Part shown: positions 1 to 64,000 of the stretch, piece by piece | How positions within the stretch are numbered: position 1 is the first letter of the stretch | How the letters are laid out: each line of letters starts with the position of its first letter | Assembly (NCBI GenBank): GCA_036172245.1 | Contig: JAYWIR010000003.1 | Coordinates: forward strand, 3,224,001 to 3,288,000 | Direction of reading: 5' to 3' | Length of the DNA: 64,000 bases | Origin: Raillietiella orientalis | Lineage: Eukaryota | The notes under the pieces: generated by a model | Told to the model about the DNA's origin: nothing | Databases searched by the model: none | Seen by the model: only the letters and a program-made list of their open reading frames with translations | Program-made: the position numbers and the translations under genes

Positions 1-50
1 CGCACCTTTCCAAGGTGCTTGCTCACCCGCATTCCCGCCATTGCTTCCAG

Positions 51-3000
51 TTCGGTTCCGGGTGTTCACTCTCACCACTGGCCTGCAGCCTTCCGGAGAG
101 ACCTTCGACGTTTACCTCCTGGATCCCTTCTCCAGATTCATCAAGAGGTGGCTGTCCAAGCAGGTGAGCGGCCCCACTGCATGATCTATCCGAGAGTCCG
201 GACCAGAGCCAGACTCTTCCTCATTTGTCTGCTTCTTGCAGTCCAGCCTCGGAGCTGTGAGCTTGGAGTTCCGCCTGGCGGACGAACCCATCACCGGCAA
301 GTGGACGATCAGAGTGGTCGAAGGAAGTCAGACGGAAACGAAGACCTTCACGGTCACACGATACTACCAAAATCGCTTCGAGGTGAGTAGCTTCAGTGTC
401 CCACATTCAACCGGGGCGTCCGCTCGGTTGTAGCTCGACTGTCAGTCGTTCTATCGGGGCGTCCGCACGGTTCTACCTGGACTACCGCACAGATCGAGTA
501 TTACACAGTTCTACTGAGGCTGTCACAATTTATATCGGGCCAGTCACAGGGTTCCAAGTGAATCCTCACGCAGCATCTGAATACGAGTCCTTCTCATCTC
601 GTTTGCAAGGATCAGTGCATCTCTTGCGAATGTGGGATTGGTCTTTTCTTCTCTCAGGTCGGAGGAACCTCCAGAGGGCATGTGTTCATGGAGAATGTGT
701 CGAGTCTGGTGCTTTTGGTGCGAGGAGCAGTAAGGGATTTCACGGAGTTTCTGGTGCTTCTCAAAGCTCCATCCTTACTGTCGCACCGCTGCTCACCGAC
801 CAAAGAACTCGAAATTCTCTTACGGGACCCCCTGGCCTTTCCAAGGTCCCATTCTCCATTATCTAACTTTCCTCAGACGGACTGTTCCCTGGCTCGAACT
901 TCTCCGGAGCGCGTGGGAAGAGTTGATTGGGCATCGGAGCCGTCCTCCTCGTTTCCGCTTTGCTTCCTTCGATGCCCATGGTCAGGAGGTTTGGGTGTGA
1001 AAGCGGTTGTGACAGCTTCCAGACCTGTGCCCCCATTGGCAATGGTCCCTTGTAAGGGATTTCTGCAATGCCTGGAGGGCTTTTTCTCCTGCATGTCTTC
1101 CTCCCGAATCGCGTCCCGGCTGCTTGTCGCACTGGGCTGGCACGCGTTCCTCAGAGGAGGGGAGGAAGGAGCTGGCCATGATCGCTCGCTCCACACGCGT
1201 GTGCGGACTATTCGCAGAGGCCTGGCAGCTTGGGGGCTGCCCAGGTTGCGGAAAACTCCGAGGAGCAGGAAGGGGATCGGATCTGTGGGTGTCTCCGCGG
1301 CTCCACGTCCACTCTGTGAGATCGACGAGCTTCGTCGGCTGGTTGGTCTCCACTTCCGGATGCGCTAAGTTGCGTTGTGGAGGGGATGGGTTGGGGACAG
1401 GGGGCAGGAAGACGCTTGAAGGCCTGGGGTCTGTCACCTCGCGCGCGACGCAGATTCCTGACGGCAGGTTGGGCGGCGGTCGGAAGGGACGGTGCTTGCC
1501 TGGCAACGGATGATCGCGAGCACCACTATCCGGGAGTCGTTCGGATCGTGCAGCTGCCGCTCCTCGGAGCTCGTCCCAGGTTCCTTTGCGAGTAGAAATG
1601 GGGGAGGGAGAAGGAGGGCTGCAGGGACAACGAAGCGTTTTGCAAACAGACGGTGAGCGCGAAGGGGAGGGGGGAGCTAATGTGCTGGGCTCAGCGCGCA
1701 TTGGTTCGCTGCAGAGTGGGTCGAAATCGAGAGATTGTTGGAAACGGAAAAAGAGGAAGAGGAAGAAGAAGGTTTTTGAAGGCGAGAAGGAAGCCGTCGC
1801 AGAGGCCGAGCCAGCGGTGGCCTACGGTGCTCCTCTTCCTCCGAAGGAGGGTTTGTCCACAGGTGTGGGATCAAACAAGAGGGGAGGGCGATTCCCTCTC
1901 GGCTTCCCCGGTGTGCCGAGTGCATCCTCCCTTCTTTTCGTGGACTCCTCCCTCCGCTCCGCTGAAGGCTTGAGGTAGCGCGAGGTGCTGCTGTCTGTTG
2001 GCTTTTCAAGAATCGCAAAGGAGTTCTACGGATGAGGGAAAAGAAGAAGGAAACGCTGGCTCCCCACTTTCCCATTCCTTTCGCGTGTGTCGGAGAGATC
2101 CCGCCGGACCAGGGGAAGGACGCGCCGAGCGTGGCTCCCGGGATCCCGAGATCCCACTTCCCTTCCGACTATGTGACCTTGCAGTGCGTTACTCAGCGCG
2201 CAGCCTCCAGTGAAGGAGGGCAGGAAGCACTCCTCCCCCCCATTCCAGCGAGCGGCAGCTCGGGGAATCCCGAGAGCTCCTAGAGGACTCGACCTCTTCT
2301 CCTGCATCCCGCAGATTTGGTCCTCCCTCCTCACCTCTTACCCCGCCTCTTCCTCCTTTCAGGTATCCGTACGCCTTCCAGAGGCCGTCCGAAGGACGGA
2401 GGAATTCCTCCGAGGGAGCGTCATGGCCACTTACGCCCATGGGGGCGCCGTCGACGGCAACGTCACATTCTTGGCGACCCTCCGCACCAACAGGAAGGAC
2501 TTCGTCTTCGAGGAGGTTTTGTCCTCGGTAAGGTCGCGCACCCGCGTCGAGGTGGGAAAGAAGAGAGAGGAGGAAGGAGGGGGTGAAGGGGAAAGGGAGG
2601 GAGAAAAAGGAGGGGGGGAGCGAAAAAGGGGTATGGAGGAGGAAGGTGAATGGGAAGGTCTCGAAGAGAGAAACGCTCCTTCAGACGCTACCGGAGGGGA
2701 AGATGGACTGCCGTGCAATCTTCCCATCAGCCGCCAATTCACGCGTGCAAGGTCCCTGAGTAATCGACCGATGCTTCAGAGAGCTCTCTCCTCCTTCCTG
2801 GAGAGAGTTCACAGTCGACTCTGACACTTTGATAGTGCTCTCCGACGAACAGGGTGCGGGAGCGGAGAGTGGTGGCGGAGGCAGCCAGCCTTTCTAGAGT
2901 GCACGGAAGAGCCTCCTGCGCGGTGGCGACGACGAGTCTCTCACCTAGCGGTCCCTTCTGGAAGCACCTGGAAGCCTCCGATAGCAGGAGTTTGGAGAGA

Positions 3001-6000
3001 AGGGGGAGCAAACGCCCTCTCCTCCAGCTGTGGGATGAGGCTGGAGACCCGGGTCTTGCAGGGCTGGCAGCGCTTGAAGCCCTGCAAGCAAGAGGTCCTG
3101 GCGAGCTGCTTGGCAGGAATGCGATCTGGATCGCGAAGCGCGGCTAGGAACGTCCTGAACGCTACCAGAGGGTCACGCGGGCGGCGCATCGGGGAGCGGG
3201 AAGAAAAAACGCGGTCCCCTATCATTAGAGGGCCCAATGAAGGCACAGGAAGAGCGCCTCAGAGCAGCAGGGGAGGAGGCCGCCGAAGCGGGGAAGTGGC
3301 TTCTTGCCCGATGCGGAGCCCGAAAGCCGCTAAATGTTGGGAAGCACTCCGCAGTCCGTGACCGGGGCGGGGCGGAGAGGACATCCGGGGGCGCAGACGC
3401 GTACGATGCGACTGTGGGTCAGAACGGGGGAGGGCATCGGGGTGCGACGGGGTGCGACGCGCTCCTCCCCCTGCTTATCACCCAGGACCAGCTGATTGAT
3501 GGTGTACCTGTATTCCAGAAAGACGCCTTGCCCACGTCCCGCGTCTTCAAGAACGTGCCCGAAGCCGGGGAAACCTACAACCTGGTGAGCGACCCACTCC
3601 TCTCCACGCGCGCTGTTCCTCCCCTCCCCACTTTCCTCCAGCCAGCGGTTTCCTCGATGCCGAGATCGGACTGCCCGCCCCCTTCCCGTAGGTTTGAACA
3701 GGAATCGTCATTTCCTCGTGCTGCAGCCCCCTACACCCAAGAGACCTCTCATCCATCATTTCGTTGATGCACCAGAAGCAGCTGACTTCCACGCTGCACT
3801 TATCTTTGTTTTTCCTAGAGATGTACCTTCACATCTGCTCGCTACGCTACTCTCACAAGCGCTTCACCTGACTAGCAGGACTGACCACTTACCCCCTAAA
3901 TAACGGAGCTATCCGTAGGATATGGTTTTCCCTGAGGAAAAACATCATTCTGAGGCTCTAAGCCTATATTCGTCTGCAGCTGCCCGCATCTTTCCTCTTC
4001 CTGACATCGGAAACGGTGGTCCATTCGAATCTGGGAGGAGTTCCGCGGGAACATTTTGGGGTACGCACCCCTCCCTCCTCATTGGATTCCCGGACCAAAG
4101 TATCCACTGCTGCTCACTTCGCTGCTGCTATGGCAGCTTTCCATTCTGATGCTCGTCTTCTCAATGACGATCACTATTGCGCCACTCCTGCAACTCTGGC
4201 ACGTAGGCGGCTGGGGCACCTATTTCTTCTGCCAGAGAGCTTTCGCTGAAGCTGTCGTGCGTTCGTCGTTCTTCGGCACCTCGTTGCTGCTGGGCGTGAG
4301 GGTTAGACGCACTCCTCTGCCGCGTGCGACCCGAGTCTGCTCTCAGTGCGGCAGCGCCGTCCTGTCGTCGTTGCTGCTGGGTGCCATGGTCTCCAGTGCT
4401 GCCAGCATCTACGACATATCTTTTTTCTCCTCTTGCGCGGAAGTTAGATCCACTCGATCTGCTGCCCCTCTCGGTCGTTGATTCATTGACGCCATTGTAC
4501 ATCCGGCGATCCCCCGAACCTCACCCCGACTGATCTGATCCAAGTTCTGTCTCTTCTCTCGCTCCTCCGTTTTCACGGTGATGTTTCAGGAAAGGGGTGT
4601 CCACTCCTTCGCTTTTCCCTTACCAAAAATGTTGCGGGACGTCGAGAAGGCAAACGCCACCGTCCAGAACATCAAGATCACCGCACAAGTGGGCGACCGG
4701 TTCCACCACGAAGTGTACGAAGGGTTCTCCGTGACGAGGGTGATGTCCTCATCCCCTCGACTGAAAGTCCTCGGAGGAGCTGTCCGGTTCTTCAAGCCTT
4801 CGATGCCATTCCGATGTACCGTAGGTGACTCCAAATCTGACCCGCCTATTCTTCCGAAGGGAGGGGGAAGGGAGAAAGAAAGGGTCTCTCCTCTCGTTTC
4901 GGATTTGCCGCCCGCCCTTGCTATTCGTTCGTCGCTCCTGCAGGTGGCGATCGCCTATGAAGACGGCACCTGGGTGGACCACGGTGATAGGCACCGTCTG
5001 CAGCTCACGCCGATGGTGCACCTCTCCACGGATTACGTCCTTCGGCTGCCTTCACGAGTGGTGAAGATGTCGCCCGTGGTCGGTGTTTGGGAAGTCCATC
5101 TGGATTTATCCGTGAGTAGCAGAGGATCCTCGCAGGCCGACACTCGTCGGACCGTCCTTGATGGGCAGCTGGAGATCAAAAACAAGAGTTCCCTGAAGCT
5201 GATCAGAAGTTTGCGTCTGGAGATGGAGTATGCGGAAGGTGTGTCCACTGTGCTGACTGCATATTCCCAGCAGACGAGTTCTTATCACCAGCTGCAAGTG
5301 ACTACGAGCTCGAGGAACCCCGTGGTAGGTGCCTCAAGTGTTCTTGACGAGACGCAGTGGTGGTTGCCCTCTTGTGCGTAAGCCTGCCTCCTGCAAAAGC
5401 GTGCTAGGGAACGCGCGTACTAAGCCGGTCTTTGGCGCCTCCATTGATTTTTCCCTCGACAGCAATGACAATCCTTACGTCTCGTTGCCGATGCATACGC
5501 ACTTTCGGGATGCCGTTCCTGCTGCTGGAAGAGAGTCATCGTCAGAACGGAAATTTCGATCGCAATGATCGCCTTCAAGTGTGGTAAATATGTTGAGAAG
5601 GAGGAAGAAAGAAGGAAAGAAAATAAGAACAACGAGAACAGCAGCAGAAGAAACCAGGTGCTCACTGCGTGTAGGATGCGGTCACCATCCAACTGTCTTC
5701 TGGAAATGCCCGCAAAGAGGTTTACTCGGAAAATTTCAGCTCGTCCCCTCTGGCGCTCTGAGCCCCATCCACAGACCACATTCACACGTCATTACGCACA
5801 GGCGCTGTTTTTCCCTAAGGAGCAACGGTGCTCTAGGAAAAATTGGCACGGACGTCCGAGTACCTTCAGGACCGGCACCGATTTCGTTTTGGCCCAGGCT
5901 CGCTCAGGAAGAGATAAGTCGAATTGAGAAATGCCGAGAGCTACTCCGGAAAGCAACGGGAGCAACCTGCAGCCTGTTGAGCCCAAAGGGTTTCCCGACT

Positions 6001-9000
6001 CTAGGATCCACTCTCTTAGGCTGAGGGTCCGGCTAAGAAGAATGACGATAATGAACAGCGAATAGGTTCAGGAGATAGGTGATTATTCTTTAGCAGAAAT
6101 GGTCCGGAGTTTCAAATTCCAAAATACCTTAAAAAAAGGTGTGCCTACGTTTTACTACAGCACTTATCCGTAATTGTGGCAATAATTTTTAAAACGGTAC
6201 CCCCATTCACTACAGGAGTAATACCTCTCCATTAAAAGTACCGGAATGACGTAAAAAGGAAAAATTCCTAATCAAGAAGTTACTCGTGCACGTAAACGCG
6301 TGCCTATGTGCGTGCGAAAACTACATACAAGGAGAAAATATTTGAATAGATCGACTTCGTGTTTGCGATGGATGCCCATCCGTTGCGTTCGTTCGAGCTG
6401 CGTCGGATGGTTTGTCCAAAGGAACAACACGAGAGTGAATATCTTCGAGGTATCTTGGGCGGGCTACAACAGGCAATCGTATCATATCTGCAAATGCGTC
6501 GGCTTGGGTGACAAATTCGAGGTCGATCCGGGAATGGTCAGACAGCGTCGACCGTACCTTGCCGCGCCTGCCCACACGGGAGCACAGGTGCTGGTCAAGG
6601 AAGACGTGGTCGATGCTGGTCTCCATTCTCGGTTCCCCGGCCAACAAGTTGCGATGTGTGCATCGCCGCAGCACACCTCGCTGACCAGGTTTCGTTCTGG
6701 GTCCGGCTCACCTGGCACCAGATGAGCTTTGTTCACGACCGCTTCAGCCAGCCATTCACGCTTCAGGGCATGGAAGAATGCTCTCCTTGACGTCCGCGCG
6801 CAGGTGCCACTCGGAGCGTACAGGTTGGTGACGATCAGGTCGGTGGAGTCGGACCTCCCAAGGGTCAGCTGGCTGACCCGACTCGCAGCGTCGAACCGCA
6901 CGTCCCGGACGGCGGTCGCAACAGATCGTTTAAGCAGGTGAGCGACCCCGCTGGGTTGCGCGGTGCCGCATCGCCACAGCAGCGCCGCTCTCACGAGATC
7001 CGTTCGATCTCCTGCGCTTGTTCTGCGCAGGTGAGGTGTATCTCCTGCAGCGGCACAAGGTCGAAGGACCGTAGGGCGACCGTGGTGACCACGTCCCGCC
7101 TCTTGCCACCCTCGCGTAGCCCGTTGACATTCCAACAGGCGATCCGTAGACAACGGCGAGAGTGCTGGAATAGTGATGTCTCGGCCCCGCCACCTGAGCA
7201 GGCGGTTTGCTTTTGGGAATGACGGTGGGCACCTGAGGTACCTGGACGGCCTCATTCCCCTCAGCGTTGTAGCGTGGCACCCTCTCGGGCGACGAGTCCC
7301 GAGTTCCAGTTGCCTCAGGAGCGTAATCGGTCGCCCTGGGCCGACCGATTCTCATGGGGAGCAGCTCACCATGACGTCGGTTTTCGTGCTGCCCGTGCTG
7401 TGCACCTCTCTTCGGTGTCGGAACGTCGCGGCTGCTATTCGCACCCGCCCACACACCTCCGCCGGACAGGGTGACTCGCTACAAGTCATCGGTCCATTCA
7501 CGGCCCTTTTTCCCTGCCCGCACCAACAGGGCAGTACGCGCCAGCCCATTCATCGACAGATCGGAAGAGACTGCGGCAGAAATGCAGGCCGCCATGCGGA
7601 TGCGAAACCTTCTAAGAATCCACTCAAGCACCTCAGCGGTCACTCTTTTTCTTTTTTTTTTCCCGGATATGTTCGGTTTCCGAGCATTGCACGCACGCGT
7701 GCGAAAGAAGGAAGAGGCGAAGACGCTCTTCGTGCCCACGGGCACGCATTTTCGGCAGCCGGCCCTGCATGGGCGACTGGGAGTTGCCTTAAGCGCTCCA
7801 TTCGGCGTGAAAAGGATGCTAGGTGATGCTCAGCATTGAGGGTGGCTGCTGCGAAGGAGATACAGCGGAGCTCCCTCCACGGGGAGTTACCTTGGAGCCG
7901 AGGTGAACCAAACTTTGGTGGCTGCGCGCGAAGGAAGAGCCGTCGGTCCTTCGCAGATTGCCGCTCTTCTTTGGAGAAGGCACGTTGCTACAAATCCACA
8001 TATGGCGGATACATAGAACAGACTCAACTTTTATACGACCAATTCTTGGTTTCCTGATTTCTAGAAACACCTCAGAATTTAGCACGGGAACTTATGAGAG
8101 CAGACTTGCTACCACCTCAGGGAACCTTCTAGGGGGAATTTCCTAGAAATAATCATGATGAAGCGGATTTGAACGATTGAAAGTATTTCATCTGGTTCAC
8201 CGGAGTGACGTAAGGGATCCGATTCGTCACGTTGGCGCGAGTGCCCGCGTTGCTGGCACCCAGGAAGTGCTGCAAGCTGCGGCCCGTTGGGACCGGGGAG
8301 GCTGCTTACTGCTGCAGAGCGGGTGCGAGGGTTTCGCAAGCAAAGCAACTGCGAAGACTCCCTACAACCCGTGACAAGCGGACTGGTCGAAGAGCGCGTT
8401 GGCGTTCCGTGCCGCGAGTTTCGTGCCATCGCATGGGCCCCTGACGGAGCTCCTGACGTTAGCGGGAACCGGGGCGTGTAGCTCAGGACATCCTCGGTAG
8501 CCGTGCGGAAACCGGAAGCGCTTTCCCACGAAAGGAGAGCCACGCGCTGCCCGTCGAGGCACGCCCCGGTCCGCATCTTGGAAAAACACCTCCGATCCCC
8601 GGGCATTCCTCGCGGGCTCAACAGGTGCAGGGAAGAGTCATCTCTCCCTGCATGTCCCTCACCCACCTTCCTCCCTCATCCATTCCGCTTTTTCCCATTA
8701 TTCGCGAGGTGCAAGTCCAGCTTCCCAACCCGCTGCGTGAGAGCCGGCGGCAGAGACAGGAGGACGGGATAGACCTTCTTGCCCTCCGGTAATGCGGCCC
8801 GTGTCTCTTGACACAGATCCCTGCCCTTTCATAAGAGATAGGGGACTCGGTGGGCTACCCCTGCTTACGAGGGTCTCTCTTGCTACACCTTCCTGCGTTC
8901 CCCTTGTGCTTTTGATCCTGTGTGGCCTAGCGTGATCGCCCATGGCGATCCGGCATGACAGCCACGCGCCGAAGGCGCCACAGGCTAGTGGTCGACTTCG

Positions 9001-12000
9001 GCTGTCTCCGTCGCCATAGCAACTCGCGGGTGCTGTTCTCTTCGGTAAGGGAGGCGATCCTGGACGGGGGTCTTCGGCGCCGCCACCACTCGGATGACGA
9101 TCCAGCCCTCTTCCTCCCTTCCAGGTGAAGCAGTACGTCGTGTTCCACGTTCGCGCCAACTTCGTCGTGGACAGGTTCCACTTCTGCATCATTTCCAAGG
9201 GCGTGATCCTCCAGTGTGGAAAGGAAGCGTCCCGCTCCTCCATTACGACGTTCGCCGTGATCGCGAGTCCCGAGATGGCGCCGTCCGCGACCATCCTGGT
9301 CTACCATGTAGACCGCCGCGGGACGGTGGTGGTCGACAGCATGACCTTCCCCGTCAGTCACGTGTTCTTGGGCAACGTGAGTTTTTAGGGGAAGGGAGGG
9401 AATGAGAAGGGAAGGAGGAGGGGGGAGGAAATGCGTCGTCCGCCGAGGCTCCGCAAAGCGCTGCCGCCGCTCCCGCACCAACTACCTCCGCGGGACCTTC
9501 GATTCCCTTCGTGCTCAACGCAGGAATACACCGAACGTTCCAGGTGTCGCTTTCCCTGAGCCGCAACAGGAACGAGAACGAGAAGCGGGACTCCTTGGAG
9601 ATCCTCGTCAGAGGGGATGCCGGTTCCTACGTCGGGTTGTCTTCCGCGGACGAAGAAGCGGGACTCGGGGAAGACTGGTCCTCGTCCAGGGTGAGCTTCG
9701 CACTTTTTGACCGCGCTATCGGCGAGGGTACGGACGGACGCGCTCACGCCCCAGGAATAGACGTGACGAGCAATCCTTTCGCTCCCCGTGGGCACTGCTG
9801 CAGACGGGGGTGGATCCCGAAGGAACTCCGGCATCCGCGCAGCGACCCTGCTGAGCTGCAGCGGATCGAGGAGTGACGTCAGCTGTGGCGTCGTGGGTCA
9901 CGGAGGGATTGCCTGTCTCCGAGTCGATGGGGAGGAAAGAAGGGAACCGCAGCGACAGTCGACTGATAACGACGAGGGGGAGGGGGAGGCGGGGCGAGCT
10001 CGGCCTCGTACCGGTTTCTTTGGTCCCTTCCGGACTCTCTCGTGCCACTCGCCGTGGCCTGGGGGACTCCTGCCTTTGCCCTCCACTCCACCTCCCCCCT
10101 TTCTCTAGAAAAGGGAGGAAATCCGATATTTGCAATGGTGCCACAGCAGGGCCTTCCTCGCCGACGTGGTGCCGTAATTCTTTCAACTGCTGTGTTTTCG
10201 GCCCTCTCCCAACAGGGGCCGGAAACACGGCAGCTTCCTCGAGGCGTCGGTCCCGCGTAGCTCCCTGAGGCCGAGTCTGCGTCCTCGTGCGCGCCTTGCT
10301 GAGCCCCGTCTGAAAGAAAGAAAGAAAGAAAAAATCTCCTGTGGGCAGATCCTCGAGCTCTTCCGCCGCTTCGACCGGAGCGGCCTGACCGCCGTAGCCC
10401 ACAGCCGGAAGCTTCCATCGGTAAGACGCTGGGAGACCCACTACTACCCCGCCTGGAACACGGGATCGGATGCGAGCAGCACGTTCGAGTAAGTGGTGCA
10501 AGAGGCATCTCTCTCTCTCCTCTCCCTCCATTCTTACCATACTGCAGGCTGTCCTTCTCTTCCTCCCCTTCGTCTTCCTTGTCTCCCCGTCACTATTCCC
10601 TCTCCCTCTCTCCTTCGTTTCCATGGCGCCCGTCCTGCGCTACTCCTTTTCTCGGATCTGAAGAAATCGCTGCTCCGCAGGTACTCTGGACTGGTCGTCT
10701 TCACGGATGCTTCCATGGAAACGGGTTCCAGCTCGTGCGCGGTCGGCAGCAGCGGCCAACAGCGGTGCCCCGTTGGCAGCTGCCATGGACGAAGCACCAG
10801 GAGATGCGACGGCGTCAGGGAGTGCGCGGACGGCTCCGACGAGATCAACTGTGAGTGGTGGTGGTGGTGGTGAGGGAGGGAGGATCCTTCTCCTCCTTGA
10901 TGCGTCCCAGTGTCCAATCAGAAAGTCCCGCGAGCGCTCCGCGAGGCGCGCGCCAGCCGCCCGGCTTCCTCAGAGCGACGGGTCGCTGAGCATCACCGGC
11001 AATGCGAATTCTCCCCGCGCTTCCCGGATCCTCTCCGTTTGGCAAACACCGGATCGTTTGAAGGCGGAGGTCCCGGTCCTGGACCTCCGACGGCCTCCCG
11101 ACGCCTTACGTGTACCTTGGTGCTGGGGGCGTTGGGAGTTCCCTGACTTCCCGCTCCACCTTTTCCTACTCTTCGCTTGCCCTGAAGGTCTTCGCTTTGC
11201 TGGACAGAGACCCCCGGGCTGGCCTGGCGCTGCTCCCGCAGACATCAGCGTTTGCTCTCGTCCCGGAGAGGGACCTTCGTCTAAAGGGAACCGCGAAAGA
11301 GGCCTTCAGGACCGATCGGAGCTGAATCCATGATGTCTGCTGAGAGGGACCCAGCTGTGCCCTCATGCGAGCCTTGGAAGGCATCCACGAGAGAGTCGCC
11401 CTCTCTTCACCGCCCTCCGCGGTTGCCTCACTTGGAATGCGCGCATTCAGAAGGACCCGGTCACCCAGTCTTCGGCCGGGTGGCCAGCACCGCAGCAGGG
11501 GCTTCGGCGGAGCACGGAGGGCACACGTCCTCCTCTGCGCACCCCTCGGGAGCGGTCATCGAGCTGCGGAGGTCCAGACGGTTCCTTTGCCGGGGTGGAA
11601 CGGAGGGACCTGGACGCTCTGTTCCGCTGAGCTGGGCGCGTGGACGGAAGAAGCGCACCTTCCTCTCATTCGCCACCCGAAGGGCTGGGAGAGGTCCGCT
11701 CTCCCGGGAGACCCTCGTTGGGAGGTTTGCAGTCTCTTTCCGCCCCGGAGGAGCAAGGGGGAGGGGGGCTCCTGCGCGCCTTCCCCTGGAGGTGACTGGG
11801 CTCGCCTCCCCCATGCGCAACGAGCCGGAGGCGGTTCTCACCCCGCCGTCGGGGGAGAGGGGGATTTCTTCACTTCTAATCTGTCTCACTTTCCTCCCCC
11901 CGCTATAGCCCCCTCGATTTGCTCGGTGAAGGGAGGAATCGCTAATGGTTTTCTGCCCCCGGCGTCCCCGGCCGCTCCGCAAATGCCGAGACCGTCCGCT

Positions 12001-15000
12001 GATCCCGCAAAGAAGGGGTGAGGGGTGTGCCCTATTCGGATGGAAGCCGGAAACCGAATGTTCCCATTGACTCTCCGAAATGAGAAGTGGACCCTCCGAA
12101 GTCCTTCCAGGAATCAAGGAGACCCTTGGGATTCTCCCTCTGGATGTGAAAACGGAGGTGCATCATGGAACTGGTCGCTACGTCCCTCGTGGGTTCGAGA
12201 GTGCAAGGAGTGTTCTGCTCCCTTCGGAAAGCGCTTTTCAAAAGAAACTTGGAAGCGTCCCTTCGGGGTTCTCTTTAGAGGAGGAACAAAGGAACGGATC
12301 CTTTTCAGTGGGTTCCTCCGGAAAGAATAAGGAAGAGGTGGTTCCCTTTGGAGACAAACAGGGTGAAGGGTTCTTTCCGGGCGTGAGAGGAACGAACTCC
12401 CTTCTCCGGAGCCCTTCCTGGATTCGTTAGGGGCACTTCCTAGCTTGCAGAGTCAACCCAGGAAGGTGCACAAGGAGGCTGGGGTGCGGCCGGGTCTTTC
12501 CCTCCTCCTGCCCAATGCCGCGGTTCTCAATGACCGACTTTCCCTGCAGGCGCCCATGACCGGGTGATGAGGACGGAGGAAGAGCCGGAGGACTACCTCC
12601 CGGGCCTCCGGGAGAATTTCCTGGAGCGCCGCTTCCGAGAGACGGCGCTCTGGCAGGCGACCAGCATCGGTCGCCACGGGTACGTCGCCCTCCGCGCCGA
12701 CGCCGGCGCCTCCGTGCCTCCGGGTGGGGAAGGAGGAGCAGCAGCGGTCTGGAAGGTGTTCGCCCTGGGCGTGCGCCCCCTCGGACACGCGACCCGCTTG
12801 GTTGGTGGCGCGGGCGCGGCTCTCTAAGAAGGTCTCGAGCGTCCTCCCTGCTTCTCCTGCCCTCCAGGTGCCCCCCTCCGGCCCCCTGACGGTGGACGTT
12901 TCCGTGCCGGAGTACTGCAGGCTAGGCGAAGTGGTCTCGGTGCAGGTCCACGTGACCCTGGCCGCTGGACCACCCTGGAGAGGACCGACGCCACTGCTGC
13001 TACGCGTCCGGTCATCCAGCGACTACGATTCCCTGAGCGCCTCCGGCAGGAAGGTCAAGGGGCGTCTCACCCCCTTCCCCTCCAGCGCTTCTCTTCCCTC
13101 TTCCAGATCACCGGCGGCCACGAGCACCTCGTCTGGCTGCCGCAAGGAACTAGCAGACTGGTCCCGTTCCCTGTGACCCCCAGGAGGGTGGGGGACGTGA
13201 CCGTGGCTGTCGTGTACGTTGCTCAGGTGAGCCTCTCCTCGCCAGAGGGAGCGGACAGCTCCGTTCCGCTAGCAGACGGACTCCGAAGTCGTCGAGAGGA
13301 AACTGGTCGTCCATGCCCCCGGCGCCCCCCAGTCACGTCACGTGGCTCTGACCCTCAACCTGCGCAGCCGGGGAACCGTCCGCCGCTTCCTGGAGACCAA
13401 CCTGACCTCAACTCCGATCATTCCCTACCGGCGGAAGCGGCTGTACCTATACGGGTCGAACAGGGCGAGGGTCAGCGTCTCCGCCGAAGTGGTGGGTCTC
13501 AGCTTCAGGGACGGACCGCTGGGCACCATGACCTTGTTGGGCAAGCCGGAGGAAGCCGCGGATCAGTTGGCCTTCTCCATGGGTGTCAACCTGCTGCTCC
13601 TGGAATACCTGAGGGCCTCAGGACAGACACAGGAGAGGGCGGCAGCCCTCCCCAGCGTGCTCGACCGCATCGGCACGCTCTTTCAGCAGATGCTGAGGTT
13701 CCAGGGAGAAGACGGTTCCTTCCGTTCACTCGCGTAGGGGAAGGGACGGTGAGGAACGGTGGATGGGGACTAATCGCGGCCCGTTCTCCTTAGGGGTCAG
13801 CCCGGCGTGAGAGTGACTTCCTTCTGCCTGCGCGTCCTCGCAAAAGCAGCCTCCAGGCAGTGGGAAAGCAGCGTCTCCGTGGATCCGCGGGTGCTCCTCT
13901 CTGGGCTGCGGTGGCTGTTGGGGCAGCAGGCCGACCAGGGGTTCTTTTGGGAGCCGCTGCCTCTTGCGGGTGAGCCTTCTTCCGGAGACGCGAGGAAGAA
14001 GGTGCGGGTGGTGCAGCACGCCGCCCTGACGGCGCACGTCCTGGTGGCACTGCATGATCTTGCAGACGTGGCGGGGGTGAGGAAAAACACCTTCCTTGCT
14101 TCTTCTTCCTCCACTCCCCGACTCTCTCCAGAATCTCAGAGACGAGCTCGTCGCCGGTCGCAGGAGGGCGCTGGGATGGTTCGACCGTAACCTGGACGTG
14201 CTGGTCGCAGAGGGCTCGGCGTATGACCTGGCCCTGGTCGCTTACGCGCTGGCTCTGTCCAGGAGCATCCACGCCGACATCACCTTCATGTTTCTGTGTC
14301 AGCACATAAGGGAGGAAGGTGGGTCCATTTCCCTCTTCTTTTTCCTCTCCCTCTCAGCTGCGGAGCCCTTGTTCTTCCTGCTCCTCTCCCTTCCTTAGGT
14401 CTGCTCTCTTGTGCCGCATCCTCTTTCTTCTTCCCCGCCTCCTCCCATCCTTCTTTGCTCCTCCCCCACTCATTCTTTATTTTCTTCCCCCTCCCTCCAT
14501 TCGGTTTCTCTTGCGTCTTTCACACCCACCTCCTTCCACTTTTTTCCGTTCCCCTTCCTCCGGTTCCTCTCCTCGCAGGAGCTTCTTCTCGTTCCTACAG
14601 GGCGAGCGTGAAGGAGCTTCCTTTCCAGGAGGTTTCCAGTACTGGGGTCCAGAGCCCGTTCCCCTTCCGGGATACAGGATCGCTGGCCAGCGGTCGTACC
14701 TTCTGCCGAGGCGTCTTCACCTGCACGAGGGCGAAACTGTGGAGGCGACAGCATACGCCCTGCTCGCGTCCGTGCTGCGGCAGGAGGCGGACCTGGAGCC
14801 CATCGTCCTGTGGCTCAACTCCCAGAGGCTCGCGGACGGCGGCTGGTGCTCCACCCAGGTCTGTGCCACTACCTCGGACTTTCTACTTCGAGCTCGCACG
14901 TGCTCACCACGACCCAGGACACGTACGCAGCCATCCACGCCCTCATCGAGTACTCTGTCCGCTCCAGGAGTCCGGGGGACTCGGCGAGCGTGGATGTGAC

Positions 15001-16464
15001 CCTGGAGGCGAGGGCGGCGCCCGGAAGACGGAGGATCTACAGGTTCCTGGAGAACAACGCGTCCTCCGTGCAGAGCTGGATGGTGAGACCGATTTTCTCC
15101 TTCCTTCCGGTCGCGGGTCGCCAGGGCAACGACCGTTTCGCGCTGCCAGCTTGAGGACGCCTGGGGAGACGTAACCGTCCTGGCGAACGGGAGCGGCCGA
15201 GCGCTGCTGCAGCTTCACGTGGAGTACAGCGTGGACAACGACCTGGCACAGGTCTCACCCCCGGGATCGTTCTTCCATCTGGACGTCGCGACGCGCTTCC
15301 TCGGTCGCAATGCATCCCTCGCCCGCCTGAGGGCGTGCACCAGGTCTGGAGGGTGAATCTTCGTGGGCTCGCCTCTGGCAACGGCATCTGCTCTACCCTC
15401 CTCCTCCTCCTCCTCGCCTTCCTTCCTTCTCTGCCAGTTGGACGGGAGAGCAACAGGATGCATCATCGGGTCCCGCGGTGCTGGAGGTGTCCGTGCCTTC
15501 AGGCTACCGCGCTCACCGCGACAGGCTGGACGAGTACGTCCGGCAAAACACAGCCAGACGCCTGACCCTCGCCGTCCAGAGAGGACCCAAGCTGTTCTTC
15601 CACTTCGACAAGGCAAGGGACCCTCGAGAGGCCTGGCCGGCCGAGAAAAGGACTGAGTGAGGATCACGTCTTTCCCTCACCCTCTTGCAGGTGGAGCGCG
15701 ACCCCGTCTGCGTGGAGGCGGCTCTGGAAAGGTGGCACCCGGTGGCCAATTGCAGTCGGTACCTGCCTGCGAAGATCTACGAGTACCACGCTCCCGGTAT
15801 CGATCTTTTTGCTTCTTCTCCAACGCGCCATCAAAGAACTGCTCCTGGGTAGGGGAGAGGAGGGTGTGGGAAGGAAGAGAAAAGCCTGCGGGAACTCTTT
15901 CTGTATTCCTTCCTCCATCTCACTCACTTTCTTCTTCACTTTCACTCCACCTGGGCTGCCTACCACCCTATCCATCTGTCCATCTGCAAAGATAGGTAGA
16001 CAGCGATCCGGGAAGCAAGAAGTACATGCATATTTGTACGTATGCACTTATGTATGTACGTTCCTGAGCACATGGATGGACAGGTAGATAGATAGAGATG
16101 TGTGCAGGCTTCTACCTTCCTCCATCTATCCACCTGTCTTTCCTGTTCTTCCTGTCTGCGCGCGTCTGGAGCAGCGTGCTCCCTCCCTCCCGCCCTGGCT
16201 TGCCAATCCGCACTCACGGGGGGACTTCTTCCTTTTCCAGAGCACCACCGGGAAATCCTAGTCGAGTTCCTGGACCTGTACTTCCTGACCACGTGCTCCG
16301 TGTGCGGCTCCTACGAGTGCGCCCGCTGTCCAGCGTTCAGCTCCGCGAGGGACACTCCGCTCTCCTCCTTGACGGCCTTCATCCTCCCCGTGGCGCTCGC
16401 CCTGGTCACGGAGGGACTGCCAACATTCCTCCCCGCGGCAACGCACTCCCGTCCCACCCGATGA
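51..16464 (+). CDS. Mcr: Macroglobulin complement-related protein (Mcr/TEP6-type thioester-family protein), 5'-partial, ~22 exons
   Basis: Phase-consistent exons (approx. 51-162, 243-381, 2363-2527, 4590-4820, 4944-5111, 5169-5324, 9125-9376, 9544-9690, 10349-10487, 10681-10850, 12550-12800, 12868-13053, 13107-13226, 13276-13733, 13794-14076, 14131-14318, 14629-14858, 14917-15082, 15150-15342, 15438-15612, 15691-15796, 16241-16464). They encode A2M MG-domain motifs (LGAVSLEFRLADEPITGKWTI; EMAPSATILVY), an LDLa module (CDGVRECADGSDEINC), the Mcr-like LETNLTSTPIIPY..YGSNRARVSV, TED motifs (VEATAYALL; GGWCSTQDT), and C-terminal CSVCGSYECARC plus a hydrophobic tail. Confidence 0.9.
650..1400 (-). 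mobile_element. Highly decayed Tx1/L1-like reverse transcriptase fragment in an Mcr intron
   Basis: Degenerate RT motifs in the expected order on the minus strand: SDPLPA (PGPDGLP-like), KK..RNPLQGTIANG (KK..NWRPITL.N-like), WDLGKA (D..KAFD-like). Confidence 0.45.
2700..3250 (+). mobile_element. Decayed 3' part of a Tx1-like ORF2 (C-terminal zinc-finger region)
   Basis: Broken CG..E...FLEC followed by PFWKHL, resembling the better preserved copies near 29.2 kb and 30.2 kb. Confidence 0.4.
6480..7165 (-). mobile_element. Apurinic-like endonuclease (APE) domain of a Tx1/L1-clade LINE, frameshifted
   Basis: RIACWNVNGLR...DLVPLQEIH, SGVAHLL, IVTNLYAPS..RRAFF and SIDHVF...LSDH motifs in order across frameshifts. 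Confidence 0.85.
7377..8125. repeat. Duplicated block A, copy 1 (possibly the upstream/ORF1 part of the adjacent LINE)
   Basis: Direct near-identical match (scattered SNPs and indels) to 37451-38207. Confidence 0.9.
10950..12450 (+). mobile_element. Decayed 3' half of a Tx1-like ORF2 in an Mcr intron
   Basis: YLG motif at ~11113, degenerate FLW.G/GGLG-like segment at ~11580-11690, zinc-finger remnant GC.....REC..CSAPF at ~12140-12230. Confidence 0.45.
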
Positions 16465-16589
16465 GGAAGCCTCTCTCTCCCCTCGTGACTTCTGAAAAAG
16501 CGCAACGCAAGCGGGGAAGGAGGCGACAGTTGCCTCCCCGTGCCTCCTCGTTCACAGGAAGACGGTCGCTCCTCTCGCTGGCGAGGGAG

Positions 16590-17900
16590 TCAGAAGCGGT
16601 GACCGTTGAGCTCTCCCGGCGCTCTCGTACAGTCTTCAAGAGCTTCCGGATCGGATCGTTCGGAGGCGTCGCCGTCCTGCAGGCCAAAGAAGGGATGGAG
16701 GCGGCACGGCGGCTGTGACACCCGCGCCTCGCACCCCCGAAGCGCCGTGAGTTCGAGAAGACACCGACGGACATACTCATGGAAACGAGGAGGAGAGAAG
16801 GGACATTCCTCTGGTGATCCTGCATGGTGAGGCACTGCCCTCGGAAGCAGTAGCTCAGGGCGAACGCTTTGGAACAGCGGATCTGCGAGAGACGGACTAA
16901 ATGCGGGCGACCCTCCCTCTTTCCCTTCCTTTCCTTACCAATGGAGAGACGCGACTCCGGGAAGCACCTCGTCTCCGAACAGGCCGAAGGAAAGAGGCTT
17001 CTCAGTGTCTCCGAGCTCTGACCAGGATTCTGTGATTGCAAACACGGTGGGAGCCGGCAGCCCTGCCGACCCCACTTCCCTCCCTGCCCTTCTCTTTCAG
17101 GTGCGATCCTCCCAGAACGCCCTCAGGGAACTTCCAAAAAAGAGGATGGAGGAACCCCTTTTCTGGTGGTGGGGCTCCGATCAGAATGGCGCCCTTTCCA
17201 TCCCTCTCTCACCCTCCGCCTTCGTCCCCAACAATGCTGTTTCTGTTGTTTTTGTGTCTTTTCGTAGTGGCTGGTCAGGGTCACGCACTTCTGCGCGGGT
17301 TTTCCTCATCGATGCTGGCTGTCCTCTTGCTGGAGGCGTTGTTAACAAGGATTCCCAGGCGACATGTCTCCGTTCGTTCTCCTCCTCCTCTTCTCGGTAC
17401 CTACACAGGTCCGGGACGCAACAGCAGCGGAAAGGGAACCTTCCCTGGGGAGTGAACACGTCGCGTTTCCCGGATGGCTGTTAGAGAACGGCGACGACCC
17501 CTGGCGTCTTGTGGAACGGAACCTCCTCCTTTCCTTCCCTTCCAGGAGTCACGGTCAGCCGAGACCATCAATGGGTTACAAGGGGAAGCCACCCCGGGCC
17601 GGAATTGGCCGGGTCCCCGGAACTTCGAGCTCGCCAGCCGCTGCGAGAGGGAACGCCCAGCGCCCCAAGTTCCGCATTCTCTTTTTCTCCCTCTTTCACG
17701 CAGAAGACAGCGGGAATAACCTCTCCCTCGCCCTCCAACTTCGGACCGCAGGGGCGCAGCGCGGTACCACTTCGACTTTCCCGCCGAGGGGTCAGCGGAG
17801 GGAAGAATCGAGAGCCCTTCACCTCCTCCTCCTGGCACATGTGGACCCTCCTTCAGATCAAATCAACGACCAGAAGGACCCCTGTTTCGGATGGCTCTTG
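16590..17900 (-). mobile_element. Decayed Tx1-like RT fragment downstream of Mcr
   Basis: Degenerate K.PGP.G, SKAF and ECPFSP (QGCPLSP-like) motifs in order; visible nucleotide similarity to 30800-31200. Confidence 0.5.
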
Positions 17901-18296
17901 CAGCAGCAGGACCGATGCTGAACCCCACCGAGCCTACTACTTATCTATCAGAATAAGAAGAAAGGGAGGACCTGGTCTCGGCAGTAACCTTCCTTTTCCC
18001 TTCTGTGGATCCTCTTCCGCGTGCGCTGAGGACTCAAATGCCCTCTCAATCCCAGGTCAGGGGAAGCAGAACGGGAAGTCACATTCCTGCAGAGCAGGCG
18101 AAGCACGTTGCCTGATTCGGGAATCTAGAGAAGTCGCAGCGGGGGAAGGAGGAGAGGGGCACATAGAGTAACCGTACCGATCGGCTTAGAAACGAGGATC
18201 TTGGCAGCCGGAAGACGTTGAGAGAGCCGCTCATCGCACAGCACATAAGACCTCCGTCTTATGTGCTGTGCGGCTAGGATCTGTCCAGGCTAGGAT

Positions 18297-19440
18297 CTAG
18301 GAGGCTATGACAGACTCTGTCGCTAGCTTCATCCTCCCTCTGCTCTCCTCCATCCTTCCAAGGGAATCAGAAAGCGGCCAATGGTACCCCCCGTTCTGTG
18401 GAAAGCTGCATTCCTCTTCCGGAAAGGCTTGAAGGGGAACCGGCAGGACGGAAAGTCCCACGGGTTCCTCGTACGGAGAAGGATGGTCGTCGTGCCCGGA
18501 AGGAACCGCACACGACAAGGTATCGGCTGCCGACCCTCTTTGGTCACTGGCCGCCAGGGCTCACCACGAGCGCGTTCGGTCCTGAAGAAGGCGATATACA
18601 GCCTTCTCTCCTGAATACCCGTAATTCAGACTAGGAGCAGGGAAAGGGAGGAGGGGAGAGAGAATGGGGAAGTGGGAAGCGGGTCTCTGGGGTGCCAATT
18701 ACATCCCGAGGCCTCAGAGCCTCGCTTCCCTTCCCCGAATTGAACGTTGACTATGGATCTGCCCCTTCGAGTAGGGTCGCAGTCCAGGAACATCAGACCC
18801 TCCCGCGACTCCTCGAGTCTTCCTAACGCGGTCCGACGAAAAGAACCTCCGGTATTTCCTTCTTGCCAGCGCAGCAACCTGGTCTCTTCCTTGGGGAGTG
18901 TGTCCTCCTGAGGCTCTTCCCTGCACGAGGAGGATGCGGTGTCCTTCAGCCGACAAACATGGCGGTCTTGAGATCGATGACTAGCGCCTCGAACCTTTCT
19001 CTTTGCTCCGAAGTCTCTAGTAGGCCGCACGCGTCGTCTTGAAGCTGCTCCCTAGGACGGAGCTTTTCGACGCCACACCCCAGCAATTTCCCTCCCTATG
19101 TGCTTCGACTTGGGACAAAAAGCACCTATTTCTTTGCGGTCTCTACGAAAGAGCTGACTAGGAGGTGAGGAACCACCCAGCGAACAGAGAAATGAGCTCC
19201 CTCGATGGGAACTGGGATCTTCATTGGTTAACAAGGCTACACACCCATCATCTGCACTAAAGTGCAAAGGAGGATTACTCAGGGCACTGGGTGAACGGAA
19301 CGATAGGGGCATCCAAGGAACAGAGGAAACCTTGGTACATTGTCTTCTTCTGTGTGAGTCTCCTAGAAAAGCGATCTGAGGCAATTCGAACGCGCAACAT
19401 GTGGTCAGAGTTTCCATTCAAACTTCGGTGTTTACAGCCC
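18297..19440 (-). mobile_element. Decayed C-terminal RT segment of a LINE (also at 38371-39514)
   Basis: FSADD (YADD-like) and a downstream PWKDGG (LP..GGLG-like) remnant. Confidence 0.4.
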
Positions 19441-22342
19441 GACCTCTGGAAGTTCCCTTTCCCGTGCTTTCAATTGCACACCAAATCTTTGTCATTATGG
19501 GTTCGTAAGTCTCACCCTTTGCTTTGGACAGAATCAGATTGCACGTTGTTGACTTGACCCTCGAAAACTTATCTGGGGACTGGTTGTGCAGGCCGCATCG
19601 ATACAGCCCGTTGCCACAGTGTACGATTTTCCTTTATTGGGAAAAGTTTTCCTAAGAAGAGCATCCGTCCATAATCTAAGAGTTCCAACAATCTGCTGGT
19701 GCTGCTCTTATTATCCAAAAGGATTTCCGAGTGCGTGGAGAAGAATCGTAATAGTTGCACAGAAGAGTTTCAACTTGCAAGCTACTAAATGGAGTTACCA
19801 CGACATTACGTTGTTTTCTGAAATATAATTCTTTTTTTCTGAAATATAACTTTCTTTGAATCCTCTAAAATATAATTTGGCTCGATTTGACACGCCACCA
19901 TTCATAGCGGTTCCTTGGCTTTGCTTGTATAACAGTGGCGGAAAAATGAGACAAAGCAAAAACAGGAAAGCGTGTATAAGCAAAGAATATACTAAAGAGA
20001 GATCCAGTAACATTCATCGTTGTTTTTATGTGTTTCCAGTTTATGCACATGGCATCGTACAAATCCCTCTTGTGCAAATGGCGCTGCATTTCGTTTCCTC
20101 TACGTCTTTTGAAGCTTCGTCTGCAAAACGAAGCTCAAACATTGAGGAATGCGTTTGCATTCACATGGAATGCGTTCGTGGATACCTAAATGAGTGCTTT
20201 ATTAATCTTTCATTTCTTCGTCATAATGATCAAGTCACTGATTCCTACCGTGGTTGCGAAATGCCTTGCAAACAAATGGGGAAAGAAGGATGGAGAAACC
20301 GTGTCTGCAAAACGGAATAAGCAAACATGAATACGAAATTAGTCGGTTCAAGAACAGCACTAAAGACAGCTGTAAAAAAATGATCCGAAAGTAAAGGTGT
20401 TGAAACGATGTGCTCGCCTTCAGGATGAGCAGTGGAGACTCCGATGGATTCAGCCGACTTGCTTTACGTGTTCCTTCTCCCTGTAAGGCAGCTTCACCTG
20501 CTGGAACTTCGTCTTAGGAAGAGAGTCCTCCCGATCCATCCTGCCCAGACTATGCTCACTTTCTGGGCTGGCTGATCGCTTGGAGTCTTTCATGACTGAG
20601 TTGCGCTGATGTCGTGAATCAGTCGATGAGCTATGGATGAAATATGTGAAGAAGTCTGCTTCTGTGAAAAGTAAGCTACGTGCAGGTGTATCTGAAATTT
20701 ACCAAGAGGATCCCCTTGAAAATACACTTACAGACACGCTCAGTGGATGCAGACCGTAATAAAAGAGCCCGGAACGAATGAGGATGGAGAGGACGACGCC
20801 GCTGACGGAATCGACGAGCGCAGATTTCATATTTATGGACCACAAGTGCACAACATCATTGAACAGCTTTGGTGAGTCATCGGAGGTGTTCCTCGTGAAC
20901 ATATTGAGAGACTTCGTTGAGAGCCTCTTCCTCTGTTGACTCGTTCCTGGAACAACCAGCTGTTCCATGATCTGTTGCACCAACGCTGCTGAATATCTTG
21001 TCAATGACACGTATAGAAGAAGCCTCTGCAACAGCAAACGAAGGAAAGTTGTAAGGCAACTCCAAGAGGACCGTCCAAGATGAGTAAGAAATTGCTATTC
21101 CCAAAGTCTTTCGATGTGCAGTGATTCGAGGCCAATCTAGGGTCATGATTTTCAAAACATTCCTTCTTATTTTAAGTTGCAATTCTCGAATCGTGAGGTA
21201 CTTCTCAGCCCGAGGCCTTCTGGCTTGTTCTCACCCACTGGGTGCTTCCTATTTTGAAAAAACCGTTTCTCATCAAATCGAACAAACGCAACATGCTTTC
21301 TGGCTGGTGAGTGGGCTGTGCACGTGCTGGGCAGTGGAAATCTGTGAAAATTCTTAAATGCTGCTGGTCAAATTGCTGCATAGGAGAGAAGTGGAGAGCT
21401 CTTTCTCGTCTATTCCGTGTGGCACGCGGTGCGCTGCAAATGGTACCAGTTGCGTACATCGTATTTTCTTAATGTTTCCCAGTACTTGAAGGGAAGGGCA
21501 CGGAATGGACTATTTATTAGTGATTACAGAACATTAACGACGGCATTTTTGTCACGACGACGATGCCGTAATAATTACTTAAGTAAATAATTTGATTGTC
21601 CTGCTGCCTGAAATTCAAAGGCATTTGTTCATTTCAGTGCGTCTTCCAGCTAATTTTGGACGTAAATGATGTAAAGCAAAGAAAAAGCATGCAAGTAATT
21701 CTTCACGTCATGAGTCATTTGTGACATGACTAATGACATGAAGCACTGCAAAATCGTGCCCGCAGGGCCTCTTTCGTGGAAAAGAAAGTCTGCGAATCGG
21801 TCTTTTGCCAATGACGGGTGTGGACGAGGGCCACGTGCAGACCCAGTTTGCACCTTTCTTCGTTTTCAGTGTATCCGCTGCTCAACTTTTTGCCACATAT
21901 CGAATCCACTGGCGTATTCTTCGTTCGTATTGCTAGGATTATACATGTTTGTTGCATGAGGACGGCATGTCAACATTCTACCGATGCAGTAGAAAGGTTC
22001 CATGAACCCAAAAATCGGGAGTACGTGGAATGTGCGAATGGTGAATGTCCAGACGTTGAATTTCATGGATGAGACCGTGTAGGATGTAAGAGTTTGTGTG
22101 TGTCGCGCCTTTGCTTTGCTGTGAATTCAGAGTGATTCCTTACTCCTACCCGACGGGTTTGAAGCCGTGTAATTGCCTAAATAACTCGAGTGCTTGTGTT
22201 TGCACCGAATTGTCAGTATGCATTCCTAAGTGTTCATGGTGTTTGCAAAGATTCGCACGTGTTACGTGTCACAAACTACCCTACAGATGGGACATTGTGT
22301 TTGTTTTCTATCTACAGGTCGAATGAACTACAGCTGAAGTTC

Positions 22343-23443
22343 ATGTCTGAAAATCAGATTTGCAATTTTGCAAGAAAACTTGCAGGAAATGAAAAAAAAA
22401 AACGGGATAAGGCATTGAAGTATTTGCAGAAATGGATATCTTCTTGTAAACATCCATTTGTATCAGATGACATGATGAAACTGTGGAAAGGATTGTTTTA
22501 TTGTTTGTGGATGGCAGACAAACCATTAATTCAAGAAGAGGTCTCCGAAAAATTGAGCAAATTATTGTTTTCCTTTGATGGAGACAAAAACAAGTACCTT
22601 TTTGTGGAATGCTTTTACAGAACACTGTCACGAGAGTGGCATCACATTGATAAATTTAGGATGGAAAAGTTCCTAATGCTAGTAAGAAGATTTTACCGTC
22701 AAGTTTTGTATTATGCTAAGTCAAATGCGTGGGATCCCCAGATCATTCAAACAGTAACTAGCATCTTAAGGAAGACTGTGTTTTGTGATGATTGCCCTAA
22801 TGGCTTGAAATGTCAAGTGATGGATGTTTATTGTGAAGAACTAGCTAAACTTAGCGATTCTCAGCTTGGTCCAGAGAAAAATCTACTTTTCTTGGATTTA
22901 TTTTGCCAACTTTTGGTGCAAGAAAGTGATGTTAGTGTGTTGACATTTATGGAAAACCGAGTGTTTGACCATCTGATGAGGCAGAGTGATCCTGGCATCA
23001 AGCATGATGTGAACTTTGCACGTAGAAGGAGAGGGGCATTTGGAAAACACTGTGAAGAGGCCGAGCCTGAAATGATAGAGATGGAAGATGACTTTGAGGA
23101 ACAAGAACCTAGTGAGAAAGATCCTCGAGCTGGGAATGTAAATGTAGATTTGCCTCAGCTTCGGATAGACTATCTAGCTCTGGCTAATAAAATAGCTGAA
23201 GCATTGAAACAGCCAGGACTGAATCGCCAGTCAAAGAAAAGAGGAAATCGCTATGTGAAAGCATTCAAAAAATTGAATCAAGGACTGTATCCCTTGAAGA
23301 TTGTGCTTCCAGACTCAGGATCTGAGCTGGATGAATCGGATGTTGAAAAGGCTACAGTGCGTTTGACACAATTAGAAGAAGAACTAATTGCAGATCAAGA
23401 ACCATGTAGAAAGAAATGCAGGATATTGGTAAAAAAGAAATGA
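22343..23443 (+). CDS. RRP1: Ribosomal RNA processing protein 1 (Nop52 family), intronless, 366 aa
   Basis: FARKLAGNEKKKRDKAL, KLWKGLFYCLWMADKPLIQE, REWHHIDKFRMEKFLMLVRR and DPRAGNVNVDLPQ motifs; AATAAA at ~23479. Confidence 0.93.
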   Translation: MSENQICNFARKLAGNEKKKRDKALKYLQKWISSCKHPFVSDDMMKLWKGLFYCLWMADKPLIQEEVSEKLSKLLFSFDGDKNKYLFVECFYRTLSREWHHIDKFRMEKFLMLVRRFYRQVLYYAKSNAWDPQIIQTVTSILRKTVFCDDCPNGLKCQVMDVYCEELAKLSDSQLGPEKNLLFLDLFCQLLVQESDVSVLTFMENRVFDHLMRQSDPGIKHDVNFARRRRGAFGKHCEEAEPEMIEMEDDFEEQEPSEKDPRAGNVNVDLPQLRIDYLALANKIAEALKQPGLNRQSKKRGNRYVKAFKKLNQGLYPLKIVLPDSGSELDESDVEKATVRLTQLEEELIADQEPCRKKCRILVKKK

Positions 23444-23759
23444 GATTTGTGTGGTCTGCCAGTTAGTGCTCATGAGTCAATAAAATCTTCATGATTTTAA
23501 TGAGTGTTTTTTCAAGAAATTGTATTTTCATATCTGAAAAAATAACAACTTTCTGGCAAAACTAGTGCTCGCTTCAACTAGGAAGACTTGAATGCCTAAA
23601 GTTTGCTACATCATGTGCCTTCCATGTAGGCATAGCATGTCAAGGACATAACATCTTCAACATATTGTTAGCTACCTTTTGGGATATTGGGAATGGATTT
23701 TTGTGACAGGTGGCATACGTTTTCGATTTCATATCTGTTTTTTTCCAGGTACTAGCAAA

Positions 23760-25582
23760 ATGTCTCAGGATTCTGCAGTCCAACGCAGAACTGTTGGAGA
23801 CTATATCACAAAAATCATTCATCCAGCAGATCTAATAGATCATGAATATGGTGAGGCCATTACTGAAGAAGTAACAACAGAGACTCCTAATTATCGGGAG
23901 GACCTCGGCAATATTCTCGTGCTATCATTTCTGTATGTGCTGCAAGGAGTGCCCATGGGACTGTCTGGCAGTGTGCCCATGATGCTTCAAGCCAAGGGTG
24001 CCAGTTATGCGGAGCAGGGAAAATTCAGCTTTCATTCTTGGCCCTTTAGCATAAAATTGTTGTGGGCTCCTATTGTAGATTCAGTTTATAGCAAGGTTAT
24101 TGGCCGTCGCAAGAGTTGGTTGATCCCCTCCCAGTATCTGTTGGGAGTGTGCATGCTCATCTGTTCCTATCAAATTGATGGATGGTTAGGAAAAGATAAT
24201 GGTACTTTGGATATCAACAGTCTATTATATGCTTTCTTCACAATGTATTTCCTGGCTGCAACCCAGGACATTGCAGTGGATGGGTGGGCACTGACAATTC
24301 TCAAGCCGTAAGCATCTGGGCAACTGGTGCATTCTTATGTGTGCCAGGAAGAATGTGTGCTATGCCTCCACTTGCAGCAGCGTGGGTCAGTCCTTTGGTT
24401 ATTTTTTGGGATACGTTCTCTTCTTGGCTCTGGAATCAAAAGAATTTTGCAATTCATATTTGAGAATTTACCCCCAGCCAACTGGAATTGTGCAGTTGTC
24501 AGGTGAGGAAATGTTGCCTTTTCTGCTTGTTCACAGTGTCATTCTAGGATTTATCTACTTTTGGGGTCTTGTGTTTTTATTTACGACAACGGTAATCTTT
24601 TTTTTCAAAAAAGAGCAAACCGCCAAGGTCAGCAATTCCCCTGGACTTCTACACACATATCATATATTATGGAAAATCTTGCGATCACCCCCTGTGATGC
24701 AATTGACAATTTGTCTGCTCACAGCCAAGGTACAGCTGGTTATTCCTCTTTCTTGTATTGCCAAGCAGATTGCTTTTTCAGCAGTGGATGGAGTGACTGG
24801 TCTTAAGCTTTTAGCAAAAGGTGTTCCAAAAGACAAAATGGCTCTCCTAGCTGTGCCTCTGATACCATTTCAGATTCTCTTTCCTCTGTGGATGAGTAGA
24901 TTTATAACTGGTCCACGTCCATTGACAGTTTATATGAAGGCGTATATTTACAGGTAGCTTCGTGTTTCTCATCTTCATTTACAGTGTTGCTTTCTCCAGA
25001 GTGATCATAGGATTAACTTTCCCTACCCTTGTTTGGTCGTATGAGTGGTGGGTGCGAGATACTAGTGTCACATGGTCCTTTTACTTTACTGTTTCCTTGC
25101 TGTACATACTTTATCAGGTAAACTGAATGTTCATGTTTCCGATCACAGTGATTCCAGATTCCAAGTTATGCTATTTTCATGTCCCAAATGGCTTTTTTCA
25201 ATAGAATCAGTGATCCAGTGGTAGGGGGTACCTATTTAACGCTATTGAATACTCTAGCTAACATGGGATCAAATTGGCCCCTGACTAGTGTCCTGTGGCT
25301 AGTAGATCCGCTGACCTTCAAGCACTGCACAGGTGTTGAATCGACGTTTAGCTGTCATAGCAATACAACTGAGCAGGTAAAATGAAACCAAACAACCACC
25401 TTGCTTTATGGTCTTGGCAGACATGCCACGGTTTGGGTGGAACTTGCGTAACCACTTTGGATGGCTACTACATTTGTGTATTACTGACAACTTTCTTTGG
25501 ACTTTTGTGGTGGCGTTATTTCCGCCATGTGTTCTCCAGGCTAGAGGTTCTTCCGCAGCGTCGTTGGAAATGTGTTCACTGA
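23760..25582 (+). CDS. SLC33A1: Acetyl-CoA transporter 1 (AT-1), 7 exons with 39-46 nt introns
   Basis: LYVLQGVPMG, WPFSIKLLWAPIVDS, GRRKSWLIPSQY, LAATQDIAVDGWALT and SDPVVGGTYLTLLNT motifs; GT-AG mini-introns, e.g. 24308-24347 and 24730-24768. Confidence 0.95.
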
Positions 25583-26099
25583 TGTATGAACAGTTTCAAT
25601 ACAGGATGTCCTGCTAATACTCTGCAGTTGATATTGAAATCGTATTTTCCCTGTGGCACATCAGCGAATAGAGTATAATAAATTCAAAAACGCCATGCGA
25701 ACCGCAAGTTCATCTGCGTGTCTCACTCAAAATGTTCATGACAAACTGGCATGAAATATTGAAATTTTCCCTTCCAAACGCAAAAAAGGTTTTCCTATTT
25801 ACACGGTCGTCTGTTCAGATGTTTCACTGTCTTTGCTGTATGCTTATAATGCCGCACCCGGAGTTCCAGTTCGTGCTAGTTTGTCCATAATTTTACGTCA
25901 ACGTATTTCCTGCACTATTTTGAGACGGCCATATACTATTTAATACAAAAGCATTGCAAGGAAAGTTATTGTAAAACTAATCATGTAATAAATTGACGCA
26001 CTTTTCCAAGTTCACGTACGTGTGGATGTGTATGCGGAAATCATTTCTGCTTTCACTCGGATGCAAAGGGGGCGATAAATTCAGAACTTTGCACCCAAT

Positions 26100-27150
26100 G
26101 ACTAACCACCGAGCTCTTAACCCTGTGTTTCTAACTTCCTAGCCAGCATCCCACTTATGTAAGCCGCATTCTGGTCAAGTCCCTCCTTTTTCCATGCTTT
26201 CTCTTGGTATTTCGGGTGGTTCCGATGCTTGTTACTATGTCTGGGAATGGTCCGTTTCGTACTGCACATATTTCTTCACATGGTTCACCGGATGCAACAA
26301 AGTTCTTTTTCCTTCTCTTTCGCTCTATTTCTCCACTTGATCATCGATGGCGCAGATGCTTGAAAGCTCAACGCAACCATCCATTCCCGGAATGACATTT
26401 GCTCCTCGTTTCTTCCGAGCTTTGGAAATCAATTGCCTCCTCCAAACCAGACTCCTGGCTCGCTTTTAGCAATAGCTTCAGCCGAAACTCAGAATGGAGA
26501 ATAGCCACTGGAACCACTCTTCTACCTCCGCCAAAGTCATTTCTTCAAAACGAAAACGAGACTTCCGATCCTTCTATGTGATAGGTCACCATCATTGAGA
26601 TGCTCCTGACGTCTTATGTCTTCCAAGAAAACAGCCCTTCTCCGAAACTGATTTCTTCCCGCGCATCGTTTCCTCCTTCCGGAAATCCGTCTGAAAGATC
26701 CAACACTGTCTTTCTGCATTGCTAGGATACTTTTTAACGATGGACTGAATTCCTTTATGCACCCGGAGGAGCGCATGCACACGCACACCACAATGCTCGT
26801 GCTGAGTTACCCATTCTACCTGGCTCCAGTGCTTAACTGAACTGATCTGATAAATCTTGGACCGTTTCCTTATGTGCTTTCGATGGTTTTCTTTCGTTCT
26901 TGACTTGAGGTGCGGTGCAAGTGCAACTGATTAGTGGTCGTCAGACTTTCAGTGTGCACTCGAGCCCGCACATTCGTCACGCTCTCTCCGTGCTACTTCC
27001 TGTTCTCCACTGGAGATTCGTGATCTTGGCGATGTGGCACGAAGTGGGTCTTCTGGTTGAATGAAGGCATCTGGGAGACAACCCACATCTTCGAAGAGGG
27101 CCGCGCAGAGACACGAATACTCTCAACAAATGTTAGAGGGAAGATCACTT
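26100..27150 (-). mobile_element. Possible very decayed BEL/Pao-like pol fragment
   Basis: Loosely ordered remnants HFVPH..SVTNVR, IKEF, KRTLL, KWD resembling BEL/Pao RT motifs; many stops. Confidence 0.25.
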
Positions 27151-28624
27151 CGAGAGCTCTTGTAGCATGGGAAGCCCTGTGAAGACTCTATCTCTTTCGT
27201 CTGCAAAAACAAATATGCGGATTCTCAAATATCGGATTCCCTTCTTACCCAAACAAAACCCCCGTTCAATTTGATTGGTGGTGTCGGGAAACTCCTCTGT
27301 CTTATATCTAAACATCATATCCGTAAGCTCATGAGAGGAAAGTTTATTTCCTTGGTTCCTTCTTCAGGCTTCTACCAACTGACTCATTAAAACTGCACGA
27401 AACAGACGCCGTTTCACTTCTACGGTCGCGTTTCATCTTTGTCGAATGGCTACAACATCTTGCGTTCCTTCTTGATTGGTAAAATGCTCTGAAGTCACCC
27501 GAGCTCATGAGCCAAGTCCATCGAAAGCAGCAGCAGCTTCGTTGCTGAAAATGACTGAAAATCTGTGTGCAGGCTGTTCCTTTTCCTGAGGATGATGCTG
27601 GTAAACGCTCCTTACGTGCACTTGTACGCTAGTCAACGCATTTTGAATTTTGATTCCTCGGTAAAATTATGGAATTAAACTTCTCAGTGAATACATCGTT
27701 GGTTAATGGTGTCGCTAAATGGTGATGTCTCTGAACAGTCATATTTCCTGATAATTACATTTCAGAGTGATCATATTGCTGAACCGAATAGAAGAATAGA
27801 ATAGCATAGATCATGAAGGAAAAAGGCTCGTGGGTGGAAGCGAGGCATTCAGTGCAGTTAGGAAACGCAAGATGGAAAAGTACCTTGGCAACCGATCATT
27901 TCCCATCTGCCTCCGATTCACATGAGATTAAAGTTTCCGAAGAGTTCGGTTTCCTCGCAACGGATCGAGTCTGTTTTCTGCTTCCGAGAGTTTTGCCTTG
28001 GAAGCGCTGAAGGAATCGCAAGGAGGAGCAAGTTGGATGAGATCTGCGGAAGGGAGCAGCTTCACCAGGTAGAGAAATGACGTCCTATATGCATTCTTGT
28101 AAACGACCAGTTGGTTATCTCCGCGACCGGTTAGAAACGAGGTTTCCGCGTTGGTTTCCCTGGTACGAACCGGGTTCTGCGAGCACGGTGGTGTGAGTCA
28201 GCAATGGGGGCTTCCCCATCCACGAGTTTCCCACTCCCACTTTTCCATTCCGCGACGGTCGGAGCACGTGTGCAGCTTCTTCACACGGGGCAGACTGCCT
28301 CTTCGCGAGGCATGCTCCCGGAGGAACGAAGGTCCGGTCGACATGAGTTAGGAGAGGGCAGCTGGGAGTGAGTGAAGCGATTCGTCGAATTCGCAACAAC
28401 GAGCCCCCGGTTGCTTCGAGAATGGGGCAGGGAGTCACCGCGGTTTCACCTCGGTTCCCGGACAGCTGCAAACGTGACGTGTTTCGAGCTTCCCCAAGTT
28501 CGGGCGCTCCTCCCCTCCTCCAAGACAGATTCCGGATCCAACTGGTAGAAGGAAACGGTGTGCGCCCGGCCCGTTGCTAAGCGGTCGGATTCCGCGCAAT
28601 TCGAGCTTTCCTTGGAAGGCGGCG

Positions 28625-29255
28625 ATGCCAGCCGGATAAGCCGGGACTTTTATTTAAAACCTCTTGCATGGTCAATACAAAAAACGTGGTACAAAGTTCC
28701 ACTAACGGCCACTCAGCACCGGACCTGCCGGGACGCCGGGACGCTGCCCGGTGTGACTCTCCTCGGCAGTGGAAGGGGATGGGGGAGAAAACAAAAATAA
28801 AAATAAAATTGAGAAAAAAAAAAACAAAAAGAGTTTGAAGGGCCGGGAAGGGATCACATTCCACTACGGGGAGGGCCCATCCTTTGCAGGATGCCCTCGA
28901 GGTCCTCCTTCATTTTACCCAGCTGGGACCATCCGGCAGCTCTCTGTATGAAGCGAACTGCATACGGGATGACTTCCATCTCGTTGGAATCAACATCTTC
29001 GTCCTGGGCATCACCCTTGCCGCCACGATGCCCGGATGCAGCAAAGTGCTGCAAGGGATGCGGCAGGCTGCAGGGCGTCCCTCACGAACAGGAGTCGTAA
29101 AACGTCTCTGGGCACGCTGCCCACCGGGAGCGCGAGGGTCCTCCCAAAATGTTCCCAAAGGGACCGAAGGGTAGCACAATCAACAAGAAGGTGGGGGAAC
29201 GATTCACGCTCCCCGCACCTGGCACACTCAGGCTTTACTCTCCTCGAGTCCAGGA
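28625..29255 (-). mobile_element. 3' end of a Tx1-like LINE (zinc finger + 3' UTR)
   Basis: CARCGERESFPHLLVDC..LW, then a T-rich 3' UTR and AATAAA. Confidence 0.8.
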
Positions 29256-30742
29256 ACACGTTCGCGGCTCCTCTCCTCCGTTCCCTGCTTTTTGTTTGTA
29301 CCCCCACAGAGAGGATTAAGAAGCGGACGAAGGACCTCCTCCGTATCGCCCTTTGGGGCAACGGAAGGGCCCGAGTCCGCTTGAAGGACTTGTGCGCTCC
29401 GCGTCGGGATGGCGGTCTAGGCATCCTGACGTTGGAGCGGCTGGAGCTTCAGCTCCAGTTCCGGATGTTGGCCGTTGTGCCGGAGTTGTAGTGCACCTGC
29501 TGGTGTATCCCTGCACGTCTCCTCGTCAAGAAAGCCACCGGGAAGACGGGACTCACGTCCTTTCTTTCACTCCATCGCTCCCGCATCAACTGATGTGGGA
29601 CCCAGCTGCGGAGGGTGGCTGCCTTGGTTCGGAAAAATCAAGGATGGATCACCTGTCGCCCCGCGAACGGTAGTGCCTGGTTGCAGGAAACCGTTCGCAC
29701 GTGGGGACAGTACGGCATGCAACGCGCCCAACAGGAACGACGGTTCCTGTTTGGGTGCTACAGAAGTTGCACGCTCCGCGAGATCCTGGAGGATCCGCAG
29801 AAGCGAGCGTGGACAGGAAGAACCCCCCTCGCTGTTGCGCTGGCCTCCCTAATGGAAGATCAGGACAGCGATGTTGCGGCGAAGTGGGAGGTTAAAGTAA
29901 CCATCTCCGGAAAGGAGAAGAAGCAAGGAGAGTGGAAGACAGGCCAGTTAACAGACGCTGCGCCCCCGAGTCCGCCTCCCATGGACTTCTGCACTGGGGC
30001 GCGCTGCTCGATGTTCCCATTGAACTTCTGAAGTGGCCACCGGTGCTCATGAACACTTCCACGCTCCCTTAAAATGGCAGGAATCGGCTCTACTGTTGCA
30101 GCACTGGGGACTCTCCTGCAACGCCCGCCGACACCACTGGACCTGGGAAGCGGTCGATCCCAATTGTGTTAGGTGTGGGTAACGGGAGTCCCTCCCCCAC
30201 CTCCTTGTGGATTGTGTTGCCCTTCGGCCCCTTTGGTTCCGCTTCACCGCGGCCATCGGTATCCCCTGCGGCAACCCCAGGGACGCATTGAAAGCCCTCT
30301 TTGTTGCCGACGCCCTCCGGCCTGCGTCCTCGTTAGCAGTGCTGTGCTGCCTACGTGGGATAGTCGCCGCTTGGAGTAAGGCTACGGGAGGACCTCGCGA
30401 TAAGGGTGCCATCCTGCACGCCGCCGAATTTTTGAAGAGGGCGTCGCGATGGCCCCACCTGGATCCAGGAATGCAGAAAGAGCTTGCCGGCATCCTGCAG
30501 AGGATGCAACGGCCCCAGCAGCAACAGTGATCCCTTCCCTTACCCTCCCAAGTTTTATTTTCTTTTTTGTTTAGTTTTTTGTTTATTCTCCCTTCCCCCT
30601 GCTGCCGTGGTGGACCGTACCGGTCTACGAACCGGTGACCCGTCAGGCTCTGTGTTTCTTCGTGCGTGGCTGGAGCATTGGTCCAGCCACTGTACTTCTT
30701 TGTAAAAGTTTATTTTTAAATAAAGCCCCGGAGAAATCCGGG
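29255..30742 (+). mobile_element. 5'-truncated Tx1-like LINE (post-RT region, zinc finger, 3' UTR)
   Basis: ALWGNGRARV..LCAPRRDGGLG, CVRCG*RESLPHLLVDC..LRPLW, T-rich UTR and AATAAA. Confidence 0.85.
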
Positions 30743-30744
30743 TG

Positions 30745-33060
30745 AAAATCGAACGCCTTATGCAGATCGACTGCGATCGCTAGGGCTCCCTTCCCCACCC
30801 GGGAGTCCCTGCCCTGCCCGACTGCCGGCCCCAAAGTGGGTTGCCGATCTTCCCGTTTCCTCTCTTTTCACTCCGCTGTACGTGAAACCATGTGCTCGCG
30901 AAGAAGAGGTTGGCCTCCACACTTCGCCCGGGAACAGCATAAGTCTGCTCCGGGCTAATTATGGAGTCGGCCACCTGCCCCAAACGCGACGCCCACAGTC
31001 AGACAATCAGCTTGGCGTCCGCGTTCACGATCGTGATCGGACGCCAGTTGCTTAACTTTCTGAGATCCCCTCCCTTTGGAAGGAGCTTCACACTGGCTGA
31101 CCGAAATGAGGCGGGAACATCGCCTTCGTCTCGGGTCAGTCTTGTCAACTCGAGCACCAGGGGTGCCAGCTCTGCTGCGAAGCAATGGAAAAACTCCGCG
31201 GGCAGGCCGTCCTTCCCTGGCGCCTTACGCTTCTTGAGCCTTCTAATTCTGGCGAGAATTTCGCCGGTCGTGAAAGGCTCATCGAGGCTTTCCCTCTCTT
31301 CCTCCCCTATCGCCACGGCACCATTCGAGAGCAAGCGCCGCGAAGGCGGCGATGAGAAAACGGAGCTAGTGGATGCACTGCATGCGACCCTGCACTTTTG
31401 ACTCTCGGCTCCGGAAAGTGGGGACAGCGGTAGTCAGGAGAAACGCTGGATCAGGAAGTCAGCGCTTCTTCCCGCTTTCAAGAACCGGGAGCACCTTCCA
31501 TTCCGAAAACAGCCGCGTCGCTATTTTCGGTTTCCAAAAACGCTCTTCCCTTTCGCCGAGATGCTCCTCAGCCGGAACTGAGAACACAAAGAGAAGAGGA
31601 GGCGCTCGCTCGTGTTGGGGGTCCCGCTGGCGGTCGGTTGAGACCTCCGACCTTCGATGCAGTGCGCACATTGAGCTGCTACGGGCACGCAAAGTGCATC
31701 GGGCATAAACGAGGTTTTCGACGGTGGGCACAGTGAACGAACGGTGGACGTTTCGCACTCGACTTCGATTTCTCTCGCGGCTAAGCTACGATTCGAGTGT
31801 CTCGCCGACCCAGAGGAGAGGGGAGAACAGGAAGTCTGGATCTATTAAAAGGTCAAGTGCTGAAGAAGCGTTCGCCTGACGGCTCACGAAGTTCTTTGGA
31901 GCTGCCCCGCCACTCCCTTGCGCGTAACTCTTAAAGCAAGAGGTTGCTCGGGACCACTCTATGAATCCAGGAAGGGCTCCGAAGGAAGGAATGGGTTCCT
32001 CTTCCTCTTGGGTTGTCTCCAGAAGGGAATCCCGAAAGGAACGAACGTCTTCCTTATTCTCTCCGGAGGGGTCCCGCGGAGAGTACTGCTCCATTATTGT
32101 TTCTCCGAAGGAATAATGTAGGAACCGAAAAGGAACCGCTCCTCGCTTCCTTGTCTGAGAAGAACATCGAAGGGACGCGTCCGAATTTCTCTGTGATTAG
32201 CTCCCCGATGAAAACAAGGCCCCTGATGGCATTTTGGGGAGCCAGCCCTCCGAGAGAGGTATCAACCCGCTCCATGGTACGCGACGGAGGGAGGGTGGGT
32301 CTTTACAAAAGGTGTGGACGGCTCCATTTGCGCAACCGGAGAGGAGCCTTGTAGGGATCGGTTTCCTTGGATCCAGGAAGGACCCTGAAGGGCCAACTCC
32401 CAATCTCGGCCGGTCAAGGGGGCATCCGCTGGTTTCCGAGTTCCACCAGCGCTGCACCCGAATAAACAGCCAGAGTCATCTTGTGGGAGGAACTCGAAAG
32501 ACCACCCATTTCTCTGTCGTTGGTGCTTCGTGTGGACACGGGCAGAGAGTTTGGCAGATTGTCGGCACGCTAGATGAACCTTCGGGTGCTCCTCCAGGAA
32601 GAACCGTAGGCCCTCTAAATCCGGATGGACATCTCCGTGCTCACCTCGCTCCCTCCCACCTCTATCCAACAAGGGAAGAGGCTGTTTCTTTACGGGAGAT
32701 CCGCCTTCAGTAGGCGAGGCCACCGTTGGATTTGTGGGAACTGCTCGCAGAGCTTCCCGGAGTGCGGCAGAATCGGAATTTCTTGCTGCATAGTGGCGCC
32801 CTTCTTCCAGGGAGAGAGCGGCCAGATGCAGCAGCCTTCTCGCGCCCCACCGACGCCATCCGCCGACGTTGTTGAGGCGTTTGTTTGTCTGTCGAAGGCT
32901 GCGGACGGCGTCGGTTTTCGCGAGACCTTGTGCCATACCTGTGCGGAGGCACGCCTGAGACGGAGACGGCGCTTCGAAGAGGCCGAGACCACACTTGCGG
33001 CGGCGGTTTCTACGGTGCGTCGAAGCAGCAGTCAGTTAGCCACGTGAACTGACATCGAAG
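30745..33060 (-). mobile_element. Tx1-like LINE ORF2 5' half (decayed APE region + N-terminal RT subdomains)
   Basis: LDEPFTTGEI...KAPGKDGLPAEFF...LLPKGGDLRKLSNWRPITIVNADAK...IISPEQTYAVPGRS...VDLHKAFD; the element stops after KAFD. Confidence 0.9.
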
Positions 33061-33799
33061 GACATGGCGGAAATCGTTCTGCAGATCGGGACTCTCCAGG
33101 GGTGCCATGACAGGACTTTCTGCACTTCGTGGACCTTCCACTCCGATATCGGTCCAAGGATCATGAATATTGCTTTTATTTACCTTTCCTTTGCATTGTA
33201 CTACTAATCCTTCTTTCAAGTCTATTTTCCTTGACTATTTCGGTCTGTAAATGTTTCAGGAGGCAAATTCCCACCGTTCTTTCTTTTGATTCAGTCTTTT
33301 TTGGTTAGCAAAGATCAAAATCATATCCAGATTCTTACAAACCGTTACTTTCTTGGTATAGAGCTGCACCCTAAGTGTATTCGTGACGAAGTGGAATTTG
33401 GTCACTACGAGGTGCACTCCCTTGAATGATGTTTTTCCCACGGTCGAACCTTGAATAAAAATTTATGAAAGTGATTTCCTGCTAATTTTCATTCCTTTTT
33501 CGATTGTTCTGATAATAATTGACATTTTCTCTGCATTGCTGCTTTTTTTCTGTTTGCTAAGGGAGCCCGTTCTTCACTGAAGGAATTTGTCGGTGGCAAC
33601 TAAGTATTTAATTTGATGCTAAGTAAATTAATGGAAATAGCGCTTGGCTGCCCTGGACTTCTTCTTGCAGACTGTTGTGTAGATACTGTAAAGAATGCAA
33701 TACCTGAGCAAACTTGTATAATGGAGTCAAGTGGTGTATTCACAAGATAGTGAAATATGTCATTAGCTTGGACACTTACTTCAAGAAGCCTCCATTGTA
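31765..33799. repeat. Duplication block C, copy 1
   Basis: Direct repeat of 46661-48667. Confidence 0.95.
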
Positions 33800-35826
33800 A
33801 AATCAGCGAAGATTTGTGGTTGTTAGCGACTAACAGTAGTTCACCTTTTAGAGTGTCGAAAGCCAATATCTGGTTACCCAGACGTGGGAAACCAGTAAGA
33901 ACGAGTAACACAGTAGGATCCAGAATGCTCCAGAAACTATTGCAAAAAGATAATAGTGTAAGGTATATGCATGTTTTTGTCTTAGCTTTCTTGCATTTTA
34001 TATTTTGCCGAGTATCAGTATTTGCATTAAGAGGACCGTTTTATGTAGCGAAATATAAATGCAGTATGAAAATATTACGTTTACATCTTGTAAGATGAAA
34101 ATCACATGTATAAAATACTGATGTAACGGTGAAAGTTTCATTCGAAGCCCCTAGATTGTCTGATTTTTTTTTTTTTTTTTTCAAGAAAATAAACTTCCGA
34201 TGGTTTTCACAAGTAAAGGCCCTACTCTGATTCCAAAAGACTTCACGTCAATTGGAATATTGTAACCCTAAATGTGCCCCTAGCTGCCTAAAAGTATTAT
34301 CCTGCGCGTGTAAACGAACATGAATCTTCATGTACATATGAATCTTGTTCTTTTCCATATATCAGTGTTGCTTTCTATAACTATCACAGTGTATGGAGTA
34401 ATCAATTTATAACCGAGATTACTTTGAATTAAGTGAAAAATGCTTTTGATTTCTCATCAGTAAAAATATTTTCCTGGTTTATTTAATTCATTATTTGTAT
34501 ATACGTAGTATTTATTTGCATATAATGAAAATCCAAATCAAATCATCCAGGGTTATAAACAGGGTTGGTTGTTTTTCTCTTTGTACAGCCAGAGCAGACA
34601 ACCTAAATTATTTCGAGATGCAAATGCAGAGAATAAATCTGTCACCTATGGAATGCCAAATTTTCAAATGGAAAACACTCCAAGAAGAATTTTATCCCTG
34701 GAAAAAATCTTCATGGAACACATAACCTACATATTATTCAACATCAAGTCTTCTGAATATTTACATCAGTATGGTTTTAGAGTGCTTAAGGTGAAGTTGA
34801 GTAATGTGAAATAATGGTTTCTTTGTGTACAGAATTCAAATTTTAAATTGTAAAGCCGTGTGCAAGTACAATTTCCAGATTATGCATTTTCTTAAATTTA
34901 AGCTGGTATTTACATATTTCAATTACTCCACTCAGGAAGTGAGAAAATGTCTATCATGATTGTGTTCATGTATGTGTCTGGTGCTGCACAAAATCTCACA
35001 CCATTAGACTGATTAAATCTTTATGTGCTTGTTCTTACTTTTAGGTACAGGTGTCAAAGTCACTAAGGGGCTTGGTTGTCTATTGGACATGTTCCCACAG
35101 TGAGAAGGATGTTGTCATAGAAAATTTATTAAATGAGAGCATTGATACAGTGCGGCAAGAACTGGCAACTCATATCCAGCTACACTCTGTACCATACATT
35201 AGCTTCAGCAAAGACAGATTATACGAGAGGGAGATGCAAGTCGAAAACTTGTTAGCTACGGCAGATTATGGGGAAAACTATCAACCACTACTTTCAACAA
35301 GGAGAGCTCACGGTGCTTTGGAAGTAGATAAGGTTGGAAAAGAAATGTGGCATGAATGTCAGATCACATGTTCGTGCAGGATGAAGTTCAGTCATTGAAT
35401 CATCCACTGTTGACTGTTCCTGAAAATACACTTGGGCTTCCTCACAGCAAAATTTGGGCAAAGGTATGGGTTCCCCTTCGTGTCCATCTTTTATAACTTA
35501 CGAAGTTTCAGATTGTAAAGAAAAAAAGAGAAGAGAGACTATGTCCAAAAGAATCAAAGTCTCTACAGGAATTGCAGGCCTTTTATGATTGTTCAAGTGA
35601 ACAGCTCATATTGAAGAGGAAGGACTTTGTCAAGGCACTGAAACAGAGACGAGCACATATACAGAATCTCAACCAGGATATGAAGCAATCAGAAATGGAA
35701 GTTTCTGAAATCTCACCCCTGGAAGCAGAGGATGAGAGCTGCAGTTACTGCGACGACGACGACGACCAGGATGAGGATTACAACGAATTAGATTGGCGTG
35801 CAGACGCAGGCAGTGCAGAGGATTAG
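33757..35826 (+). CDS. RBFA: Mitochondrial ribosome-binding factor A, 5 exons (33757-33962, 34589-34790, 35045-35332, 35380-35463, 35511-35826)
   Basis: Basic, Ser/Thr-rich presequence-like exon 1; RRILSLEKIFMEHIT...KVQVS..VVYW; VRQELA....VPYISFSKD; LLATADYG; TLGLPH; splice phases consistent. Confidence 0.8.
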
Positions 35827-37443
35827 TTGCTCGACTCCCAGCGCAGGAAGCTTAGCAGCAGCACCCACGGATTTGAAGCGATGTGCACAAAAAGGGTTGC
35901 AGCCCGATGTCCATGTGAGTTTCTGGAACTGCCGATCATCATCTCGGGTGTGCCTCAGCGGGGAAGCAGAACTGGGAGTTACTATTGATAATAAAACGAG
36001 ATGGATGTGTCCGACAAGCTACGAAGACTGGAAAGCGAAAAACATTAGACACGGTGTGGGTTCGGCATTTGAGACTGCCGATCGGTTTTCGTGATTAAGC
36101 TCAGCAAGCAAAGGAGCGTGGTTCTTGAAAGCTGTTGGGTGAATTAAACGATGGTGCTGCCGTGTGGAGGATGGACGGCAAAGCGATCCGTTTGGCAGCA
36201 GTGGTTTTTCGATTTCCGCGTTCCTTCGCGTACTGAATGCCCCCTTTTTACGACTAACGCGACCCATCGGTTGCCGTTTGTACGATTTCGATTCGGGAAA
36301 GGGAAATTGTCCCAACGCAAGCACGTGATCAGCACTTACTGGTTTCAGGCGTTTCTCCACCGGTGCTTGGAGCGTGCAAGGTGCCACGGTCAGCGGTCAT
36401 CCTCGGTCATACGTTGATCGTGTGGATGGTTAGCCACGTGCATGGCTGCGCATGTCACCACGTGCGACGGTACTTGAGGTGCACGTGCTGCCCTTTTTTT
36501 TTTTTCCACCGCCGGTACTCTTCAGTACTGTACGAGGTACAGTACTGAGTACAGGCGTGGGCTGCCCAAGCAAATGGAAGCTGCTCGTGTTCGACCTGAT
36601 GCGACGGAACAGCACGCTGCCACTTCTCCAGTTGAGTGGGTCGGAACGAAAAACAGTTGCATTAAGCAAATCGCGTAAGGAAGTCGTCCGTCGCTTGAAA
36701 GGAACGAGCACGGAAAAGGCTTTTTTTGCGGGAGGGGGGGAGAGAGAGAGAGACGGAGAAGCTCAATCAGTGGGATGTATTGAGTGCCCAGGGAAAAGGT
36801 GCTCGTTTGAACATTGCACACGTGGTCATTCGGCCAGTCTTCCTGGCTTGCATCGAGGCACACAAGTCGACGAAATCCACAGTAAATTTCCGGTGTTGCC
36901 GAAGACCCCGTCGCTCAGGAGAGTTGCCTCGCAGGGGTGTGTTGAGAATAACCGAGAAACGAATGGGGGGAACGACAATTCCCCATCCCTGCATTTGCGA
37001 TGCTTTCCGATCAGCATGACGCTCGCCTTGGGCTCCAGGTCAGCAGCGAGAAGGCAGTCTTCGGGAGTTTCGGTGATCACGCGTTTGCGTTCGCGAGTCC
37101 ATTCGAACACGTGGAAGCACGCGATAACTCCTCGATTTCGCAAGAAACGCGCACAGAGGACGTGCGGACAGATGGGATGCTGATGAGGATCACAAGAGCG
37201 ACGAGCACAAGCTCGAAACAACCGTGTGCATGAAACGCTCGGGGCGGAAGGACCCACCTCGGACTTTCTCAAGTGCTCTCTTCACTTTGTGTCGGTTGCA
37301 AAGGCAACACAACAACTTTGCGCTCCCGTCGGAGAAGCTTCACTGATGGCCTACGGGGACACCGGGATGCCGGAAGGGAACATCGTGGCCATCCCAACCC
37401 GACCTCATTGCCCATGAGCGCTTGTCGCATCGGCGCTCGCTTT
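34917..37443. repeat. Duplication block D, copy 1 (RBFA exons 3-5 + downstream DNA)
   Basis: Direct repeat of 51095-53619. Confidence 0.95.
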
Positions 37444-37450
37444 CGGCTTT

Positions 37451-38207
37451 TCGGTTTTCATGCTGGCTGTGCTGTACTCCTCTCTTCGGTGTCGGAACGT
37501 CGCGGCTGCTATTCGCACCCGCCCACACACCTCTGCAGTTTGGCCGCCGGACAGGATGACTCGCTACAAGTCATCGGTCCATTCACGGCCCTTTTCCCCT
37601 GCCCGCACCAACAGGGCAGTACGCGCCAGGCCATTCATCGACAGATCGGAAGAGACTGCGGCAGAAATGCAGGCCGCCATGCGGATGCGAAACCTAAGAA
37701 TCCACTCAAGCACCTCAGCGGTCACTCTTTTTCTTTTTTTTTTCCCGGATATGTTCGGTTTCCGAGCATTGCACGCACGCGTGCGAAAGAAGGAAGCGGC
37801 GAAGACGCTCTTCGTGCCCAAGGGCACGCATTTTCGGCAGCCGGCCCTGCATGGGCGACTGGGAGTTGCCTTAAGCGCTCCATTCGGCGTGAAAAGGATG
37901 CTAGGTGATGCTCAGCATTGAGGGTGGCTGCTGCGAAGGAGATACAGCGGAGCTCCCTCCACGGGGAGTTACCTTGGAGCCGAGGTGAACCAAACTTTGG
38001 TGGCTGCGCGCGAAGGAAGAGCCGTCGGTCCATCCCAGATTGCCGCTCTTCTTTGGAGAAGGCACGTTGCTACAAATTCACATATGGCGGATACATAGAA
38101 CAGACTCAACTTTTATACGACCAAGTCTTAGTTTCCTGATTTCTAGAAACACCTCTGAATTTAGCACGGGAACTTATGAGAGCAGACTTGCTACCACCTC
38201 AGGGAAC
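37451..38207. repeat. Duplicated block A, copy 2
   Basis: Matches 7377-8125. Confidence 0.9.
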
Positions 38208-41200
38208 CAGGGTCGGGAATCTCGAGAATTGGCAACGGGGGGAGGAGGAGAGGGGCACATAGAGTAACCGTGCCGATCGGCGTAGAAACGAGGATCTTGG
38301 CAGCAGGAAGACGTTCAGGTATCCCCCCCATCGCACAGCACATAAGACGGAGAACTGTCCAGGCTAGGATCTAGGAGGCTATGACAGACTCTGTCGCTAG
38401 CTTCATCCTCCCTCTGCTCTCCTCCATCCTTCCAAGGGAATCAGAAAGCGGCCAATGGTACCCCCCGTTCTGTGGAAAGCTGCATTCCTCTTCCGGAAAG
38501 GCTTGAAGGGGAACCGGCAGGACGGAAAGTCCCACGGGTTCCTCGTACGGAGAAGGATGGTCGTCGTGCCCGGAAGGAACCGCACACGACAAGGTATCGG
38601 CTGCCGACCCTCTTTGGTCACTGGCCGCCAGGGCTCACCACGAGCGCGTTCGGTCCTGAAGAAGGCGATATACAGCCTTCTCTCCTGAATACCCGTAATT
38701 CAGACTAGGAGCAGGGAAAGGGAGGAGGGGAGAGAGAATGGGGAAGTGGGAAGCGGGTCTCTGGGGTGCCAATTACATCCCGAGGCCTCAGAGCCTCGCT
38801 TCCCTTCCCCGAATTGAACGTTGACTATGGATCTGCCCCTTCGAGTAGGGTCGCAGTCCAGGAACATCAGACCCTCCCGCGACTCCTCGAGTCTTCCTAA
38901 CGCGGTCCGACGAAAAGAACCTCCGGTATTTCCTTCTTGCCAGCGCAGCAACCTGGTCTCTTCCTTGGGGAGTGTGTCCTCCTGAGGCTCTTCCCTGCAC
39001 GAGGAGGATGCGGTGTCCTTCAGCCGACAAACATGGCGGTCTTGAGATCGATGACTAGCGCCTCGAACCTTTCTCTTTGCTCCGAAGTCTCTAGTAGGCC
39101 GCACGCGTCGTCTTGAAGCTGCTCCCTAGGACGGAGCTTTTCGACGCCACACCCCAGCAATTTCCCTCCCTATGTGCTTCGACTTGGGACAAAAAGCACC
39201 TATTTCTTTGCGGTCTCTACGAAAGAGCTGACTAGGAGGTGAGGAACCACCCAGCGAACAGAGAAATGAGCTCCCTCGATGGGAACTGGGATCTTCATTG
39301 GTTAACAAGGCTACACACCCATCATCTGCACTAAAGTGCAAAGGAGGATTACTCAGGGCACTGGGTGAACGGAACGATAGGGGCATCCAAGGAACAGAGG
39401 AAACCTTGGTACATTGTCTTCTTCTGTGTGAGTCTCCTAGAAAAGCGATCTGAGGCAATTCGAACGCGCAACATGTGGTCAGAGTTTCCATTCAAACTTC
39501 GGTGTTTACAGCCCGACCTCTGGAAGTTCCCTTTCCCGTGCTTTCAATTGCACACCAAATCTTTGTCATTATGGGTTCGTAAGTCTCACCCTTTGCTTTG
39601 GACAGAATCAGATTGCACGTTGTTGACTTGACCCTCGAAAACTTATCTGGGGACTGGTTGTGCAGGCCGCATCGATACAGCCCGTTGCCACAGTGTACGA
39701 TTTTCCTTTATTGGGAAAAGTTTTCCTAAGAAGAGCATCCGTCCATAATCTAAGAGTTCCAACAATCTGCTGGTGCTGCTCTTATTATCCAAAAGGATTT
39801 CCGAGTGCGTGGAGAAGAATCGTAATAGTTGCACAGAAGAGTTTCAACTTGCAAGCTACTAAATGGAGTTACCACGACATTACGTTGTTTTCTGAAATAT
39901 AATTCTTTTTTTCTGAAATATAACTTTCTTTGAATCCTCTAAAATATAATTTGGCTCGATTTGACACGCCACCATTCATAGCGGTTCCTTGGCTTTGCTT
40001 GTATAACAGTGGCGGAAAAATGAGACAAAGCAAAAACAGGAAAGCGTGTATAAGCAAAGAATATACTAAAGAGAGATCCAGTAACATTCATCGTTGTTTT
40101 TATGTGTTTCCAGTTTATGCACATGGCATCGTACAAATCCCTCTTGTGCAAATGGCGCTGCATTTCGTTTCCTCTACGTCTTTTGAAGCTTCGTCTGCAA
40201 AACGAAGCTCAAACATTGAGGAATGCGTTTGCATTCACATGGAATGCGTTCGTGGATACCTAAATGAGTGCTTTATTAATCTTTCATTTCTTCGTCATAA
40301 TGATCAAGTCACTGATTCCTACCGTGGTTGCGAAATGCCTTGCAAACAAATGGGGAAAGAAGGATGGAGAAACCGTGTCTGCAAAACGGAATAAGCAAAC
40401 ATGAATACGAAATTAGTCGGTTCAAGAACAGCACTAAAGACAGCTGTAAAAAAATGATCCGAAAGTAAAGGTGTTGAAACGATGTGCTCGCCTTCAGGAT
40501 GAGCAGTGGAGACTCCGATGGATTCAGCCGACTTGCTTTACGTGTTCCTTCTCCCTGTAAGGCAGCTTCACCTGCTGGAACTTCGTCTTAGGAAGAGAGT
40601 CCTCCCGATCCATCCTGCCCAGACTATGCTCACTTTCTGGGCTGGCTGATCGCTTGGAGTCTTTCATGACTGAGTTGCGCTGATGTCGTGAATCAGTCGA
40701 TGAGCTATGGATGAAATATGTGAAGAAGTCTGCTTCTGTGAAAAGTAAGCTACGTGCAGGTGTATCTGAAATTTACCAAGAGGATCCCCTTGAAAATACA
40801 CTTACAGACACGCTCAGTGGATGCAGACCGTAATAAAAGAGCCCGGAACGAATGAGGATGGAGAGGACGACGCCGCTGACGGAATCGACGAGCGCAGATT
40901 TCATATTTATGGACCACAAGTGCACAACATCATTGAACAGCTTTGGTGAGTCATCGGAGGTGTTCCTCGTGAACATATTGAGAGACTTCGTTGAGAGCCT
41001 CTTCCTCTGTTGACTCGTTCCTGGAACAACCAGCTGTTCCATGATCTGTTGCACCAACGCTGCTGAATATCTTGTCAATGACACGTATAGAAGAAGCCTC
41101 TGCAACAGCAAACGAAGGAAAGTTGTAAGGCAACTCCAAGAGGACCGTCCAAGATGAGTAAGAAATTGCTATTCCCAAAGTCTTTCGATGTGCAGTGATT

Positions 41201-42416
41201 CGAGGCCAATCTAGGGTCATGATTTTCAAAACATTCCTTCTTATTTTAAGTTGCAATTCTCGAATCGTGAGGTACTTCTCAGCCCGAGGCCTTCTGGCTT
41301 GTTCTCACCCACTGGGTGCTTCCTATTTTGAAAAAACCGTTTCTCATCAAATCGAACAAACGCAACATGCTTTCTGGCTGGTGAGTGGGCTGTGCACGTG
41401 CTGGGCAGTGGAAATCTGTGAAAATTCTTAAATGCTGCTGGTCAAATTGCTGCATAGGAGAGAAGTGGAGAGCTCTTTCTCGTCTATTCCGTGTGGCACG
41501 CGGTGCGCTGCAAATGGTACCAGTTGCGTACATCGTATTTTCTTAATGTTTCCCAGTACTTGAAGGGAAGGGCACGGAATGGACTATTTATTAGTGATTA
41601 CAGAACATTAACGACGGCATTTTTGTCACGACGACGATGCCGTAATAATTACTTAAGTAAATAATTTGATTGTCCTGCTGCCTGAAATTCAAAGGCATTT
41701 GTTCATTTCAGTGCGTCTTCCAGCTAATTTTGGACGTAAATGATGTAAAGCAAAGAAAAAGCATGCAAGTAATTCTTCACGTCATGAGTCATTTGTGACA
41801 TGACTAATGACATGAAGCACTGCAAAATCGTGCCCGCAGGGCCTCTTTCGTGGAAAAGAAAGTCTGCGAATCGGTCTTTTGCCAATGACGGGTGTGGACG
41901 AGGGCCACGTGCAGACCCAGTTTGCACCTTTCTTCGTTTTCAGTGTATCCGCTGCTCAACTTTTTGCCACATATCGAATCCACTGGCGTATTCTTCGTTC
42001 GTATTGCTAGGATTATACATGTTTGTTGCATGAGGACGGCATGTCAACATTCTACCGATGCAGTAGAAAGGTTCCATGAACCCAAAAATCGGGAGTACGT
42101 GGAATGTGCGAATGGTGAATGTCCAGACGTTGAATTTCATGGATGAGACCGTGTAGGATGTAAGAGTTTGTGTGTGTCGCGCCTTTGCTTTGCTGTGAAT
42201 TCAGAGTGATTCCTTACTCCTACCCGACGGGTTTGAAGCCGTGTAATTGCCTAAATAACTCGAGTGCTTGTGTTTGCACCGAATTGTCAGTATGCATTCC
42301 TAAGTGTTCATGGTGTTTGCAAAGATTCGCACGTGTTACGTGTCACAAACTACCCTACAGATGGGACATTGTGTTTGTTTTCTATCTACAGGTCGAATGA
42401 ACTACAGCTGAAGTTC

Positions 42417-43518
42417 ATGTCTGAAAATCAGATTTGCAATTTTGCAAGAAAACTTGCAGGAAATGAAAAAAAAAAAACGGGATAAGGCATTGAAGTATTT
42501 GCAGAAATGGATATCTTCTTGTAAACATCCATTTGTATCAGATGACATGATGAAACTGTGGAAAGGATTGTTTTATTGTTTGTGGATGGCAGACAAACCA
42601 TTAATTCAAGAAGAGGTCTCCGAAAAATTGAGCAAATTATTGTTTTCCTTTGATGGAGACAAAAACAAGTACCTTTTTGTGGAATGCTTTTACAGAACAC
42701 TGTCACGAGAGTGGCATCACATTGATAAATTTAGGATGGAAAAGTTCCTAATGCTAGTAAGAAGATTTTACCGTCAAGTTTTGTATTATGCTAAGTCAAA
42801 TGCGTGGGATCCCCAGATCATTCAAACAGTAACTAGCATCTTAAGGAAGACTGTGTTTTGTGATGATTGCCCTAATGGCTTGAAATGTCAAGTGATGGAT
42901 GTTTATTGTGAAGAACTAGCTAAACTTAGCGATTCTCAGCTTGGTCCAGAGAAAAATCTACTTTTCTTGGATTTATTTTGCCAACTTTTGGTGCAAGAAA
43001 GTGATGTTAGTGTGTTGACATTTATGGAAAACCGAGTGTTTGACCATCTGATGAGGCAGAGTGATCCTGGCATCAAGCATGATGTGAACTTTGCACGTAG
43101 AAGGAGAGGGGCATTTGGAAAACACTGTGAAGAGGCCGAGCCTGAAATGATAGAGATGGAAGATGACTTTGAGGAACAAGAACCTAGTGAGAAAGATCCT
43201 CGAGCTGGGAATGTAAATGTAGATTTGCCTCAGCTTCGGATAGACTATCTAGCTCTGGCTAATAAAATAGCTGAAGCATTGAAACAGCCAGGACTGAATC
43301 GCCAGTCAAAGAAAAGAGGAAATCGCTATGTGAAAGCATTCAAAAAATTGAATCAAGGACTGTATCCCTTGAAGATTGTGCTTCCAGACTCAGGATCTGA
43401 GCTGGATGAATCGGATGTTGAAAAGGCTACAGTGCGTTTGACACAATTAGAAGAAGAACTAATTGCAGATCAAGAACCATGTAGAAAGAAATGCAGGATA
43501 TTGGTAAAAAAGAAATGA
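42417..43518 (+). pseudogene. RRP1: RRP1 copy 2 with a +1 frameshift in a poly(A) run (or a homopolymer sequencing error)
   Basis: A12 at ~42466 versus A11 in copy 1; otherwise the same protein sequence. Confidence 0.65.
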
Positions 43519-43816
43519 GATTTGTGTGGTCTGCCAGTTAGTGCTCATGAGTCAATAAAATCTTCATGATTTTAATGAGTGTTTTTTCAAGAAATTGTAT
43601 TTTCATATCTGAAAAAATAACAACTTTCTGGCAAAACTAGTGCTCGCTTCAACTAGGAAGACTTGAATGCCTAAAGTTTGCTACATCATGTGCCTTCTAT
43701 GTAGGCATAGCATGTCAAGGACATTACATCTTCAACATATTGTTAGCTACTTTCTGGGATCTTCTGAATCGGTTTTCATGGCAGATGGCATACGTTTTAT
43801 TTCAGGTGCTAGCAAA

Positions 43817-45639
43817 ATGTCTCAGGATTCTGCAGTCCAATACAGAACTGTTGGAGACTATATCACAAAAATCATTCATCCAGCAGATCTAATAGATCAT
43901 GAATATGGTGAGGCCATTACTGAAGAAGTAACAACAGAGACTCCTAATTATCTGGAGGACCTCGGCAATATTCTCCTGCTATCATTTCTGTATGTGCTGC
44001 AAGGAGTGCCCATGGGACTGTCTGGCAGTGTGCCCATGATGCTTCAAGCCAAGGGTGCCAGTTATGTGGACCAGGGAAAATTCAGCTTGCATTCTTGGCC
44101 CTTTTGCATAAAATTGTTGTGGGCTCCTATTGTAGATTCAGTATATAGCAAGGTTATTGGCCGTCGCAAGAGTTGGTTGATCCCCTCCCAGTATCTGTTG
44201 GGAGTGTGCATGCTCATCTGTTCCTATCAAATTGATGGATGGTTAGGAAAAGATAATGGTACTTTGGATATCAACAGTCTATTATATGCTTTCTTCACAA
44301 TGTATTTCCTGGCTGCAACCCAGGACATTGCAGTGGATGGGTGGGCACTGACAATTCTCAAGCCGTAAGCATCTGGGCAACTGGTGCATTCTTATGTGTG
44401 CCAGGAAGAATGTGTGCTATGCCTCCACTTGCAGCAGCGTGGGTCAGTCCTTTGGTTATTTTTTGGGATACGTTCTCTTCTTGGCTCTGGAATCAAAAGA
44501 ATTTTGCAATTCATATTTGAGAATTTACCCCCAGCCAACTGGAATTGTGCAGTTGTCAGGTGAGGAAATGTTGCCTTTTCTGCTTGTTCACAGTGTCATT
44601 CTAGGATTTATCTACTTTTGGGGTCTTGTGTTTTTATTTACGACAACGGTAATCTTTTTTTTCAAAAAAGAGCAAACCGCCAAGGTCAGCAATTCCCCTG
44701 GACTTCTACACACATATCATATATTATGGAAAATCTTGCGATCACCCCCTGTGATGCAATTGACAATTTGTCTGCTCACCGCCAAGGTACAGCTGGTTAT
44801 TCCTCTTTCTTGTATTGCCAAGCAGATTGCTTTTTCAGCAGTGGATGGAGTGACTGGTCTTAAGCTTTTAGCAAAAGGTGTTCCAAAAGACAAAATGGCT
44901 CTCCTAGTTGTGCCTCTGATACCATTTCAGATTCTCTTTCCTCTGTGGATGAGTAAATTTATAACTGGTCCACGTCCATTGACAGTTTATATGAAGGCGT
45001 ATATTTACAGGTAGCTTCGTGTTTCTCATCTTCATTTACAGTGTTGCTTTCTCCAGAGTGATCATAGGATTAACTTTCCCTACCCTTGTTTGGTCGTATG
45101 AGTGGTGGGTGCGAGATACTAGTGTCACATGGTCCTTTTACTTTACTGTTTCCTTGCTGTACATACTTTATCAGGTAAACTGAATGTTCATGTTTCCGAT
45201 CACAGTGATTCCAGATTCCAAGTTATGCTATTTTCATGTCCCAAATAGCTTTTTTCAATAGAATCAGTGATCCAGTGGTAGGGGGTACCTATTTAACGCT
45301 ATTGAATACTCTAGCTAACATGGGATCAAATTGGCCTCTGACTAGTGTCCTGTGGCTAGTAGATCCGCTGACCTTCAAACACTGCACAGGTGTTGAATCG
45401 ACGTTTAGCTGTCATAGCAATACAACTGAGCAGGTAAAATGAAACCAAACAACCACCTTGCTTTATGGTCTTGGCAGACATGCCACGATTTGGGTGGAAC
45501 TTGCGTAACCACTTTGGATGGCTACTACATTTGTGTATTACTGACAACTTTCTTTGGACTTTTGTGGTGGCGTTATTTCCGCCATGTGTTCTCCAGGCTA
45601 GAGGTTCTTCCGCAGCGTCGTTGGAAATGTGTTCACTGA
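43817..45639 (+). CDS. SLC33A1: Acetyl-CoA transporter 1, copy 2
   Basis: Same exon structure as copy 1, frame intact, about 11 amino-acid differences. Confidence 0.9.
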
Positions 45640-46660
45640 TGTATGAACAGTTTCAATACAGGATGTCCTGCTAATACTCTGCAGTTGATATTGAAATCGT
45701 ATTTTCCCTGTGGCACATCAGCGAATAGAGTATAATAAATTCAAAAACGCCATGCGAACCGCAAGTTCATCTGCGTGTCTCACTCAAAATGTTCATGACA
45801 AACTGGCATGAAATATTGAAATTTTCCCTTCCAAACGCAAAAAAGGTTTTCCTATTTACACGGTCGTCTGTTCAGATGTTTCACTGTCTTTGCTGTATGC
45901 TTATAATGCCGCACCCGGAGTTCCAGTTCGTGCTAGTTTGTCCATAATTTTACGTCAACGTATTTCCTGCACTATTTTGAGACGGCCATATACTATTTAA
46001 TACAAAAGCATTGCAAGGAAAGTTATTGTAAAACTAATCATGTAATAAATTGACGCACTTTTCCAAGTTCACGTACGTGTGGATGTGTATGCGGAAATCA
46101 TTTCTGCTTTCACTCGGATGCAAAGGGGGCGATAAATTCAGAACTTTGCACCCAATGACTAACCACCGAGCTCTTAACCCTGTGTTTCTAACTTCCTAGC
46201 CAGCATCCCACTTATGTAAGCCGCATTCTGGTCAAGTCCCTCCTTTTTCCATGCTTTCTCTTGGTATTTCGGGTGGTTCCGATGCTTGTTACTATGTCTG
46301 GGAATGGTCCGTTTCGTACTGCACATATTTCTTCACATGGTTCACCGGATGCAACAAAGTTCTTTTTCCTTCTCTTTCGCTCTATTTCTCCACTTGATCA
46401 TCGATGGCGCAGATGCTTGAAAGCTCAACGCAACCATCCATTCCCGGAATGACATTTGCTCCTCGTTTCTTCCGAGCTTTGGAAATCAATTGCCTCCTCC
46501 AAACCAGACTCCTGGCTCGCTTTTAGCAATAGCTTCAGCCGAAACTCAGAATGGAGAATAGCCACTGGAACCACTCTTCTACCTCCGCCAAAGTCATTTC
46601 TTCAAAACGAAAACGAGACTTCCGATCCTTCTATATGATAGGTCACCATCATTGAGATGC

Positions 46661-48667
46661 TCGATTTCTCTAGAGGGTAAGCTACGACTCGAGTGCCTCA
46701 CCGACCGCCGATCCAAAGGAGAGGGAACAACGGGTAGTCTTGATCGATTAAAAGGTCAATTATGAGGAAGCGCTTGGCTGACGGCTCACGAAGTTCTTTG
46801 GCGCTGCCCCCGTCACTCAAGCAAGAGAGTGCTCTGGGAGGGGACCACTCTATGAATCCAGCAAGGTCTCCGAAGAAAGGAATGGGTTCCTCTTGCTCTC
46901 GGGTTGTCTCCAGAAGGGAATCCCGAAAGGAACGAACGTCTTCCTTATTCTCTCCGGAGGGCTCCCGCGGAGAGTACTGCTCCGCGGAGGAACCGAAATG
47001 GAACCGCTCCTCGCTTCCTTGTCTGAGAAGAACATCGAAGGGACGCGTCCGAATTTCTCTGTGATTAGCTCCCCGATGAAAACAAGGCCCCTGATGGCAT
47101 TTTGGGGAGCCAGCCCTCCGAGAGAGGTATCAACCCGCTCCATGGTACGCGACGGAGGGAGGGTGGGTCTTTACAAAAGGTGTGGACGGCTCCATTTGCG
47201 CAACCCGAGAGGAGTCTTGTAGGGATCGGTTACCTTGGATCCGGGAAGGACCCTGAAGGGCCAACTCCCAATCTCGGTCGGTCAAGAGCGCATCCGCTGG
47301 TTTTCGAGTTCCACCAGCGCTGCACCCGAATAAACAGCCAGAGTCATCTTGTGGGAGGAACTCGAAAGACCACTCATTTCTCTGTCGTTGGTGCTTCGTG
47401 TGGACACGGGCAGAGAGTTTGGCAGATTGTCGGCACGCTAGATGAACCTTCGGGTGCTCCTCCAGGAAGAACCGTAGGCCCTCTAAATCCGGATGGACAT
47501 CTCCGTGCTCACCTCGCTCCCTCCCACCTCTATCCAACAAGGGAAGAGGCTGTTTCTTTACGGGAGATCCGCCTTCAGTAGGCGAGGCCACCGTTGGATT
47601 TGTGGGAACTGCTCGCAGAGCTTCCCGGAGTGCGGCAGAATCGGAATTTCTTGCTGCATAGTGGCGCCCTTCTTCCAGGGAGAGAGCGGCCAGATGCAGC
47701 AGCCTTCTCGCGCCCCACCGACGCCATCCGCCGACGTTGTTGAGGCGTTTGTTTGTCTGTCGAAGGCTGCGGACGGCGTCGGTTTTCGCGAGACCTTGTG
47801 CCATACCTGTGCGGAGGCACGCCTGAGACGGAGACGGCGCTTCGAAGAGGCCGAGACCACACTTGCGGCGGCGGTTTCTACGGTGCGTCGAAGCAGCAGT
47901 CAGTTAGCCACGTGAACTGACATCGAAGGACATGGCGGAAATCGTTCTGCAGATCGGGACTCTCCAGGGGTGCCATGACAGGACTTTCTGCACTTCGTGG
48001 ACCTTCCACTCCGATATCGGTCCAAGGATCATGAATATTGCTTTTATTTACCTTTCCTTTGCATTGTACTACTAATCCTTCTTTCAAGTCTATTTTCCTT
48101 GACTATTTCGGTCTGTAAATGTTTCAGGAGGCAAATTCCCACCGTTCTTTCTTTTGATTCAGTCTTTTTTGGTTAGCAAAGATCAAAATCATATCCAGAT
48201 TCTTACAAACCGTTACTTTCTTGGTATAGAGCTGCACCCTAAGTGTATTCGTGACGAAGTGGAATTTGGTCACTACGAGGTGCACTCTCTTGAATGATGT
48301 TTTTCCCACGGTCGAACCTTGAATAAAAATTTATGAAAGTGATTTCCTGCTAATTTTCATTCCTTTTTCGATTGTTTTGATAATAATTGACATTTTCTCT
48401 GCATTGCTGCTTTTTTTCTGTTTGCTAAGGAAGCCCGTTCTTCACTGAAGGAATTTGTCGGTGGCAACTAAGTATTTAATTTGATGCTAAGTAAATTAAT
48501 GGAAATAGCGCTTGGCTGCCCTGGACTTCTTCTTGCAGACTGTTGTGTAGATACTGTAAAGAATGCAATACCTGAGCAAACTTGTATAATGGAGTCAAGT
48601 GGTGTATTCACAAGATAGTGAAATATGTGATTAGCTTGGACACTTACTTCAAGAAGCCTCCATTGTA
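46661..48667. repeat. Duplication block C, copy 2 (ends in a dead RBFA exon-1 stub)
   Basis: Matches 31765-33799; ATGTCA has become ATGTGA at ~48625. Confidence 0.93.
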
Positions 48668-50356
48668 CAACCGTGTGCTTGAAAAGCTCTGGGCGGAAGG
48701 ACCCACCTCGGACTTTCTTAAGTTCTCTCTTCACTTTGTGTCGGTTGCAAAGGCAACAAAACAACTTTGCGCTCCCGTCGGAGAAGCTTCACTGATGGCA
48801 TACGGGGACACCGGGATGCCGGAAGGGAACATCGTGGCCATTCCAACCCGACCTCATTGCCCATGAGCGCTTGTCGCATCGGCGCTCGCTTTCCGCCGCG
48901 AATGCAGAGCTGCACGACGAATGTATGCGGTGCGAAACTATTTAAGGCGGCAAATTTAAGAACGCTGACCATTGACCTCAAAATTCCGAAGCACAAGATG
49001 CAGCCAGCCAGCTGGCCGGTTTTCTGTTTTCTTTTAAATTGCATTCTTGTTGAGGTTAACCCATTGTAGGAAAACAAGACTTAGGACGTGTGAGTGGGCA
49101 CGTGTCACGTACGCGGGCAGAATGAGCTCCTGCACCGGTAGAGTTATTCGTAGTTGTGCAATCACCATCGTGATGCCAGAGCGAATGCCCGACATCGTGC
49201 GTTCCCAGCCTGCGGTACTCCTTGGTTTGGATGTGGTCGCATCACTGAGGCTGCAGGTCATGCAGCAGTGGCTGCTGGAAATGGTGCCTTATAAATGTTT
49301 GCGCCATCCTGGGTGTATCCAAGCAAATACACAAGCGTTTATTGTCTCCTTCCGATGTCCACTTTTACCATATCAAATATTTGTTGAACACTCATCTCAC
49401 CGTCTATGTAAACCACATCACAATATGTCTCTTTCACGAATTTCAAGTATTCTTCGTACATCGGCCACACGCACAGATCGAAATAGCCCTCCGCATCAGG
49501 AGTATCGTAAAGACGCTTCTCTCTCCTGCTCATGCACGTGCTCTTTTCAAGTTGAAGAAAATATTCCTTATCACACAAATTCCCTAGATATCTTGAAGCA
49601 AACACAAGGAATCCTTCTATGAGAATAGGGGTTCCTTGTTCGCGACGCACGTGCAAAGCACGATACACATCTTGCATCATCTTATCCATGTCGATGGCAG
49701 TTATCACATCATAATTTTTAAAGGTGTAACCCGAAACCAGCTGATGATGGTCGTCATCTTGAGGATAGTAGTAATCATCCTGGTTGATTACAATACAGTG
49801 CCCAAAATGTTCCTCCAAGCTGGTCGCAAGGGTTGTTTTCCCGCCACAAGTGACCCCTGATATGCCAACCACCGGAGCTAGCGTTTTTCTCAGATGTTCT
49901 GGTACTCCTGCTGGAACTTTCGAAAGTCTTCCTCCGTGAACATGGTTGTCTTTTTCTTTTTGCTTTTCTTTTGAAGCGGGAGGCGATTTGAATATTTCAG
50001 AATCTGGAAGGATCACAGGAAACGCTAAGCCACACTTACATTTCTTGTGGTGGTGGCAGAGATGTGGGTTGTGCTCAGTTGCAAGATAATCTTGGAAATT
50101 ATGTGCAGTGTTTATCGTTTCGTGATTTCTAGTTTCGTTGCTTTCTTCCTTGTTCGTTCTCTGATCTTGTGGAGCTTGCAGAGCTGGAAGATCCTCAGAG
50201 AAGAACTCTGAACCATTTTGCACCAATGACGCCGCCATTCTGATGAAAGAACCTATTTTGCATGAAAGCACATCATAGATTTCATGTGAAGGTGGTTTCA
50301 GAGAGATCTCTCCCACCAAACAAAGAATTTATTCTTCGTCGAGGATCTGTAAACAG
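48667..50356. repeat. Duplication block E, copy 1 (NRK/AROS locus)
   Basis: Matches 53394-55082; its first ~225 nt also match 37218-37443. Confidence 0.93.
49339..50238 (-). CDS. NMRK1: Nicotinamide riboside kinase with an AROS-derived N-terminal extension (299 aa unspliced, 287 aa if the 36-nt intron is removed)
   Basis: VVGISGVTCGGKTTLA P-loop, INQDDYY, NYDVITAIDM, ILIEGFLVF, GYFD.CVWPMY; AUG at 50238 in frame, preceded by acceptor-like tttcatcag. Confidence 0.85.
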   Translation of the reverse strand: MAASLVQNGSEFFSEDLPALQAPQDQRTNKEESNETRNHETINTAHNFQDYLATEHNPHLCHHHKKCKCGLAFPVILPDSEIFKSPPASKEKQKEKDNHVHGGRLSKVPAGVPEHLRKTLAPVVGISGVTCGGKTTLATSLEEHFGHCIVINQDDYYYPQDDDHHQLVSGYTFKNYDVITAIDMDKMMQDVYRALHVRREQGTPILIEGFLVFASRYLGNLCDKEYFLQLEKSTCMSRREKRLYDTPDAEGYFDLCVWPMYEEYLKFVKETYCDVVYIDGEMSVQQIFDMVKVDIGRRQ

Positions 50357-51222
50357 GAATAACGTACAACGAGGTAAGGTTAGCCTGTTAAAATAGAAAT
50401 GACATTTTCACCAAGTCAGTAATTTGTTTGCTTTGCTGCTACAACGATGAAAAAATTGAAACTTTGTAATTCAGATTGAAAACCGACTCAGTATTTCAAT
50501 TGAACCAGCACTCCGTGTATTTCTTCATTCTCTTATTCTTTCTGCGGAGTCTTGATATTTTGGATGCCTTTGTTCAGGGTGCATGCCATTCAAATGCAAA
50601 CCTTCAGTTTGAGTTTCTCAAATAGAAGCCTACAGTGTTCTGATTCGAAGTTAATTTGTGTTTGTGGTTGCAAAGTTGTTAGTGAATTTAACGTTGATTC
50701 AGTTCATTGCTAATCGTATGTTAAACGTATGTAATGTTGGGGTGCACCGTTTGAAGATAGGAAATCCTTCAAAGAAAGAAAGACGTGTTGCAAGTGTTTT
50801 GAATGGTGCTGTGTGCAAAAGGATAATTCTCAAGGTATTCGTGCCATGCTGAAGTGAATGAAAGAAGTTCCAAATTTTTGATCCAGCATGGGAGGATGCA
50901 ATTACTTTGTATTCCTTCAGATTGGTGTGCAACAGGAAGGTTGTGTCTAGAGGTTGTTAAGAGTTTTGTTATCTAAATCGCTCTATAATGTTGTAGATGC
51001 AAAATAAGCTCCTCACTGTGGAGAATCCAAAAATTCCTGAAAGAATTGACATTATTAGTGATCATTAGTTCTTATTCTGCCACCTATAATCATCTTTCAA
51101 TTACTCCACTCAGAAAGTGAGAAAATGTCTATCATGATTGTGTTCATGTATGTGTCTGGTGCTGCACAAAATCTCACACCATTAGACTGATTAAATCTTT
51201 ATGTGCTTGTTCTTACTTTTAG

Positions 51223-52004
51223 GTACAGGTGTCAAAGTCACTAAGGGGCTTGGTTGTCTATTGGACATGTTCCCACAGTGAGAAGGATGTTGTCATAGAA
51301 AATTTATTAAATGAGAGCATTGATACAGTGCGGCAAGAACTGGCAACTCATATCCAGCTACACTCTGTACCATACATTAGCTTCAGCAAAGACAGATTAT
51401 ACGAGAGGGAGATGCAAGTCGAAAACTTGTTAGCTACGGCAGATTATGGGGAAAACTATCAACCACTACTTTCAACAAGGAGAGCTCACGGTGCTTTGGA
51501 AGTAGATAAGGTTGGAAAAGAAATGTGGCATGAATGTCAGATCACATGTTCGTGCAGGATGAAGTTCAGTCATTGAATCATCCACTGTTGACTGTTCCTG
51601 AAAATACACTTGGGCTTCCTCACAGCAAAATTTGGGCAAAGGTATGGGTTCCCCTTCGTGTCCATCTTTTATAACTTACGAAGTTTCAGATTGTAAAGAA
51701 AAAAAGAGAAGAGAGACTATGTCCAAAAGAATCAAAGTCTCTACAGGAATTGCAGGCCTTTTATGATTGTTCAAGTGAACAGCTCATATTGAAGAGGAAG
51801 GACTTTGTCAAGGCACTGAAACAGAGACGAGCACATATACAGAATCTCAACCAGGATATGAAGCAATCAGAAATGGAAGTTTCTGAAATCTCACCCCTGG
51901 AAGCAGAGGATGAGAGCTGCAGTTACTGCGACGACGACGACGACCAGGATGAGGATTACAACGAATTAGATTGGCGTGCAGACGCAGGCAGTGCAGAGGA
52001 TTAG
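51223..52004 (+). pseudogene. RBFA: RBFA partial duplicate (exons 3-5 only)
   Basis: Same sequence as 35045-35826 but lacks exons 1-2 upstream. Confidence 0.75.
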
Positions 52005-54064
52005 TTGCTCGACTCCCAGCGCAGGAAGCTTAGCAGCAGCACCCACGGATTTGAAGCGATGTGCACAAAAAGGGTTGCAGCCCGATGTCCATGTGAGTTT
52101 CTGGAACTGCCGATCATCATCTCGGGTGTGCCTCAGCGGGGAAGCAGAACTGGGAGTTACTATTGATAATAAAACGAGATGGATGTGTCCGACAAGCTAC
52201 GAAGACTGGAAAGCGAAAAACATTAGACACGGTGTGGGTTCGGCATTTGAGACTGCCGATCGGTTTTCGTGATTAAGCTCAGCAAGCAAAGGAGCGTGGT
52301 TCTTGAAAGCTGTTGGGTGAATTAAACGATGGTGCTGCCGTGTGGAGGATGGACGGCAAAGCGATCCGTTTGGCAGCAGTGGTTTTTCGATTTCCGCGTT
52401 CCTTCGCGTACTGAATGCCCCCTTTTTACGACTAACGCGACCCATCGGTTGCCGTTTGTACGATTTCGATTCGGGAAAGGGAAATTGTCCCAACGCAAGC
52501 ACGTGATCAGCACTTACTGGTTTCAGGCGTTTCTCCACCGGTGCTTGGAGCGTGCAAGGTGCCACGGTCAGCGGTCATCCTCGGTCATACGTTGATCGTG
52601 TGGATGGTTAGCCACGTGCATGGCTGCGCATGTCACCACGTGCGACGGTACTTGAGGTGCACGTGCTGCCCTTTTTTTTTTCCACCGCCGGTACTCTTCA
52701 GTACTGTACGAGGTACAGTACTGAGTACAGGCGTGGGCTGCCCAAGCAAATGGAAGCTGCTCGTGTTCGACCTGATGCGACGGAACAGCACGCTGCCACT
52801 TCTCCAGTTGAGTGGGTCGGAACGAAAAACAGTTGCATTAAGCAAATCGCGTAAGGAAGTCGTCCGTCGCTTGAAAGGGACGAGCACGGAAAAGGCTTTG
52901 CCCGGGAGGGGGGGGGAGAGAGAGAGAGACGGAGAAGCTCAATCAGTGGGATGTATTGAGTGCCCAGGGAAAAGGTGCTCGTTTGAACATTGCACACGTG
53001 GTCATTCGGCCAGTCTTCCTGGCTTGCATCGAGGCACACAAGTCGACGAAATCCACAGTAAATTTCCGGTGTTGCCGAAGACCCCGTCGCTCAGGAGAGT
53101 TGCCTCGCAGGGGTGTGTTGAGAATAACCGAGAAACGAATGGGGGGAACGACAATTCCCCATCCCTGCATTTGCGATGCTTTCCGATCAGCATGACGCTC
53201 GCCTTGGGCTCCAGGTCAGCAGCGAGAAGGCAGTCTTCGGGAGTTTCGGTGATCACGCGTTTGCGTTCGCGAGTCCATTCGAACACGTGGAAGCACGCGA
53301 TAACTCCTCGATTTCGCAAGAAACGCGCACAGAGGACGTGCGGACAGATGGGATGCTGATGAGGATCACAAGAGCGACGAGCACAAGCTCGAAACAACCG
53401 TGTGCATGAAACGCTCGGGGCGGAAGGACCCACCTCGGACTTTCTCAAGTGCTCTCTTCACTTTGTGTCGGTTGCAAAGGCAACACAACAACTTTGCGCT
53501 CCCGTCGGAGAAGCTTCACTGATGGCCTACGGGGACACCGGGATGCCGGAAGGGAACATCGTGGCCATCCCAACCCGACCTCATTGCCCATGAGCGCTTG
53601 TCGCATCGGCGCTCGCTTTCCGCCGCGAATGCAGAGCTGCACGACGAATGTATGCGGTGCGAAACTATTTAAGGCGGCAAATTTAAGAACGCTGACCATT
53701 GACCTCAAAATTCCGAAGCACAAGATGCAGCCAGCCAGCTGGCCGGCTCTGCTTTTCCTTTTAAATTGCATTCTTGTTGAGGTTAACCCATTGTGAAAAA
53801 GGAGACTTAGGACGTGTGAGCGGGCACGTGTCACGTACGCGTGCAGAATGAGCTCCTGCACCGGTAGAGTTATTCGTAGTTGTGCAATCACCATCGTGAT
53901 GCCAGAGCGAATGCCCGACATCGTGCGTTCCCAGCCTGCGGTACTCCTTGGTTTGGATGTGGTCGCATCACTGAGGCTGCAGGTCATGCAGCAGTGGCTG
54001 CTGGAAATGGTGCCTTATAAATGTTTGCGCCATCCTGGGTGTATCCAAGCAAATACACAAGCGT

Positions 54065-54619
54065 TTATTGTCTCCTTCCGATGTCCACTTTTACCATATC
54101 AAATATTTGTTGAACACTCATCTCACCGTCTATGTAAACCACATCACAATATGTCTCTTTCACGAATTTCAAGTATTCTTCGTACATCGGCCACACGCAC
54201 ACATCGAAATAATCCTCTGCATCAGGAGGATCATAAACACGCTTCTGTCTCCTGCTCATGCACGTGCTCTTATCAAGTATAAAAAAATATTTCTTATCAC
54301 ACAAATTCCCTAGATATCTTGAAGCAAACACAAGGAATCCTTCTATGAGAATAGGGGTTCCTTGTTCGCGACGCACGTGCAAAGCACGATACACATCTTG
54401 CATCATCTTATCCATGTCGATGGCAGTTATCACATCATAATTTTTAAAGGTGTAACCCGAAACCAGCTGATGATGGTCGTCATCTTGAGGATAATAGTAA
54501 TCATCCTGGTTGATTACAATACAGTGCCCAAAATGTTCCTCCAAGCTGGTTGCAAGGGTTGTTTTCCCGCCACAAGTGACCCCTGATATGCCAACCACCG
54601 GAGCTAGCGTTTTTCTCAG
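54065..54619 (-). CDS. NMRK1: Nicotinamide riboside kinase lacking an in-frame AUG before the P-loop (start uncertain; candidate CTG at 54619)
   Basis: Intact NRK motifs including RVYDPPD..YFD.CVWPMY; AATAAA overlaps the stop codon. Confidence 0.8.
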   Translation of the reverse strand: MRKTLAPVVGISGVTCGGKTTLATSLEEHFGHCIVINQDDYYYPQDDDHHQLVSGYTFKNYDVITAIDMDKMMQDVYRALHVRREQGTPILIEGFLVFASRYLGNLCDKKYFFILDKSTCMSRRQKRVYDPPDAEDYFDVCVWPMYEEYLKFVKETYCDVVYIDGEMSVQQIFDMVKVDIGRRQ

Positions 54620-54963
54620 ATGTTCTGGTACTCCTGCTGGAACTTTCGAAAGTCTTCCTCCGTGAACATGGTTGTCTTTTTCTTTTTGCTTTTCTTTTGA
54701 AGCGGGAGGCGATTTGAATATTTCAGAATCTGGAAGGATCACAGGAAACGCTAAGCCACACTTACATTTCTTGTGGTGGTGGCAGAGACATGGGATGTGC
54801 TGAGTTGCTGGAGAATCTTCAAGTTTTGTTGCAGTTTTTCTTCCTTCGGGAGTTCTGGAATCTCTGGTTTGTGCTTTTTCTTTCGCGGTTTCTTGGTTGC
54901 TTGCAGGACTGGAGGATCCTCTTGGAAAAATTCCAGACTTTTTTTCACTAATGATGCAGACAT
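54616..54963 (-). CDS. RPS19BP1: Active regulator of SIRT1 / RPS19-binding protein 1, 103 aa, 2 exons (54963-54766, 54729-54616)
   Basis: N-terminus MSASLVKKSLEFF (cf. MSAALLRRGLELL) and C-terminus KKKTTMFTEEDFRKFQQEY (cf. TVFTEEDFQKFQQEY), joined by a 36-nt GTAAGT..TTCCAG intron. Confidence 0.88.
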
Positions 54964-55101
54964 TCTGATAAAAGAACTCTGTTAGCAAACAAGCACATCA
55001 TAGCTCTGATGTGAAGGTGGTCCTAGAGTGATCTCTCCCACCAAACAAAGAATTTATCATCTTTCAAGAATCTCTAAACAGCATTTATTAATAAGCTGAG
55101 T

Positions 55102-57045
55102 TTACATCACATAAGATGGTACTTTTGCGTTGCCTGAGGATGCAAGTGAATCATCATCCAGAATGCCAGATGCCTTCTGGATGTATTGTGGATTAAGCAG
55201 CACTTCTTCTTCCATCTTCAGCAGCAACTTCTCTAGATCCATTGCTGATTCAATCTAAAAAGGCCACAAAAGCCCTCCACAACTTTTGTCAAAGGTATTG
55301 CCTACCGCATGGTCCAGCTTCCTCAGCATTTCTGGACTGTTGAATTTTTCCAAATTGTCTTCAAAAACAACATTGCCATCCTGCTGACTGATGCGTGCTG
55401 CTATGTCTCCATCTTCAATCATGTGAAGCACAAGCATTTCCGCTTCCTGTGGTGAAGACAGCTGTACCCGATGAGCCATATCCGAAAGAGAAAGTGTCAT
55501 GAACGTTTTGGTTAATCTCTGTATATTCTTCTTATACAAAGAAGCTACAGTCTGCTTCACTAGACCCATATTTTTGTCCCTAGAGTAGGATAGTTGGTCA
55601 AAATGAAACTTGTGATGTTTCTCATACCTAAGGTACTGTTCTTCATATTTATTTACCATCTGCTGTACGTTGGTCACATTGTTAGAGGAATACGCTGCTG
55701 CTAGCTCGTGATAGGGCTGGCACAAGGAGCGAAAGAAACGGCTCACCACACTTGAACAATATTTGGGCAAGTCAGAAATCTACTGATGCTATTAGGGTGG
55801 CTATTCTTGTGGTCGAATTTCAGGCTTACCTTCCCATAGAGCATGAGGGAAACAAGAATGTATTTTTTGTAGGCTTCCAGCATGATATGAGATACAGCAA
55901 GTGCAGGAGTTGTCACACACACTTGGAAAAAGTAGTGAGCTCTATCAAAGTTCTTCACTGCCATGTAAATCATTCCTCCATAATAATAATAGAGCAGAAA
56001 GCTCTGGACATCATAATGACCATTCTGCTTGGCAATTTTAGAAAACAGCTTTCCTAGATGGAGGGTACTTGCTTCATGGCTTATGTCAGCAACATCTATA
56101 TCCAGGAAATCCAAAACTGGTCTGAAGTTCTGTGCCAGTAAGCTGAGCTGGCATAGGTCAGTATGGACTGAAGTTAACTGTGATTCAAACAACTGAATTT
56201 TCTGAATCGCCTTGCACAATATATTGATCCCTCTGTGTGATGCTTGCTTTTCAACCAGACTCTGGGCAAACATATGGCACAATTGTGCATCTGGAAACAG
56301 CATTCCTTATCATTTCTATGCTGAAATTCTTTAAACCTTCAGAACTTACATAGATCTGTGGCAAAACGGACTTGTTCTCCATTACATGCTGTGATAAATT
56401 CATGAAACTGTGCATACAGAGGTTCATAATCAGGAATATTAGCAAGAGAAAATTTCACATATAACACAAGCAATATTCCCAAGGAATGCTGTTGAAGATC
56501 TAGAGTAGCCAGAACATTGTCAAGATGCACAGCACTTTTTGACAGAAATTCTGCAGCCTTTAGAAGGTAATCATACAAATGTGAGAAATTTCCTGAAACC
56601 AACAAAGGTGCATTTACATTTTTTTTTTTTTTCCACACAATTTAATGCAGTTGGAGGATTTGCATAAAATTATTGCGGGCTACGAAATAAGTTGATGGGA
56701 GTAAGCAGCTTTAACACCACCTTCTCTAAATAGGTCACACGGAATACACACGGTTAGGATCCCTTTTTTTTAAACATTTGCCTAGATTTATGTGTATTGA
56801 ATTTTCCGGCACTGCAGTTCCGTTATTCGATTTTCATTTCTCTGGCACGTTTCCTTATCCTCATTCAAAAAGCACTGGTTCCTTAACTCACGGGCAAAAC
56901 GCAAAAAAAGTGCTGATCCCGACAGCACGTGAAAACAGCACAGCAACCGCAAACACGAAACCTGTTCGGAAGGAAGCATTTTCCAGTTACCTTGGGCAGA
57001 GAGTGTTCTGACTGTTGTAACGTACTGTTCCAAAGTGGAAGCCAT
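55102..57045 (-). CDS. COPS3: COP9 signalosome subunit 3, multi-exon
   Basis: [80 protein letters not shown]; exon 1 57045-56991, exon 2 56592-56350; ends PSYVM*. Confidence 0.96.
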
Positions 57046-58299
57046 TCATTCACAAGAGGCACGTTCTGCGGTCCAATCTTCAGAAATTCCGACGAGCCAT
57101 GCAGGCCATCGACGCCACCGCCGCTCGCTAGGGGACCACCGCGCCGCCTGCACTTCGGCAACCCAGCGAAGACGCTCGCTTGGCGCGCGCCCTTCCCCCC
57201 CCCCCCCCCCGCCGAGCCCGCGAGAGCAGGCGAGACCTACTCCCCGTGGCATGTGGCCCCCGGGACTACCGCTCTACTCTGTCCGCTCGGCGCCACCCCC
57301 CACAGCACTGTAAACACATTTTGCCGCAGTCGGGAAAAGGAAACGGGAAGAAACAAACACCTCCTGCACTTGGGCCTGGGAAGGGGGAGGAAATAGAAAA
57401 AAACAAAAAACAGCCTTTTTGGCCGTAAGCGATCGATGGAACGGATTCACCTAATAACCTAAAAGTGTCGATGGGTGATGGGAAAGTGCACTGCGACTCC
57501 GTATTACTCGTATCACATGTTTCAAGCCTTGTTTTTTCCAGGAGGATTTGGAACTATTGGGAACATTGCTTGCAGTCTTCCCACATCAGCTGCCCATCCG
57601 CATTCCTTCCACCAAGTGAGTTTCTATGCGGTCCTCATGCGGGAAATGGAAGCCTTCGTGGAAAAGTTGCTCCTGGAAACTATGAATGATGACAAATCGA
57701 GAATCTGTGTATGAAACACATGCGACAATCCCATGAACGATCTTCTGAAGACAAAGGATCGTTCATCGTGCCGTCGTATTTACAAATATTGCAGCATGGA
57801 AATCTCAATCAGTTCTCGTTTACTCACTGTATGTCAGCATCGATAACCCATCAGTTTCCGGAAAAGGATGAATGATCATTGCAAGGAGAGACGAATAGTC
57901 GAGCAGATGGAGTTGGATAGGACAGCGTTTTAGGAGGCGAACGTCTGTTAGCCACAGAAAAATGCGACCTATAAATGCATTGCGTCTGCTGCAGCTCCTC
58001 GGAAACCGAAATTGGGTTTGCAAACTTGAGGAACCACACAACTTGCAAAAAAACTTTGTTCCAGCACTTTTGTTATCTATATAATATATGTATTACATTA
58101 CCCAATACTCCACACTGGGCTATGAAATCTCGGGAAACTGAAGCTTTCATTTCATAATTTCTTCCGCTGCAAAAAAATTGCATTTACTGGAAAAAAATAT
58201 ATCTCAATGCAGTATTCGAAACTAGGAGCAAAAATTAATGGCACGACACATCATCATTCATTTAACAGGATAATTACGCTGCAACATCAAGATAAGGTG

Positions 58300-59420
58300 T
58301 GTTGACTAATTTCCAGTGAAATTCGCTAAAGATACGGTATTGAACAAAGATGTCGTCGAGAATAATAGTGAAAGAATGTCAAAAACCTCTCCGTGTTCCA
58401 ATGAAACTAGACTAGCTTGGCTTTTGTTCGTTTCTTCCCCAAAATCTAAAAAGCAATCCGTTTTTATTTCTTCAAAGCATACTAATAGATCATTAACAGA
58501 CAAAAAGCTTGCTTCCAAATTTTAGAAGCATTCTGTTTCCTGAATAAATTCTACGAAATTTGTTTACATTAACATTATAGTCCATGCTGCACTTGATAGA
58601 ATATTCATCGTTAAAGAACGAGTCAATGCTGTTTTGAATTCTATTCGTGCACATTCGAGCAAAATTCCATACAAAGCATAAAGAATAAAGTTAGCTACGA
58701 ACAAAATAAAGCTAGGAACGTAATCTAAACCATTGGAATTGAGCAAAGTTAATGCTCTTAACATCTAGTAGCATGGTTTGTTGGATTTTAATGAAGACTA
58801 TGGAACTGTGCACCTTTTAAAGTCTTAGAAACACTAACTCATACCTTCTCTTCACTAGTACGTAGCTGTCATGCATATCCCGGAAAACATCCTGAATGGA
58901 TTCTCTGAAGAAGAACAGAAATGTATAATGCTGAACAGATCAGAAAGGTTTGCTAAGAATGAGATAATGAGTGCATCCAGTCTGATATCACCGGTGTGTA
59001 GGCATGATTCTGAAGACTGTCGGTTCAAATCTGTTCACATGCCTCCGTCAATTAGCGAGGTGAAATCAACAAACCGTAATGAAACATTTTTTCAGATAAG
59101 TTCATGTTTTCATTGTACACGTAAGCATTCAGCTGCATTAACCTTTCTTTGGTTAAATGCTGTAGAATACCATGAGTCGTTGGATTATGGATTCTGATTA
59201 TAAGTATAAATAAAAAGGAGAGCATAAATGCACCTCTTGCACCAAGAAAATTCTCTGGAGGACATTTCCTCCATAAAATAAAATTTATATATGCACTTAA
59301 TCTTTCGACAGATAAGTGCATTGGGTTTGAGAGAATGCAACTCATAGGGAAAATTGCAAAGAATACAAAAAAATGATACATCTGTTCTATTATTTGTGAC
59401 ATTATAAAAGGTGCAAATTC
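58300..59420 (-). mobile_element. Possible decayed hAT-like DNA transposase remnant
   Basis: CILC...THGILQHL (BED-finger-like) and SLIDGGM*TDLN (D.WT-like) remnants; many stops. Confidence 0.25.
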
Positions 59421-60307
59421 TTCATTCCCAAAAAAAAAGCATTACACTGTATGCGATACGTACAGTTGCAATGTGCAATCATTCATATTAGAACCGTTCG
59501 TATGTAATAGTGTAGGCATCAAAAACTTTTTCGTAATATCTTCTTTTGCAATTTCTGATTCTTCACTTGTGAACCGTTGCTAATGGATCACTGTTACAAA
59601 GACAAGGCATAGAGACACCACGTTACTCTCTAAATTTCCTAAAAATCTTTTTAGGAAAAATATTGAGTTTATAAATAGTTTCCCTGAAAACATTACGTAA
59701 AAGTATGCGTAAAAATTGGATATGAAAATAAAAGCTTTGAAAAAGTCTGTGTCTTTGGGTTATTTTTAGTTATTTTATTTTTTTGATTCTATATTTAAGT
59801 GCTGATGTGCATGAGAGAGACCAAAAGACATAGGTGATGGGCACGTAGTAACCTACAAAAGAGAAAGCATTCAAAAAATATGGAAAAGTGAAACTAGAGA
59901 ACAAAAAAATATAGATCCTAGAAAGAAAATCAAAATATTCTAAACAGAATGAAAGTTTACTCAAAGTCTTCATTTACAGAAGAACTACGTCATTTCGGTA
60001 CCTTGCTGCATTTTAGTTTGCAGTTCTAGTGCTTGAGTGTGGAATACACGATCTAATTCAATTCTCTCTAATTGGTTTGTTAACATGGATGCTTATGTAA
60101 TTTTGGAGCTGCTGTCGAAAAATTTTCTTTTTGCCAACTCGAACTCTTCGGGGTTCACAGGAAGAGGCTCTTACGCGCTCCGGGAATAAAAATAAATCAT
60201 CCGGGTGGGAAGGCGACTGGGAACCTGAGCGGTGGGCTGCTGGTCGGGAAGAATCATGAGAGTGCAGCGCCAACATGGTGATTTGCCGTGAGCATTCGGA
60301 CACCGCT

Positions 60308-63271
60308 ATGATCTACGATGTATCTGTCGATGAACTGAGTGCCGTAACCGAGAGTTTGAAGTCTGAACTGTGCCCTTTAGGCTTTGAACTCTACCCTTTC
60401 AAGGTAATATCGAAGATTGATAAATTGTGAACCTGTTCTTGCCCCTTCCCCCCACCCCCCAATTGATCATAGAATTTGATATGCTTTGATATGTGCAGAG
60501 TTTTCGGTGAATTCCTGAATATCCTGATCGTTGTTCTCTTTGGGAATTAGATTGGCTGGTATAATGAGTATGTTCAGCATGCCTTCAAACTTGACTATGA
60601 CTTCAATTGTGTGGCCTATGTTTGCCTTAGTGTGCCATCCATGTTTGAAAAATTATTTGTACCATATCTTTGTCAGAACAAAAGTTCATCACAGGATCTG
60701 TTAGATCAATGCATGACGGATCTTTTTAAAAGAGTGAAGCAAGTAAGTAATTTTCCCATAAATTTATGGATTATGCTTGCCTTTGTGTAAAGTAGCATCG
60801 GTACTCGAAAGCTGGAGTGCATGTATTGAACTGTAATGTAAGCTGATTTGTTAGTTTGAACATTGAAATGCTTGCATGAATTTTTCAGCGTCTCAATGTT
60901 TGTTTTCCTGAAGTCATGTGTTAAAAAATTGTTTGAAATACAAGAAGAGTTTGCAAATAATCAAGGCTTATTATTCATACTACTAATTTGTATTCAATCT
61001 GCAGAGTCTCTATAATTTCAGAAATTATCAGTAAGTATTCGAGGAAACGTGTTTTTGTATGGTTTTGTACATCTTGGTATGTATATTAAAAAGAGTGTAA
61101 TATTTGCAAATCATTCCAATCATATTGTTTGTTTGGATACCATCAGTTGTTAATGAGCTGTTTCCTTTCCTTGAGCCCATCTATCCATCTTCATGTTAGT
61201 AATCCAGTCTGATGCACAGTTTCGTTTTTTATACATTTGTTTTCTTACATCTTTTATCATTTTCAAATCTTTTGGTTTGCAATCTTGGGTACTTTTATAA
61301 TGTGTCTCTGCACTGTTGTAACAGTTATGTTCATCGGAAAATTGATGGAATGGTTATGTAAATGCTATAAAGTTAACCTTAATTTTCTTGAAAAGACCTC
61401 TAAAAGATTTTTCCTGGCAGGGAGATAAAGGCTCATAGGATTAAAGTGAAAATTAATTGCAGTGACTGTGTGCATTTATATGTGCAGATAAATACATCAC
61501 ATATCCGAATAGTGAATGATTAATGTGGTTCATGAAATAGCAGTAACATTTCTATTTATTTCACATTTCTGTTCAAGCTATATTCACAAGTAGCACATCC
61601 TTAAAAAAACTGTGTTCTTTCTAAGGTTGCAAATGTCTGGAAATACGGAGTTTCACTTTCCACTTTGGAAAAGCGATCGAGCCTTTCGATTTGGAAGAAT
61701 GTATGTTAATAATATTCAGTAACTGTTTGAAAATATTCAAAATTTCAAGTGATCAAGTTTGGAGTAGGTGGCTTGTGGTAAAATCTTTCGTTCAGAGTGT
61801 TATTGACAGTTGTGTTTGAGTGGTTTGCAGGAACTCAATTCCAAGTGAGAATGGCAAAAGACAGTTGCAAGAATTTACTTCAGCAAAGTATTGAAAGGTT
61901 TATGTAAAAATGCTTGATAATTTCTTGATGATATGTGATGAGAACCTAGACTCCAGGTCAGCAAACATAAAAAGTGAAAGACAGTGCATTGCTGAAGCAA
62001 TATGAGATAGTTGGTCCTGATTTTAGAATTTCTGCATGTATTATATGCTTTGGCATGTATTGCTAGTACATTTTCTAATGCATTGAGACTAGCTTTGCTA
62101 TTCTTGGAGACAGCAAATGCCTTGAATGAAAAGCTCAAACAAGGTTTTAACTCACCTACCAAAAGTGAAAAATACAAAAATGTAACGGTTTAGGATTCTG
62201 TGGTTGCTGAAATCAATCCACTCCGAATTTTCGTGTGAGACACATTGAAGCACCGTCATGTGTGCTCCCTAAGGTCATGTTGTAATTTTACCCAAAGTAT
62301 CAGCTTTTCTCTTTGAAAACACGTGATGGAACGGGGTGTGAGTGAGTGCTTTTGTCGTTGACATCTAAAGATGGGGAGCAACAGGTTGGACACTGCGAAA
62401 TTGCCAACTGAAGGCCTTTTCCGAAATGCGTAGCCAAGTAAATACGAGGTATGCAAGTAAAGTTTCCTGCTCGAGAGTTGAAGGGGAAAACAAAATGAGC
62501 CCACTCAGTAATGTTTCGGCTTTGGCTGCATTTGCTCAAAATCGCACCCTGAAATAAGTTTTGTGAATTTTTATTGTATTTAAGAAGGTGAAGGAGGTTC
62601 GCGTGCCTTTTTAGTCTTGACGTTTGTTTGCTGTCCAAACCGAATAAAAGTGCAGTTGGCTTGCTCAACGTCAGCCATTCAGTTTTAGTACGTGGAAGAG
62701 AACAATTCATGCAAAAGTGGAAACGGGAGAAAATCTTTTTTCCTTCTCCTTATAAGTGGCGTTTCCTTTTGCTTTTCCATTTTCGCGACGTTTACGAGGA
62801 GAGAGTGTGCACGCACGAAAAATTATGAAGTCAGCGAAGGAAACCGATTAGGCAGGCGAGTTGTTTTTTGGCGGTTCGGTTCTCGAAAAGCGCCCATTGA
62901 GGAGACGGCTGCCCTTCCCTTCCCCCCCCCCCCCCTGCTCAGGAGGAACGTGTTGGAAATACCGTTGGGAATACTGTTTTGAGTGAGTGTTTACGAAAGC
63001 GAAAGGCCTCCCTTTCGTCAGTTCGGCTGCGAGGTGCAGTGCTCGTACGCACGCTCGAAGTGGATTGTACCGAAAATGTCCCAGGGTGGGCATAAATGTG
63101 TGTGGTGATTTTCAGAAGTTCAGCGAGAAGAATGTTCGAGTTATACACGATTTCGAGGTCCATCCATCACGGAGACCGCTGGTCCTCATGCAGACTGCAG
63201 GGCACGTTTCGGGAAGTGCGTACTACTATCAGAGATGCGACCTAGAAGATGACCCGTGGGACGAAAACGAA
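60308..63271 (+). CDS. MMACHC: Cobalamin processing enzyme CblC, 3'-partial (exons 60308-60403, 60551-60742, 63116-63271)
   Basis: LCPLGFELYPFK|IGWYN, PSMFE, DLLDQC, DFEVHPSRRP.VLMQTAGHVSGSAYYYQR..DPW; all introns phase 0. Confidence 0.93.
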
Positions 63272-64000
63272 GTAATTATGCATTCTTGCTTTTTTTCTTT
63301 TCTTTCTCCTTGTGAGCGCTGCTACGGCTTTCTTTCAAGGTAGGCCTCTCTCGGGCGATCGGTTCGGTGCTTTTGTATGGCAGTTTTTTCTTTTGTGTGT
63401 GTCTTCGAGGGATGTTCCCATTGTCTTTCACGCAGGTGGATCCTCGTCATCAACTCTTCCGGACTCAACCCGCCAAGATTCTCCCAGATTTTGTATCTGT
63501 CCCAAAAGCTTGGCAGGATCTCCCCTGCCGATTGCCTTTATTTTTTTTTTTCTTTCCTCGGCAAGAAACTTAAACTCGACGGATTGCATTCCTAGCTGAC
63601 CCCAAGCATGCCGGACGCCGTTCCACATCGTGGCTCTTCATTCCTCCTCCTCCTCCCTCGTTTCGAGGTGTCCGTGCTCCTTGTTCTGCGCGGTTGCTTC
63701 CTTCTTCCGGTTCTTCCGAGCGCACCACCGGAGGGCAAAAGGTAAAGCGCGTTCAGAAATGGAGAGAGGCCTTTTCGAGCGTTCGTTTTTCACCCGATCA
63801 CGCCGGGGCGTTTGTTCAAAAATAAACCTAAATAATGGGAACTCAGTTCCCAAGGAAACTCACAAGAAGTTCGTGGGGAGGGATCATCTACACGCGGCTC
63901 GGTAACATAGGAGGGCCGGAGCGGGAGGGAAAAGCAAAATAAGTAAATAAACGATAGGGCATGGGAGTGGCAAGGATGTTCGTTGTCGGCCGCTTCTTCC

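Follow-up and report, generated by a model that had tools for sequence, protein, structure and literature searches.

One of two copies of a duplicated locus on the minus strand of this DNA, copy A, appears to encode a nicotinamide riboside kinase (NRK) that begins at the start codon of a different protein, the active regulator of SIRT1 (AROS). We hold with moderate confidence that copy A goes back to an old tandem duplication of an overlapping AROS/NRK locus, that one additional base fuses its AROS start to the kinase to give a single product, and that copy B keeps both frames. The window, i.e. the whole stretch of 64,000 nt of Raillietiella orientalis DNA that was analysed, contains two copies only of this locus.

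According to the proposed scheme, one mRNA of the ancestral locus would have carried two overlapping frames, AROS (RPS19BP1-like) and, in the -1 frame, NRK, with a long N-terminal extension of the kinase overlapping the entire AROS coding sequence (CDS). A net gain of one base near CDS nt 87 of copy A would have linked the kinase frame to the AROS start codon and its initial ~28 codons, and the former AROS frame is shut by a TAA. Initiation at the usual first AUG of copy A would then yield one product, a kinase with a disordered leader of ~120 residues; as this kinase is in frame with the AROS-type ATG, no unusual decoding step is required. Copy B retains an intact AROS together with a kinase frame that is still open and lacks an ATG. 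We infer from the sequence that copy A is transcribed and translated.

To our knowledge, two ancient conserved proteins seldom share coding DNA in overlapping frames in animal nuclear genomes, and the origin and dissolution of such overlaps are known mostly from viruses. Here both states lie next to each other, with AROS plus an ATG-less kinase frame in copy B and, by one base, a putative single-product kinase gene in copy A. If copy A is expressed, it would cleanly illustrate how duplication can free reading frames from a dual-coding constraint, and the pair offers a direct handle on how the kinase is decoded in copy B.

Reading frames and kinase domain of copy A

Exon 1 comprises 199 nt in copy A (50238-50040) and 198 nt in copy B (54963-54766), with the same 3' end in both (...ACCACAAGAAAT followed by GTAAGT). 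The preliminary description had noted this difference and placed the net +1 between about nt 66 and 108 of the CDS; MAFFT agrees, giving a single gap at alignment column 269, corresponding to CDS nt 87 of copy A (~50152 in the window), a placement accurate to ~±15 nt because the interior of exon 1 is only ~65% identical. A tblastn search with the exon-1 peptide of copy B AROS matched copy A twice, with residues 1-58 in the ATG frame and with residues 9-66 in the +1 frame. Coordinates are compiled in Table 1.

Table 1. Features of copies A and B of the AROS/NRK locus (window positions)
Feature	Position	Strand	Remarks
Copy A, continuous ORF, 299 codons plus stop	49339..50238	-	Translation from AROS-type ATG into NRK domain
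Copy A, region 5' of ATG, common to copy B	50239..50331	-	Conserved block 45/51, upstream ATGs, acceptor-like TTCTTTCATCAG
Copy A, exon 1, 199 nt	50040..50238	-	Codons 1-28 AROS frame, remainder NRK frame
Copy A, TGA in disused NRK-type (-1) frame, 5' of indel	50195..50197	-	
Copy A, zone of net +1 base	50137..50167	-	Approximate; MAFFT point 50152, facing A5 run of copy B (CDS nt 85-89)
Copy A, CGA TAA, stop in disused AROS frame	50112..50117	-	Post-shift reading ...EITKR, then stop
36-nt intron GTAAGT...TTCCAG	50004..50039	-	Same sequence in both copies
Copy A, AROS exon-2 sequence	49890..50003	-	100% identity to copy B; read in NRK frame within extension
Copy A, NRK domain	49342..49875	-	P-loop GVTCGGKT at 49857-49834
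Copy A, AATAAA overlapping NRK stop codon	49338..49343	-	Sole canonical poly(A) signal 3' of ATG
Copy B, exon 1, 198 nt	54766..54963	-	AROS frame from ATG; -1 (NRK) frame stop-free; A7 at 54945-54939
Copy B, AROS exon 2	54616..54729	-	Ends ...TMFTEEDFRKFQQEYQNI, then stop; overlapped by NRK frame; Pfam AROS
Copy B, NRK-frame ORF	54065..54997	-	Open from 11 codons 5' of acceptor through to TAA
COP9 signalosome subunit 3 (CSN3) gene, directly 5' of copy B	55102..56600	-	Stop 55104-55102, AATAAA 55089-55084

Translated from 50238, copy A reads MAASLVQNGSEFF... through ...VVGISGVTCGGKTT... to the TAA at 49341-49339 without a stop, so the AROS-like start does run into NRK as had been described. Removal of the 36-nt intron leaves 287 codons in the same frame. 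Within exon 1, stops are absent from both frame segments in use and occur once in each of the two abandoned segments. The earlier observation that AROS is lost in two ways, by the frameshift and by CGA TAA, also holds, and copy A is thus not an AROS gene; no in-frame start reaches its AROS exon-2 sequence. Several upstream ATGs precede the ATG of copy A, and the strong acceptor-like motif stops 1 nt short of it. These upstream ATGs would impede translation unless the acceptor directly before the ATG is used.

The kinase part matched human NRK1 (2qg6_A) over residues 5-185 of 199 with E=2.6e-34, the Pfam family AAA_18 with 38.1 bits (cut-off 29.4) and, as best database match, a protein named nicotinamide riboside kinase 1 (45% identity). 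All 23 invariant columns in an alignment of 12 NRK sequences are retained. According to PMC1994991, T12, K16, D36, D56, E98, R129, R132 and Y134 are active-site and substrate residues of human Nrk1, Asp36 and Glu98 being essential carboxylates and Asp56, Arg129, Arg132 and Tyr134 substrate residues. In the alignment with 2qg6_A all eight are identical in copy A, and they are also unchanged in copy B. An AlphaFold2 model gave pLDDT values of ~90 for residues ~120-299 (blocks mostly 88-96), with alternating strands and helices. Copy A carries a complete NRK domain, for which the model predicts a Rossmann-like nucleoside kinase fold, and we infer from the retained residues that the predicted kinase is active. 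An AROS domain was absent from all 74 database matches of the kinase, including 15 long ones that were rescanned, and a metagenome scan with the kinase domain returned 36 pattern matches that reduced to one locus of 34% identity (L001), with no adjacent AROS.

The leader of ~120 residues in front of this domain is predicted to be disordered (residues 1-113, pLDDT <50). Searched with HMMER against 1.84 billion representatives, the 122-residue leader had no credible relative; the sole match, a protein of 3,822 residues aligned in 17 stretches at 24% identity, was read as low complexity. The extension had been called Lys-rich, which is modestly the case (11 K among the 94 aa of residues 29-122), but His is about equally abundant (10 H; 9 E). 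The motif CHHHKKCKC is present in the unspliced ORF, as anticipated. Past the indel, the comparison with copy B revealed no constrained frame (pN/pS 1.08, 1.31 and 0.99).

Divergence, gene conversion and constraint

The exon 1 sequences of copies A and B are 66% identical and saturated at synonymous sites, with a dS of ~1.35 in codons 1-28. By this comparison the copies are old tandem paralogs, with no recent duplication. The suggestion that duplication had resolved a dual-coding locus therefore needs qualification. Copy A has lost AROS, its ATG is in frame with NRK and copy B looks dual-coding; the duplication is old, however, and as copy B retains both frames the resolution is one-sided.

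Homogenisation between the copies extends over the 3' 1.3 kb, with 100% identical tracts of 237 nt and 359 nt in the kinase part, which on sequence grounds represent gene conversion between A and B. The integrity of the copy A kinase may hence come from gene conversion rather than from selection on copy A. This leads to a possible though less probable explanation, namely that copy A is a decaying duplicate with a dead AROS, whose kinase ORF is intact only through repeated overwriting from copy B. The in-frame ATG would then have arisen incidentally from a random +1 slip, for which the odds of reaching the kinase frame were one in two because both frames were open beforehand. Neutral simulations starting from a copy B-like exon with the +1 base kept the fused frame open in 12-37% of cases, and in 21-12% at 26-36% divergence, so that an open fused frame is not significant alone. 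Decay would also fit the lack of constraint in any frame after the indel and the absence, 5' of copy A, of the CSN3 gene that lies upstream of copy B.

The N-terminus speaks against decay. Codons 1-28 in the ATG frame have a pS of 0.63 and a pN of 0.25, a ratio of 0.39 (Fisher P=0.005), compared with 0.74 and 1.33 in the other frames, which indicates constraint at the protein level while synonymous sites are saturated. This constraint could be a legacy of a period in which copy A still encoded an intact AROS. In addition, the ATG, the acceptor-like motif and the block 5' of the ATG (45/51 identical) have been kept although the interior of exon 1 fell to 65% (103/158), and copy A gained stops in both abandoned frame segments and none in those used.

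The evidence from one unconverted patch (columns 855-945, 78/91 identical) cuts both ways. Nine of its 11 differing codons are non-synonymous, and in copy A they include a change to Thr at a site that is Pro in 11 of the 12 aligned NRKs, as a decaying gene might show. But copy B, too, has a radical change there, Gly to Asp at a position conserved in 11 of the 12 sequences, so the patch does not mark copy A as the decaying member. Overall, the constraint in codons 1-28, the conserved upstream block and the kept catalytic residues are suggestive, and only that, of a functional copy A.

Copy B and access to the kinase frame

Copy B contains an intact AROS gene of two exons and 103 codons. Its product matched the Pfam family AROS (PF15684) with E=2.5e-8 and 35 bits (cut-off 27) at profile positions 97-128 of 129, and human AROS (7mqa_LY) with E=5.3e-5, whereas the 66 aa of exon 1 alone matched no Pfam family at E<=1 and no PDB sequence at E<=10. 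AROS is named for its activation of the NAD+-dependent SIRT1; its pairing with a kinase of NAD+ salvage is perhaps coincidental.

The -1 frame of copy B is stop-free across all 103 AROS codons (P=0.00045, codon shuffle). For exon 1 the probability was 0.0095 by codon shuffle and 0.003 by synonymous resampling, and for exon 2 it was 0.035. The rate of -1-frame stops in the other genes of the window, 0.065 per codon over 1,239 codons, yields P~0.001 for 103 open codons, although one of seven control segments itself held a 100-codon open -1 run. From the AROS stop to the NRK stop there is neither AATAAA nor ATTAAA, which implies one 3' end common to both frames. Copy B is thus probably truly dual-coding, and its stop avoidance suggests that the NRK frame over the AROS CDS is already translated there. 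The description of the copy A extension as former alternate-frame sequence is not supported.

In copy B the kinase frame has no ATG before the P-loop, and a non-standard route is needed to reach it. Altogether 19 GT..AG removals could link the AROS ATG to this frame, two of them with a pyrimidine-rich ...CCAG acceptor, and of these two only a 32-nt removal, with its donor 4 nt downstream (GTAA/GTGTGG), shares the acceptor of the normal intron. This alternative intron is a candidate route that leaves the stop avoidance in exon 1 unexplained. Skipping of a CSN3 exon into the AROS acceptor, which lies ~119 nt past the CSN3 AATAAA, is another possibility; as judged by eye, phase 0 at either junction side would keep it in the kinase frame. 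A mini-exon from an ATG at ~55060 was rejected, as joining at the GTGGGA site, examined by eye, leads into an incorrect phase and to a stop. A spliced leader supplying the AUG is unlikely, and at the Nop52 and Acatn acceptors it would moreover introduce harmful upstream start codons; the copepod spliced leader ends in ...AAGAG (Table 1 of PMC4664967), though a copepod leader may not be that of this organism.

Improbable, in our estimate, is that copy B is a recoding gene in which a one-base slip of ribosome or polymerase occurs at the A7 run (codons 7-8), with copy A as its hard-wired derivative. If true, one AUG would give mostly AROS and, as a minor product, a -1-frame fusion of the AROS leader to NRK; the pair would be a natural experiment that sets a programmed frameshift in an animal nuclear gene beside its fixation in the genome, and recoding would tie ribosome biogenesis and SIRT1 regulation to NAD+ salvage. 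Downstream of A7 the kinase frame of copy B is free of stops, which is consistent with a slip but fits other upstream-start routes as well. At the corresponding site copy A has lost the A run (CAAAAT), a TGA closes the -1 frame just after it and the +1 base follows 60 nt downstream. The AROS frame of copy B has no canonical X XXY YYZ slippery heptamer, only the A7 run at CDS nt 19-25, and RNA folds 3' of this run (z=-0.61) and over the A-rich stretch of exon 2 (z=+0.24) were not better than shuffles. A frameshift stimulator was therefore set aside.

We give a similarly small chance to a kinase start that is independent of the AROS ATG in both copies, e.g. at a near-cognate ACG reached by re-initiation or leaky scanning. 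An ACG 7 nt past the AROS stop (AAA ACG CTA GCT...) would yield an NRK of canonical length; it has A at -3 and coincides with the Met position of the seven out of ten aligned database NRKs that begin at most about a dozen residues from the P-loop strand. In that case the long open stretch upstream would have no role, and the fusion in copy A would only add an optional leader, in line with an extension that is disordered and without sequence constraint. Such a start leaves the stop avoidance of copy B unexplained, over the 103 codons as well as in exon 1, and ribosomes from the copy A ATG would pass through the ACG site anyway.

Least probable of all is that the extra base is a sequencing or assembly error, that the true exon has 198 nt and that copy A is an AROS pseudogene (TAA) with a kinase as ATG-less as that of copy B: the window is rich in 95-99.5% identical segmental duplicates that are hard to assemble and polish, and the six independent contig pieces from one DNA run (four of them 151-154 nt long and 100% identical to flanking DNA) cover neither exon 1, but the indel zone of copy A has no homopolymer of at least five bases, its exon 1 is unique sequence and thus not a collapsed or duplicated haplotype, and without the +1 base the TGA in the -1 frame 5' of the indel would leave no open route into an otherwise intact kinase ORF.

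Comparison with known systems

Compared with AROS/RPS19BP1 (PF15684; 7MQA_LY), copy B likewise encodes the C-terminal ...TxFTEEDFxKFQQEY that ends this small basic protein, but its first 66 residues have no match in the Pfam model or in human AROS, and the frame is broken in copy A. Known NRKs (NMRK1/2; human Nrk1, 2QG6 and 2P0E) have full-length homology, the P-loop and the catalytic and substrate residues in common with copy A; it differs by its ~120-residue disordered leader without homolog, where most aligned members have their start just a few positions ahead of the P-loop strand, and copy B differs by a kinase frame without an ATG of its own. In the literature searched, RPS19BP1 and nicotinamide riboside kinase occurred together only in an unrelated liver acetylome study, and none of the work on dual coding and duplication concerned AROS/NRK; a search for active regulator of SIRT1 as bicistronic found none.

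The favoured reading, a fusion of the AROS start to the kinase in copy A, resembles subfunctionalisation with concerted evolution, as here, too, a tandem pair has one member that lost one product and forms a mosaic of 100% identical tracts and diverged patches. What is partitioned here would be the reading frames of one DNA sequence rather than domains of expression or activities of a protein, and the partition is incomplete, copy B retaining both frames. Dual coding and 'gene refashioning' in moss YAN/AltYAN (PMC5908804) similarly involve two proteins encoded in overlapping frames on a single transcript, and a new N-terminal part that arises through a change of frame. Unlike in YAN/AltYAN, both partners here are ancient conserved proteins, the overlap is confined to the added leader of the kinase, and in one of the two tandem paralogs the overlap has been undone.

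Overlapping frames of copy B

The region holds two tandem minus-strand paralogs in which an RPS19BP1-like AROS frame and a nicotinamide riboside kinase (NRK) frame overlap or once overlapped, copy B (ATG 54963) and, 4.7 kb downstream, copy A (ATG 50238). In copy B, AROS is read from two exons, and retention of the short intron between them would place TAG and TGA in its frame. Exon 2 matched the Pfam AROS family (35 bits, cut-off 27, E=2.5e-8) and human AROS in the SSU-processome structure 7MQA (E=5.3e-5, residues 109-133), while exon 1 had no match in Pfam or among PDB sequences. The kinase is encoded in the -1 frame relative to AROS, which contains no ATG 5' of the P-loop. Neither AATAAA nor ATTAAA occurs between the AROS and kinase stops, and in both copies an AATAAA overlaps the NRK stop codon (CAATAAACG; 49338-49343 and 54064-54069, minus strand); hence, one mRNA must carry both frames.

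Coordinates of the features
Feature	Position	Strand	Detail
Copy B AROS exon 1	54963-54766	minus	198 nt
Copy B intron	between exons 1 and 2	minus	36 nt, GTAAGT...TTCCAG
Copy B AROS exon 2	54729-54616	minus	ends ...TMFTEEDFRKFQQEYQNI, stop
Copy B kinase-frame ORF (-1 frame)	54997 to TAA 54067-54065	minus	last 177 codons NRK
Copy A exon 1	50238-50040	minus	199 nt; final 23 bases as in copy B exon 1
CSN3 gene end	55102	minus	own AATAAA 55089-55084
Acceptor-before-ATG sites	54964-55089	minus	
Acceptor-before-ATG sites	22318 and 23749	plus	
RbfA-like gene	51223-51573	plus	Pfam E=1.3e-8
Direct segmental duplicate	18117-26605 vs 38213-46662		
Direct segmental duplicate	31765-33799 vs 46661-48667		
Direct segmental duplicate	34913-37444 vs 51091-53620		
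Direct segmental duplicate	7377-8126 vs 37451-38208		

Of shuffles of the AROS codons, 0.95% kept the -1 frame open over exon 1, 3.5% did so over exon 2 and 0.045% over the complete CDS. Resampling of synonymous codons left it open in 0.3% for exon 1, the third frame of which holds three stops. In other coding segments of the window, -1-frame stops occurred at 0.065 per codon (81/1,239 codons), corresponding to ~0.1% for 103 open codons, with the caveat that one of seven control segments contained a 100-codon open -1 run. This avoidance of stops argues well, if not conclusively, for translation of the copy B kinase frame across the whole overlap. If so, the leader, the N-terminal extension ahead of the NRK domain, is not merely the former alternate-frame sequence that the preliminary description saw in it.

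The decoding of this frame is now the most interesting question. A strong acceptor-like sequence, TTCTTTTATCAG, lies ~119 nt beyond the AATAAA of the gene for COP9 signalosome subunit 3 (CSN3), and the copy B ATG follows one base later; splicing of an upstream exon at this acceptor in phase 0 is one candidate. Slippage at an A7 run in AROS codons 7-8 is another and would account for stop avoidance from that run onward; neither a canonical slippery heptamer nor significant downstream structure was found there. Among 19 possible frame-joining GT..AG removals, two have a pyrimidine-rich ...CCAG acceptor. One of these, a candidate 32-nt intron from a tandem donor 4 nt downstream, is alone in using the normal intron acceptor; it would leave the stop avoidance of exon 1 unexplained. 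A near-cognate start or re-initiation is a further candidate.

Loss of AROS and the fate of the copy A kinase

The preliminary description reported a net +1 in exon 1 of copy A that joins the AROS-type start to NRK, and its observation proved right throughout. MAFFT alignment bears out the shift, with a single gap at CDS nt 87 of copy A, facing an A5 run of copy B, and 299 open codons from ATG 50238 that reach the complete kinase domain. As the intron length is a multiple of three, the kinase frame is intact spliced or unspliced. AROS is indeed disrupted in two ways, by the shift and by CGA TAA (50117-50112) in the AROS-homologous frame past it; the -1 frame ahead of the shift contains TGA (50197-50195). 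The loss of AROS from copy A is certain, as is the in-frame position of the copy A ATG relative to a kinase that looks intact. The Lys-rich character ascribed to the extension is mild, with 11 K, 10 H and 9 E in 94 residues.

Identity between the copies is 45/51 in an upstream block, 117/176 in exon 1 ahead of the common last 23 nt, 237/237 from the exon 1 end through the intron into exon 2, 257/259 in the next tract, 78/91 in a diverged patch within the kinase, and 359/359 through the stop and 3' flank. Synonymous sites of codons 1-28 are saturated (pS 0.63, dS about 1.35). The simplest reading of this mosaic is that the duplication is old and that gene conversion has repeatedly homogenised its 3' 1.3 kb, exon 1 and the patch having escaped.

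The original interpretation is supported in part: the chances that copy A is an expressed, working kinase-only gene are about even, and the proposed partition is one-sided, because copy B retains both frames. Substitutions in codons 1-28 show constraint on the protein in the ATG frame but not in the other two (pN/pS 0.39, Fisher P=0.005, vs 0.74 and 1.33), and the upstream block, acceptor motif and ATG are conserved between the copies. The frame segments used by copy A are free of stops, whereas each of the two abandoned segments has gained one. All 23 invariant NRK columns are retained, and the kinase domain has a confident AlphaFold fold. Among the residues given as essential or substrate-binding in human Nrk1 are D36 and E98, plus T12, K16, D56, R129, R132 and Y134 (Tempel et al., PMC1994991); aligned to human NRK1, copy A keeps all of these. 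However, the fused frame also stayed open in 12-37% of neutral simulations, depending on divergence, and the integrity of the kinase may have been borrowed from copy B through conversion. Differing codons of the kinase frame are non-synonymous in 9 of 13 cases from exon 2 to the stop and in 9 of 11 within the patch, where copy A has changed Pro to Thr and copy B, at another site, Gly to Asp, each at a position kept by 11/12 NRKs. Past the indel, pN/pS indicated no constraint in any frame, and the leader is disordered according to AlphaFold and had no relatives in sequence searches.

Neighbouring genes and segmental duplicates

The window is part of a compact eukaryotic genome, with introns of ~48-80 nt (n=5 measured). 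The proteins matched best come from arthropods: a mantis shrimp for NRK (45%, 74 matches) and spiders and insects for CSN3 (65%, 314 matches). A strong pyrimidine-rich ...CAG acceptor stands 1-11 nt 5' of the first ATG in all three genes checked (AROS, Nop52, Acatn); in Nop52 this ATG opens a 4-codon upstream ORF, the start proper lying ~27 nt downstream. The layout resembles either operons with spliced-leader trans-splicing or genes with 5'-UTR introns. The upstream block (50281-50331 in copy A, 55006-55056 in copy B, minus strand; ATAAATTCTTTGTTTGGTGGGAGAGATC...) is GU/U-rich and conserved far above exon 1. Possible roles are as a promoter or initiator, as an intercistronic element, and as the downstream element belonging to the poly(A) site of CSN3. 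Between the copies, on the opposite strand, sits an RbfA-like (ribosome-binding factor A) gene, with a second copy within 34913-37444. About 900 nt of unique sequence separates it from copy A, from which it points away, and the two could share a bidirectional promoter.

The large direct duplicates are 95-99.5% identical, contain Nop52, an acetyl-CoA transporter and the RbfA-like gene twice each, and are either true recent duplications or uncollapsed haplotypes, which calls for caution on assembly quality near the pair. Exon 1 of copy A is not such a duplicated haplotype, its sequence being unique. The Nop52 copies (22181-23440 vs 42412-43515) differ in the open frame 5' of the conserved domain (420 vs 368 codons, stop to stop) within a duplicate ~99% identical around them. 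Positions 1-18200 hold long ORFs in many of the frames of either strand and gave a single match, an alpha-2-macroglobulin/complement TED domain (14310-14996); a large thioester-protein gene probably lies here, in sequence unusually poor in stops.

Comparison with known systems

Dual-coding genes, refashioning by frame-shift and subfunctionalisation after duplication are known kinds. The kinase has the sequence, residues and predicted fold of a regular NRK. Unlike the usual arrangement, NRK at this locus has a long leader and, in copy B, lacks its own start codon, whereas 7 of 10 aligned database NRKs start a few residues ahead of the P-loop strand. AROS was absent from all 74 NRK matches and from 15 long ones rescanned, and no AROS-NRK gene link was found in the literature. 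The novelty would be a tandem pair in which one locus is overlapped and the other has had its overlap undone by a single base.

Follow-up and report, generated by a model that had tools for sequence, protein, structure and literature searches.

A duplicated AROS–nicotinamide riboside kinase unit in Raillietiella orientalis, with overlapping cistrons in one copy and a predicted fusion ORF in the other

Introduction

The locus described here raises the question of how, if at all, a kinase is made whose ORF begins on the stop codon of the preceding gene and has no AUG of its own. It lies on the minus strand of a 64-kb window of the Raillietiella orientalis genome (the window being the whole stretch of DNA that was analysed), where an AROS gene is directly followed by an ORF resembling nicotinamide riboside kinase (NRK). 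The first-pass annotation of this DNA proposed that one mRNA yields both proteins, and knew of no prior description of such a coupling. A literature search likewise found no description of a linkage between AROS, NRK and DPM2, a third gene that occurs between them in relatives; a paper matching both DPM2 and polycistronic (PMC13670568) names DPM2 only in a reference. The locus is of wider interest because animals have few conserved polycistronic mRNAs and the translation of their downstream cistrons is poorly understood.

AROS and kinase ORFs of copy A

The AROS gene of the first copy (copy A) consists of two exons on the minus strand. Exon 1 (54766..54963; 198 nt, 66 codons) opens with the ATG at 54963–54961 and is followed by a 36-nt intron (54730..54765, GTAAGT...CCAG) and by exon 2 (54616..54729), which ends AAC ATC TGA with the stop at 54618–54616. 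The first-pass annotation had read this end in the same way, and all of its statements about the sequence proved correct on re-reading. The product has 103 aa. Exon 2 encodes the conserved C-terminal motif of the family and matches Pfam AROS (PF15684) at 35.4 bits (cut-off 27, E=1.8e-8). Exon 1 alone has no Pfam match at E<=1; it aligns with the AROS of two contigs from relatives (L001 and L003) and with the AROS part of a gene model from the ostracod Darwinula stevensoni (P0282). The motifs ...FTEEDF.KFQQEY at the C-terminus and MS.SL.KK.L..F at the N-terminus are shared with AROS/RPS19BP1. The copy A protein is ~23 residues shorter than that of L001 and L003, and the Darwinula AROS is likewise shortened. 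In a genomic contig (L004), AROS is interrupted at the position of the copy A intron, just before I-[LF]-x-Y. What sets the copy A gene apart from the family is the overlap of its coding sequence with the ORF of a kinase. As a family member its product may bind SIRT1 or RPS19.

The kinase ORF (54065..54619, minus strand; 184 codons and a stop) lies in the -1 frame relative to AROS. It runs from a CTG at 54619–54617 to the stop at 54067–54065, and the CTG overlaps the AROS TGA such that the two ORFs have 4 nt (CTGA) in common. No ATG precedes the P-loop (GISGVTCGGKTT) and the first Met appears only after it, confirming the earlier description of this frame. Over residues 8–180 the predicted protein of 184 aa matches two structures of human NRK1, chains 2p0e and 2qg6 (E=1e-34), and 69 of 98 candidates are homologous at E<=0.001 with a best identity of 44%. 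In an alignment of 22 sequences, 19/19 invariant columns are kept in both kinase copies of the window. The protein is a predicted nicotinamide riboside kinase. Both the P-loop and the full-length similarity are held in common with human NRK1 (PDB 2p0e, 2qg6, 2ql6, 2qsy), which differs from copy A in having an AUG, from copy B (below) in having no leader of ~115 residues, and from each at one of 16 near-invariant columns, G136 being lost in copy A (G136D) and P131 in copy B (P131T). The start codon expected from the NRK family is absent, and a CTG stands at that place in both copies. Orthologues that were fetched begin with Met in 17/17 cases, and in 11/17 this Met lies 6–12 residues before the Gly of GISGVT; the copy A CTG lies 9 residues before it.

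Upstream of the CTG the kinase frame remains open for 126 codons with no ATG (54620..54997), giving 310 codons from 54997 that span part of the 5' leader and then both AROS exons with the intron between them. In the AROS frame the intron is interrupted by two stops, in the kinase frame by none. Over the AROS CDS there are no stops in the kinase frame, compared with 5.6 expected from codon-order shuffles (P=0.0005) and 6.7 from synonymous resampling (P=0.0002), while the remaining alternative frame contains 4 stops where 3.7 are expected. By the same two procedures exon 1 alone gives P=0.008 and 0.005, and exon 2 alone P=0.064 and 0.037. For calibration, the -1 frame was also followed through 1058 codons in five other coding stretches of the window, where it contains 81 stops (96.6 expected) and its longest open run is 52 codons. 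The absence of stops in the kinase frame throughout the AROS CDS and its intron, noted in the first pass, is thus confirmed and exceeds chance.

The copy A 5' leader (54964..55089, minus strand) extends from the AATAAA (55089–55084) of the upstream neighbour COPS3 to the AROS ATG. A block of 28 nt in it is shared with copy B at full identity. The leader further holds an ATG at 55060 that is in the kinase frame and is closed by a TGA at 55000–54998, and an ATGATG at 55001–54996. Splice-like signals judged by eye are also found, namely CTAAC (54985–54981), a pyrimidine tract and a CAG ending at 54965. A 63-nt intron (55041–54979) that would remove the TGA downstream of the ATG at 55060 was considered and rejected, because GTGGGA makes a weak donor and too little distance separates the branch-like CTAAC from the acceptor.

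Copy B and the duplication

A paralogue of the copy A unit (53394–55081) is found 4.7 kb away (unit B, 48667..50356). The two tandem units of 1.7 kb are 93.5% identical overall and the identity is patchy: 79% in the 5' flank, 70.7% in exon 1, 150/150 positions over the intron and exon 2, and 540/555 in the kinase (15 differences). This pattern fits gene conversion, which we infer to be the cause of the identical tracts. Exon 1 has 58 substitutions between the copies, together with 1 indel when aligned with MAFFT or 5 gap openings with BLAST; other duplicated segments of the window show 33 gap openings per 126 mismatches. In the putatively unconverted patch of the kinase, 9 replacements and 2 synonymous changes were counted by eye. 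Given this ratio and the changes at conserved sites (P131T and a K-to-E replacement in copy B, G136D in copy A), constraint on either copy may be relaxed. The two copies could also be an assembly artefact.

Exon 1 of copy B (50238–50040) is 199 nt long. This net gain of 1 nt over copy A places the AROS AUG at 50238, in the context A..AUGG, in the kinase frame. The intron sequence (50039–50004, 36 nt) and the AROS exon 2 sequence follow in that frame, with the kinase CTG at 49893. The result is a single unspliced ORF of 299 codons from the AROS-derived ATG to the kinase stop (49339..50238, minus strand). Its frame holds whether or not the 36 nt are removed, the predicted product having 287 or 299 residues with an N-terminal leader of ~115 residues before the kinase. 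The AROS frame of copy B is destroyed by stops. Between ATG and CTG the three frames contain 0, 3 and 6 stops (P=0.001, nucleotide shuffle). The ORF matches Pfam AAA_18 at residues 124–250 and has 1009 matches at E<=0.001 in a representative library. Among the best 150 of these none is related to the leader, the best stretch never beginning before query residue 102; Pfam searches of the 12 with extra length returned one AROS and one DPM2. The first-pass annotation had taken the kinase to have no AUG of its own, which does not hold for the genome as a whole: with the AUG of copy B in the kinase frame, no exotic recoding is required.

Linkage of AROS and NRK in relatives

In 4/14 metagenome loci the order AROS, DPM2, NRK is found on one strand in tight packing, and 12/12 ORFs of these contigs are confirmed by Pfam. 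Between the AROS stop and the DPM2 ATG lie 20, 20, 14 and 77 nt. The DPM2 ORF is short (76–78 codons), and the NRK ATG either overlaps its stop by 1 nt (UGAUG, in L001) or follows it after 19, 13 or 11 nt. Two assembled contigs have the appearance of single mRNAs that carry all three ORFs: L003, of 1402 nt, has a run of A at its end, and L001 ends just after AATAAA. Their first cistrons are poor in ATG triplets (5 observed and 12.2 expected in L001, 3 and 11.5 in L003). In L004 and L005, counted over the DPM2 stretch only, ATG is not depleted (5 observed and 4.2 expected, 10 and 5.4). Two gene models carry fused forms, the Darwinula model joining AROS residues 8–98 directly to NRK and another (P0194) joining DPM2 to NRK. 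In a tree of NRK sequences (34 rows) the four tricistronic contigs form a single clade. The window kinase weakly joins the second domain of a Cyprideis protein; bootstrap values are unsettled, and no taxonomy was therefore drawn from the tree beyond the tricistronic clade. A motif search of the 64-kb window with two peptide patterns did not find DPM2.

Judging from these contigs, the linkage of AROS and the kinase is old. The packed cistrons favour the part of the single-mRNA proposal that makes AROS and the kinase a coupled unit; the part that has a kinase translated with no AUG loses ground, given copy B. The placing of the kinase start at the stop of the preceding ORF is borne out by the relatives, where the kinase AUG lies between an overlap of 1 nt and 19 nt beyond that stop. 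The suggestion that the pairing reflects SIRT1 and NAD biology fares worse. A link from AROS and SIRT1 to NAD salvage is attractive, yet it is weakened because in relatives an unrelated gene, DPM2, encoding a glycosylation subunit, intervenes between the two.

Interpretation

The reading we tentatively prefer, at a confidence a little short of even, is that the unit descends from a conserved polycistron, of which it retains a part, and that it was duplicated and subfunctionalised, copy A making AROS and copy B making the kinase from an ordinary AUG. The ancestral animal polycistron would have carried AROS, (DPM2) and NRK. In R. orientalis DPM2 is absent from the unit and the kinase ORF abuts AROS, the TGA overlapping a first kinase codon that is CTG instead of ATG. 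After tandem duplication of the 1.7-kb unit the work would have been split, with copy A retaining a spliced, intact AROS and copy B acquiring the net 1 nt by which the AROS AUG reads into the kinase. Copy B would accordingly be the expressed source of the kinase. Gene conversion may keep the two copies alike across the intron, exon 2 and the greater part of the kinase, and the intact kinase ORF and open kinase frame of copy A would then be due to conversion with copy B.

The observations do not all point one way. The small number of indels in exon 1 relative to other duplicates of the window was counted in favour of the division of labour, although 1 or 5 events are obtained according to the alignment program. 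The open frame of copy B is partly inherited, with 49/115 leader codons identical to copy A and P=0.03 for exon 1 alone, which weakens the preferred reading. In copy A no stop closes the kinase frame anywhere in exon 1, codons 1–28 included (P=0.14 for these), and this is superfluous if copy A makes only AROS.

It is less probable, though worth keeping in mind, that copy A functions as a bicistron coding in two frames and descended from an ancient AROS–DPM2–NRK mRNA, its AUG-less kinase being reached by restart at CUG or by a change of frame. If this is true, a ribosome and sirtuin factor would be tied to NAD salvage in many invertebrates through a tricistronic mRNA, and copy B would capture a polycistron in the course of becoming a fusion gene through a one-base insertion.

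The restart version, in which ribosomes ending AROS at UGA resume at the overlapping CUG or at a GUG seven codons later, appears unlikely. It agrees with the start of the kinase at or just after the preceding stop in 4/4 tricistronic contigs, with the distance of the CTG from GISGVT, which falls in the range of 11/17 orthologous Met codons, and with an intact copy A ORF in which every invariant residue is present. However, copy A offers no AUG, the CTG stands in an unfavourable context, with C at -3 and A at +4, and an AROS ORF of 103 codons is long for reinitiation, the ORF preceding the kinase in relatives being the short DPM2 and not AROS. No unusual RNA structure is predicted at the junction (z=-0.42), and the open kinase frame upstream would be left unexplained. 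Leaky scanning past AROS was rejected, since its internal ATGs are not depleted (2 observed and 3.7 expected).

A change of frame would instead make copy A an AROS-leader–kinase fusion, of which copy B is the hard-wired version. The open kinase frame over the entire AROS CDS and the evident viability of such an ORF in copy B were counted for this reading, which nevertheless seems distinctly unlikely. Because copy B exists, the open frame of copy A from about codon 29 would be inherited and is not independent evidence, and codons 1–28, taken alone, are open at a level compatible with chance. Three routes to a fusion can be considered. A GT at 54761, 4 nt downstream of the AROS donor, would define a 32-nt intron and join exon 1 to the kinase frame with the linker ...SEIFKSPPASK. 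The first-pass proposal of this tandem donor is right as to frame and the site may be usable, but GTGTGG is by eye much weaker than GTAAGT, and the shifted donor accounts for the open frame of exon 2 only (P=0.04–0.06). An extra A added by the polymerase while transcribing the A7 run of exon 1 (54945–54939) would have the same effect on frame. Slippage by -1 on A-rich lysine codons, also proposed, was not upheld: the candidates G AAA AAA (54946–54940) and G AAA AAG (54880–54874), as well as C AAA AAG, depart from the canonical heptamer X XXY YYZ in their first base, and no stable structure was found 5–9 nt downstream (z=-1.54, with 17/200 shuffles folding as well, and z=+0.90).

There is also a small probability that both kinase ORFs are relics made from neither copy, which look intact because loss of the AUG and conversion were recent. 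The missing AUG of copy A, the ratio of replacements to synonymous changes in the patch noted above and the loss of one near-invariant residue from each copy are in keeping with decay. Against this, both ORFs are complete with all invariant residues present, orthologues share 44% identity and human NRK1 is matched at E=1e-34, and the copy B leader is still open although its AROS frame has gained stops.

Least probable is a start supplied from outside, by an AUG-ended spliced leader, or by an exon further upstream, spliced to the acceptor-like site that ends at 54965. The AG there completes a kinase-frame codon, with the AROS AUG 1 nt later in the other frame; the CTAAC, pyrimidine tract and CAG immediately precede the AROS ATG, RRP1 and SLC33A1 have comparable sites 30 and 11 nt ahead of their ATGs, and the 138 nt between the COPS3 stop and AROS are an operon-like spacing, but all of the motifs were judged by eye, the CTAAC is not retained in copy B, an Rfam search of the 64-kb window yields neither a spliced leader nor any other RNA family at gathering score, and the closest proteins are arthropod. 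To our knowledge spliced leaders among arthropods occur only in some crustaceans, and we know of none that ends in AUG. Flatworm spliced leaders do end in AUG and supply start codons (PMC9851317, citing Cheng et al. 2006). The in-phase site at 54965 would allow a similar donation here, with the difference that trans-splicing in R. orientalis is hypothetical and read from motifs.

Comparison with known systems

Termination–reinitiation at stop/start overlaps of the form UAAUG or AUGA is used by caliciviruses and influenza B. The upstream stop overlaps the first downstream codon there, as it does in C-UGA of copy A and UGAUG of L001; here, however, the restart codon would be CUG, and a cellular gene provides the upstream ORF, which has 103 codons. 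In INK4a/ARF, a shared exon is read in two frames from alternative first exons of one gene. AROS exon 2 is similarly placed in two frames, that of AROS in copy A and that of the kinase in the copy B ORF, but as far as shown the two frames belong to two paralogous copies and not to alternative first exons.

Polycistronic nuclear mRNAs are described for dicistronic genes of Drosophila (PMC4528330), for Sloth1/Sloth2 in animals (PMC9681215) and for green algae (PMC7896298, PMC11892635). These systems encode unrelated proteins one after another on a single strand, separated by very short spacers, as in AROS–DPM2–NRK, and L001 and L003 resemble them further in having an ATG-poor first cistron. The window differs in its overlapping cistrons, its AUG-less second cistron and missing DPM2, and in that the unit is duplicated with one copy a fusion. 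A single unit is thus seen in graded states: separate AUG cistrons in relatives, an AUG-less overlap in copy A and a fusion in copy B. Such loci call for caution in annotation, since predictors either fuse neighbouring genes (the Darwinula AROS–NRK model and the DPM2–NRK model P0194) or would miss the kinase.

Upstream neighbour

COPS3 lies directly upstream of copy A (55102..57046, minus strand). It has five exons by eye, matches Pfam COP9_hel_rpt and PCI, and ends with a stop at 55104–55102; the AROS ATG begins 138 nt further on. Its highest identity, 65%, is with a protein from a spider.

AROS and the overlapping kinase ORF

In copy A, which lies within 53394–55081 on the minus strand, AROS begins at ATG 54963 and encodes a product of 103 amino acids. 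Exon 1 (198 nt from this ATG) is separated by a 36-nt intron (54765–54730, GTAAGT...CCAG) from exon 2, which closes with AAC ATC TGA and ends at 54616. Re-reading gave the same coordinates for this spliced ORF and its intron as the first-pass annotation. Exon 2 matches the Pfam AROS family (PF15684) at 35.4 bits, against a cut-off of 27 bits. Exon 1 by itself had no match in a Pfam search; it can be aligned to AROS from other animals, from MS.SL.KK.L..F through NLKILQQLS. The upstream neighbor is COPS3, whose identity to arthropod proteins does not exceed 65% (314 of 516 candidates at E≤0.001). A run of ~20 G residues (57195–57215, minus strand) lies in a G+C-rich stretch immediately upstream of the first COPS3 exon.

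The nicotinamide riboside kinase (NRK) ORF runs on the minus strand from CTG 54619, which overlaps the AROS stop, to a stop at 54065 (184 amino acids). This bears out the start, overlap and -1 frame relative to AROS that had been proposed from the sequence. Residues 8–180 match human NRK1 chains at E=1e-34, homologs number 69 of 98 candidates at E≤0.001 with a top identity of 44%, and each of the 19 columns that are invariant across 22 aligned sequences is retained. The predicted product is thus a full-length nicotinamide riboside kinase. Methionine comes first in all 17 fetched orthologs, and in 11 of them it lies 6–12 residues ahead of the GISGVT glycine; the corresponding position in copy A, nine residues ahead, is the CTG. 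The highest-scoring relative in the representative protein library is from the ostracod Cyprideis torosa, and the NRK tree gives the window sequence no settled placement. One C. torosa model (P0191, 558 amino acids) carries two tandem NRK-like domains and a long acidic repeat tail.

Upstream of the CTG, the kinase frame is free of stops for 126 codons. It had been said to stay open across the AROS coding sequence and intron, and no stop was found there; shuffling codon order over the whole coding sequence predicts 5.6 stops (P=0.0005) and synonymous resampling 6.7 (P=0.0002). The respective values are P=0.008 and P=0.005 for exon 1 alone, and P=0.064 and P=0.037 for exon 2 alone. The remaining frame has 4 stops where 3.7 are expected. 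The null model slightly overpredicts stops: five other coding stretches (1058 codons) contain 81 against 96.6 expected, and their longest open -1 run is 52 codons. From these P values and calibration stretches, the openness is real. The two parts of exon 1 tested separately gave P=0.14 (codons 1–28) and P=0.09 (codons 29–66).

A tandem second copy

Several segmental duplications occur within the window, and one of them, 48667–50356 (copy B), duplicates 53394–55081 at 93.5% identity. The identity is patchy: 79% in the 5' flank and 70.7% in exon 1 (58 substitutions), while the intron and exon 2 are identical at 150 of 150 positions. The kinases differ at 15 of 555 nt, 13 of these inside one 92-nt patch. 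Exon 1 of copy B is 199 nt long rather than 198, and therefore its ATG (50238, context A..ATGG) is in the kinase frame whether spliced or unspliced, giving a fusion ORF of 299 codons unspliced. An AUG-initiated kinase ORF thus exists in the genome; the first-pass annotation, which did not mention copy B, held that the kinase has no AUG of its own, and genome-wide this does not hold. The ORF is AROS-like over its first ~22 residues (MAASLVQNGSEFFSEDLPALQA), beyond which the AROS-equivalent frame contains stops. Between ATG and CTG, stops number 0, 3 and 6 in the three frames (nucleotide shuffle P=0.001; exon 1 alone P=0.03). Exon 1 shows 1 indel between copies by MAFFT or 5 gap openings by BLAST, against 33 gap openings per 126 mismatches in other duplicated segments; the scarcity of indels hints at coding constraint, with a count that depends on the aligner.

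An ATGATG is conserved in both 5' leaders (54996–55001 and 50271–50276). In copy A it starts an 18-codon upstream ORF overlapping the AROS ATG, and in copy B an ORF that stops 17 nt ahead of the ATG.

Linkage in relatives

Scanning the NRK alignment against metagenome contigs yielded 14 loci (L001–L014). Four of these (L001, 1–1354; L003, 1–1402; L004, 1–2154; L005, 1–1744) carry AROS, DPM2 and NRK in that order on one strand, with all 12 ORFs confirmed by Pfam, and they form a single NRK clade (100/99 support). The AROS stop precedes the DPM2 ATG by 20, 20, 14 and 77 nt, respectively; the DPM2 stop overlaps the NRK ATG by 1 nt in L001 (UGAUG) and precedes it by 19, 13 and 11 nt in the others. 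L003 (1402 nt) terminates in a run of A and L001 just past AATAAA. Both, assembled contigs of unstated library type, look like tricistronic mRNAs, and the four together suggest a conserved tricistronic animal mRNA. Few ATGs occur in the AROS-to-NRK stretch of L001 (5, where 12.2 are expected; P=0.013) and of L003 (3, where 11.5 are expected; P=0.003); no depletion was found in the DPM2 stretches counted in L004 and L005. Five mutually close loci (L007, L008, L010, L011 and L012) have a DPM2 ORF ~0.8–0.9 kb 5' of NRK (Pfam on two of five), and neither AROS nor DPM2 was found upstream of NRK in L002 and L006. The sequences of L009, L013 and L014 end at NRK and are uninformative on upstream genes.

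Among the protein models of the representative library, one, P0282 (the ostracod Darwinula stevensoni), fuses AROS residues 8–98 directly to NRK (...SVFTEEDF|NNGKTSLA...), lacks the first half of the P-loop, and looks like a gene model spanning two adjoining ORFs. It shares the shortened AROS architecture with the window. Another model, P0194, joins DPM2 to NRK. In the window, no DPM2 separates AROS from the kinase, and a search with two patterns turned up none at other positions there. Judged from these sequences, the AROS/NRK linkage is old.

A literature search, mostly outside subscription journals, found no paper on AROS/DPM2/NRK linkage. Polycistrons, dual-coding exons and frameshift-made fusions are known kinds; the conserved AROS-DPM2-NRK unit, and the combination of overlap, duplication and fusion, appear undescribed.

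Possible origin and translation

Our leading reading, held tentatively at somewhat under even chances, is that the locus is the remnant of an AROS-(DPM2)-NRK polycistron and has undergone duplication and subfunctionalization. Copy A would provide AROS and copy B the kinase, initiated at the former AROS AUG, with gene conversion holding the shared 3' part identical. This requires no unusual translation and explains a large part of the open frame in copy A, which would be open from about codon 29 because a fusion like that of copy B needs such pre-existing openness, inherited by copy A.

Reinitiation at the CUG to make the copy A kinase would suit the cistron geometry in relatives, but it is unlikely: there is no AUG, no good context, no ATG depletion in copy A AROS (2 against 3.7 expected) and no structure at the junction. 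Still less probable is fusion of the AROS leader to the copy A kinase by use of the +4 donor, by frameshifting or by an extra A, which is consistent with the open kinase frame but lacks a canonical signal. It is about as doubtful, if not slightly more so, that the kinase ORFs are relics; a replacement-rich patch (G136 lost in copy A, P131 in copy B) fits this, and overall ORF integrity does not. Delivery of an AUG at an acceptor-like site at 54965, for which flatworm leaders offer a precedent (PMC9851317), is based on motifs read by eye and is very improbable.

Other features of the window

Pyrimidine tracts with CAG occur at 22310–22345, 23735–23762 and 54965–54990, lying 30, 11 and 1 nt ahead of the ATGs of RRP1, SLC33A1 and AROS. 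The gaps from RRP1 to SLC33A1 (~320 nt) and from the COPS3 stop to the AROS ATG (138 nt) are operon-like; together, short gaps and tracts could reflect 5'UTR introns or trans-splicing. Four large duplications of 95–99.5% identity (18117–26605 with 38213–46662, 31765–33799 with 46661–48667, 34913–37444 with 51091–53620, and 7377–8126 with 37451–38208) could be real or an assembly artifact, and the window holds two copies each of RRP1 (Nop52) and the acetyl-CoA transporter SLC33A1. Positions 1–18000 (e.g. 14310–14999) have ~60% G+C, against ~40% in the neighboring housekeeping genes, with long ORFs on both strands and an alpha-macroglobulin/complement TED-domain fragment (PF07678, E=1e-9). Divergent from copy B, ~0.9–1 kb from its ATG, a plus-strand ORF (51223–51573, also at 35045–35395) encodes a ribosome-binding factor A domain (PF02033, E=1.3e-8).
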